Virus record (IMG/VR): IMGVR_UViG_3300035396_000446
Location: 1 to 35,005 of that record
Length of the DNA stretch: 35,005 nucleotides
Strand: one strand, 5' to 3'
Origin: a virus
Taxonomy: Duplodnaviria; Heunggongvirae; Uroviricota; Caudoviricetes
This document shows, one piece after another, positions 1 through 35,005 of this stretch (position 1 is the first letter of the stretch; each line of letters opens with the position of its first letter). A model generated the notes under the pieces. That model was not told the origin of the DNA. It worked only from the letters and a program-made list of their open reading frames with translations, and did not search any database. The position numbers were made by a program, and so were the translations under genes.

Positions 1-1298
1 CCGTTTTGACCATTTTCAAGCTGATACTCAATCATATCCATTTTATCAACATCTTGTTCTGTTAAAGACCATTCAATTTGAATATAATTAGAGTTTGCGT
101 TTACTAATGTGTCGATATAGCTAGTAGAACCTTCTGTAAAGTTCCAACCTGAAATTTCTTCAACAGGAGTCGTTGATGAAGTTCCGTAGTAAACATAGAT
201 AACATTTTCACCAAAGTTATTTACACCTGGCTCTATTTTAATATTATTTCCGTCTGTACCTTTTGTTTTTGCTTTCACAGTTGCAACATTTATAACTACA
301 GAGGATGCAGTTGCATCATCATATGTAACAAAATCATTGCCAAGTAAAGTCGCAAGCTCAGAATTACCAACGGCACTAAAAGTTAAAGAAGCTGTGTCTC
401 GCGAAGCTCCAACAATATAAAGTTTATCAGCAACAGCACTAAACTTATAATGTGTATCGTCTGTATATCTTTGACCCTCTAACTGAGACGCTAAACGAGA
501 AGCAACTTGTGCTCCAGTGATTCCTGATGTAACAGCGTCAATAGTGTATGTAAAGAAATCTTTATCATTTTCTTGAAATACCAATGTACTAGCTCCTGCG
601 AGGTCGCTAAAATCAGCCGATGTTAAACTATCACTTTCAAGAACGGGAGCTTGAGTATAGATAACTGTTTGTTGTGCATACCATGCTCTTTCAATTTCAT
701 AGTCTTCAACACCAATAGTATCCGCCCAACCCATATAATTATATACACTGGAGGCTATCTCCATTAGATTTGCTTTTCTAACTGTATCAGAAAATTGAAG
801 ATCGATGTACTTAGTGTCTGTTACTATGGCTTCAACGTAGCTAGAAATAGAAGCAGTAGTGAATTTACTATTAAGGTCAGCAGCAACAGCATCTGCGGTT
901 AGGTCAGTACCGGCTGTTAAAACAATCTCTGTACCAGCTAAGCCTCCATTAATAGAAATTTTTAATTTCTTTCCATTAGTAGTAGAGTTAAGGGTAAACT
1001 TCTGCTTAGTAACTGTCCCTCGATAAATTATATCTTGGTCATACGCAGTTCTTACAACTAATAAATCACTTGAATGATTTAAAAAATTAAGAGCGGCTTG
1101 AGCCAGGAAAGCATTATCTAAAACACTACCGAACTTTGTTCTAAAATCATCAGTGCTACTTACAACAGTTGGGACTCCGATTGGTCCTTTGTTTGCTTCA
1201 CCGACTAACAAAAGAGATGTCTTTGCTGGGGGGATTACGAATCCCGACAAATCTTTTTCAAATACGTTTACGTAAGGGGAAATTCTTCTTACAGGCAT
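1..1298 (-). CDS. Tail sheath protein, T4 gp18-like (N-terminal part; runs off the left edge; absent from the ORF track)
   Basis: Manual translation from ATG at 1298 gives MPVRRISPYVNVFEKDLSGFVIPPAKTSLLLVGEANKGPIGVPTVVSSTDDFRTKFG, matching the sheath N-terminal SPGVxxxExDxS...GxxxKGP...FG signature. The frame is open to position 1, there is an AAGGAG SD, and the gene follows the gp15-like gene. Confidence 0.9.
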   Translation of the reverse strand, partial: MPVRRISPYVNVFEKDLSGFVIPPAKTSLLLVGEANKGPIGVPTVVSSTDDFRTKFGSVLDNAFLAQAALNFLNHSSDLLVVRTAYDQDIIYRGTVTKQKFTLNSTTNGKKLKISINGGLAGTEIVLTAGTDLTADAVAADLNSKFTTASISSYVEAIVTDTKYIDLQFSDTVRKANLMEIASSVYNYMGWADTIGVEDYEIERAWYAQQTVIYTQAPVLESDSLTSADFSDLAGASTLVFQENDKDFFTYTIDAVTSGITGAQVASRLASQLEGQRYTDDTHYKFSAVADKLYIVGASRDTASLTFSAVGNSELATLLGNDFVTYDDATASSVVINVATVKAKTKGTDGNNIKIEPGVNNFGENVIYVYYGTSSTTPVEEISGWNFTEGSTSYIDTLVNANSNYIQIEWSLTEQDVDKMDMIEYQLENGQN

Positions 1299-1308
1299 TA
1301 GTTACTCC

Positions 1309-1494
1309 TTAAACACTTTTCATCTTTATAAATTCTTTTTTCAGAAGATCTTGAATTATGGAATCTACTAATACATCACTATTAAATACCATTTTCGAAC
1401 GAGCTTTTACGCTCACTTGTCGTCCTTCCGAAATTAAAACAGATAGAGGATGATAAAGAAGATTTTTAATTTCTACTTTTTTTGTCTTTGTCAT
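1309..1494 (-). CDS. Small basic hypothetical protein (61 aa)
   Basis: AGGAG SD overlaps the upstream stop, and its own TAA overlaps the sheath SD. Tightly packed in the operon. Confidence 0.7.
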   Translation of the reverse strand: MTKTKKVEIKNLLYHPLSVLISEGRQVSVKARSKMVFNSDVLVDSIIQDLLKKEFIKMKSV

Positions 1495-1504
1495 TCAGGT
1501 TCTC

Positions 1505-2239
1505 CTAAAAACTTACATTTCTTTTTATATAACTAAGAGTATGTTCCAAATAAACATCATCTTGTATATTATCTTTAATTACAGATTTTTTTTTTTCTAA
1601 ATCTTCTACAATAGATACGAAAGTCTCAACAACTTCGATCTTCTTTGCAACATACCCTCTATCTAACCTAGGGAGTCTGGCATCCATTTCTACTACCATA
1701 TTTAGCTTAATTTCTCTCTCATTTTTATCCCCTTCTCCCTCGGATACCTCTTCACAGCTTTTAAGCATACAGCAGCAATAATAAGGCATATCATTTATTT
1801 TCTTCCATTCTGGCTGGTCTACCATTAGATACATTTGAGGGGTGAAGGAGTTCTCTATCTGATATTTGATTGTATCAGATTCTTTTAAGTACTTAAACCA
1901 AAAGTTTACTTCATATGTTAAGTTATAAAACCCAGGTTTAGCATTTATGTAGTTTCCGCCCACAGAGTACAAAATATCAGGTATTTGGTTGTGTTCTTTT
2001 TGTACTTCCCAACTTTTAAGATTAAAAGAACATATAGGTCTTACGATACTATAATTCTTTCTCTCTCTTACTATTTTCGTCCAAACTCTCTCTGATTTAC
2101 CATAGTGAACGCTTACCGATTCTCCTGGCACAGTTAATCGCTGTAGCCAGTCTCTTAAAAGTAAGGAATAAGGCTTAAAGAAGTTCGTATGTTGAACTGT
2201 TTCTGGGTCAAAAGATTTAGAAAGGTCAATTAGGGACAT
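1505..2239 (-). CDS. Tail terminator / sheath stabiliser, T4 gp15-like
   Basis: YNLTYEVNFWFKYLKESDTIKYQIENSFTP resembles the gp15 core (PY...FEL.I......D..QI.EQI...F.P). Synteny: after gp14-like, before sheath. Confidence 0.7.
   Translation of the reverse strand: MSLIDLSKSFDPETVQHTNFFKPYSLLLRDWLQRLTVPGESVSVHYGKSERVWTKIVRERKNYSIVRPICSFNLKSWEVQKEHNQIPDILYSVGGNYINAKPGFYNLTYEVNFWFKYLKESDTIKYQIENSFTPQMYLMVDQPEWKKINDMPYYCCCMLKSCEEVSEGEGDKNEREIKLNMVVEMDARLPRLDRGYVAKKIEVVETFVSIVEDLEKKKSVIKDNIQDDVYLEHTLSYIKRNVSF
1568..1580 (-). promoter_or_regulatory. Internal copy of the putative late-promoter motif (AATTAAAGATAAT), upstream of the 61-aa and sheath genes
   Basis: Matches the motif found in five intergenic regions, but lies inside coding sequence (IKDN). 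Confidence 0.35.
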
Positions 2240-2242
2240 ATA

Positions 2243-2317
2243 TTACAACTCTTTGAGATTATTAACTTTAATATACTGCCCGCATAGAGGATGATTTAAA
2301 AACTCTTCTTGAATCAT
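2243..2317 (-). CDS. Leader micro-ORF, 24 aa (MIQEEFLNHPLCGQYIKVNNLKEL)
   Basis: GGGGGAG SD precedes the ATG. The TAA ends 3 nt before the gp15-like ATG, which has only a weak SD. Confidence 0.5.
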   Translation of the reverse strand: MIQEEFLNHPLCGQYIKVNNLKEL

Positions 2318-2349
2318 ATAACTCCCCCAGGAATTTTTATAGTATCTCT

Positions 2350-2363
2350 ATTATCTTTATTTT
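2350..2363 (-). promoter_or_regulatory. Putative phage late promoter motif AAAATAAAGATAAT with upstream A-tracts
   Basis: Recurrent intergenic motif at the head of a minus-strand operon. Confidence 0.6.
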
Positions 2364-2385
2364 TTTATTTTTTTTTATCTTTTAC

Positions 2386-2414
2386 TTGACAATAAGTATG
2401 TATCATGGTATACT
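2386..2414 (+). promoter_or_regulatory. Sigma70-type promoter TTGACA-17-TATACT with extended -10 TGn
   Basis: TTGACA at 2386-2391, 17-bp spacer, TGG then TATACT at 2409-2414, AT-rich upstream region. Points at the only convincing plus-strand gene. Confidence 0.85.
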
Positions 2415-2439
2415 AATATAAGTAAAGAAGGAGTTATCT

Positions 2440-2487
2440 ATGTTATACATTTGTAAATCTATAAATTTAAAGGTGGGAAGAACATGA
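2440..2487 (+). CDS. Leader micro-ORF, 15 aa (MLYICKSINLKVGRT)
   Basis: AAGGAG SD at 2428-2433. The TGA overlaps the next ATG (ATGA), a translational-coupling geometry. Confidence 0.5.
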   Translation: MLYICKSINLKVGRT

Positions 2488-2831
2488 ATTATAAATTTTA
2501 TAAGAATGAAATAGGTTGGTTCATTGACCTCCCTAATTGGAAAGAGAACATAGCAGACCTACAATTAGTAGCAAACGCTGATGTATTTTTTGAAGAACTA
2601 GCAGCCGGGAATAATGAGGTATTTGCAACATTAACAGACGAAGAGGTTAAGGATGCATATGTATTCTCATTAAACAGAGTAAATAATGGTAAGAAAAAAG
2701 AGGCGTATTATGGGGGTGCTTTTTATGACGCCGAGATAAATGGTAGGAAATTGGAGATTTGGCTATGTGATGTCACAAAGTTTATTTTTACAGATTTTCC
2801 AAATAAAATATATATTAAAAAACTTAGTTAG
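2484..2831 (+). CDS. Conserved hypothetical protein (resembles the DUF6717 family)
   Basis: FYK...WFIDLP.W......L.LVA.AD and WLCDVTKFIF..FP..IY match my recollection of this family. It has its own promoter. Family name is unverified. Confidence 0.7.
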   Translation: MNYKFYKNEIGWFIDLPNWKENIADLQLVANADVFFEELAAGNNEVFATLTDEEVKDAYVFSLNRVNNGKKKEAYYGGAFYDAEINGRKLEIWLCDVTKFIFTDFPNKIYIKKLS

Positions 2832-3303
2832 AGGGTTCGAAACTATAGCACTTATCATCGCCCTTCATTTCGACTGATTTTAATGTGTAGTTATATCTTT
2901 TCTCAATAATAGCCACAAAAGAATTATATAAACTGATTCTACTCTTTTCTTTGGCAGAGAAGAAAAATTTACTTGGTTTTTTATCTGCAAGAAATCTTTC
3001 CATAATATCAAAAAAGACACTGAACACTGACCCGGGCTTTTCAGTATCTTTTGTAATACCAAAAGTGGGCTTTCCATTTTTGACTCGCTCTAGTAAAAAC
3101 TCATACTCATCTTCTTTAATTTTTACTTTTTGAAATACTGCAAAGTAATCTTTGCCGTCAAATGAAAAAGGTACTTTATATCCAGTGCCCATTTCATCTA
3201 GATGGTCATCCCAAGAGAAGTCTTCCCAAAACTCTTTTGGAAGCCCCGTATTTAAAGATTCTAAAATACTTGCTATCTCTATTAGATTTTCAAAATATGT
3301 CAT
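2824..3303 (-). CDS. Hypothetical protein of large T4-like phages (159 aa; start revised to ATG 3303)
   Basis: ATG lies 1 nt after the stop of the gp14-like gene. The track's extension to 3471 overlaps that gene out of frame. VFSVFFDIMERF..DKKP..FFFSAKE.SRI.LY pattern is common in myovirus hypotheticals. Confidence 0.7.
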   Translation of the reverse strand: MTYFENLIEIASILESLNTGLPKEFWEDFSWDDHLDEMGTGYKVPFSFDGKDYFAVFQKVKIKEDEYEFLLERVKNGKPTFGITKDTEKPGSVFSVFFDIMERFLADKKPSKFFFSAKEKSRISLYNSFVAIIEKRYNYTLKSVEMKGDDKCYSFEPSN

Positions 3304-3304
3304 C

Positions 3305-4003
3305 TTAGTATACTTTTGGTTTTGGTTTACTTGGTGTCGGAGGAGGTGTGACAGGTGCAGTCGGAACTGTTGTTGCCCCTGAATCAATAGTAATATTAAC
3401 TGGGGCAGTGGGTTGCGCAAAATGGTCAATAGTATCGAAGGCTTTATCCAAAGTCTCTTCTCTGTACCCATAAAGGTCTGTCTTCTTTGCTTCTACTTGC
3501 CACATTAAGTACTGACCAAGGAAATTTCCATTCCCAAGAGCATTTACAACTTCATAGTGTTTCCATCCGTATAAAGATGTATATATTTTCAGAACATCAC
3601 CTATGTGAACCGCAGACCCGCCAAGATTATCGGATAATGTGCTAATATTAAAATTAACTTTAACTTCCTCGTTTTCGGTCATACCAAAGTTACCTAGTTC
3701 CTGAGCCCAAGTTGGTATTTCAAAAGCACCATATACACGGTATTCTCCGGGTCTTAGCACTTTTTCTCCTTCCTCATAAAGCTGATCAACTTTACCGGTA
3801 CTCTCAAGGTATTCTCTCTCTGAGAAACTTTTTAATTCGATATTGTGAAGAGTTATATTTCTTTTGACAGTTCGAACGTACATGAGCGGGGAACTTATTT
3901 TTATAAGTTCCGCGTTCATTGAGTTCATATAGGTCGTGTCATATCCGACAGTACCGTTTTGCCAGGGATTAAGTGTAACTGAGCTACTAGAATTGCAAGC
4001 CAT
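3305..4003 (-). CDS. Neck / head-completion protein, T4 gp14-like
   Basis: N..AELIKISS, LYEE, L..FG....EEV...F, IGDVLKI...YEV and F.GQY..W patterns parallel gp14. Lies between the gp13-like and gp15-like genes. Pro-rich C-terminal tail. Confidence 0.65.
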   Translation of the reverse strand: MACNSSSSVTLNPWQNGTVGYDTTYMNSMNAELIKISSPLMYVRTVKRNITLHNIELKSFSEREYLESTGKVDQLYEEGEKVLRPGEYRVYGAFEIPTWAQELGNFGMTENEEVKVNFNISTLSDNLGGSAVHIGDVLKIYTSLYGWKHYEVVNALGNGNFLGQYLMWQVEAKKTDLYGYREETLDKAFDTIDHFAQPTAPVNITIDSGATTVPTAPVTPPPTPSKPKPKVY

Positions 4004-4017
4004 TTAGGCCTCTCTTT

Positions 4018-4980
4018 TTACATCTGAGGTGAAGTTGGTGAAGACATATCCGTTGCTTGGTCTAAAATGTCTGCATTGGAGTTTGCATCGGGCTCTCCAG
4101 TGTCACCCATCGGAGCCTCGGCTGCGCCTTCTTCTCCACCTATACCTAAATCTACACCAGACTCCTCAGAGGCTTTTTCTTCACTCGGGACTCCAGCCAA
4201 TTCATTTTCAGTTTGAGCTTCATATGCTGCAACGTCATCATTGCTATTTTTAAGAGGTGTTAAATTGTCTTCTAAGTATTTCATTATAGATTGATATAAT
4301 TTAGCATGGAATACTTCTTGTCCGGGTAGGTTTGTAATTCTAATTTCATAAAGACCATTATCTAGAGATTTTAATTCTGTTTTACCAAGAACAATCTTCA
4401 TATCTTTTGCTTCAGTTAAAACCGGCTTTTTATTTTTTTTATTATTCGATGTGAATACATTGTAATCGATATCTTTAAATTCGCTATCGTTTGGTTTCTT
4501 AATAGAAACGGATGGGTCAAATAAATAATTAATAGATTTATCTTCTGTTATTGTCTTCTCTTTTCCATACTGACAATCAACTTCCATTTGGTCTACCGCT
4601 CCGGCGATATAAGCCAAATGATTCATCTGAGAGTTTTTCGGTAAAGCAGTATCTTTTGAAGGTCCAACTTGTCTCATCACTTGTTCTTGAAGAATTCTAC
4701 GTTTAACGTCTAACTCGGGAACTTCATTCCAAAACATGTTTTCTCTTTTCTTCTCTTTTTCTTTAATATTGTTATTAAATAAAGATTTATACTGAGACTC
4801 ATTTAGCCCTAATTTTTTACTGGTGTAATACAAGGAATCTTCATCTTCTTTTAAAATTTCTTTATATTTACCTTGCTTTACATCTATTCTATCCAAAGAA
4901 AAAATAAAAGAACTAGAAGTTGACCAGCAATAAATAGTTCTTCCTTCTTTATTTTTAAAAGAAAAGTTTGGTTGTTTCAT
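4018..4980 (-). CDS. Hypothetical protein with acidic low-complexity C-terminus (possible virion/core protein)
   Basis: 320-aa ORF in the operon with an E/D/G/A-rich tail. No family recognised. Confidence 0.75.
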   Translation of the reverse strand: MKQPNFSFKNKEGRTIYCWSTSSSFIFSLDRIDVKQGKYKEILKEDEDSLYYTSKKLGLNESQYKSLFNNNIKEKEKKRENMFWNEVPELDVKRRILQEQVMRQVGPSKDTALPKNSQMNHLAYIAGAVDQMEVDCQYGKEKTITEDKSINYLFDPSVSIKKPNDSEFKDIDYNVFTSNNKKNKKPVLTEAKDMKIVLGKTELKSLDNGLYEIRITNLPGQEVFHAKLYQSIMKYLEDNLTPLKNSNDDVAAYEAQTENELAGVPSEEKASEESGVDLGIGGEEGAAEAPMGDTGEPDANSNADILDQATDMSSPTSPQM

Positions 4981-4996
4981 ATATTACACCCTATGC

Positions 4997-5016
4997 TTGT
5001 AACACTTGTGTTACAA
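4997..5016. other. Inverted repeat TTGTAACAC-TT-GTGTTACAA
   Basis: Perfect 9-bp arms in the intergenic gap. No U-tract follows it on either strand. Confidence 0.6.
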
Positions 5017-5021
5017 AAAAA

Positions 5022-5252
5022 TTAATTAGCAGCTTTTCCTGCTTTCTCGCCCTTATAAGTATAAGAGGATTTTGGGATACCATTTTCAGACCCAACTTTA
5101 TCCCCTTTATAATTAGAGGTATCATTTGGAAGTTTTCCACCTTTACCAGCCGATCCATCACCTTTGTCTGGTGCATATGGGTAGGTTCCAGTAGGAAGGT
5201 CCTTGCAAGTCTTAAAAACAGTAGTGTCGAACGATTTCGTTGCTTCTTTCAT
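5022..5252 (-). CDS. Small Gly/Lys-rich low-complexity protein (76 aa)
   Basis: AGGAG SD, and the first gene after the motif at 5282. Confidence 0.75.
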   Translation of the reverse strand: MKEATKSFDTTVFKTCKDLPTGTYPYAPDKGDGSAGKGGKLPNDTSNYKGDKVGSENGIPKSSYTYKGEKAGKAAN

Positions 5253-5281
5253 TTATTTCTCCTAATAATAGTACAGTATTA

Positions 5282-5295
5282 ATTATCTTTAATTT
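5282..5295 (-). promoter_or_regulatory. Putative late promoter motif AAATTAAAGATAAT
   Basis: Intergenic, about 30 bp upstream of ATG 5252, with A-tracts upstream. Confidence 0.65.
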
Positions 5296-5308
5296 GTTTT
5301 ATTTTTTT

Positions 5309-5560
5309 TTATTTTTCTTCTGAAAAATCCAAGTACTCATCTAGTAAATTAAGTCCAAGTTTCAAGTCACGATTAAACTTAATATTTTCATTTACAAATA
5401 TAGGTTCTCCATCTTCTTCGAAAATAAGACCCCATTCTTTATCAATATTATTGTATCCAACAGTCAGGGTACATTTTTTGCAGTTTGCAGTTCCATCTGA
5501 TCGTAAAGCAAAAGACGTACTGTTACAATATGGGCATATTAAACTACTAGATAATTTCAT
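5309..5560 (-). CDS. Zinc-ribbon protein (CPYC...CKKC)
   Basis: Two CxxC pairs separated by 12 aa. AGGA SD. Confidence 0.7.
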   Translation of the reverse strand: MKLSSSLICPYCNSTSFALRSDGTANCKKCTLTVGYNNIDKEWGLIFEEDGEPIFVNENIKFNRDLKLGLNLLDEYLDFSEEK

Positions 5561-5563
5561 AAT

Positions 5564-6283
5564 TTATCCTATTATAATATCTACAGGTTTTGCTCTCATT
5601 CTTAATTCTTTTAAAAGTTCCGTCTGTTCAGAAGTGGACTGAGAGTTCAGTTCTGATGCATTAAAGTTAATTACGCCACCAGGACCCATAATACCGCTAC
5701 TAAACTTACCTCTGGCTTGACCTAACATACCCTTTACAATGGCAAGAGAATATCTTCTTATCCACTCATTTTGGTCTACATACCCGTCCGAAGGTGGGCA
5801 TCTGTATAAAACTGCGACTTTACCAACTTTAGATGGAGCAGGAAACAACCATAGTTTATCATCTATAACTTTATAGCTTCCCTCTGTTCCCAAGTTACGC
5901 TTCATGTCCTCTATATATCCTTTAAAAAGATAATAGTCACTCATTAATTGTTTAGAAGATGCTCTAAAATAATAGTAATATTGATTTATGAGTAAATATA
6001 CGGAGTCATCGCTATAATTTATATGACTTGCATCATAATAGACTTCTATAATATCATCATTCAGATTATTCATAACGTTTGATAGGTCATACCCATTTTT
6101 ACCAGGGGATACTTCAAACTGATGAACCATATTATCATAGCCTTGGTATTGAATCCATTTTTTTATAGCTTGTTCAACAGCTATTTCCACGCTTCTACAT
6201 GGAATCTCTACGGCTACCATGGGGTAACCCATCATTGCAAGAACGTACTCGTGAGTACCAGGGAATCGGTCTGTAAACTCCAT
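5564..6283 (-). CDS. Neck protein, T4 gp13-like
   Basis: N-terminal YVLAMMGYPMVAVEI...AVEQAI and C-terminal WIRRYSLAIVKGMLGQARGKF..GPGGVINFN...ELR...IIIG match gp13 signatures. Confidence 0.85.
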   Translation of the reverse strand: MEFTDRFPGTHEYVLAMMGYPMVAVEIPCRSVEIAVEQAIKKWIQYQGYDNMVHQFEVSPGKNGYDLSNVMNNLNDDIIEVYYDASHINYSDDSVYLLINQYYYYFRASSKQLMSDYYLFKGYIEDMKRNLGTEGSYKVIDDKLWLFPAPSKVGKVAVLYRCPPSDGYVDQNEWIRRYSLAIVKGMLGQARGKFSSGIMGPGGVINFNASELNSQSTSEQTELLKELRMRAKPVDIIIG

Positions 6284-6286
6284 ATC

Positions 6287-8767
6287 TTAACTCAAATTAT
6301 CCGCAAAATCAAAAAATGCAATGACATCATCATCGGTTTCTTTGAAACCTCTTACATTTATGTATTTTGAAACAAATATCTTACTATCGTCTGCTCCTTC
6401 TATACTTCGAAGAAGGAAATCCACTAAACTCTCATCTTTGTCTGATATGCCAGATTCATTGGCTCGCATATTTACACGTTCTATCTCATCTTTCTTTTTA
6501 TTTAGAGCAGATAAAAAGTTCGATGCTCTCTTCCTGAGATTCTTAACAACTTGTAAGTCCTTAGATACTTCTTCTTTAAACTTCTCATGGGGACTAAGTA
6601 GAGTGGGGTAATGCTTGTTCGCTCTTCTAAAATATAGCTTATCAATACCAGTCATACCGAGCTTTTTTAGTATTTCGTTCTCAAGTATCATTATATTATT
6701 ATCAAGAGCTTGTATGTATTCAGTTGTTGTATCAATGGGGGCATTTTCACCAGCTTCTACTAGTCTTCCATCTGAATTGGTTATAAGTTGTAAGAATTTT
6801 TTATTTGCGTCATTTCTAGAATCTTGAACTTCTCCTAGTTTATCTGACTCTTCTTTTATCTCATGGTGGAAGTAAGCACCTGGGTCTGTGCTTGTGTTAA
6901 TATCTTTAAGATCGGCATACATTTTTTCAGCAAACTTGAGCCGCTCCTCTAGATTTGCCTTTTCCTTTACTAGATCTTCTAGTTGTTTAGTCTTTAAAGA
7001 AATATACCGCTTTATTTCGTAATTACTTCGTCCAACCATACCAGGTTTTTCTTGTCTATCGCTTTCCACTTCTTTTATTTTTCTTTCAGTATCTTCTATA
7101 CGATGTTTAATATCTTGTAAATAATCAATCGCGGTTCTTCTATTTATGCCTTCCCCTTCTTCTGGCATCGCAATGTCACCAGGGGCGTCCGTTACTTCAT
7201 TTGGGTCTTCTACATCTCTTTGACTACTACCTTCATCTGAGTAAACAGGAGCATCCAAAGAACTATGACCAGCACTGGTGATGTCTCCTTTATATCCTTT
7301 TTGCATAAACTTTACCAAGGTAGTTTCAAACTCTTTTCCGATGTTCTTAGAAATCTCATCGAAAGAAGTAGTACTTCCACTTTTAGTGAGCTTTGAGACA
7401 ATACCCTTATATATGATGTCAAGAATAGCCTCTCCATAATAAGAATAAAATGTGGCATAATAAGTCGATTCTGTCCCATCCCCTGTTATATATTGGTATC
7501 CCTTCTTATTTGAGTCAAACCCAGCTTGTCGCCTAGCTTTTTTTACTAAATTTGCTATAATAGAATTAGAACTTTTACTGGCTATCTCATCTGCTGTTAC
7601 GATTTTATTAAAAAAACTATCTTTGTTTGGTCCGAATATAGCGTCGGATACAGGAATGGATGGTACGGTGTGCGCTGCCGAAGTATCTTCTGAGTCAGAT
7701 TGCGAATATGAAAAACCCTCTATATTCCCGCATTTTTTTGCTATAATAGTTTTAGTAGCATCATAGAGTGAAGTAGTTTTGATAGAGTTTACTAACTCTT
7801 TATCTTCTTTTTCATAGCCTGCTTCTTTATCAATGTTAATACCTTCAAAGTCTATCTGCTCAGAAGGACTTAGAAATCTTTCTTTCTTTCTATTAAGCTC
7901 CTCTGTACTTCTTTTGACTATATTATTCAATAAGTTTGATTTCTGTTGCTTTTTTAGGTTTTCTATCTTTTCTTCAATTTTCTCTATAGACTCATAATCT
8001 TTCTTAGCAGATCCTATTACAACAGGTAGATCGCTTACAATAACATCATCTGGTTTTGACCCATTTACAAACTCAACATGAGCTTCCGACCCGGTGTAAT
8101 AAATTTTTATATAAGCAGTTTTTGAAGAGCTATCAGTAACTGATACGCCGTCTTTTTTTGTATTTTTAACTTTATTAAGTCCCACACCGTAGTAACCACC
8201 CCTCCACTGACCTTTATTCCCATCTTTTTGAAGATCTGACCTATTCGAAGGAGGAGGGAGAAGAGACTTAATTGTTGTACCTTCGTTATTCTCTACACTA
8301 TATAGGGCAAACGCTCCGGAGTCCTTTTTTGTAAAGAAATTATCAATATGCCCAACATAAGTTTGTAATATTTTTCTATCTATATTCTTTGCATTCTTTA
8401 AAACATTTTTGGCGTAGTCAACTGCCTCTTCTTTAGTTAATTTTCCACCGCCAACTAACATGGGGTATTGCGCTTGTATTCTTGTTTTTACGCTTATTTC
8501 AACTCCCACAGAATCGTCGCCATTTACAAAAACATTAAACTTTTTTTGTAATAACTCTAGCGCAGGAATAGCAGGCTCTAAACCTTTTACTATTTGACTT
8601 AGATAATTCTGAATAAACTTCCGTGTTTGAGATCTTTTCCCTTCTTTTTCTTCCCCTTCCTGCAAAACAGAATCTCCATATAAAGCCTTATATAGATGCT
8701 CTGTGAATAGAGTGTACGAAGACCCCTTTTCATGGATAGAGTTTATTATACTACTTAGAAAATTCAT
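6287..8767 (-). CDS. Large hypothetical protein (826 aa) with C-terminal coiled-coil segments
   Basis: Long ORF with GAGG SD, first gene after the motif at 8813. Heptad-like K/E/L stretches. No family recognised. Confidence 0.8.
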   Translation of the reverse strand: MNFLSSIINSIHEKGSSYTLFTEHLYKALYGDSVLQEGEEKEGKRSQTRKFIQNYLSQIVKGLEPAIPALELLQKKFNVFVNGDDSVGVEISVKTRIQAQYPMLVGGGKLTKEEAVDYAKNVLKNAKNIDRKILQTYVGHIDNFFTKKDSGAFALYSVENNEGTTIKSLLPPPSNRSDLQKDGNKGQWRGGYYGVGLNKVKNTKKDGVSVTDSSSKTAYIKIYYTGSEAHVEFVNGSKPDDVIVSDLPVVIGSAKKDYESIEKIEEKIENLKKQQKSNLLNNIVKRSTEELNRKKERFLSPSEQIDFEGINIDKEAGYEKEDKELVNSIKTTSLYDATKTIIAKKCGNIEGFSYSQSDSEDTSAAHTVPSIPVSDAIFGPNKDSFFNKIVTADEIASKSSNSIIANLVKKARRQAGFDSNKKGYQYITGDGTESTYYATFYSYYGEAILDIIYKGIVSKLTKSGSTTSFDEISKNIGKEFETTLVKFMQKGYKGDITSAGHSSLDAPVYSDEGSSQRDVEDPNEVTDAPGDIAMPEEGEGINRRTAIDYLQDIKHRIEDTERKIKEVESDRQEKPGMVGRSNYEIKRYISLKTKQLEDLVKEKANLEERLKFAEKMYADLKDINTSTDPGAYFHHEIKEESDKLGEVQDSRNDANKKFLQLITNSDGRLVEAGENAPIDTTTEYIQALDNNIMILENEILKKLGMTGIDKLYFRRANKHYPTLLSPHEKFKEEVSKDLQVVKNLRKRASNFLSALNKKKDEIERVNMRANESGISDKDESLVDFLLRSIEGADDSKIFVSKYINVRGFKETDDDVIAFFDFADNLS

Positions 8768-8812
8768 GTTTTAAACCTCTCTGAATTATAGGAAAATCCT
8801 ATAGAATATAGT

Positions 8813-8826
8813 GTTATCTTTAATTT
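8813..8826 (-). promoter_or_regulatory. Putative late promoter motif AAATTAAAGATAAC
   Basis: Intergenic, about 46 bp upstream of ATG 8767. Confidence 0.65.
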
Positions 8827-8845
8827 ACTGAAATTTTTTACTCTT

Positions 8846-9043
8846 TTAATAGCAAATTCCTAGTATTTGGCACTCACATTCTCTAAAATCTTTCTTATTT
8901 GGTTGTACATCTAGCTGTTTTAACCAATATAGCCTATCTTCATTTGTTTTAATAGTGTTTTCTATAAACCTATTTTTAACAACATTTACTTTGTTTTGAT
9001 AATTTCCTATCATAATCTCAGGTATTGATATTTTAGTTTCCAT
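8846..9043 (-). CDS. Small hypothetical protein (65 aa), possibly a remnant of an EAL-domain N-terminus
   Basis: AGGAG SD lies inside the GGDEF gene end (11-nt overlap). TIKTNEDRLYWLKQLDV aligns loosely with the EAL start ALENNEFELYYQPQVDL. Confidence 0.55.
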   Translation of the reverse strand: METKISIPEIMIGNYQNKVNVVKNRFIENTIKTNEDRLYWLKQLDVQPNKKDFRECECQILGICY

Positions 9044-10517
9044 TTTTCTCTCCTATGTAACATCTGTAACTTGTTATCTCTTTATTCTTTATAGAGTTCA
9101 ACGCCATATCCGCATACTTTAAAAGAAACGAGAATCCATTCCCGTCTTTCTCAAATGTGGAGGTTCCAATAGACAAAGTAATATTTGTATATTCTTTGTA
9201 GGGTTTAATTATATCATTAAATTTAGACATTAACTCATTTATTATTGTATTAATCTCTTCCATTGTTTGTAATTTATAAAAACAAACTAAGAATTCATTA
9301 CCAGTTAGTCTTCCCACTGCGTCATTCTCAGCTATAAACTCTTTCAAGAACTCCCCTATTATCTTAACCACTTTATCTCCGTAATCATAACCAAACGATT
9401 CATTTACCTTTTTTAAGTTATTAACTCTAATTAGAACAATCGTAAAGGGGTCAGAATATTTTATTTTATTTTTAATAAAACTTTCTATATATGTTCTGGT
9501 ATATGTGCTACTAACAGGGTCAACCTCTGCATTTTTTAAGGATTCTCTTATTGCAACATCCTCTGTTATATCTTTCCCCATCATTAATATATTAATTACG
9601 TTGCCAGCTTTATTTAATATTGGAACATAAGTCCTCTCATACAATGAGATTTCTCCATTAGAAAATCTTATTTTTTCTTTTATAATGGTCATTTCTTTAT
9701 TTTCTATTACCATGTCAATTGTTTCTAATCTAGTTACCCCAATTTTATAATTTAGACCCAAATAGTTACAATAATCCATGTCCGTTTTATCAATCATATA
9801 ATTTACTAACTCTTGGTTAGGAAAACAATGTAAATTAGCTTTTATGTACTTACCTTTAATATCTAATATGGCCAATTGATAAGGTATATTTTTAAACATA
9901 TTTGACATAAGAAATTCATTTCTTTCTAACCTTTCAGTATAAGCAATAAGTGAAATAGATCTTTTTTCATCCGCGGCCATTAATCTATACATCTCATCGG
10001 AGATATTTATACGAATTTTTAATAGTATGCCACTTAAAAACAAAAAAATTGCTAAAATTATAGAGAAGGGTATAGTCTCTTTTATAGTACCGTATTTTAT
10101 AAAAAAACCAATTGAAACTGAAAGAGTGCTATAAATACTGTATATTACATGCATTCTCATTGAGGATATAGAGTAAGTGCAGTATAGAATAGATATACTT
10201 ATTAAAAATAAAACTGCATTTGATGGGTAATCAGCTTCTACTACCACAGAGAATCCAAGCCATGTAGCTATTACAAACATAAGAAAGACATTAAGTCTAC
10301 TTGCTATGTTTATACCAATAGCATTAAACCTATCAATGCAAAAATAAACTATTAGAAAAAAACTTATTACTACAATTTTTACCGGAACCAAGTCTATTTG
10401 CAGTCCCATTATCATCATTACTATGTGTGGTATAACTGTTAATAATAAGAAAATAAGGATAGAAGCTTTATGATATGTCTTGTAAAAGCTAGAGTGGAAT
10501 GTCTCTTCTAATTTCAT
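9033..10517 (-). CDS. Membrane sensor: about 6 TM + PAS/PAC + degenerate GGDEF domain
   Basis: Six hydrophobic segments; PAS (NIPYQLAILDIKGKYIKAN...VPILNKAGNV..ILMMGKDIT); GGDEF fold (D.VSSTYTR, NNLKKVNESFGYDYGDKVV, GRLTGNEF, TLSIG, LLKYADMAL). Confidence 0.92.
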   Translation of the reverse strand: MKLEETFHSSFYKTYHKASILIFLLLTVIPHIVMMIMGLQIDLVPVKIVVISFFLIVYFCIDRFNAIGINIASRLNVFLMFVIATWLGFSVVVEADYPSNAVLFLISISILYCTYSISSMRMHVIYSIYSTLSVSIGFFIKYGTIKETIPFSIILAIFLFLSGILLKIRINISDEMYRLMAADEKRSISLIAYTERLERNEFLMSNMFKNIPYQLAILDIKGKYIKANLHCFPNQELVNYMIDKTDMDYCNYLGLNYKIGVTRLETIDMVIENKEMTIIKEKIRFSNGEISLYERTYVPILNKAGNVINILMMGKDITEDVAIRESLKNAEVDPVSSTYTRTYIESFIKNKIKYSDPFTIVLIRVNNLKKVNESFGYDYGDKVVKIIGEFLKEFIAENDAVGRLTGNEFLVCFYKLQTMEEINTIINELMSKFNDIIKPYKEYTNITLSIGTSTFEKDGNGFSFLLKYADMALNSIKNKEITSYRCYIGEKNGN

Positions 10518-10610
10518 GAGGTATAAAGTATCTCTATGATTTTACAAATTACTTTATCTGCGAGAAAAAATAATGGGAAAAGAACTACTATAATCTTTAT
10601 GGATTTTAAC

Positions 10611-10639
10611 TTGTCCCAAAATATACTTACCACTATACT
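10611..10639 (+). promoter_or_regulatory. Possible sigma70 promoter TTGTCC-17-TATACT, antisense to the REC gene
   Basis: -35 matches 4/6 and -10 matches 5/6, with an exact 17-bp spacer and the same -10 hexamer as the 2409 promoter. The AT-rich context lowers specificity. Confidence 0.4.
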
Positions 10640-10680
10640 TACTAAGATATATATTAAAAAGAAAAGAAATAAAGTTTCCA

Positions 10681-11124
10681 TCAAGAGACCTTCTTATTTT
10701 TAGTAATCTTTTTTATTGAATTTTCTATATAATTTCTAATCACAGAGGGGTCATCTCCTTTTGAGATATACCTTATTTTTTTACTATTAGCATATTCCCC
10801 TATGGATAGATTATCATCTACCATTCCAGTATATATAGTTATTGATTTATTAATTCCAGAATAAATGAATTTCTCGGCATTACAAGTAAGTAAATCTATT
10901 ACGTTACTACCTTTTTTTCCATCAGGTAAGTTCCAATCTATAATAGCAATATCATATTCTTCTTTTTTACCTTTTATAAAAGATTGAAAACTATCAAACT
11001 TATCTAAATCATATTTAATCTCAGGAAACTCAGTCATGATAGCACTTATGAGAGAGGATAATACATTTAAAATACTTACTGAGTCATCTACTAACAAGAA
11101 TTTTATTTTCATTTTTGTTCTCAC
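10681..11124 (-). CDS. Stand-alone response-regulator receiver (CheY-like REC) protein
   Basis: LLVDD (D13/D14), phospho-acceptor D63 in IIDWNLPDG, T99 (IYTG) and K122 (YISKG) are all present. Start is GTG 11124 or ATG 11112. Confidence 0.92.
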   Translation of the reverse strand: MRTKMKIKFLLVDDSVSILNVLSSLISAIMTEFPEIKYDLDKFDSFQSFIKGKKEEYDIAIIDWNLPDGKKGSNVIDLLTCNAEKFIYSGINKSITIYTGMVDDNLSIGEYANSKKIRYISKGDDPSVIRNYIENSIKKITKNKKVS

Positions 11125-11774
11125 TACTGTGTTTGATACCAGTAATCAGTCAATTTTATAAGAATTAATTCTAATTTTATTCTTTTTTGGTCAGAATCAA
11201 AATCAGAGTATATAATTTTTATAATATCGTCTAAGAACCCAAACTCTTTATTGTAAAAACATGCTATCTTTTCTTCGGTTGGGAGTATCTTTCCTTTTGT
11301 GTTGGGTAGTTGAAAGAAGTATCTATCAACATTTTTTATAACCGTTTCAAATATTCTTTTTATATCGTGCTCTGCTCCGATAGGATCATTATTAATATTT
11401 ACTACATCCAAAAACTTAAATGTTAGTTCTCTTTGAACATACATAAATGTTAATTTTATTGCTACATCTACTTGATTATTTGTCAAATAACTATTTTGCT
11501 TTTCTTCAAGTATTTTTAACATTGTTAATAAATTTGAAGTGGAATCATCTATATTCTGAACATGATAACTAACAGTATTCTTTAAATCATCAATAGAACT
11601 TTGGTATTTTATAAAAGATGAATCTTTCCATATACCACTATTTTTTAAAATCTTTTCAAGAACTGGATAAGCTTCTCTGAGAACGATTACACCTACAATC
11701 AATGAAAAAGCACCCGTGGATAAAGCCGAGTTATCCTTTATAATCTCTATTAAAAACTTTAGTAATTGTTCCAT
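11124..11774 (-). CDS. Single-pass membrane protein with coiled coil (possible class III holin or antiholin-like)
   Basis: One N-terminal hydrophobic helix (aa ~17-35) followed by a soluble helical domain, 216 aa. Function inferred from topology only. Confidence 0.7.
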   Translation of the reverse strand: MEQLLKFLIEIIKDNSALSTGAFSLIVGVIVLREAYPVLEKILKNSGIWKDSSFIKYQSSIDDLKNTVSYHVQNIDDSTSNLLTMLKILEEKQNSYLTNNQVDVAIKLTFMYVQRELTFKFLDVVNINNDPIGAEHDIKRIFETVIKNVDRYFFQLPNTKGKILPTEEKIACFYNKEFGFLDDIIKIIYSDFDSDQKRIKLELILIKLTDYWYQTQ

Positions 11775-12160
11775 TATTTACCTTTCCTTGGTTTATCTGA
11801 TAATCCCTTGCTGTCTAAAAACGCATCAGCTCTTTGTTTTAATTTGATCACACCACTTACAGCATCTATTGCTGAATAAATTAAAATAGATCCTGATAGA
11901 TATAAAATCAAAGTGTAGGTAAATTGTTTATAATCTGAGTAATCTATATCTGTCATATATGTTCTGATGTTCAAGACTGTTGTTGCAGCTAAAACTATTA
12001 AAGATATGGAATGTTTCATAACCTCATTCTTAATAAACTTTGCCTTCAATAACTTAAATATAAGAGATGGAATGAAAGATATTATGGCAATGATAGAACA
12101 TGTTACCACTAAATCTTTTATACCTAACCCGTTTAAAATTGCTAAAAAATCATTTGCCAT
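11774..12160 (-). CDS. Three-TM membrane protein with basic C-tail (class I holin-like)
   Basis: Three hydrophobic segments, charged KPRKGK C-terminus, AAGGAG SD. Confidence 0.65.
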   Translation of the reverse strand: MANDFLAILNGLGIKDLVVTCSIIAIISFIPSLIFKLLKAKFIKNEVMKHSISLIVLAATTVLNIRTYMTDIDYSDYKQFTYTLILYLSGSILIYSAIDAVSGVIKLKQRADAFLDSKGLSDKPRKGK

Positions 12161-12172
12161 GATCTACTCCTT

Positions 12173-12397
12173 TTAATTATCTGATACCTTCAAAGACACG
12201 TAGCCGATTACACAAAATAGAAAAACAGAGACAAACACAAACAGTCCTTCATAGATTGTACAATACAAAAACATCTGAACCTCTGCCCAAAAATTCAAAT
12301 CCATAAGACTAGGTACAGAGCAGTCCAAGAGAACATTAGAGATTGTATATGCAAATGCAATGAATATAGATAATATAAAAGATACTAAAATACTCAT
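12173..12397 (-). CDS. Small two-TM membrane protein (74 aa)
   Basis: Two hydrophobic segments. ATGA-type overlap with the upstream hydrolase gene. Confidence 0.65.
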   Translation of the reverse strand: MSILVSFILSIFIAFAYTISNVLLDCSVPSLMDLNFWAEVQMFLYCTIYEGLFVFVSVFLFCVIGYVSLKVSDN

Positions 12398-13008
12398 CTA
12401 AAATTCTCCATAACGTTATTTATAACTTTTTTCCAATCAGAATGTGCCATAAAATTCATATGAGGTTCATCGTTAAAATCTTTATTATCACATTTCTTAA
12501 ACTCATATTGTTTATCTGCACCTACCATATAAGCACCCATAAAAGGGTCTAATCTAACTCTTTGATATGCATTGATTATCTTTAAATTGCTTAGTTTTTT
12601 CCATTCATCTGGAATCACTATCACTTTTTTATGACTATAAGGAATCAAGTTTTCTTCTAAAACAAACCCATAAGCATCGGCAAATACCAATGTAATAGAT
12701 TTTCTTGATTTTAAGAACTCAAAATTATTGTCAAATAAATGTTTGAATGTCTGATATACATTTACAGCACCCAATGACTTACCACATATTAGTAAATTAT
12801 CATAGTCTTTGTGTTCTTCATGCATTATGAACTTCTCTGGCATTTTATGACTATTAAAAACCTTAGAATGAACAGATTCATCTAACATGATAATATTAGG
12901 GTCATTTATCTTGTTAAGTTCTATACGGAATCGTCTCTTTGCAGATTCTACTTCAAAACCTGTCCACCAGGCTTTCCCTTCTATAAAGATTCCGTTTATT
13001 TTTTTCAC
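12394..13008 (-). CDS. Alpha/beta-hydrolase-fold protein (serine esterase/lipase-like)
   Basis: Nucleophile elbow LLICGKSLGA (GxSxG, S78), following strand TLVFAD, and a C-terminal His (DEPHMNF). Confidence 0.7.
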   Translation of the reverse strand: MKKINGIFIEGKAWWTGFEVESAKRRFRIELNKINDPNIIMLDESVHSKVFNSHKMPEKFIMHEEHKDYDNLLICGKSLGAVNVYQTFKHLFDNNFEFLKSRKSITLVFADAYGFVLEENLIPYSHKKVIVIPDEWKKLSNLKIINAYQRVRLDPFMGAYMVGADKQYEFKKCDNKDFNDEPHMNFMAHSDWKKVINNVMENFR

Positions 13009-13238
13009 ACGTGTTCCTGTATTTCTACATTTGGTAATCTATCAAAACTTAATACTTCAAACATTTCCTTCATTTTATAACTACAATGAATTGTTAATAC
13101 TTTATCTGTCCCATCGAGTGATTTTAATGATAATAATATCTTAGATATCTGACTACTACTTAGATATCCTTCTATTATTATGTCATGGTCTTTTGTTTTA
13201 TCTAGAAAATTAGGAAAACTATACATATTATATTTCAT
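13005..13238 (-). CDS. STAS-like anti-sigma-factor-antagonist protein (77 aa; start revised to ATG 13238)
   Basis: YLSSSQISKILLSL...G....L.I....KMKEMFEVLSFDRL parallels STAS (Y.DSSG.G.L...G...L......VF...G.DRL), and the phosphorylatable-Ser position is retained. The ATG lies 1 nt after the upstream stop. Confidence 0.6.
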   Translation of the reverse strand: MKYNMYSFPNFLDKTKDHDIIIEGYLSSSQISKILLSLKSLDGTDKVLTIHCSYKMKEMFEVLSFDRLPNVEIQEHV

Positions 13239-13239
13239 C

Positions 13240-13551
13240 TCATTCCCAAAGGTCGGTATCTGTTCCAAAAATAAGCGGAACTGCATCTAACCATTCTTCT
13301 TCTAATAATATCTTCCCATAAATTGCCATTTGGGATATTGGTTGACCGTCTACAATTGGATATTTTTCACCACATAATTGAACTGTTTTTACTGCGAGTG
13401 GGACTGCCCCATCTTTTCTTGCTTGTAAAGATGAATAACCATCTAAATCCACATAAAATATTTTATTTATAGTATCTAGTTCTATTCGTCTTAATCTCCA
13501 GTATGTTGCGTCTACTCCGAAAGGTGTTGAAATTGATTTTGTTAATGCCAT
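13240..13551 (-). CDS. Small fibre-associated protein (chaperone-like, commonly found after phage fibre genes)
   Basis: MAL.K.I.TPFGV.ATYWR......D.....GY.S..AR..G..PL pattern. Directly follows the 1077-aa fibre gene. Confidence 0.7.
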   Translation of the reverse strand: MALTKSISTPFGVDATYWRLRRIELDTINKIFYVDLDGYSSLQARKDGAVPLAVKTVQLCGEKYPIVDGQPISQMAIYGKILLEEEWLDAVPLIFGTDTDLWE

Positions 13552-13562
13552 TTTATTTTCTC

Positions 13563-16500
13563 CTATGTTAATGTTATTGTTACGTTTCCACCAGAATAAG
13601 AATATGAACTAAATGTTCTTCCTGTTCCATCTAATACTGGTGCCGACAGTGTCCCCGATTGACTACCTGTATATTGAAAAATTGTATATGTCCCTGCATC
13701 TAATGAAGCGGCTTGAAATGTTACAGCATTAGAATTAAATGTAAGATTTCCAGATACAGAAATTCTAGAAACAGTTGTGGTGCTTCCTATATTTACTTTA
13801 ATTAAAGAACCAGATGATAATGTTAAAGCACCTGTTCCAAAAGTTCCTGCATTTGATTCTCCAGTTCCACCGAATATAGTTGCTCCAGATGCTACTGTAA
13901 ATGCACTACTACTACAAGTCCCTGTACCACCCACCAAACCAACAGATATTTTAGTTGTTTGAGAGTATGTATTTGTTCCATTTAATAATAAAGTTCCAGC
14001 GCCTTCTTTTGCCACATACCCTGCACCAGATATTACTCCATTTACTGTCAATTGTCCTGAAGTTCCTATTTCAAATGCCATCGGATATGTGGCATTGGTT
14101 CTATTGGCAACCGAAATTGCACCATCAATCGTGTTAGTTATTCCATCTGGCACTTGAATATATGGTTTTGCTGTAGAAGGTGCCACACCGAATGCAATAG
14201 TTCTACTAAAAATTGTTGAGTTAGTATCGAATCTTATATATACATTAGTAGTATTATTACTTCCATCTCCAGTAAAAATAACTCCCGACCCTGTATTTGT
14301 GCCTACAACCGAAGCACCTGATGCTGGTACAGTATTACTTATAATAAATGTCCCAGTTACAAGAAGAATACCTTTAGTGAAATCATTAGATGTATTTGTG
14401 AACTTACAGGTACCAGATACCCCTTGCCCAGAAGTACCAACGCCCAATTGAGTATCATTCACTCCGTCATACGAAGAAGAAGTATCTGAAATTTTTCCCG
14501 AAATTGTAAGATTACTTGATGTGTAATAAATTTCTACCCTTCTGCCAACTTTTTCCCAGGATGTGGTTGTCACTCCAACATTAATATCACCATTTGTATT
14601 CAACCATCTTGCAATGTTTTTGTTTGAACCTACGTTTTCCGCAACTACTATCATTCCATAATGTGCAGTATTATTGCCAGTATACCATGATGGTCTTGTC
14701 CAAGCAGAACTGTTTACAACCCATACACCTCTTTGAGATAAAGTTGTTTGACTTGTCACTAATATTAAATCACCAGTTACTAAGGATACTCCATTTATTG
14801 TTTGTTCCCCAGATAATGTAACATTAACATTGGTTATTGTTTTGACGAATCTTACGCATGGTTGATTTAGAAATTTATCTGGTGTAGAACCATATAAAAT
14901 ATCACCAGTCCAATCAATGGTTGCACCATTGTATGCACCAAAAGCATCTCTATAATTTCCACTTATTCCATAACTTCTTGTAAAATCAACATTTTTTGCT
15001 ACTGTGGTTCCTGCTCCAATTTGAAGACATGAACCATTGAATCCACCAGATGCTGGACCACCTATGTATATTGTTCCAGATTGAGTTAAATCCCCAAATG
15101 AAGTTGCGTTAGAACCTCTTACAAACCCAGACTCAACTATAACATTCCCCGTCCATCCATCATTTGCAGACGTTACAATTGCAGCTCCAGAATATGGAAC
15201 AGTTCCTCTAGAAAGAAAATTGCCAGAACCTTTTAATGCACCATTATAATTAATGCTTCCAAAAAATCCAACAGAAACCAAATCATTTAATAATGTTAAT
15301 GATTGTGCAATATCATATGCATTATTTGTTCTACAATAATGTATAGTAGAAAATTTGTTTGTTTGTTCTTTTATGTTTATGTTAAAACTTCCAGCTAAAT
15401 TCATAGCAGCAAAATTTACAACATTCATATTTCCAATAGTTATATCATTTTCCAAAGTTATAGTTCTTTCTGATGTTAAACCATTTCCGAATTGAGCATA
15501 ACTTCCTGCCCAATTTACTGGAAGTTTATTTAGATTCTGGTCATCAGCATCATAATGATGTACTTCAACATTCATCAAATCAAAACTTGCATTAGTTCTA
15601 TTTATTTTAATTCCAAATCCAGTAATTGCTTCATCTATTATTCCAGATAATCCAGTTTGAGATGCAGTCCAATTATCATACCCACTTTGTCTATATCCAT
15701 AACTAACAGTATAATTATCAGTTCCAACTTTATGAATTTCAAAAGCATAAAATGTTTGTGTTTGTCCAGAGCCTTGAAAATCAACTTGATTTGTTAGACG
15801 AGTTCCAGTTGTTATCATATCTCTACTTGCAGAGTTTGATTGAAAAGAATTTGCGTACCTAATCGAAGCAGTTTTCCCTGTTAAAGTATTACTTACTGGT
15901 GATGTTATAGTAAAAGTATTTGTGGCAACATTAGATATCAGATAACTTGCATTTATAGGAAGACTTGTAGTATTACCACTTACGGTAACATATACATATT
16001 CATTATTAGAAAAACCATGATTATTAAATGTTATTGTAATTGTAGTTCCAGATTGAGTCCATGTTGCATTTACTTGACTTATCCAACCATGATTCATATA
16101 ACCAACACATTTATCAGCACTAACGAATCCAAAACAAATTGAGTTACCAACAGCGAATGCAGTAAGCGCAGCCCAATTAAATTCTACTCTTATTTTATCA
16201 CCATCATTGAGTGTGACTGAATTTGGAAATGTAGCTACCAAAGTATTTGCTGCGTTTACATCTAATACTTCCAAGATACCTGGGCCGCCATCCATTGATT
16301 TATAAGCAACTAGCCCACCACTATTTGAAAATGAGCTCCAACTCCAAGTCGCTGGTATATGACAACCATTATTTGTTACAGGAGATGAAATTGTTCTTGT
16401 AGAGATTGTATCTCCTGACATAGTAAAATCTAAAAGCTGGTCATTCATAACAGGTTTCCACTTCTCCCAACTTTTAGTAGAAATGGTATGTGTTCCTGTG

Positions 16501-16796
16501 CCACTTCCAGCAAATGTTATAGCAGTTCCTGCTTTTGTTGTAGAAATTCTTATAGTAGTTCCAGACACATATTGAATGAAATAAATTGTATTTGCTGTAA
16601 TTTCAGTGGGTAAAGTATCTGATGTAGTAAAATAAACTTTTTGATTTATTGCTATTAAAGATGGTTTTGTACTCCAAACAATATTAGAAGAACCACCACC
16701 AGTAAATGTTACAGTTCCAGATTGGTTATTCCAATATCCATTGCAATCTGAATCATGCATCCATATAGATTTATCAGACCCTACAAAACTACTCAT
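13563..16796 (-). CDS. Fibre/adhesin with autotransporter-passenger (PATR) beta-helix repeats and an inserted phage fibre domain
   Basis: PATR repeat (ISGAGYVAKEGAGTLLLNGTNTYSQTTKISVGLV); phage domain (TLSGEQTINGVSLVTGDLILVTSQTTLSQRGVWVVNSSAWTR); beta-sandwich modules (TITFNNHGFS...NTFTI). Confidence 0.8.
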   Translation of the reverse strand: MSSFVGSDKSIWMHDSDCNGYWNNQSGTVTFTGGGSSNIVWSTKPSLIAINQKVYFTTSDTLPTEITANTIYFIQYVSGTTIRISTTKAGTAITFAGSGTGTHTISTKSWEKWKPVMNDQLLDFTMSGDTISTRTISSPVTNNGCHIPATWSWSSFSNSGGLVAYKSMDGGPGILEVLDVNAANTLVATFPNSVTLNDGDKIRVEFNWAALTAFAVGNSICFGFVSADKCVGYMNHGWISQVNATWTQSGTTITITFNNHGFSNNEYVYVTVSGNTTSLPINASYLISNVATNTFTITSPVSNTLTGKTASIRYANSFQSNSASRDMITTGTRLTNQVDFQGSGQTQTFYAFEIHKVGTDNYTVSYGYRQSGYDNWTASQTGLSGIIDEAITGFGIKINRTNASFDLMNVEVHHYDADDQNLNKLPVNWAGSYAQFGNGLTSERTITLENDITIGNMNVVNFAAMNLAGSFNINIKEQTNKFSTIHYCRTNNAYDIAQSLTLLNDLVSVGFFGSINYNGALKGSGNFLSRGTVPYSGAAIVTSANDGWTGNVIVESGFVRGSNATSFGDLTQSGTIYIGGPASGGFNGSCLQIGAGTTVAKNVDFTRSYGISGNYRDAFGAYNGATIDWTGDILYGSTPDKFLNQPCVRFVKTITNVNVTLSGEQTINGVSLVTGDLILVTSQTTLSQRGVWVVNSSAWTRPSWYTGNNTAHYGMIVVAENVGSNKNIARWLNTNGDINVGVTTTSWEKVGRRVEIYYTSSNLTISGKISDTSSSYDGVNDTQLGVGTSGQGVSGTCKFTNTSNDFTKGILLVTGTFIISNTVPASGASVVGTNTGSGVIFTGDGSNNTTNVYIRFDTNSTIFSRTIAFGVAPSTAKPYIQVPDGITNTIDGAISVANRTNATYPMAFEIGTSGQLTVNGVISGAGYVAKEGAGTLLLNGTNTYSQTTKISVGLVGGTGTCSSSAFTVASGATIFGGTGESNAGTFGTGALTLSSGSLIKVNIGSTTTVSRISVSGNLTFNSNAVTFQAASLDAGTYTIFQYTGSQSGTLSAPVLDGTGRTFSSYSYSGGNVTITLT

Positions 16797-19700
16797 ACTG
16801 TTCTATTTATCCTTAATGATATTGCTAAATCAGTAGCACCACTTACTGAGGTTAAAACAACATCTATTGTTTGATTTGCTGTAAAAGTATTTGCTGCTGT
16901 GGCTTGTGTATTACTTATAACAGAAGTTACTGCTATTGCGCCTAAACTTGTTATAGAGGTTGTATCTATTCTAAAATTAGCGGTACAAGTTCCAGCAGAT
17001 GTTTTACAATCTGCATAAGTAATAGTACCTGCATAATTAGTTCTTAATCTAATAACATACGATTTATTTGTAGGAGATTCAATAAAGAAATCTAATTGGT
17101 CTGCAACATTTCCATCAGATGATAATAAAAATGTTGCGTCCACACCTTTATCAGGAATAGTATAAGTTCTACTAGCAGCAGGTGCGGTTGAAGAAATAGT
17201 AACTGTATTGGTTGTTCCTAATGTTAATTGATTTGTAGTTTTAGAAATTGTTAGTTGTGTGTTATCTAAGTATACTTGTTCTTTTGAATAAATGCCATAT
17301 TTTAAAACTGCTGGATTTATAGTTGAGATTAATCCTATATATGCACCATATATAGTTCCTGTAGACCCTTCTTGACTAACTGCATTATCTGCTATTCTAA
17401 ATCCATAAAAATCTCTATAACCAGAGAAGTGATCTACATCAAATGCAACTCCATAAGGAGTAGTAGCGTCGGTTCCGACTCCAGCAGCTACAGCAATTGC
17501 CCCACCAGTATCACCATTAGTTTTATACGCCTCTGAATAGATACCCCATGCACTTCCCTCTGATGATGCGTTTTCAACATTAGAAAAGATACTAATTCCT
17601 ACTGCATCCCCAGTACCTGCTCCAGTAACAAAAGCATTTATGTCTAATGCTTTTCTTGCAGTACCATCAGTGGAATCTACATCAATAGTAGTTTCAGAAT
17701 TTATTTGAAAAGTATCTGCCCCAGCATCATATAATAATGCTTGACCGCTACTATTTTTATTAATAGTAAAATCAGAATCAGTTGCTGTACTATTTATTAT
17801 AAGACCTCTTGATATAGTAACTGAATCGGCTATTAAAGCAATTAATGTTGTTGCAAATGTAGCAACATCAGTCAAACCGTTCTCTAATGTAAAAGTTCCT
17901 GATGACCAACTTATTGCCTGAGCTGCTTGTCTATATGTAGTTGTTCCTAAAGTTATATCATCATTTGCTATTATTGTCCCTCTTGTCGCATCTGATGTCG
18001 ATTGTAAAGTTAAATTTTCAGATGCAGCAGTTCCACCAATAATAGTTTGTCCACCAGCAACACCATCTTTATTTACTGCTTGGTCATCTATTTTATCGAA
18101 TGCTAATTGAGCATTTGTTTCAGTTGCAGTTAGAACTCTATTAAAATTAGAAATGTCAAGAGATACATCTGTTCCTGAAACTGCTGTCGTACCAGTGCCT
18201 ATAACAGTCCCAGTAACGGTTGCTACTCTTAGGTTAATAAAAGATGCATCAGATATTCTTGGATTCTGATTGTTAGTATTTAAAAAAGTTATTCTATAAA
18301 ATGGAACAACTTCTTGAAATGGTAGAGCAGTGAGTCCACTTAGATTTTGGAATTGAAAAGGTGTTTGTGTTAATGCAGTACTTAAAGTAGCAGTTGTACT
18401 TTGACCTTGACCACATATTGCAATAACAGGTTCAGATGTATTATTTGTTGCGAGTAAATACATAGGAATATATCTATTAGATGTTCCATTAGTAAAAGTA
18501 CCATTAGTTGCATTATTATATTGTGCTACCCCAGTTGCTATGTTTGTAGTAGTTGCTGCAAGATTTGATTTGACTACTGTAAAATCACCAGTTGCTAATT
18601 TTCTCCAAAGATTTGTTCCAGCATTAAAATAATAAATTGGCATTCTACCACCAACTACTATCGCATCTCCTGTTGTTAAACCAGTGACTGATGTAACTGT
18701 AAATGTAGTTCCCGTTCCACCAGTAGTTATAGTAGTAGTTCCTCTAACAGTTGTAGTATTTCCAGCCATCACAGTTATTGCTTGACCAGTTGCTAAAGTT
18801 CTTGAAGTAGGAAATACTATTGTAGTGGCATTTGTTCCTGTATCTGCTAATGCAGTAAACCCTAAGAATTGTTCTACTGTTAAACCCCAATTTGTAGAAG
18901 GTGTATCGACGGTAGAAGAATAAGAAGCATCCGAGTGAACAATAGTATTTAAAATATCTTCGTCAAAGAATGACCCACCAGATATTTGAATCATTGTTCT
19001 ACCAAAATTATTATTTGTATTTCCTGATAGATTTGTTAAACCATTATATTGACTAAATGTTAGTCCATTTTTATATAAAGCACCCTGTGAGTGATTCCTT
19101 GCATGTTGAAAAATATCTCTACCTGCTGTATGTCTTTCTTCTCCAACCCACATAAAAGTATTGCCAGTTGCTTCAAAATAAGCATTCCATAATAAAACAT
19201 CTGGGTCATAAATACTCCAAGGAGTTTTGGTTAAAGATATTACTGGTGATGCGACATCTGTTGTAGATTGGTTTACGTATAAAAACCAAGTTCCTTCAGA
19301 TGCTACTGCTGTTTGAGTATATGCAGATAGTTCAGTGGCAGTTACTGTAAACTTTTTGTCATTTAGATAATAACTAAAAGAAGTATTAGCACCTACAAAT
19401 GAAATTGTAGCAATAATATTTCCTGCATCATAAGTAAATGCTACTTTAAATTTACTTCTTTCACTCCATGGAATACCAGTGTTTATATGAGTATCCAATC
19501 CTACTTCTGCTGAATTTCTGTTTAAATCTGATATAAAAACATCTGTAAAAGTTGGATTATCAGTTGAATTTATTGCTTGGTCTGAATGATAATAATTATT
19601 GGTTGTTGGATTTCCACCTTGAATATTATTTGTATCATTATGCGAAATAATACTTGCACCACAATATTTAACATCAAAGGCACTATCAGTAATACCGGCG

Positions 19701-21313
19701 GATGCACCATTCTGAATGATTGAACGTCCTACTAAAACACAATGTTGTTTTATTACTAAAGGTAAATCTGATCTTTCAGATTCTAGTTCTGCATCACCAT
19801 ATCTTTTATGATTGCCTGTTCCTAAGACATAGAAGGTTTCTTTAACATTACCAATAGAACGATAATGCCATCTTATGCCATAATATGCGGCAGTTAATGT
19901 TGTAGGCCCTGTTAAAGGGTTATACTGAGTGTTATCATAAGTGGAAGCAGATGTTGTAAAAGACCATGTCCCATTTGTTACACTTGCCATTGTATATAAA
20001 TCTGTTGCAGATGTATATGCTTGAACCCATTGGATAAAAGTTCCAGCATAAACATAAGATTCTGTTATACTAATTACTCTTGAAGATTCTGAAATAATTA
20101 AACCAGTGCTTCCTGCTCTGCTATATGGTTGAGTTGCTTGTAAACATGCTGCTATTTTTTCAGGTAGAGCAACACCAGGAGCATCCCCAGATAAACTATG
20201 AATAGTATTTCCTGTTCTCCAGCATTTATAGATTGGAACTTTTGTAGCATAATCAAATGAATTAGCATTTGATGCTAAAGCAACTATTGGAGTTCCACCA
20301 TTATAATCAACATAAAGATATTGAGAAATACCATCAGTAAAACTATGAGGACCAGATGCTGCAATAGTATATTTTTCTATTGTTGTTAAACCATTTGTAT
20401 TTGATTTTAATAATACATCAAATCCACCTAGATCAGCAGTGCCATCATTATTATCTGTGAATGTAGGTTCAGTTCCATATACACCAACTGTGGTATATTT
20501 TCTAAGTGTATCAAGAACATCAGTATCTACTATTTTTTTCCAAACTGCTGCAATTTCTGTTGAATCAGTACATATAAAAACAGAATCAGTAGCAGTGTTT
20601 ATCCATACGTCGGAAACTCTATAAACAGTTCCGTTTGTCCCTTCACCATCATCCGCAATAGATGGGTCTGAGGTACGTTGATATTGATTTGCTTTTAGCG
20701 ATAGCCCTGTATTAACAGCGGCAGAAGTGGGTACGGTAGAATCATCTACTCCTAAAGTTGTTACGATAGTCTTAGCTGAGTCTTTTATGACTTTACCTGT
20801 CGTAGAGTCGAATAAAGCAATCCCATTGTCAACAGAACTAGCAGGGCCTGTTACTGCACCACTAATATTCTTTTGAATTACATTCCAATATATTCCAACG
20901 GTCGCTTGATTTCCACTAGCAGTAGAATCAGTATTACATAAAATTAAATCCCCAACCTCTACTTCTACACCAGATGCTCCACCTATTTTACCAGCAACTG
21001 ATACAATATATAACCAACCAGCATCAGCAGCTGGATAATTAGGATTAGTAGAGCAATCTATAACACCTTTATATACAAGAGCATTTGCTTCTCCAAGTAT
21101 ATTATTTATTTGTGTTTGGATAGAACTTGTTACACCTTTTAAATAACTTAACTCTGTTAGTGAGGGGTAAGTAGCAACTGGTAAAGAAACAACATTATTA
21201 TTCGAGTCTAAGGATAGTATTTCAGAGTGTGTTATATCAGTAATAGCAACTCCATTACTAAAGGTAACTAAATCACCAAATGTTTGTTGTTCGTTCTGGT
21301 CCAAATAACTCAT
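16793..21313 (-). CDS. Giant modular virion fibre/decoration protein (1506 aa)
   Basis: Thr/Gly/Ser-rich, with phage fibre modules (YPSLTELSYLKGVTSSIQTQIN, VTGPASS.D..IALFD.TTGK.IK, HND..NIQGG...YYH). GAGGAG SD. Confidence 0.85.
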   Translation of the reverse strand: MSYLDQNEQQTFGDLVTFSNGVAITDITHSEILSLDSNNNVVSLPVATYPSLTELSYLKGVTSSIQTQINNILGEANALVYKGVIDCSTNPNYPAADAGWLYIVSVAGKIGGASGVEVEVGDLILCNTDSTASGNQATVGIYWNVIQKNISGAVTGPASSVDNGIALFDSTTGKVIKDSAKTIVTTLGVDDSTVPTSAAVNTGLSLKANQYQRTSDPSIADDGEGTNGTVYRVSDVWINTATDSVFICTDSTEIAAVWKKIVDTDVLDTLRKYTTVGVYGTEPTFTDNNDGTADLGGFDVLLKSNTNGLTTIEKYTIAASGPHSFTDGISQYLYVDYNGGTPIVALASNANSFDYATKVPIYKCWRTGNTIHSLSGDAPGVALPEKIAACLQATQPYSRAGSTGLIISESSRVISITESYVYAGTFIQWVQAYTSATDLYTMASVTNGTWSFTTSASTYDNTQYNPLTGPTTLTAAYYGIRWHYRSIGNVKETFYVLGTGNHKRYGDAELESERSDLPLVIKQHCVLVGRSIIQNGASAGITDSAFDVKYCGASIISHNDTNNIQGGNPTTNNYYHSDQAINSTDNPTFTDVFISDLNRNSAEVGLDTHINTGIPWSERSKFKVAFTYDAGNIIATISFVGANTSFSYYLNDKKFTVTATELSAYTQTAVASEGTWFLYVNQSTTDVASPVISLTKTPWSIYDPDVLLWNAYFEATGNTFMWVGEERHTAGRDIFQHARNHSQGALYKNGLTFSQYNGLTNLSGNTNNNFGRTMIQISGGSFFDEDILNTIVHSDASYSSTVDTPSTNWGLTVEQFLGFTALADTGTNATTIVFPTSRTLATGQAITVMAGNTTTVRGTTTITTGGTGTTFTVTSVTGLTTGDAIVVGGRMPIYYFNAGTNLWRKLATGDFTVVKSNLAATTTNIATGVAQYNNATNGTFTNGTSNRYIPMYLLATNNTSEPVIAICGQGQSTTATLSTALTQTPFQFQNLSGLTALPFQEVVPFYRITFLNTNNQNPRISDASFINLRVATVTGTVIGTGTTAVSGTDVSLDISNFNRVLTATETNAQLAFDKIDDQAVNKDGVAGGQTIIGGTAASENLTLQSTSDATRGTIIANDDITLGTTTYRQAAQAISWSSGTFTLENGLTDVATFATTLIALIADSVTISRGLIINSTATDSDFTINKNSSGQALLYDAGADTFQINSETTIDVDSTDGTARKALDINAFVTGAGTGDAVGISIFSNVENASSEGSAWGIYSEAYKTNGDTGGAIAVAAGVGTDATTPYGVAFDVDHFSGYRDFYGFRIADNAVSQEGSTGTIYGAYIGLISTINPAVLKYGIYSKEQVYLDNTQLTISKTTNQLTLGTTNTVTISSTAPAASRTYTIPDKGVDATFLLSSDGNVADQLDFFIESPTNKSYVIRLRTNYAGTITYADCKTSAGTCTANFRIDTTSITSLGAIAVTSVISNTQATAANTFTANQTIDVVLTSVSGATDLAISLRINRTV

Positions 21314-21344
21314 AATAACTCCTCACCATTATTTATATCATAAA

Positions 21345-22463
21345 TCATATTGATGTTCCTTTTAATTTAGCAATTTCAATTCCTGCCTGTAAAAAGGCCC
21401 CTACTGCATAATTTCCTTGTGATGAAGAATTCCATAATGTTGCTGGGTATGGGTCTTTACCAATATCTTGAGTCCAACCAACAATTCCGCTATCTCTTAA
21501 ACAGTATTTAATTAACCCATTCCATCCTTTAGTAATAAAGGGTAGATAAGTAGAATCTAAGAATCCATTTCTTACACCCCAAGCCATTCCCCATACAAAA
21601 AATGATGTACCAGAGGATTCTAATAAATCAGGGTCTTGTGGGTCTAGCAAGTTAGCAGACCATAAACCAGTATCATTTTGAATAGTTATTAATTTTGCTG
21701 CCATATTTTGAAACATCGTAATATACTCTGCTCTATTAGCATTATCTATTGGAAGTTCAGTTAATATTCTAACAAGCATTCCAAATACCCACCCATTCCC
21801 TCTTGACCAAAATACTTTTTGTCCATTAGCAGATATAACTTTAGGGTAAACATAAGCCGCATCTCTAAACCATAAATGTTCATCTGTGTCATATAATCCA
21901 GTAATTTCAAGTTCAGAAATAGGTTGTTCATATCCAGACCAACGAAAATAACTATACATTTTGTCAAGAAAATTGTTATCATCTTCTTCTACACCAACCT
22001 TAACAAATGTTGGCATTGCCATGTATAATGCATCACACCATGTCCAATAATTTACAGCAGGTAATGCGATTTGTGCAGTAAGATTTGCTAAAGTATTAGA
22101 ATACTTATTTACATCTATTCTGCCTTCATGTCTATAATAATCTATATAAGATTGTCCCGCAGTTTGGTCATCAGCATGGTATGCGTCTGTTCTCACTGGT
22201 TTTAACCAGGAATGTTTATTACCCCAACCTAAAATATAATTCCAAGTATTTGTATCATTAAGATATTCTGCAACTGCAACTGCCCCATGAAAGTAAACCG
22301 CACTATCCCATTTATTATCTTCATATAGTGGGTATGATGCTTTCCAATAAGAATTTGCTAACTGCACAGCACTTATTATCTCACTGTACGGTGGTAGTAT
22401 ACTAATTCCTTTTTCAGAAATCTGCTTGCTTAATCTATTGTACTTACTTATTTGTGTAGGCAT
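21345..22463 (-). CDS. Glycoside hydrolase, GH105/GH88 clan (unsaturated uronyl hydrolase, YteR-like); start revised to ATG 22463 (372 aa)
   Basis: WDSAVYFHG, ADDQ..GQ.Y, WCDALYMAMP (catalytic-Asp motif), LWFRD, FWSRGNGW and ESSGTSFF..GMAWG..NG motifs. The ATG lies 1 nt after the upstream stop. No signal peptide evident. Confidence 0.9.
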   Translation of the reverse strand: MPTQISKYNRLSKQISEKGISILPPYSEIISAVQLANSYWKASYPLYEDNKWDSAVYFHGAVAVAEYLNDTNTWNYILGWGNKHSWLKPVRTDAYHADDQTAGQSYIDYYRHEGRIDVNKYSNTLANLTAQIALPAVNYWTWCDALYMAMPTFVKVGVEEDDNNFLDKMYSYFRWSGYEQPISELEITGLYDTDEHLWFRDAAYVYPKVISANGQKVFWSRGNGWVFGMLVRILTELPIDNANRAEYITMFQNMAAKLITIQNDTGLWSANLLDPQDPDLLESSGTSFFVWGMAWGVRNGFLDSTYLPFITKGWNGLIKYCLRDSGIVGWTQDIGKDPYPATLWNSSSQGNYAVGAFLQAGIEIAKLKGTSI

Positions 22464-22464
22464 T

Positions 22465-25400
22465 TTATTTAATCCAATAGTTAGTACTATCACATACAAA
22501 AGTAAGTGAATTATTTTGAGATATTATTACTTTCCCAACTGTTCCTAATGTTCCATCTATATTACCTGAAGAACTTTTAATTGTAACAGTATTTGTTGAA
22601 CTATCTGTTTTTTTAACAGTAAATGTATATCCATTATATTTAGATTCTGGTTCTAATAGATTCACTACAATATTTCCAGAAGTTGCATCTGCTAAAATAA
22701 AATCATCAGTTTCAGTAGCATTATCAGTCGCAGTAATTGCTCTGATTGTGGTATCGTTATTTCTAGTTACTGCTTCACTAGGTCTCCATGGGAGTATAAG
22801 TAATGTGTTAGCATCTATAACATAACATATAGGAGCTTGATATTGTCCTTCTGCTGATGGGATTGTTTCTGTTATTACACCAGCAGTAGTAGGAGACACA
22901 TAATAATAGTCTCCAATTGTTAATCCATGTCCTGTTATAAGTGCATGTCCTACCGACATAAACTTAAAGTTATCACCATCGACAACTTTGGTAACAATGC
23001 CAATACCTAATGTATTAGGACTATTGGCTTGTGCTTTTGTCCAAGTACCAGCATTATTATATATTGCATCAAGTACGACAAAACCATGAGTAGCTTGGGT
23101 TACAGATACTTGTAAGTAAGATTCATTTATTGCTCCAGTGCTTGTTATCGCACCAGTGCTTGCTATATCACCTCTAACATCTAACGTAGATAATGCTGTT
23201 TGACTAGTAAATGATTGAAAGTTTTCCCCAAGACCAACAATTACTTTTTGGTCAGATGTTACTCGTAAGCCTTCATACGTATTTCCACCACTACTAACTT
23301 GTGTTGTTGCTTTTTGAGTACATAATACTAATGCTCCTGGCATATCTTCTGCCGTAACAACACCGTCGACACCACAAAATATATCTGCTCCAGTTCTCCA
23401 TCCAGTACCAGCAGAGGCAGTCTCAGTTATACCAGCGGAAACTTTTCCAATAAATCTGAAAGCCCCGACAATATCATTTGCATTAACAGTAGTTGGAGCA
23501 GCAATAGTCCCTCTGGCTTTATACATTTTATTATAAGCGCTAAATTTACTTGTTCCAGATGCTCTAAGTATTGACATTGAGGCATCAAGACCAGTACCTG
23601 TTATAATAACCCTATCGGATAAACCTAAGTCTGTATCTCCGATTATAATTTGCTGCCCAAAAAAAGCATGTCCAGCTACTCCAAGTCCACCATCAGTTTG
23701 GATACTTCCAGTTGTGGTTGATGTTGAATCTGTTGTACTGTCTACAACTATATCATTATTAAATGTTTTTATTCCAGCTATTGTCTGAGCACCCGTTGTT
23801 AATACACCTCTAACAGTTGCACTTGCATCAGGCACGTGAACTGTTATAGAGTTTGCGGCATGTACTATGCCAAGGTCATTTGACTGAGCAGTTGTACCAA
23901 GACTTAATGTTTTATATTCATTAGCTGTAGCACCACTATTCATACCAAGAAGTTGATTAGCCGTACCTAATGCTAATTGTTTTATTATTTTACCAGTAGT
24001 AGAATCGAATAGAGCAATTGCATTATCAGTTGAAGAAGCTGGTCCTGTGACTTCTCCATCGATATTAGTTTGAACAACCGTCCAGTCAGCATCAAGATTT
24101 CCACTACCTGCCCTATCTACTATAGCAATAATTAAATCACCAACTTGACAAACAACCCCAGCATATGTACCAGCAGTAATTATTTTATAAGTCCATCCAG
24201 CACTATACGTAGTAGGTAATACAGTAATAGTACCACCAGTACCTAGTGTACCTTTAAATACCATTGCATCGCTTATTCCTAATAAATCATCTACATATTT
24301 TTTATTCGCTGCTTGATAATCAGTTGTCGGTGCAGATGAAGGAGTAAGTGGAAAACTACCGAATGTTTTTATACCATTGATTGTTTGAGCACTTTCAGTC
24401 ATTACAAATGTTGCATTTGTTCCAGCATCTGGGATAGTATAAGTTCTACTTGCAGCAGGGGCAGGACTTGTTAAAGTTGTTGTATTAGTTGCACCTAAAA
24501 CTATTTGACCACTTGTTTTTGAAATTATTAATGTTTTATCATTACTTATAGTTGTTTTGGAATTTAATGTTAATTCATCTAGACCTGCATCATAAACAAA
24601 AGCATTTGTTGTATCATCTTTCTTTATAGTAAAATCTTTATCTTCACTATTACTATTAAATACAACAGAGTCAACTACATTTACAGTTCCTCGTGTTGCA
24701 TTTGTTGTAGATTGAAGAGTTAAATTTTCAGAAGCATCTGCTCCACCGATTATTGTCTGTCCTAATGCTTTACCTGTAATTAAATCATTTTTAATATCAT
24801 TTACGGTTCTTGTTAGACCGTTAGAAAATGTTAATGGGACTTCTCTTCCTGATAATGCTGTAGTGACTGCAAGAGATGTTGGTACAGTAGCATCAGTAGA
24901 ACCTAACGTTGCTGTAATAGTCTTAGCAGATCCTTTTATAAATTTACCACTGGTACCATTAAATAAAACAATAACATTATCAGTTGAAGAAGCTGGCCCT
25001 GTTACGGCTCCATCGATATTACCTTGATAAACATCCCATTTAGTATAATCAGATGCTGAGGAAGGAATTGCATTACAAACAATAGCATCCCCTATTTCAA
25101 TTTTTATTGTATTGAATGTTCCTGCTGTCGATGACTTATATGTCTCTCCGACTACTGCTGGATAAGGCCATGTATTTTCAGCAATTGCGAATGCACCTTT
25201 ATAACTAAATAATCCAGCAACTTTTCCAGCCACATAAGTTACTACTGCTGCTTGTGAAGGAACCTTTGTATTTGAATTTGCAGTAAGTGCTCCGTCAGTA
25301 TCTAAATATGATAATGGTAATTGTTGAACATTATCAACACTACCCAAACTTACATCAGTCTTTGTTACAGTTAAAGCGTGAGTATGGGTACTAGTAGTAA

Positions 25401-28400
25401 CTAAATTTGTAGTAGCACCTGTTACTGTCGAAGGTGTTCCGACTGCTAATCCTGTTTGTCCACTTGTAAATCCAAGTCCACTATTTGTTGCAAGTGTAAC
25501 ATCACCACTATTTGTATTTGAAGTATTTCCAATTACAGTTGCTTGAGCATCTGTTACATAATTCTTATTTGTACTTGCTGCAATATCTGCTGTAGTAGCA
25601 TCAGCGCCTGAAGTAACTAGACCTTTAGCGTCATAAGTAATCTTTGTTTTAGTTGCTCCAGTTATAGCTACGTTAGGTACTACTGCGTCACCTTGAGTTA
25701 TAAATGTAGACGTATGTGCTTCATTACCGTGACTTGAAGGAGTTCTAGCGTTTGATAGTCTAGAATCATTACCTTGTACGACTACCCCTGCTGTAGACTC
25801 GCCGTCAGTGGCTAATTCAACAATACCTTTTACAGTTGTAGAAGCATCAGGCTCATCTCCTGTATTAGTTCCAGAGGTATTCCCTAATAGTGTTACTTGA
25901 GCATCTGTTACATAATTCTTATTTGTACTTGCTGCAATATCAGCAGTGGTAGCATCAGCTCCCGAAGTTACTAAACCCTTAGAATCATAAGTGATTTTAG
26001 TTTTAGTAGCACCTGTTATAGCCACATTAGGTACTACTGCATTTGCTTGGGTTATAAAGGTAGAACTATGAGCCTCGTTACCATGGCTTGATGGTGTTCT
26101 AGCATTTGAAAGTCTTGAGTCATTACCTTGAACTACAACGCCTGCTGTAGATTCACCATCTGTTGCTAATTCAACAATACCTTTTACAGTCGTAGACGCA
26201 TCAGGTTCATCCCCTGTATTAGTTCCACTTACAGCATTTAAAGATGTAATGTTTGAGTGTATATCAGTAGAATAAGTTCCTGATGGTTGTTTCCCCGCTA
26301 ATGCATCAAACACTGCATTTTGACTTGGAGCTATGTTAGTAACACCATCTGCAATTGAATCTGCAACTTTTCCATCTGCATAAGAATTAGAAGTTGTATT
26401 TGTAGCATTATCACCACTGTTTGTACCAGAAGTATTTCCAATAACAGTTAATTGAGTATCTGTTACATAATTCTTATTTGTACTTGCTGCAATATCTGCT
26501 GTAGTAGCATCTGTTCCACTTGTGACTAAACCTTTTGCATCATAAGTAATCTTTGTTTTAGTTGCCCCAGTAATAGCAACATTTTCATCTACTTTACCAT
26601 CTAATGCTGATTGTAAATCTGTTTGATTGGAAAGTGTTCCTGTTATATTTCCCCAAACTGCATCTTGCGAAGTAGATGCAATTGTAACCTCTGAACCAGA
26701 AGTTGTAAGAGATATATTAGACCCCTCTATTATCTTCAATGAACCACCAGTTGCTGAAAGTGTAACTGTATGTGAGGTTGCATCAGAAGAATGTGATAAA
26801 GATTGATTACCACTATTTGTCCCAGATGTATTCCCGATAACTATTGCCTGAGCATCAGTAACATAATTTTTATTTGTGCTTGATGCAATATCAGCAGTAG
26901 TAGCATCTGCACCTGCTGTCACTAAACCTTTGGCGTCATAAGTGATTTTAGTTTTAGTTGCTCCTGTTATTGCAACATTCGATGTGACCTTAGTGCCTAG
27001 TCCGGTATTTACTGCTGCGGAGGTAGGAACTGTAGAATCATCTGCCCCCAAAGTTGTTACAATAGTTTTAGCAGAATCTTTTATTACCTTACCAGTTGTA
27101 CTATTAAATAAAGCAATCGCACTATCAGTAGAACTTGCAGGCCCTGTTACTGCACCATCGATATTGGTCTGTGCTACAGTCCAATCCGCATCGAGATTAC
27201 CACTACCCGCCCTATCGACGATAGCGATAACTAAATCCCCAATTTGACATACTGTACCAGCATAGGTACCAGCGGTAATGACTCTATAAGTCCAACCTAC
27301 GCTATATGTGGTTGGTAACGCAGTAATTGTACCACCAGTACCTAATGTACCTTTGAACACCATAGCATCTACTGAGCTTAGTAAGGCATCAACATATTCT
27401 TTTACTAATCTATTAGTAGGGTACTTTGATGTAGAAGTATCTAAAGTTGTATTTTCTTTATTTGCAACATTTTCAGGAGTAAATCCAAGTGCGTCCTGTT
27501 TCGCTGCTAACGCATCAAATACCGCATTTTGAGAAGGCGCAACTGTAGTAATTCCATTCACTATTGCGTCCGTCACTTTACCATCCGCATAAGAATTAGA
27601 GGTTGTATTTGTAGCATTGTCCCCTGTATTTGTTCCACTAACTAAATCTAGTGATGCTCTATTAGAATGAGTAATAGCGGTTCTTTCTGCATCAGAAACA
27701 TATCTTTTATTTAAAGAATCAGTTATATCAGCAGTAGTAGCATCAGCTCCCGAAGTCACTAAACCCTTAGAGTCGTAAGTGACCTTAGTTTTAGTAGCAC
27801 CTGTTATAGCGGTGTTTGGAACTACTGCATTTGCTTGTACTATAAAAGTAGAGGTATGAGCTTCATTACCATGGCTTGAAGGTGTGAATGTAGATGGTTT
27901 ATTTAATATCTGAGCATCACCACTTACAGCATTCCAGTCTGAATTTACATTTTTTTCAGCCCCTACTTCTATTCCATCTAATTTTGTTATCTGAGTAGAA
28001 GTTGCATAACCATCCGCACTAGCAGTTGCTGCACCTAATTTAGTTTTAATGGTTGATTGTGTTTCATCCCCAGTATTTGTATTGCTTACTAAATCTAATG
28101 CTGCTCTATTAGAGTGAGTAATTGCTGTTCTTTCTGCATCACTAACAAATCGTTTATTTAAAGAATCTGAAATATTTGTAGTTGTAGTAGTATCTACGTT
28201 TGCAACATTTGATAAACCTACTTGTGTCTTAGTAACACTATGAGGGTTACTTGTAGAACTAATATGAGTTTGAATATTAGGATTCCCAGGTTCCTTTGAA
28301 TCCCACCCCGCTTTTTCTGTTGTATTAGTAAATTTATTTGTAGTAGCAGCATCAGAAATATCATCTGCATCTAAAACAACTACACCTACTTCACCATTAA

Positions 28401-28626
28401 CAGATTCAACCGGGTTAGATGCTTGCGGCCCCAATAAATCAACATATTCGTAATCTGTTTCATAGTCTAATTTTATACCTAGTTCAGTTCCTCTCCAATC
28501 ATACTCTAGGCCAAACCCACGTGGACCCATGTCATCTATAATATCTAACTCTTCGGGAGCTTCCTCGGTAATATCAATATAAATCGAATCCGAGCTAATT
28601 ACTTCTACGTCAATTGTTTCGCTCAT
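22465..28626 (-). CDS. Giant repetitive virion fibre/whisker protein (2053 aa)
   Basis: Fibre motifs (VESVNGEVGVVVL, DASTTVKGIVELAT, DASATVRGVLTTGAQTIAG.KTF), many internal repeats, and typical C-terminal phage beta-sandwich modules. Confidence 0.88.
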   Translation of the reverse strand: MSETIDVEVISSDSIYIDITEEAPEELDIIDDMGPRGFGLEYDWRGTELGIKLDYETDYEYVDLLGPQASNPVESVNGEVGVVVLDADDISDAATTNKFTNTTEKAGWDSKEPGNPNIQTHISSTSNPHSVTKTQVGLSNVANVDTTTTTNISDSLNKRFVSDAERTAITHSNRAALDLVSNTNTGDETQSTIKTKLGAATASADGYATSTQITKLDGIEVGAEKNVNSDWNAVSGDAQILNKPSTFTPSSHGNEAHTSTFIVQANAVVPNTAITGATKTKVTYDSKGLVTSGADATTADITDSLNKRYVSDAERTAITHSNRASLDLVSGTNTGDNATNTTSNSYADGKVTDAIVNGITTVAPSQNAVFDALAAKQDALGFTPENVANKENTTLDTSTSKYPTNRLVKEYVDALLSSVDAMVFKGTLGTGGTITALPTTYSVGWTYRVITAGTYAGTVCQIGDLVIAIVDRAGSGNLDADWTVAQTNIDGAVTGPASSTDSAIALFNSTTGKVIKDSAKTIVTTLGADDSTVPTSAAVNTGLGTKVTSNVAITGATKTKITYDAKGLVTAGADATTADIASSTNKNYVTDAQAIVIGNTSGTNSGNQSLSHSSDATSHTVTLSATGGSLKIIEGSNISLTTSGSEVTIASTSQDAVWGNITGTLSNQTDLQSALDGKVDENVAITGATKTKITYDAKGLVTSGTDATTADIAASTNKNYVTDTQLTVIGNTSGTNSGDNATNTTSNSYADGKVADSIADGVTNIAPSQNAVFDALAGKQPSGTYSTDIHSNITSLNAVSGTNTGDEPDASTTVKGIVELATDGESTAGVVVQGNDSRLSNARTPSSHGNEAHSSTFITQANAVVPNVAITGATKTKITYDSKGLVTSGADATTADIAASTNKNYVTDAQVTLLGNTSGTNTGDEPDASTTVKGIVELATDGESTAGVVVQGNDSRLSNARTPSSHGNEAHTSTFITQGDAVVPNVAITGATKTKITYDAKGLVTSGADATTADIAASTNKNYVTDAQATVIGNTSNTNSGDVTLATNSGLGFTSGQTGLAVGTPSTVTGATTNLVTTSTHTHALTVTKTDVSLGSVDNVQQLPLSYLDTDGALTANSNTKVPSQAAVVTYVAGKVAGLFSYKGAFAIAENTWPYPAVVGETYKSSTAGTFNTIKIEIGDAIVCNAIPSSASDYTKWDVYQGNIDGAVTGPASSTDNVIVLFNGTSGKFIKGSAKTITATLGSTDATVPTSLAVTTALSGREVPLTFSNGLTRTVNDIKNDLITGKALGQTIIGGADASENLTLQSTTNATRGTVNVVDSVVFNSNSEDKDFTIKKDDTTNAFVYDAGLDELTLNSKTTISNDKTLIISKTSGQIVLGATNTTTLTSPAPAASRTYTIPDAGTNATFVMTESAQTINGIKTFGSFPLTPSSAPTTDYQAANKKYVDDLLGISDAMVFKGTLGTGGTITVLPTTYSAGWTYKIITAGTYAGVVCQVGDLIIAIVDRAGSGNLDADWTVVQTNIDGEVTGPASSTDNAIALFDSTTGKIIKQLALGTANQLLGMNSGATANEYKTLSLGTTAQSNDLGIVHAANSITVHVPDASATVRGVLTTGAQTIAGIKTFNNDIVVDSTTDSTSTTTGSIQTDGGLGVAGHAFFGQQIIIGDTDLGLSDRVIITGTGLDASMSILRASGTSKFSAYNKMYKARGTIAAPTTVNANDIVGAFRFIGKVSAGITETASAGTGWRTGADIFCGVDGVVTAEDMPGALVLCTQKATTQVSSGGNTYEGLRVTSDQKVIVGLGENFQSFTSQTALSTLDVRGDIASTGAITSTGAINESYLQVSVTQATHGFVVLDAIYNNAGTWTKAQANSPNTLGIGIVTKVVDGDNFKFMSVGHALITGHGLTIGDYYYVSPTTAGVITETIPSAEGQYQAPICYVIDANTLLILPWRPSEAVTRNNDTTIRAITATDNATETDDFILADATSGNIVVNLLEPESKYNGYTFTVKKTDSSTNTVTIKSSSGNIDGTLGTVGKVIISQNNSLTFVCDSTNYWIK
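25500..27850 (-). repeat. Five copies of N.AITGATKTK.TYD.KGLVT.G.DATTADI, including a 354-nt (118-aa) near-tandem duplication
   Basis: Copies at about 25583, 25937, 26490, 26888 and 27725. The offset between the DEPDASTT copies is 354 nt, and many differences are synonymous. Confidence 0.9.
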
Positions 28627-28636
28627 TATATATCTC

Positions 28637-29044
28637 TTATGTTAATGATGTTGTTTGTTCAGGACTTAAAACAAAGTCCCCATTTAAGATTCTTATAACA
28701 TCTTCCTCATCTACTAGACTAAATAGCTCTATATCATAATAAAGTGTGGTTTTCTCTGCGTAGTTTTTTCCCTTTGTAGGTATAGCAGAAGTTTTAGAGG
28801 GGAGAATATCAACGTAAATTATCCCAAGATTTTCTATAATAGATTGACCAGGGATTAGACAATCAAAACTCATTAAGGCTGTTTCATCATTAGCCTTAGT
28901 CTTAACCTGCCCTCTACACCCATATCCAGTTAAATCTTTTGGATCACCTTTAACGCCTGGAGTCGTGGACGGATTTCTTCTTGTAAGTTTTAATGTTTTT
29001 CTAGAACCTTTATCTACTAATAATTTATATACACCGGCTGCCAT
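28637..29044 (-). CDS. Fibre collar/adapter-like beta-sandwich protein (T5 LtfC/p132-like)
   Basis: MAAG.Y...VD.G....L......P.DLTGY..R.QV......G.I......T.......YD+EL.....V.R+L.G.F...PE pattern. Located at the head of the fibre operon. Confidence 0.65.
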   Translation of the reverse strand: MAAGVYKLLVDKGSRKTLKLTRRNPSTTPGVKGDPKDLTGYGCRGQVKTKANDETALMSFDCLIPGQSIIENLGIIYVDILPSKTSAIPTKGKNYAEKTTLYYDIELFSLVDEEDVIRILNGDFVLSPEQTTSLT

Positions 29045-29046
29045 AA

Positions 29047-29127
29047 TTATATCCTATGACAAACGGTAATTGAGGGCTTAAAGTCTATTTTATTAAGTAG
29101 ACATACAAAGAGTTGGATTGATGACAT
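29047..29127 (-). CDS. Leader micro-ORF, 26 aa (MSSIQLFVCLLNKIDFKPSITVCHRI)
   Basis: GGAG SD lies 7 nt before the ATG. The TAA ends 2 nt before ATG 29044. Confidence 0.45.
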   Translation of the reverse strand: MSSIQLFVCLLNKIDFKPSITVCHRI

Positions 29128-29164
29128 TTAAAATCTCCAAAAAATAAAGGTAAATCATGTATAT

Positions 29165-29178
29165 ATTATCTTTAATTT
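29165..29178 (-). promoter_or_regulatory. Putative late promoter motif AAATTAAAGATAAT
   Basis: Intergenic, downstream of the MCP terminator and upstream of the fibre operon. Confidence 0.65.
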
Positions 29179-29248
29179 CGAAGATTTTTTTTACTTCATT
29201 TCTATTGAATTTTTTGGAAAACTAAATATATTTTCTTAGTGTGCATAT

Positions 29249-29280
29249 AAAAAAAAAGGCAACCCATATAGATTGCCTTT
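29249..29280 (-). terminator. Intrinsic terminator after the major capsid gene
   Basis: Minus-strand RNA AAAGGCAAUCU-AUAU-GGGUUGCCUUU followed by a U-run. Confidence 0.85.
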
Positions 29281-29283
29281 AAG

Positions 29284-29307
29284 ATCTGCCATATTGCTAT
29301 GGCAGAT
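29284..29307 (-). other. Perfect 10-bp hairpin with GCAA (GNRA) tetraloop, just upstream of the terminator
   Basis: Minus-strand RNA AUCUGCCAUA-GCAA-UAUGGCAGAU. Confidence 0.8.
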
Positions 29308-29323
29308 AGAAGTATAAAATATA

Positions 29324-30802
29324 TTATACTAAGTTACGAACGTTAAGAGATGCGTAGTTGAACTGTCCACCGTCAACCATGATTTTTCCATAACGAGTCA
29401 TAAGTGCCTTTCTGGGCGTAAAGTCCTCCGGATCGATAACGGTCGGAGACATTTGAACAGGCACATACGGAGCATAGAAATACCCGGATTGCATGAAGTT
29501 GTCACCTTTGTAACCGATAAGAGCTTTAGAGGTTGGGAAAAGAGCATCTTTATAGATGTCCATTTTCTTACCAAGTTTCCCGCAATAAACAATACCAAAG
29601 TTTCCAGTGTTATTGCTAATTCCAGATGGAGCAGCTTCAAACCCTTCAAGAGTTTCAAGTTTTGCAGAAATCTCAGGAGAAGTTACGACCCAGTTACCTA
29701 CACCAAGTTTAGTGTATTTGTAGATCTTGTTCGCAAGTTGAACAATTCGATCTGCCATACCTTTAGCAGGGTTTGTGTAATTGAAGTCACGAGATACAGA
29801 AGAGTAATCATAAACTTCTTTAGTAGCTGCGCTTAACAAAAGGTCACGTAGAATCTCTCGGTCAATTTCAAGAGCAACTTCGTTAGAGAGAAGAGAAACA
29901 AGTTCTTTCTCAGCATCGATGTTGTGAATGATTCGCATGTCTTGTTCTGCTTCGTTTGACCATTTAGTTTTAAGTTTTCTTGTCTTAGCAGCAATAGGCT
30001 GAGAAAGAATTCTAAGGTCAACTTCAGGGAGGTCAGCTCGCGCTTCAAAATCACCTGCGGCATAAACAGTAATCTCGTCATTGAGTACAGTTCCACTAGG
30101 AATTGCAGTAGCAAAAGCAAGTGTTACTACACCGCTAGTTTTATCAATAGTGATAGTGTTTACGTCAACTTTATAGTCAACTTCACCTGTTCCAGTAGAA
30201 CCAGGATCAGATACGGACATAAGGTAAGCACCCCAACCATTAGTAGTAACAGAGTTACCGCTTCCGAGTTGGTCAAGGAAAGTTTTGTTCTTTGCAAGGT
30301 CATCAGTAGAAAGTAATGCAGTTGCAGACAATCTATTACCAGCGATAGAAAGAGTTCTAAGGTCCAATTCAAGCTCTTCAGAAGAGTAGTATGGGTCATA
30401 TACGAAGTTTTCGTATGCTTGTGGGTTAATCCCTAAGAATTCGTTACCAGCGCTAGTTCTACCTTTGTTAGTTGAGTAGAAATATCGTAGATAGAAAACA
30501 AGAGAAGAAGGTGTAGTCATAGGCTGAACACCTACGAGCTTATTAGCAACAAGAGCAGGATAAAAACGTCGTACAATCGGAAGAAGTACTCGTTCGGGTC
30601 CGGCGATATCGCCTGTTACAGTTGCTTCAGAAAGAATGCCGTTAGAAACACGGTCTTTCGAGCATTGATCAAGTTGGTTTTCAAGAAGAATAGCACATAC
30701 GCTTCTTTCATACCCTTTTAGGTTACCAAGTAATGGTGCCCATTTTTTTTCGTACATTTCAGCAAGCTGACCAAACTCAGCTACTTTTTGTGATGCGTCC
30801 AT
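29324..30802 (-). CDS. Major capsid protein, T4 gp23-like
   Basis: LVGVQPMTTPSSLVFYLRY, AKTRKLKTKWS.EAEQD, EIDREIL, GYFYAPYVP and DPEDFTPRKALMTRYG motifs. GGAGG SD. Confidence 0.97.
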   Translation of the reverse strand: MDASQKVAEFGQLAEMYEKKWAPLLGNLKGYERSVCAILLENQLDQCSKDRVSNGILSEATVTGDIAGPERVLLPIVRRFYPALVANKLVGVQPMTTPSSLVFYLRYFYSTNKGRTSAGNEFLGINPQAYENFVYDPYYSSEELELDLRTLSIAGNRLSATALLSTDDLAKNKTFLDQLGSGNSVTTNGWGAYLMSVSDPGSTGTGEVDYKVDVNTITIDKTSGVVTLAFATAIPSGTVLNDEITVYAAGDFEARADLPEVDLRILSQPIAAKTRKLKTKWSNEAEQDMRIIHNIDAEKELVSLLSNEVALEIDREILRDLLLSAATKEVYDYSSVSRDFNYTNPAKGMADRIVQLANKIYKYTKLGVGNWVVTSPEISAKLETLEGFEAAPSGISNNTGNFGIVYCGKLGKKMDIYKDALFPTSKALIGYKGDNFMQSGYFYAPYVPVQMSPTVIDPEDFTPRKALMTRYGKIMVDGGQFNYASLNVRNLV

Positions 30803-30832
30803 AGGAAAAATCCTCCAAATATTATTATTAAA

Positions 30833-31825
30833 TTATTCTAACCCGGCAAGAGCTTTAAGTCTGCCAAGTGCGTCTGTCTTTATTTCAACACGTTTAAAAT
30901 CTTCTGTAAGAATATCATAATCTACATCAGATTCAGTTTTAAGACTCTCTCTAATTGACTTTTTAGGAGCCGCAGGAACACTTACTTTTTGTTCTTCAGT
31001 TAAAACTTTTTCTTTTTTAACTTCAGGATTCTTAATAGGTGCAACCTGTACTGGTTTTTCTTCCGGTACATTAGAAGCGGATTCAGAAATATTTGCCAAT
31101 TTAGTCTTATTTTTTTGTTCTAATTCGTTAGTAAGAGTGGTTTTAACATCTTTAAGCAATTTTATGTTTTGCTGAAAAATTTCAACCATCTGGTCTTCGT
31201 CTTTTGCTTCGCTCAAAATACTTACAAAATGAGGTTTAATAGACTCAGGTAAAGTAGCAGTTAGTTGTTCTAACTTTGATTTTTTCTTAAAGTTAATGAT
31301 ATACTCTGCTTGTTCTTTTATAACTTTTTTAAGTTCTTTAACATCGTTCATTACAGAATTAGTGTATTCACCTTCTACAAAAGCAGGTGCTACTACTTCT
31401 TTAACTTTAGATAACATTTGAAACTCATCGCTCTCAAGAAGTTTTTCTCGAACAGAATCTTCAATTTCTTCATATAAATCTTTTACAATAGAAATTACTC
31501 GTTTTGAAGCATCTGCTTTAATTTTATTAACTTCTTCAGTAAGTTTAGAGCTGTAGTCTGATTGTAAAGAAGATTCTAGCTCATCTTCAATCTTCTCTTT
31601 CCATTCTACAAGTTTTTCTTGAAGAACTTCTTGCTCATCGTCAGAAAGAATTAAATCTTTTCCGTCTTCTGTAATCTTAGAAGAAGACTCTTTAAGAGTT
31701 GCTATTTTAGTTTCGTAATCTTTCTTTATATCCTCTATTTTCATAGAAACTAAAGAATCAATTTTAGAAACAAGTTCTTTCTCTTGTTCCTCTGTAAGAA
31801 TAATATCACCTAATAGTCCTGACAT
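30833..31825 (-). CDS. Prohead scaffold/core protein, T4 gp22-like
   Basis: Highly charged helical protein immediately upstream of the MCP, with many (I/L)xE sites. Confidence 0.8.
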   Translation of the reverse strand: MSGLLGDIILTEEQEKELVSKIDSLVSMKIEDIKKDYETKIATLKESSSKITEDGKDLILSDDEQEVLQEKLVEWKEKIEDELESSLQSDYSSKLTEEVNKIKADASKRVISIVKDLYEEIEDSVREKLLESDEFQMLSKVKEVVAPAFVEGEYTNSVMNDVKELKKVIKEQAEYIINFKKKSKLEQLTATLPESIKPHFVSILSEAKDEDQMVEIFQQNIKLLKDVKTTLTNELEQKNKTKLANISESASNVPEEKPVQVAPIKNPEVKKEKVLTEEQKVSVPAAPKKSIRESLKTESDVDYDILTEDFKRVEIKTDALGRLKALAGLE

Positions 31826-31828
31826 TTG

Positions 31829-32197
31829 TTACCCCTTATATGACTTGTGAAGATTTTTAAACTTCTCTACTAATTCAGTCATTGTTTCAATAGTAGTTTC
31901 CATTTCTGATATGATGTCATCCTCAGATTCTTCTTCATCTTCTTCAGACATGTCTTCGTCAAAAGGATCTTCTTCGGAAGATATGTCATCCATATCAATT
32001 TCCTCTAAACCTTCAACGTCGTTCTCTTCTGGAAATTCTGATTCTTCCTCATAGCTAGAGAGGTCTTCAATATCATCATCCTCATCTATATCTGCACTTT
32101 CAAACAACTTTTTACTATTTTCTCCCTTAGAAGAAGCCTCTGTAAAAAATGGTTGTTGTAGAGCTTGTAATCTTTTATATGCTTCAAATTGTCTCAT
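31829..32197 (-). CDS. Very acidic protein (122 aa), probable prohead core/internal protein
   Basis: Central region dominated by D/E. First gene after the motif at 32255. Confidence 0.75.
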   Translation of the reverse strand: MRQFEAYKRLQALQQPFFTEASSKGENSKKLFESADIDEDDDIEDLSSYEEESEFPEENDVEGLEEIDMDDISSEEDPFDEDMSEEDEEESEDDIISEMETTIETMTELVEKFKNLHKSYKG

Positions 32198-32254
32198 TAT
32201 TTAATCCTTGGTGAGTTTCAATATTAATTCAAATCAAACAAAATGTCTGATGTT

Positions 32255-32268
32255 ATTATCTTTATTTT
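32255..32268 (-). promoter_or_regulatory. Putative late promoter motif AAAATAAAGATAAT
   Basis: Intergenic with long upstream A-tracts. Lies upstream of the acidic-scaffold-MCP unit. Confidence 0.65.
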
Positions 32269-32289
32269 TTATTTTTTTTTTCATTTTTT

Positions 32290-32463
32290 TTATTTTTTTT
32301 TGCAAACTTCTTTTGTATCGCCAATAGTACGTGATTTAGTTGGCTTCCCAATTTCACCTTTTTTACAAGGTTTCTCTGTTTTACCACTATTATCTTTAGC
32401 ACCTTTTTTACAAGGACTACCTATTGCGTCTACTGATTCAGGGGTTACTGTTATCCAAGGCAT
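32290..32463 (-). CDS. Unannotated 57-aa basic protein with two PCKKG repeats
   Basis: Manual translation MPWITVTPESVDAIGSPCKKGAKDNSGKTEKPCKKGEIGKPTKSRTIGDTKEVCKKK. The ATG lies 1 nt after the protease stop, with a GGAG SD. Confidence 0.75.
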   Translation of the reverse strand: MPWITVTPESVDAIGSPCKKGAKDNSGKTEKPCKKGEIGKPTKSRTIGDTKEVCKKK

Positions 32464-32464
32464 C

Positions 32465-33130
32465 TTATTTTACTCCAAATATGTCAGCTAATGTTCTTTG
32501 TTTTAAACCGGATTTATTAAATAAATTACCATCTAAGATTTTCTCTAAAGATGATTGTTTATTTCTTTGTATAGTTTCTCCATATGTACCTTTATCCATG
32601 TTCCAAGATATAGACTCTACAAGAGAAAGCCAGGAAGAGTAGTTAGAGGGTTGTGCTACAACGTCCCAAGTAAGAAGCATAAAATCTTCTTGAACAACTT
32701 GGAATCCTTCTCTATCAGAAACTGTTGATCCACCTGCTCTTGAAGAAATACCAATGGCAACCTTATTATTAACGAGACCCATTAATAGGTCTCCTGCGGG
32801 TGTTCCTGTTAATATTTCTATTTTGCCAACAACATTATTATCTTCTATCTGAGCTTCTGTAATAAGGTGGGATACTTTGTCCAAGTGAATTTTTAAATCA
32901 GACGGATGATCTAACTCCCCAAGAAGTTTTCTAGACCTTATGTCAGGGTATAATTTATTAAGTTCTCTTTCTAAGAGGGGTGTTGGGTATTTTCTTTTAT
33001 TTTTATTGCCTACCCAACCAGAACTTAAAATTCCTCGTAGTGACTTTGTTTTTCTTCCATTAACTTCAGAGTCTTCCATCAAGTAGTCAAACTCTGTAAG
33101 CATATTAAGAGGTGTGTATTGCTTATCCAT
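32465..33130 (-). CDS. Prohead maturation protease, T4 gp21-like
   Basis: N.N.R.YP, LGELDHP (His), GISSRAGGS (Ser) and F.L.TWDVVA.PS motifs. Confidence 0.95.
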   Translation of the reverse strand: MDKQYTPLNMLTEFDYLMEDSEVNGRKTKSLRGILSSGWVGNKNKRKYPTPLLERELNKLYPDIRSRKLLGELDHPSDLKIHLDKVSHLITEAQIEDNNVVGKIEILTGTPAGDLLMGLVNNKVAIGISSRAGGSTVSDREGFQVVQEDFMLLTWDVVAQPSNYSSWLSLVESISWNMDKGTYGETIQRNKQSSLEKILDGNLFNKSGLKQRTLADIFGVK

Positions 33131-33135
33131 AATAT

Positions 33136-33885
33136 TTATACCCCAGATAATAGTTTAAGTCTATTAAGAGCAATTTCTTCTTTACTTTCTTTTAACAGTT
33201 GTAATTCAGATTGTTCTTTTTTGACTTGAGGTTTTTTACTTATTGGCTGAATATGTTTTTTCTTTTCGACGCTTTCTTTAATAACAACTTTTCTTTGTAA
33301 AGAATAGTAAATATTATCCAACATACCTCTCAAATCCTCAATCCGAAGTTTTTGAAATATTTTTAAAATCATATCTAAATTGTAAACTTCTGGTTGATTG
33401 GAAATATTGGAGCACATAGTAGAAGGCATTATAGCAAAGTTTTCTTCTAACGACTCTCCTTCTCCATACATTTCCAATATCTTCTTTTTTAAAATACTAT
33501 AACCTTTATCGAGAGCAGTAACTTTCTCCGCTCTTGTAAGTTTATCCAAAGAAGGGTAAATAGTGTTAGTGTCAACTTCTATCTCTCCTTTTCTCTTTGC
33601 ATTATCTCCAGGCTCTCCTGGTATTTCGTTAGGAGAAGATAGGGCAGCCACTATATGAGACGCTACTTTTCCAAGAGCAGATTCTACAGAATTAGAAGGT
33701 TGAGCATCACATGATTCATCATCACATTTTGTAACTTCAACTTCTACTTGCACTTCTTTCTCTTCTGTCTCATCTTCCTCTTCTTTGTCTGCATCTTCTT
33801 CTTCAATTTCTACTTTTAATTTCTTCTTTTCTTCTTTCGCTTCTTTAAGAAGAGAATTAACAAATTTGCTATTTTCTAAACTCAT
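33136..33885 (-). CDS. Putative prohead core protein (249 aa, acidic N-terminus)
   Basis: Position upstream of the protease, LxE sites, and a C-terminal LNRLKLLSGV like the scaffold end. Confidence 0.7.
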   Translation of the reverse strand: MSLENSKFVNSLLKEAKEEKKKLKVEIEEEDADKEEEDETEEKEVQVEVEVTKCDDESCDAQPSNSVESALGKVASHIVAALSSPNEIPGEPGDNAKRKGEIEVDTNTIYPSLDKLTRAEKVTALDKGYSILKKKILEMYGEGESLEENFAIMPSTMCSNISNQPEVYNLDMILKIFQKLRIEDLRGMLDNIYYSLQRKVVIKESVEKKKHIQPISKKPQVKKEQSELQLLKESKEEIALNRLKLLSGV

Positions 33886-33900
33886 GTTGTTCCCCGGTTA

Positions 33901-35005
33901 TTAATAATTATCTAAAGGAGTTGTCTCATTGGTCTCTGGGGCAGGGAGCTCTTCACCAGCAGGGGCTTCCGCACCTGGTTCTGTAACTTCTTCAGCACCT
34001 TCTTCAGGGACAACCTCTCCTTCTTCTCCCGCAGGGGACTCTTGTTCAGTATTTGATGCAACTTGTTGAGTAATATCAAAAAGATCTGTGAAAATTTCTG
34101 CAAGTCTGTCTTCTGTAAAATTACCAGATTCTCGCATATCTCTAAGTTCTTTAATTAAGTTTGCAAGCTCGTTATTTTCTTGATTTCCATTCCAAAAAAT
34201 ATTTTCTATAACAGTAAGAAGTGCGCTTATTATAGACATTTCTTTTTCTGCCTGTGGCTCTAATTGATCATCAGTAGGAATTTCTGCTGATTGATCTTCT
34301 TCAGGAGCTGCTCCCATGTCTTGAGCTGCATCTTGCATTTCATCTTCCCCTGATACATCTGTCGCTTCTGGTGGTAGGTCTCCAGCAGTTGTAGCATCAT
34401 TTCTAGAAGCATCTGCATCTTCTGGCGCCTCTGTTAGAAGAGACCAAGTGAGCATACTTCCCTTGTTCTTAGAAATACCTTCTTCTAAAACTTTCATTTT
34501 GTCTAAAAGACCTTTTGTACCGGATATAGCCATAATAGTTTTATTTAGCATTTCTTCTAACTCTGATTCTGCTAATAAAGTAATGTTTTTATATCTCTCA
34601 AGAAACACGGGGAGTTTACTTGAATTATCAAGAGCCTCTTGTAGTCTTGCTCTAAAATCTTTATCTTTCCAAAGTTTTTTTGCAATTAAACTAGATTTCT
34701 TAAATCCAATAGTCGTATACTTCGCAACTTGAGGTGTAGTATTCTTATCAATAACTTTTTTATTTCTAAAAATTTTACCGCAACCTTTTACAAAATCAAA
34801 CTTCTCATAAATAAGAGGGGTTTTATTTGTGTTCTCGAACTCAGTTATAAACTTTTTGAAAAACTCATTTTCATTTAAAGTTGAAATAACTTCTTTTGCT
34901 TTCTTTAAATTGTTAATTCTTAGTTTCTTTCCAGAGGAAATTTTAGCAACAGGAGATTTTTCTTTAAGAAGAGAATCAAGAGTATTCTTAATTCTATTAT
35001 AAGGA
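33901..35005 (-). CDS. Putative prohead core protein (5'-truncated; the frame stays open past the window end)
   Basis: Manual translation from 34608 to 35005 finds no in-frame stop, so the track's GTG start is internal. Acidic Pro/Glu-rich C-terminus. Confidence 0.8.
   Translation of the reverse strand, partial: PYNRIKNTLDSLLKEKSPVAKISSGKKLRINNLKKAKEVISTLNENEFFKKFITEFENTNKTPLIYEKFDFVKGCGKIFRNKKVIDKNTTPQVAKYTTIGFKKSSLIAKKLWKDKDFRARLQEALDNSSKLPVFLERYKNITLLAESELEEMLNKTIMAISGTKGLLDKMKVLEEGISKNKGSMLTWSLLTEAPEDADASRNDATTAGDLPPEATDVSGEDEMQDAAQDMGAAPEEDQSAEIPTDDQLEPQAEKEMSIISALLTVIENIFWNGNQENNELANLIKELRDMRESGNFTEDRLAEIFTDLFDITQQVASNTEQESPAGEEGEVVPEEGAEEVTEPGAEAPAGEELPAPETNETTPLDNY

Follow-up and report, generated by a model that had tools for sequence, protein, structure and literature searches.

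The window, a 35,005-nucleotide stretch of DNA, comes from an uncultured T4-like jumbo phage. Nine co-oriented ORFs occupy positions 8846-13286 on its minus strand. They mostly overlap, by 1-47 nt, or are separated from their neighbours by gaps of at most 12 nt, and no terminator-like site was found on the minus strand inside the run. On one side lies a 1077-aa fibre-like gene, and on the other an 826-aa coiled-coil gene followed by gp13, a neck gene; the module is embedded in this late fibre-to-neck gene run. The ORFs and their flanks confirm the description given in an earlier note on this DNA, which placed a signalling cassette of the phage amid membrane proteins in the virion region, between fibre and neck genes. 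The ORFs listed there are all in place, but the list omitted a 56-aa ORF at 10514-10684. The gene run itself is confirmed as real. An identical gene order is found on another contig in ENA, 190,870 bp long, which rules out the bacterial chimeric join that the earlier note had considered. The genes are as follows.

13005-13286, minus strand: 93-aa ORF, or 77 aa if started at the next ATG; predicted fold STAS-like; lineage-specific neighbour
12394-13008, minus strand: 204-aa probable small alpha/beta hydrolase with a GKSLG nucleophile elbow; lineage-specific neighbour
12173-12397, minus strand: 74-aa protein with two transmembrane (TM) segments by hydropathy; lineage-specific neighbour outside the conserved module
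11774-12160, minus strand: small membrane protein of 128 aa; 3 TM segments by our reading, charged tail at the C-terminus; core member
11124-11774, minus strand: 216-aa protein with one N-terminal TM helix, the rest helical; no family match; core member and REC partner
10681-11124, minus strand: stand-alone CheY-like receiver (REC), 147 aa, phospho-site residues intact; core member
10514-10684, minus strand: 56-aa two-segment membrane hairpin micro-protein, conserved in L003 and L004; core member
9033-10517, minus strand: 494-aa protein read as 6TM; PAS-like region weak, GGDEF domain (Pfam GGDEF) degenerate; core member
8846-9043, minus strand: 65-aa ORF that overlaps the last part of the GGDEF gene; unconserved and uncertain as a gene

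Conservation and apparent mobility of the inner five genes

Comparison with related loci indicates that the conserved unit comprises only the inner five genes, which encode the 128-aa protein, the 216-aa protein, REC, the 56-aa hairpin, and the GGDEF protein. Modules of matching order, at 25-56% identity, occur in lineage L004 and in lineage L003, the latter found as L017 and L020 too, and remoter versions occur in L010-L015 and L024. The module recurs in at least six further lineages of divergent, uncultured phages, with the 216-aa/REC pair invariant. Between L003 and L004, all six genes compared give dN/dS values of 0.06-0.11, indicative of purifying selection. No counterpart of the 93-aa, 204-aa, 74-aa, or 65-aa gene was found in any related locus compared (for the 65-aa ORF, L003 and L013), and these four are phage-specific neighbours rather than parts of the module. 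The earlier note had proposed comparing gene order among related phages. That order holds for the five core genes across divergent phages but not for the other four, and the claim that all nine form one system does not survive.

Conservation of the module exceeds that of the phage backbone. At E<1e-5, blastp matches L013 to the window phage through the three module genes only, even though L013 has gp13, gp14, and gp15. In the closest backbone relative, L002 (38-57% identity in the neck genes), the module is absent at this position, and an ankyrin-repeat gene and unrelated genes are found instead. From these comparisons, the module is apparently accessory and mobile.

Properties of the core proteins

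The REC ORF encodes 147 aa, or 143 aa from the gene caller start at 11112. All phospho-site residues are present (D13, D14, D63, T99, and K122), in agreement with the earlier note's intact REC, and they are invariant across the family. D63 lies in a D63-W-N-L-P motif, and an aromatic residue, Y119, is found at K-3. The window copy scores under the Pfam cut-off (19.7 versus 30.2 bits), and its sole NCBIfam match is a weak one to CheY (0.006). Seven of eight family members match PF00072 (best 4.5e-8), and one of eight weakly matches PF20274 cREC_REC (E 0.006). CheY structures dominate the matches of the family profile, at about 2e-6. The family PF00072 matches, the CheY profile matches, and the five intact phospho-site residues make the REC assignment secure, despite the sub-cut-off Pfam score of this copy.

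The closest known counterparts are single-domain response regulators that act by protein contact, such as CheY-FliM, DivK, Spo0F, and CpdR. Like them, the phage REC is stand-alone, at about 130-150 aa, has no output domain, and retains the complete acidic pocket, acceptor Asp, Thr/Ser, Lys, and aromatic switch residue. In E. coli CheY, a D-W-N-L/M-P type motif surrounds the acceptor Asp, and the phage protein shares it. Unlike these regulators, the phage REC is divergent enough for this copy to fall under the Pfam gathering score, is phage-encoded with no kinase gene found in 99 kb of the record, and always lies beside a phage-specific, membrane-tethered helical protein without a family match.

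This neighbour, the 216-aa protein, which the earlier note had listed merely as a 1-TM membrane protein, is the invariant partner of REC in all contexts seen. Its gene precedes the REC gene in 10 of 10 contexts, directly in nine and with a 79-aa ORF between them in L010. The family comprises only 11 clusters among 1.8 billion representatives, and searches of 185,579 species genomes and of cultured phages turned up no member. The protein is laid out as an N-terminal TM helix, the one clear TM segment by hydropathy, followed by a long helix and a C-terminal helical bundle. Its AF2 model (mean pLDDT 65; 77-90 in the C-terminal domain) gave no specific fold match. Pooled over 11 members, the N-tail contains 19 K/R versus 29 D/E, and the C-flank contains 31 K/R versus 13 D/E. 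This net-negative N-tail and net-positive C-flank predict an N-out/C-in topology, which would place the helical domain in the cytoplasm with REC.

The earlier note had described the 494-aa protein as 6TM-PAS with a degenerate GGDEF domain. The GGDEF call is solid (Pfam 2.4e-25), and its degeneracy is borne out. The PAS region is sub-threshold (PAS_4 at 8.5e-4; sensor domain of the diguanylate cyclase (DGC) 8c05 at 0.006), and hydropathy gives five clear TM segments, the sixth being our reading of weaker ones. Residue-level alignment to the T. maritima DGC 4urq reveals R364 in place of the metal-binding Asp, T405-G-N-E-F in place of GGDEF, and A396-E-N-D in place of the RxxD I-site, with the nucleotide-contact positions N372 and D381 retained. 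The same three sites (metal-binding Asp, GG[DE]EF motif, I-site) are lost in the L003 homologue (51% identity), and both domains are predicted to be catalytically dead. The L013 homologue (30% identity) has a canonical GGDEF domain (DxD, GGDEF); the L004 domain is cut off by the contig end. A GGDEF gene is present in 5 lineages among the ten 216-aa/REC contexts, and none follows the pair in L014 or L015. Because the domain is dead here and is missing after the pair in two lineages, c-di-GMP, one of the signals suggested in the earlier note, cannot be the conserved currency of the module, nor is its synthesis the conserved output.

DgcR and PleD are among the REC and GGDEF matches, and the nearness of the two phage genes parallels the fused REC-GGDEF cyclases PleD, WspR, and DgcR. 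In the phage, by contrast, REC and GGDEF are separate proteins, and the GGDEF domain is carried on a multi-TM protein with a PAS-like region. Like the degenerate GGDEF domains of PelD and PopA and the GTP-sensing GGDEF of PdeA, the phage domain keeps its fold; it shares 51% identity with its L003 counterpart. Unlike PelD and PopA, it has also lost the I-site, so c-di-GMP binding there is unlikely; unlike PdeA, it has no EAL domain to regulate. The nearest bacterial relatives are ordinary PAS-GGDEF-EAL signalling proteins.

The remaining two core members are small membrane proteins. The 56-aa hairpin gene is translationally coupled between the REC and GGDEF genes, and its product is 45-47% identical to 52-aa ORFs at the matching position in L003 and L004 (dN/dS 0.07). 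The 128-aa protein has two clear TM segments by hydropathy, and its homologues in L003 and L004 have three; we read a third from weaker segments and these homologues. The homologues measure 132 aa in L003, 136 aa in L004, and 124 aa in L011, the gene lies upstream of the 216-aa/REC pair in four lineages, and its dN/dS is 0.06 between L003 and L004. With no holin family match in Pfam or PHROG, the protein seems holin-like in format only, having the class-I holin format and a charged tail. Its remote relatives adjoin portal and topoisomerase genes, not lysins.

Proposed mode of action and alternatives

The best explanation, which we hold tentatively, is a phospho-REC-gated membrane effector that acts late, probably on lysis timing. 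We infer that REC would be phosphorylated by a host donor, through histidine kinase cross-talk or by acetyl phosphate, and that, in a phospho-dependent conformation, it would bind the 216-aa protein by docking on its cytoplasmic helical domain. A host donor is proposed because a search of 99 kb of the phage record found no kinase gene. Those 99 kb also contained neither a HATPase_c-type kinase nor an anti-sigma partner. The 6TM-PAS-GGDEF protein would supply a second, membrane-derived input, here as a pseudo-enzyme that binds nucleotide or serves as a scaffold, in some relatives as an active diguanylate cyclase. The output would fall late, at the cell envelope, most likely as control of the time of membrane permeabilisation for lysis, with the 216-aa protein, the 3-TM protein, or both as the holin-type component. 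At a late stage of infection, the module may report the host's signalling state to the phage.

The lysis link, also suggested in the earlier note, gains some support from gene context. In L003, the module has 2-TM/3-TM proteins on one side and a membrane-anchored Peptidase_C1 and a T7-lysozyme-type amidase on the other. This amidase endolysin, two genes downstream, matches 1,492 phage records, and among the matches listed the annotation is endolysin, amidase, or lysozyme. In Atlas features, the 216-aa protein best matches viral clusters that carry the automatic name 'putative Phage holin', at 0.90 (186-187 of 256 features in common), a score also attained by 4-10% of shuffled sequences. Searches of the module proteins against Pfam, PHROGs, and NCBIfam gave no holin family. 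Endolysins of the families Amidase_2, Peptidase_M15_3, and Phage_lysozyme were not found in 99 kb of the phage record, and in L013 the nearest candidate lysin lies about 7 kb away on the opposite strand.

T4 lysis control, by holin T and the antiholins RI and RIII, offers a parallel in a related phage type. The partner proteins (206-223 aa, one N-terminal TM helix) have the size and format of T. T4 gene t follows tail-fibre genes 37-38, and the module likewise lies at the fibre cluster end, after fibre-annotated genes in the window phage and in L003 and L004; L011 and L013 are probably alike in this. A small cytoplasmic regulator beside the 216-aa protein would parallel RIII. Unlike T, the 216-aa family has no sequence or profile similarity to that holin (hhalign probability 0.8%) and no Pfam Phage_holin_T match, its predicted fold is all-helical without a PDB match, and its predicted topology is the reverse of T's. 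The regulator would also be a phospho-switch, and we know of no antiholin that is one.

It is less likely that the module redirects signalling in the host, by second messengers or in chemotaxis (c-di-GMP, flagellar motor, biofilm, or surface polysaccharide). REC would then mimic CheY or serve as a phosphate sink, and the GGDEF protein would work as a cyclase or as a decoy for host partners. The canonical cyclase site in L013, the CheY-type motif around the acceptor Asp, the CheY matches of REC, and the PAS-GGDEF-EAL relatives would all fit such a hijack. However, the cyclase is dead here and in L003 and is not encoded after the pair in L014 and L015, while the rest of the module is under purifying selection, and the invariant, phage-specific 216-aa partner is left unexplained. 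A search of the phage record for GGDEF and REC found no second gene of either kind, and late expression beside fibre genes would give behavioural effects little time to develop.

Superinfection exclusion or receptor masking, in which the membrane proteins would block further phages or shield progeny from dead-cell receptors under regulation by REC and GGDEF, is improbable. Exclusion genes such as llp and cor are placed next to receptor-binding genes, as the module is. Several small membrane proteins are encoded, and a patchy, mobile distribution like that of the module is typical of such genes. Yet known exclusion proteins show no similarity to the module, most of the 216-aa protein is predicted to lie in the cytoplasm rather than the periplasm, and exclusion genes are usually early or prophage-expressed rather than part of a late operon.

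We give little credence to REC as a cRec-type cyclic-phosphate or nucleotide processor in a counter-defence module against cyclic-nucleotide signals, with the dead GGDEF as a nucleotide binder. Jumbo phages do encode cRec domains with conserved catalytic Asp residues (Iyer et al. 2021, PMC7824862), and the single PF20274 match, the nucleotide-cyclase fold with its retained contact positions, and an Apyc1 anti-Pycsar homologue encoded elsewhere in this phage are compatible with such a role. The family matches classical PF00072 far better, however, the module has none of the NAD+/ADP-ribose or RNA-ligase neighbours by which cRec contexts are defined, and the membrane anchoring of two partners would go unexplained.

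The least probable reading, the earlier note's partner-switching cassette around holins modelled on B. subtilis RsbQ-RsbP-RsbV, is largely refuted because its genes do not co-occur in relatives. A hydrolase-like, a PAS-like, and a STAS-like protein do share one tightly packed, co-oriented run, but the PAS-like protein bears GGDEF rather than PP2C, no RsbW-type kinase was found in 99 kb of the record, and the STAS and PAS calls are sub-threshold. Taken as a whole, the interpretation in the earlier note is partly supported. The STAS-like identity of the 93-aa protein is a fold-level lead: its Atlas model reaches TM 0.55-0.64 to STAS clusters, with feature scores of only 0.77-0.83, and Pfam gave no match at E<=1. 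The 204-aa protein has no matches in Pfam, PHROG, NCBIfam, or the PDB and no relatives in IMG/VR or cultured phages, and its structure model is poor. It is nonetheless likely to be a small alpha/beta hydrolase, as it scores 0.95-0.96 in language-model features against viral and alpha/beta-hydrolase clusters and its GKSLG motif sits in a predicted elbow (strand 71-77, motif, helix 81-100).

A conserved receiver and membrane protein pair

The region contains a rare, conserved and mobile module centred on a phosphorylatable receiver (REC, 147 aa) and a membrane partner (216 aa); its function is only inferred. The window covers the opening 35 kb of an IMG/VR record of 99 kb, whose completeness is ~47% (CheckV). 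The same phage is also represented by a 190,870-bp ENA contig (ERZ27248460, k141_226049), on which the gene order across the region is identical. The phage is a distant T4-like myovirus; the closest database match of its gp23-type head protein, at 38%, is in an uncultured 595-kb phage. The landmarks of the region are as follows (positions in the window).

29324-30802: gp23-type major head protein (PHROG, 5e-77)
13563-28626: very large fibre genes
13563-16796, minus strand: 1077-aa fibre, with a weak autotransporter PATR repeat match (E 0.002)
10514-10684: 56-aa membrane hairpin ORF, absent from the earlier note's list
6287-8767, minus strand: 826-aa coiled-coil protein, directly upstream of gp13
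5564-6283: gp13 neck protein

The run of ORFs described in the earlier note exists. It lies on the minus strand between the 1077-aa fibre-like gene and the 826-aa coiled-coil gene that precedes gp13, and its ORFs overlap by 1-47 nt or are otherwise separated by gaps of at most 12 nt. There are no terminator-like sites on the minus strand inside the run, TATAAATA, the motif of T4 late promoters, shows no enrichment, and sites resembling sigma-70 promoters occur at chance frequency. Because structural phage genes border the run on both sides, nothing points to a chimeric join with bacterial DNA, the objection raised beforehand. The 826-aa coiled-coil protein has no Pfam, PHROG or cultured-phage match; its gene holds the slot directly before gp13, the position of fibritin (wac) in T4.

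The GGDEF protein of the run has one close relative, on the 167-kb phage contig L003, where the genes run in the order fibre, 2-TM (101 aa), 3-TM (132 aa), 221 aa, REC (150 aa), 52 aa and GGDEF (490 aa). Identities to the proteins of this phage are 25% for the 3-TM protein, 56% for the 221-aa protein, 51% for REC, 45% for the 52-aa peptide and 51% for the GGDEF protein, and a further contig, L004, has the gene order of L003. In every one of the ten contexts read, a receiver gene lies downstream of a 216-family gene; nine times it follows directly, and in the related locus L010 a 79-aa ORF intervenes. A GGDEF gene follows the pair in five lineages, and a 3-TM gene precedes it in four. The conserved unit is the core pair of 216-aa family and REC proteins, with frequent companions. 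The expectation that gene order would be kept in related phages thereby holds for the core pair, and so does the idea of a conserved phage module around REC and a membrane protein; the proposed nine-gene cassette does not, and the 93-aa, 204-aa, 74-aa and 65-aa genes have a counterpart in none of the related loci. Between L003 and L004, dN/dS is 0.06-0.11 for all six genes compared, that of the 52-aa peptide among them, which indicates that the module genes are working genes.

The module behaves as a mobile accessory. On L013, a T4-like locus with gp13, gp14 and gp15, the three module genes are the only matches to this phage (blastp, E<1e-5), and their conservation exceeds that of the neck genes. 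L002, the nearest relative by backbone, shares 38-57% identity over five neck-side genes, and its 3.8 kb upstream of gp13 hold unrelated genes and the following ankyrin-repeat gene where this phage has the GGDEF gene.

L002:553-1923, plus strand: ankyrin-repeat protein, 456 aa (Ank_2, 2.5e-19), in the late region upstream of gp13

A GC dip over the cassette was rejected as evidence of recent horizontal acquisition, since the GC3 range spanned by the rest of the window's genes includes the cassette value.

Searches with the 216-aa family profile against 1.8 billion representative proteins recovered only eight further clusters, all of 206-223 aa. Neither the 185,579 species genomes of bacteria and archaea nor the 50,697 records of cultured phages (tblastn) yielded a member, and alignment-based scans of IMG/VR and JGI metagenomes returned nothing beyond the L003-type phage. 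Scanned with the GGDEF, 204-aa and 103-aa proteins one at a time, IMG/VR gave no matches; nor did cultured phages by blastn with the region or tblastn with the 826-aa, 216-aa and 204-aa proteins. Phage receiver and GGDEF genes are already catalogued, for example in PHROG families of unknown function; our literature search found no description of a conserved phage module that invariably pairs an intact receiver with a dedicated membrane protein.

The receiver, its partner and the degenerate cyclase

Receivers are recognized by a PF00072 match together with an acidic pair, an acceptor Asp, a Thr/Ser and a Lys. The 147-aa protein retains all of these residues (D13, D14, D63, T99 and K122) and is a receiver by PF00072, although this copy scores 19.7 bits against a cut-off of 30.2. 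PF00072 matches seven of the eight REC family members (best 4.5e-8), and the family profile matches CheY structures at ~2e-6. The Asp residues of the phospho-site are invariant across the family. Because this phosphorylation chemistry is invariant, phosphorylation matters to the protein, which fits the definition of a receiver and works like the CheY/DivK-type single-domain regulators. We also considered the cRec domains (PF20274), as proposed by Iyer et al. 2021 (PMC7824862), which are defined by a cREC_REC model match and linkage to NAD+/ADP-ribose or RNA-repair enzymes. This assignment is not favoured, since the cREC_REC model matches one of the eight family members (E 0.006) versus seven for PF00072, and no such enzymes occur in any module context read.

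A two-component system encodes a cognate histidine kinase (HATPase_c) with its receiver. No match to HATPase_c (PF02518) was found in the 99-kb record, which is about half of the genome. The 216-aa protein was rejected as a kinase or Hpt protein, because its family has no invariant His. These two observations suggest that the phosphodonor is probably provided by the host.

The 216-aa protein has one hydrophobic segment by hydropathy. Across 11 family members, the N-terminal tail is net-negative (19 K/R, 29 D/E) and the flank after the single TM is net-positive (31 K/R, 13 D/E), a charge bias from which the 170-residue helical domain is predicted to be cytoplasmic and able to meet the receiver. 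An AF2 model places the C-terminal helical bundle confidently, and fold searches with it (PDB, a wide PDB route, Atlas, BFVD and AFDB clusters) returned only generic helical bundles and uncharacterised phage proteins. The predicted complex of REC with the soluble part of the 216-aa protein (residues 45-216) scored 0.22 against a mark of 0.32, which speaks neither for nor against pairing.

The assignment of a GGDEF domain to the 494-aa protein is beyond doubt (PF00990, 89.6 bits versus a cut-off of 23.8, E 2.4e-25; TIGR00254, 84.3 bits). Hydropathy gives five clear N-terminal hydrophobic segments, and a weaker one is read as the sixth; a cytoplasmic GGDEF domain would also need an even segment count. 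PAS_4 is sub-threshold on this protein (20.0 bits versus 23.1, E 8.5e-4), and the sole match of a profile of residues 185-335 is the sensor domain of the DGC 8c05 (E 0.006). The active site was read by residue-level alignment to the Thermotoga maritima cyclase 4urq. An active cyclase carries a GG[DE]EF motif and a metal-binding Asp (equivalent to PleD D327); here T405-G-N-E-F replaces the motif and R364 occupies the Asp position. Likewise, c-di-GMP receptors of the PelD/PopA type have an I-site RxxD five residues upstream of GGDEF, and A396-E-N-D stands where 4urq has R-S-D-V. The nucleotide-contact positions N372 and D381 are retained. The protein is thus a family member, yet it differs from active cyclases and I-site receptors at each of these sites, and it is a predicted pseudo-enzyme.

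The L003 protein has AGNEF and a His at the metal-binding Asp position, and by these residues its cyclase site, like that of this phage, is dead. By contrast, the L013 protein is canonical (FVDLDNFK and GRLGGDEF), and the related loci L014 and L015 have no GGDEF gene after the 216-family/REC pair. Synthesis of c-di-GMP is therefore optional, and we infer that the conserved function resides in REC and its membrane partner rather than in making c-di-GMP. Canonical and dead cyclases inside one module family provide a clean natural experiment on the roles of degenerate GGDEF domains.

The small and lineage-specific proteins

The 128-aa protein shows two clear hydrophobic segments by hydropathy and is read as 3-TM because its L003 and L004 homologues show three. 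Class I holins of the lambda S type have three TM segments, a charged C-terminal tail, an adjacent endolysin and holin activity. The 128-aa protein has this format (three TM as read, charged C-terminal tail) but no holin family match (Pfam, PHROG); an endolysin lies near a gene of its family in L003 only, and its remote relatives do not adjoin lysins. The 74-aa protein has two hydrophobic segments by hydropathy.

No Pfam match was obtained for the 93-aa protein at E<=1, including STAS (PF01740, PF13466). Its Atlas model (pLDDT 0.67) resembles STAS clusters with TM 0.55-0.64 and feature scores of 0.77-0.83, a modelled likeness that is a lead and not membership. Alpha/beta hydrolases have a G-x-S-x-G nucleophile elbow between strand and helix within an alpha/beta fold. 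The 204-aa protein has GKSLG between a predicted strand (71-77) and helix (81-100), with a single-sequence AF2 model at pLDDT 45, and no Pfam, NCBIfam or PDB sequence match. In the language-model features of Atlas it scores 0.95-0.96 against viral clusters and clusters named as hydrolases, a strong resemblance to small viral and bacterial alpha/beta hydrolases.

An analogy with the RsbQ-RsbP-RsbV pathway had been drawn for these genes. In that pathway the PAS protein bears a PP2C phosphatase, its partner is a kinase of the RsbW type, and the three genes are inherited together. Here, GGDEF takes the place of PP2C on the PAS-like protein, the 99 kb contain no HATPase_c match for an RsbW-type partner, and no relative has either the hydrolase-like or the STAS-like gene. 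The analogy fails on all three.

A possible role in lysis timing, and alternatives

The 216-aa protein could be a membrane-tethered holin-type protein that is held or released by the CheY-like receiver. The receiver would read the host phosphodonor pool or kinase activity, and the GGDEF-derived membrane sensor would act as a second input. Such a phosphorylation-gated lysis clock, which T4-like phages would carry in the form of a mobile cassette, is doubtful as a specific proposal; if true, it would be a class of lysis regulation without a described counterpart. The reality of the module and a lean towards lysis timing, taken together, form a tentative reading, somewhat short of probable even though this grading covers the demonstrated part as well.

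The lean rests on the L003 context, holin-named Atlas clusters, a T-like format and position, and the charged tail of the 3-TM protein. In L003, the module lies between small 2-TM and 3-TM proteins and a papain-family peptidase anchored by a C-terminal TM helix, which is encoded directly before a T7-lysozyme-type amidase endolysin. The phage records matched by this amidase number 1,492, and the matches listed are annotated as endolysin, amidase or lysozyme.

L003:2884-4011 and L003:11536-12892, plus strand: sulfotransferase/APS kinase and peptidase loci

By Atlas features, the 216-aa protein comes closest to viral clusters with the automatic name 'putative Phage holin', at a score of 0.90 that is within reach of chance. 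The protein is like T4 holin T in size, single TM and gene position only; T4 gene t sits after the fibre genes, and the 216-aa gene likewise lies at their end. The T family (PF11031) is defined by homology to T and by a single TM followed by a large domain in the periplasm. The hhalign probability for the 216-aa family versus T is 0.8%, none of 11 members has a Pfam match, and the charge bias predicts a cytoplasmic C-domain, the opposite topology. The lean is weak because homology to T and a holin family match are absent, the predicted topology is opposite, remote 3-TM relatives do not adjoin lysins, and no endolysin was found in the 99-kb record (~47% complete).

A rival reading, in which the module hijacks host signalling, we consider unlikely. 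Superinfection exclusion by the module is very unlikely, and the remaining rival readings are minor. If the pair does control lysis or another envelope event, a late-infection decision would be coupled to the host two-component or acetyl-phosphate state, a question that is directly testable with four small genes.

In L014, an AstE/AspA-type (M14-clan) zinc hydrolase is encoded two genes ahead of the 216-family/REC pair, and two genes behind the pair comes a 184-aa protein whose signal resembles that of a lipoprotein (…LFFGC); this could be another envelope or lysis context.

L014:1329-2225 and L014:4891-5445, plus strand: zinc hydrolase and 184-aa protein

Several further features were observed in this phage and in L003.

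21345-22499 of the window, minus strand: GH88-family glycoside hydrolase inside the fibre operon (Pfam)
L007:2626-2928 (genome C1 57626-57928), minus strand: 100-aa membrane protein
L007:4543-6352 (genome C1 59543-61352), minus strand: Apyc1-homologue region, outside the window

The L003 fibre gene cluster contains the sulfotransferase and APS kinase, and PHROG matches of the 1077-aa fibre resemble phage head-decoration proteins. The homologue of the L003 2-TM gene lies ~45 kb from the module in this phage, on L007, another part of its own record; the 100-aa product has 35-37% identity to the L003/L004 2-TM protein, and its gene stands beside counter-defence genes. Also on L007 is an Apyc1-type anti-Pycsar metallo-beta-lactamase homologue (PF23023, 9e-23), adjoining an ADP-ribosylglycohydrolase (2.4e-37) and an Eco57I-like methylase fragment, and this region is likely a counter-defence island.

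Follow-up and report, generated by a model that had tools for sequence, protein, structure and literature searches.

All phage depolymerases that we know of are endo-acting lyases or hydrolases. The window analyzed here, which is the initial 35 kb of an IMG/VR record of 99,005 bp, encodes between two giant fibre-like proteins an enzyme of another kind, a predicted GH105 unsaturated uronyl hydrolase (P0001). What does such an enzyme do in the fibre region of a phage, does it travel with the virion, and is there a lyase for it to follow? A sequence-only reading of the window had proposed a virion-linked two-step depolymerase system with an unrecognised lyase partner or, alternatively, an auxiliary metabolic gene (AMG).

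The phage and its fibre unit

The record is 33% GC, has nearly all of its genes on the minus strand, and is estimated by CheckV to be 47% complete. It contains a T4-like gene set comprising a gp23 capsid protein, a gp20 portal, a prohead protease, a gp15-like sheath stabiliser and a head-tail adaptor, and its source is a large uncultured T4-like phage. On the left the record stops within the gene after the gp15-like one, and the genes for the tube and baseplate therefore fall outside it. The nearest cultured relatives of its capsid protein are those of Flavobacterium phages (32% identity). A Bacteroidota-type host is only suggested, by the relatives of the capsid protein and by the sister enzymes of P0001 with T9SS domains described below.

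Table 1. Features of the region around the GH105 gene (positions in the window)
Feature	Position	Strand	Description
gp23-type major capsid gene	29324-30802
Terminator-like hairpin	29255..29280	-	11 pairs and T-run; just after the gp23-type capsid gene
AATTAAAGATAAT, exact copy	29165..29177	-	putative late promoter; heads the fibre/GH105 unit
First gene of the unit	28637..29044	-	135 aa; phrog_1084, function not annotated
P0121	22465..28626	-	2053-aa repetitive tail-fibre protein
P0001	21345..22463	-	predicted GH105 unsaturated uronyl hydrolase, 372 aa; D144
Spacer	21314..21344	-	31 nt, from the GH105 stop to the ATG of the 1506-aa gene
P0122	16793..21313	-	1506-aa fibre/receptor-binding protein
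P0123	13563..16796	-	1077-aa adhesin-like protein

The 1-nt spacing noted in the sequence-only reading is correct: a single nucleotide (22464) separates the TAA stop of P0121 (22465-22467) from the ATG of the GH105 gene (22461-22463). An in-frame ATG 1 nt past a stop is what termination-reinitiation coupling ordinarily looks like. There is no convincing terminator in the spacer between the GH105 gene and P0122, and the start of P0123 overlaps the stop of P0122 in an ATGA overlap. The motif AATTAAAGATAAT, with at most one mismatch, has 8 matches against 1.6 expected, all of them on the minus strand. This strand-specific motif is a candidate late promoter, and the next exact copy downstream of the one at 29165 is at 8813. 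If it is a late promoter, the 135-aa gene, P0121, the GH105 gene, P0122 and P0123 probably form one late transcription unit. The GH105 gene would then probably belong to a late fibre unit behind the capsid gene, and its earlier description as embedded in a fibre operon agrees with the fibre-like genes of 2053 and 1506 aa that flank it.

The giant proteins of this unit are poorly matched to known families. P0121 has weak matches to tail-collar-fibre and BppL_N domains. Its C-terminal ~490 aa had no relatives in one viral-contig scan, and in the ESM Atlas they matched unnamed viral clusters only. P0121 and P0122 share N-terminal and C-terminal modules. The central part of P0122 contains a TssK/RBP-shoulder-like domain and a small beta-barrel, which were the only matches of an AlphaFold model of residues 250-1125 (pLDDT 66.7). 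For this central module, which is without a known fold assignment, about 1,370 homologues score E<=1e-10, and there is no recognisable fold for the C-terminal ~490 aa of P0121 and much of P0122. In P0123 a capsid-decoration-like Ig domain is combined with a C-terminal PATR beta-helix of the autotransporter type; the protein looks adhesin-like, the beta-helix being its sole resemblance to lyases.

The two closest relatives of the capsid protein (66-69% identity) are on short fragments, 11-12% complete, that contain no GH88 or GH105 gene. One of these fragments, L012, reaches 10 kb past its capsid gene and has no giant fibre genes there. Given these two observations, the GH105 gene appears to be accessory, part of a variable fibre island and not of the core genome.

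Family and active site of the enzyme

The minus-strand open reading frame encodes 372 aa plus a stop. It matches PF07470 (Glyco_hydro_88, a family that covers both GH88 and GH105) with an E value of 3.3e-62 and 211 bits, against a cut-off of 26.6 bits, over profile positions 21-351 of 352. The best matches in a PDB sequence search were 5NOA (7.6e-55), 4Q88 (1.3e-50) and 4CE7 (6.4e-48), with the match to YteR far weaker (1.2e-13). Each of the nine PDB matches is a GH105-type, a YteR-like or an unclassified glycosyl hydrolase, and none of the nine is a characterised GH88 UGL.

An AlphaFold2 model of P0001 built from 31 homologues (mean pLDDT 91.9) is a single (alpha/alpha)6 barrel that can be superposed on solved GH105 enzymes, with approximately 20 N-terminal residues modelled as a flexible tail. 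The model superposes on 5NOA with TM scores of 0.86/0.90 and an rmsd of 2.1 and on 4CE7 with TM scores of 0.83/0.89; across 5NOA, 4Q88 and 4CE7 the TM scores are 0.83-0.91 and the rmsd is ~2 Å. By structure 5NOA is closest, followed by 4Q88 and 4CE7, with YteR-type GH105 enzymes and GH88 enzymes well behind. Foldseek E values were 1e-24 to 1e-9 for GH105 members and ~1e-7 to 1e-6 for GH88 UGLs. P0001 is closer to GH105 than to GH88, and it is a member of the beta-glucuronyl-type GH105 subgroup represented by 5NOA, 4Q88 and 4CE7. The family assignment made in the sequence-only reading is therefore borne out by the profile score and by these superpositions.

The conserved and catalytic residues of YteR include Trp141, Asp143, Met147, Trp211 and Trp217 (PMC4528949). 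They align one for one with W142, D144, M148, W219 and W225 of P0001, and the W-x-D-x-x-x-M motif reads W142-C-D144-A-L-Y-M148, so the catalytic motif is intact, as it had looked in the sequence-only reading. The D143N crystal variant of YteR has its Asn at the position aligned to D144. W142, D144, W219 and W225 are invariant in the 31-sequence family alignment, and M148 is nearly so (at least 90%). The sequence HADDQ (residues 96-100) is common to P0001 and 4CE7, with 5NOA and the related phage-type protein P0005 each differing at one Asp. H196 aligns with YteR His189, and the corresponding residue is Lys, Ser or Asn in some other members of the clade; a His is absent from this position in 5NOA and 4CE7. 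The mapping of YteR Asp88 and His189 is thus ambiguous in the GH105 subgroup to which P0001 belongs.

The N-terminus is not hydrophobic. The highest 12-residue Kyte-Doolittle mean within the first 50 residues is 1.14, compared with 2.5-2.7 in the bacterial homologues that have signal peptides, so that the absence of a signal peptide was also read correctly at the outset. GH105 enzymes have been described as exclusively delta-4,5-unsaturated uronyl hydrolases (PMC8406133). With its fold and catalytic residues in place, P0001 is very probably competent in this activity.

The phage clade, the virion and a lyase partner

Among 5.8 billion protein clusters, P0001 and four proteins (P0002-P0005) form a group with 51-55% identity, and the next matches are bacterial and have at most 39% identity. 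A further copy, 48% identical to P0001, is on the viral contig L002. The six sequences, which share 48-56% identity, form a clade with an SH-aLRT value of 100 on a long branch (0.74). All six have been seen only on viral or metagenomic contigs, and a scan of 185,579 species-representative genomes by two short peptide patterns found no clade members. Some of the clade's neighbours in the tree have T9SS sorting domains, which marks them as secreted enzymes of the Bacteroidota type. A scan of viral contigs with the 31-sequence GH105 alignment gave no match, but it also missed L002 and so says nothing about rarity.

For three members of the clade the surroundings could be read, and in each case they are those of a phage tail-fibre region. 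L002 is a 59-kb viral contig of 55% GC with a capsid type unrelated to that of the window. Its GH105 forms the C-terminal part of a protein of 921 aa that begins with two LamG-like modules; these match phrog_10356, annotated "virion structural protein" (E 1.6e-37), and the gene for this fusion adjoins tail-fibre-like genes. On a 196,989-bp contig, P0002 likewise has a LamG-like module of the L002 kind fused to GH105. In L007 (56% GC) the order is a tail fibre of >2006 aa, two LamG-like proteins, a stand-alone GH105 and a discoidin-type tail protein; here the GH105 gene has its own ribosome-binding site, GAGGA, 14 nt after the LamG-like gene. The LamG-like proteins have homologues in isolated phages (cyanophages and phages of Xanthomonas and Erythrobacter), where the annotation is virion structural or tail protein. 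We also considered the LamG-like modules as possible jelly-roll lyases and rejected this, as their profile matched nothing in the PDB; LamG-GH105 is a common bacterial architecture, which makes a carbohydrate-binding or anchoring role the simpler one.

Fusion of a gene to its neighbour in some genomes and separation in others is the classical "Rosetta stone" sign of proteins that cooperate physically. In the window, the gene upstream of the GH105 gene is the 2053-aa fibre, and the flexible tail of P0001 sits where relatives have a linker to the fused domain. The recurring fibre-cluster context and the LamG-like fusions favour a virion-borne accessory enzyme over a metabolic gene, and to judge from these gene arrangements an association of P0001 itself with the virion is somewhat more probable than its absence from it. 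P0001 is without an anchor domain, and no LamG-like/phrog_10356 domain was found in the record of the window, so its attachment to the virion is purely what we infer.

No lyase partner was found. Pfam gave none in the 2053-, 1506-, 1077- and 135-aa proteins of the unit, PHROGs none in the large proteins, and the PDB sequence search none in the three giants and an 826-aa protein. The last of these was rejected as a depolymerase candidate, being helical and charged. Six-frame searches for PF12708, PF13229, PF02278, PF14099 and PF15892, covering the beta-helix/pectate-lyase, PL8, jelly-roll "Polysacc_lyase" and BNR_4 families, found none of them in the 99-kb record or in the 59-kb L002 record. 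There was no PL family among the best 25 of the 43 Pfam families matched by 89 ORFs (a weak PL match could rank below these), nor was a lyase fold recognised in the model of P0122 residues 250-1125. The absence of a lyase is weak evidence, since half of the genome including the baseplate region is missing and parts of the fibres have no recognisable fold.

Coupling to a lyase would be natural for this GH105 subgroup. Three bacterial relatives with 37% identity to P0001 (P0297, P0300 and P0301) are 1283-aa proteins that combine discoidin, PL8 lyase, GH105 and T9SS domains, and in further bacterial homologues GH105 is fused to BNR_4 or LamG (PF13385). For P0001 we hold a lyase-dependent role to be a tentative proposal with slightly less than an even chance. 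The giant fibres may conceal a lyase of an undescribed family, in the central module of P0122 or the C-terminal ~490 aa of P0121. If so, the locus would encode both enzymes of a virion-borne depolymerase, and no tailed phage would have provided a complete system of this kind before; we regard this as unlikely. There may also be no phage lyase at all, the phage targeting glycans that surface lyases of the host have already capped with unsaturated uronate. Of the two-step system proposed at the outset, then, the virion link has gained indirect support from the LamG-like fusions and the fibre clusters of L002 and L007; its lyase partner did not appear in the window or in the 99-kb and L002 records, the former of these records being 47% complete.

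When a lyase cuts by beta-elimination, the non-reducing end that it creates carries a 4,5-unsaturated uronate. Since it is the reducing end that anchors a surface polysaccharide, the capped end is that of the stub still on the cell. In the model that we propose, the phage lineage would have taken its GH105 from the secreted enzymes of Bacteroidota-type bacteria, and the gene would since have become fully adapted to the phage genome. The enzyme would be made late from the giant-fibre transcript, its translation coupled to that of the 2053-aa fibre gene. It would be carried by the virion through non-covalent binding to the fibre complex, perhaps by means of its flexible N-terminal tail of ~20 residues, and would act after a beta-eliminating depolymerase. 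By hydrating the vinyl ether, it would remove the cap from the cell-attached stub, thus exposing the next sugar for cutting or receptor binding and relieving product inhibition. Virion association, the substrate, and the existence and identity of the lyase are parts of this model that we infer, and we give the entire package (a competent GH105, borne by the virion on its fibre complex and acting after a lyase) an even chance of being right.

If the model is correct, a fibre-linked exo-enzyme that removes the unsaturated cap would represent a second step through uronic-acid capsules, and it might account for how lyase-bearing phages escape being left with capped, dead-end receptor stubs. For glycan analysis, P0001 would be a small and soluble GH105 that has no signal peptide. 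The clade of GH105 genes in fibre clusters would serve as a marker to find unrecognised lyases of uncultured large phages, probably those with Bacteroidota-type hosts.

P0001 could instead be a soluble enzyme absent from the virion. It might be set free at lysis and help the progeny to get away from lyase-processed exopolysaccharide, or it might act in the infected cytoplasm as an AMG on imported unsaturated oligosaccharides. A stand-alone 372-aa protein with neither anchor domain nor signal peptide would suit such a role, as would the failure to find a phage lyase in the window and the 99-kb record. Many GH88 and GH105 enzymes, among them YteR and the Bacillus UGL, are cytoplasmic, so the missing signal peptide fits an intracellular function too. 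We nevertheless consider a soluble enzyme rather unlikely, given that the gene is flanked by two fibre genes within a probable late structural unit and that its clade recurs in the fibre clusters of unrelated phages, fused to virion-protein domains. The metabolic form of this explanation is further opposed by the lack of uronate-catabolism genes among the best 25 of the 43 Pfam families of the contig's ORFs. The AMG suggested by the sequence-only reading has thus become the less likely of its two proposals. It is also conceivable that the GH105 pocket mainly binds a terminal (unsaturated) uronate on the host surface, for example on glycans that surface lyases of the host have processed, with catalysis secondary or lost. 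The gene is placed as a fibre accessory or receptor-binding gene would be, RBP-like domains are present in the flanking proteins, and the Bacteroidota-type relatives are secreted together with lyases, all of which a receptor-recognition module would explain. Yet most of the family-invariant active-site residues, including the catalytic Asp, are invariant across the clade at 48-56% identity, which suggests selection for catalysis and makes a mainly recognition-based role quite improbable.

Two further explanations concern the gene itself. A +1 ribosomal frameshift at the AAA-TAA-A stop of the fibre gene could produce a fibre-GH105 fusion like those of L002 and P0002, and the GH105 frame does lie +1 from that of the fibre, with no stop in the 20 codons before its ATG. 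However, neither a recognised +1 slippery site nor a conserved stimulator is present, the spacing is that of ordinary termination-reinitiation, and L007 has a clean split form with its own ribosome-binding site; we therefore regard a frameshift as very improbable. An assembly chimera or bacterial contamination, the former of which the sequence-only reading had named as a possible flaw, might be suspected on the grounds that GH88 and GH105 genes are overwhelmingly bacterial and that MT836317.1, labelled "Bacteriophage sp.", has such a gene in what is a fragment of a Bacteroides-type PUL. In the window, by contrast, the flanks are module-sharing fibre genes of one phage, with spacers of 1 and 31 nt. 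The GH105 gene has a GC content of 34.4%, a GC3 of 19.8% and a codon-usage correlation of 0.83 with the rest of the genome; these values are native to the phage and make a chimera or a recent transfer very unlikely, and the closest relatives of P0001 come from contigs of 55% GC. A protein identical to P0001 has also been recorded on a 190,870-bp contig. With these findings taken together, artefact of either kind is improbable in the extreme.

Comparison with known systems

The family and subgroup of P0001 are those of 5NOA and 4Q88 from Bacteroides and of 4CE7, an unsaturated beta-glucuronyl hydrolase of the ulvan pathway (the ulvan-degrading unsaturated 3S-rhamnoglycuronyl hydrolase). P0001 shares 29-32% identity with these three in structural alignments, and the W-x-D-x-x-x-M motif is present in both; by BLASTP its identity to uncultured bacterial homologues is 35-39%. 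Unlike the three solved enzymes, P0001 has no signal peptide, is encoded in a probable late fibre operon of a phage, and belongs to a separate clade. The bacterial PL8-GH105-T9SS and LamG-GH105 fusions show the same GH105 subgroup coupled to a lyase or a LamG-type module in extracellular proteins. All of these fusions are nutritional enzymes of bacteria, however, whereas the phage gene has no fused lyase.

The phage enzymes closest in setting are the K5 lyase, the hyaluronate lyase HylP and the Klebsiella capsule lyases, all virion-borne, encoded in fibre clusters and directed at uronic-acid capsules. The products of these tail lyases are substrates of GH88 and GH105 enzymes. P0001 resembles the tailspike and tail-fibre depolymerases in its placement in a fibre cluster and a predicted late unit, and the contexts of L002 and L007 are similar. 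The lyases are trimeric beta-helix endo-lyases with N-terminal anchors, whereas P0001 is a monomer-type (alpha/alpha)6 barrel and predicted to be an exo-acting second-step enzyme; neither a virion-anchor domain nor the trimeric beta-helix architecture of depolymerases was found in its single barrel and ~20-residue tail.

A tblastn search of 50,697 phage records gave only ten weak matches to P0001, with at most 34% identity, in unannotated virome scaffolds, "Listeria phage LM" contigs and a Salmonella enterica genome contig. Of these ten, the match of second rank, MT836317.1, was the one inspected; it was rejected as a phage GH105, being a mislabelled Bacteroides-type polysaccharide-utilisation locus. 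The search of these records brought up no bona fide tailed-phage GH88 or GH105, and full-text searches of the literature gave no report of either family in the tail of a tailed phage.

The nearest precedent is a virus of another kind. In purified particles of Aureococcus anophagefferens virus (AaV), a putative unsaturated glucuronyl hydrolase is present alongside a pectate lyase and several ConA-like proteins (PMC7507832). The glucuronyl hydrolase (AaV_078) is packaged with the pectate lyase (AaV_038). Its packaging was established by proteomics, that of P0001 is a prediction, and AaV_078 was the only significant match to the P0001 model among the BFVD viral structures (E 3.4e-6). AaV is a giant virus of a eukaryotic alga, and the identity of its enzyme to P0001 is ~12% in structural alignment, which points to independent acquisition. 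The packaging of ConA-like proteins and a hydrolase in AaV strikingly parallels the sets of LamG-like modules and GH105 in the phages. Compared with all of these systems, P0001 comes from a known enzyme family, and it is the phage-structural context, a conserved one, that is new.

The giant-fibre/GH105 island and its large downstream proteins

In L012, a related phage record (IMGVR_UViG_3300049489_001249) whose capsid protein is 66% identical, the region 3' of the capsid gene (8005-18005) contains only small genes. This suggests that the island of giant fibres and GH105 was inserted here in one particular lineage.

Downstream of the GH105 gene, the 1506-aa fibre/receptor-binding protein P0122 contains two very widespread modules (residues ~260-1115), with homologues in 2017 proteins at E<=0.001 and 1370 at E<=1e-10. 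The proteins carrying them are large and fibre-like, reaching 3000 aa. No Pfam family was found for either module; in predicted structures they fold poorly in parts, and these parts had no clear structural match. The nearest named relatives of the next protein, P0123, are passenger domains of bacterial autotransporters.

Beyond the window, a Pfam scan of the phage record (35-99 kb) identified a tubulin/FtsZ-family GTPase, a GGDEF domain, an anti-Pycsar Apyc1-like protein, an IS605 OrfB/Cas12f-like TnpB, an intein, a SET domain, a protein kinase and a GT9 heptosyltransferase.

Features located in the window
Feature	Position	Strand	Basis or detail
Capsid-decoration-like Ig domain and autotransporter-type PATR beta-helix C-terminus, P0123 (1077 aa)	13563-16796	-	Ig: PDB 9nx3, E 2.9e-5
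P0122 (1506 aa), with two very widespread modules	16793-21313	-	Modules at residues ~260-1115; homologue counts
Open upstream extension of GH105 frame	22464-22523	-	20 codons before ATG
AAWTAAAGATAAY, exact copies	1568, 2350, 5282, 8813, 29165, 32255	-	Motif search

Expression of the island

The GH105 frame, open upstream of its ATG, is +1 relative to that of the 2053-aa fibre around ATT AAA TAA A ATG, an arrangement in which a +1 frameshift would yield a fused fibre-GH105 product. No evidence points to frameshifting at this junction, and such a fusion is unlikely.

The motif AAWTAAAGATAAY may be a late promoter, as judged from its distribution: the window has six exact copies and two with one mismatch (1.6 expected), and all eight lie on the minus strand.

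GH105 genes in other settings

One GH88/GH105-containing record in the phage database, MT836317.1 ("Bacteriophage sp.", 15,122 bp), was rejected as phage. It is a fragment of a Bacteroides-type polysaccharide-utilisation locus, encoding a TonB-dependent receptor, DUF2264, BNR_4, GH88/105, GH43 and GH97.

Three bacterial relatives of 1283 aa (P0297, which by itself represents 85 member sequences, P0300 and P0301) combine discoidin, a PL8 lyase (Lyase_8_N, Lyase_8 and Lyase_8_C), GH105 and a T9SS sorting domain in one chain. They look like secreted two-step degraders of uronate polysaccharide.
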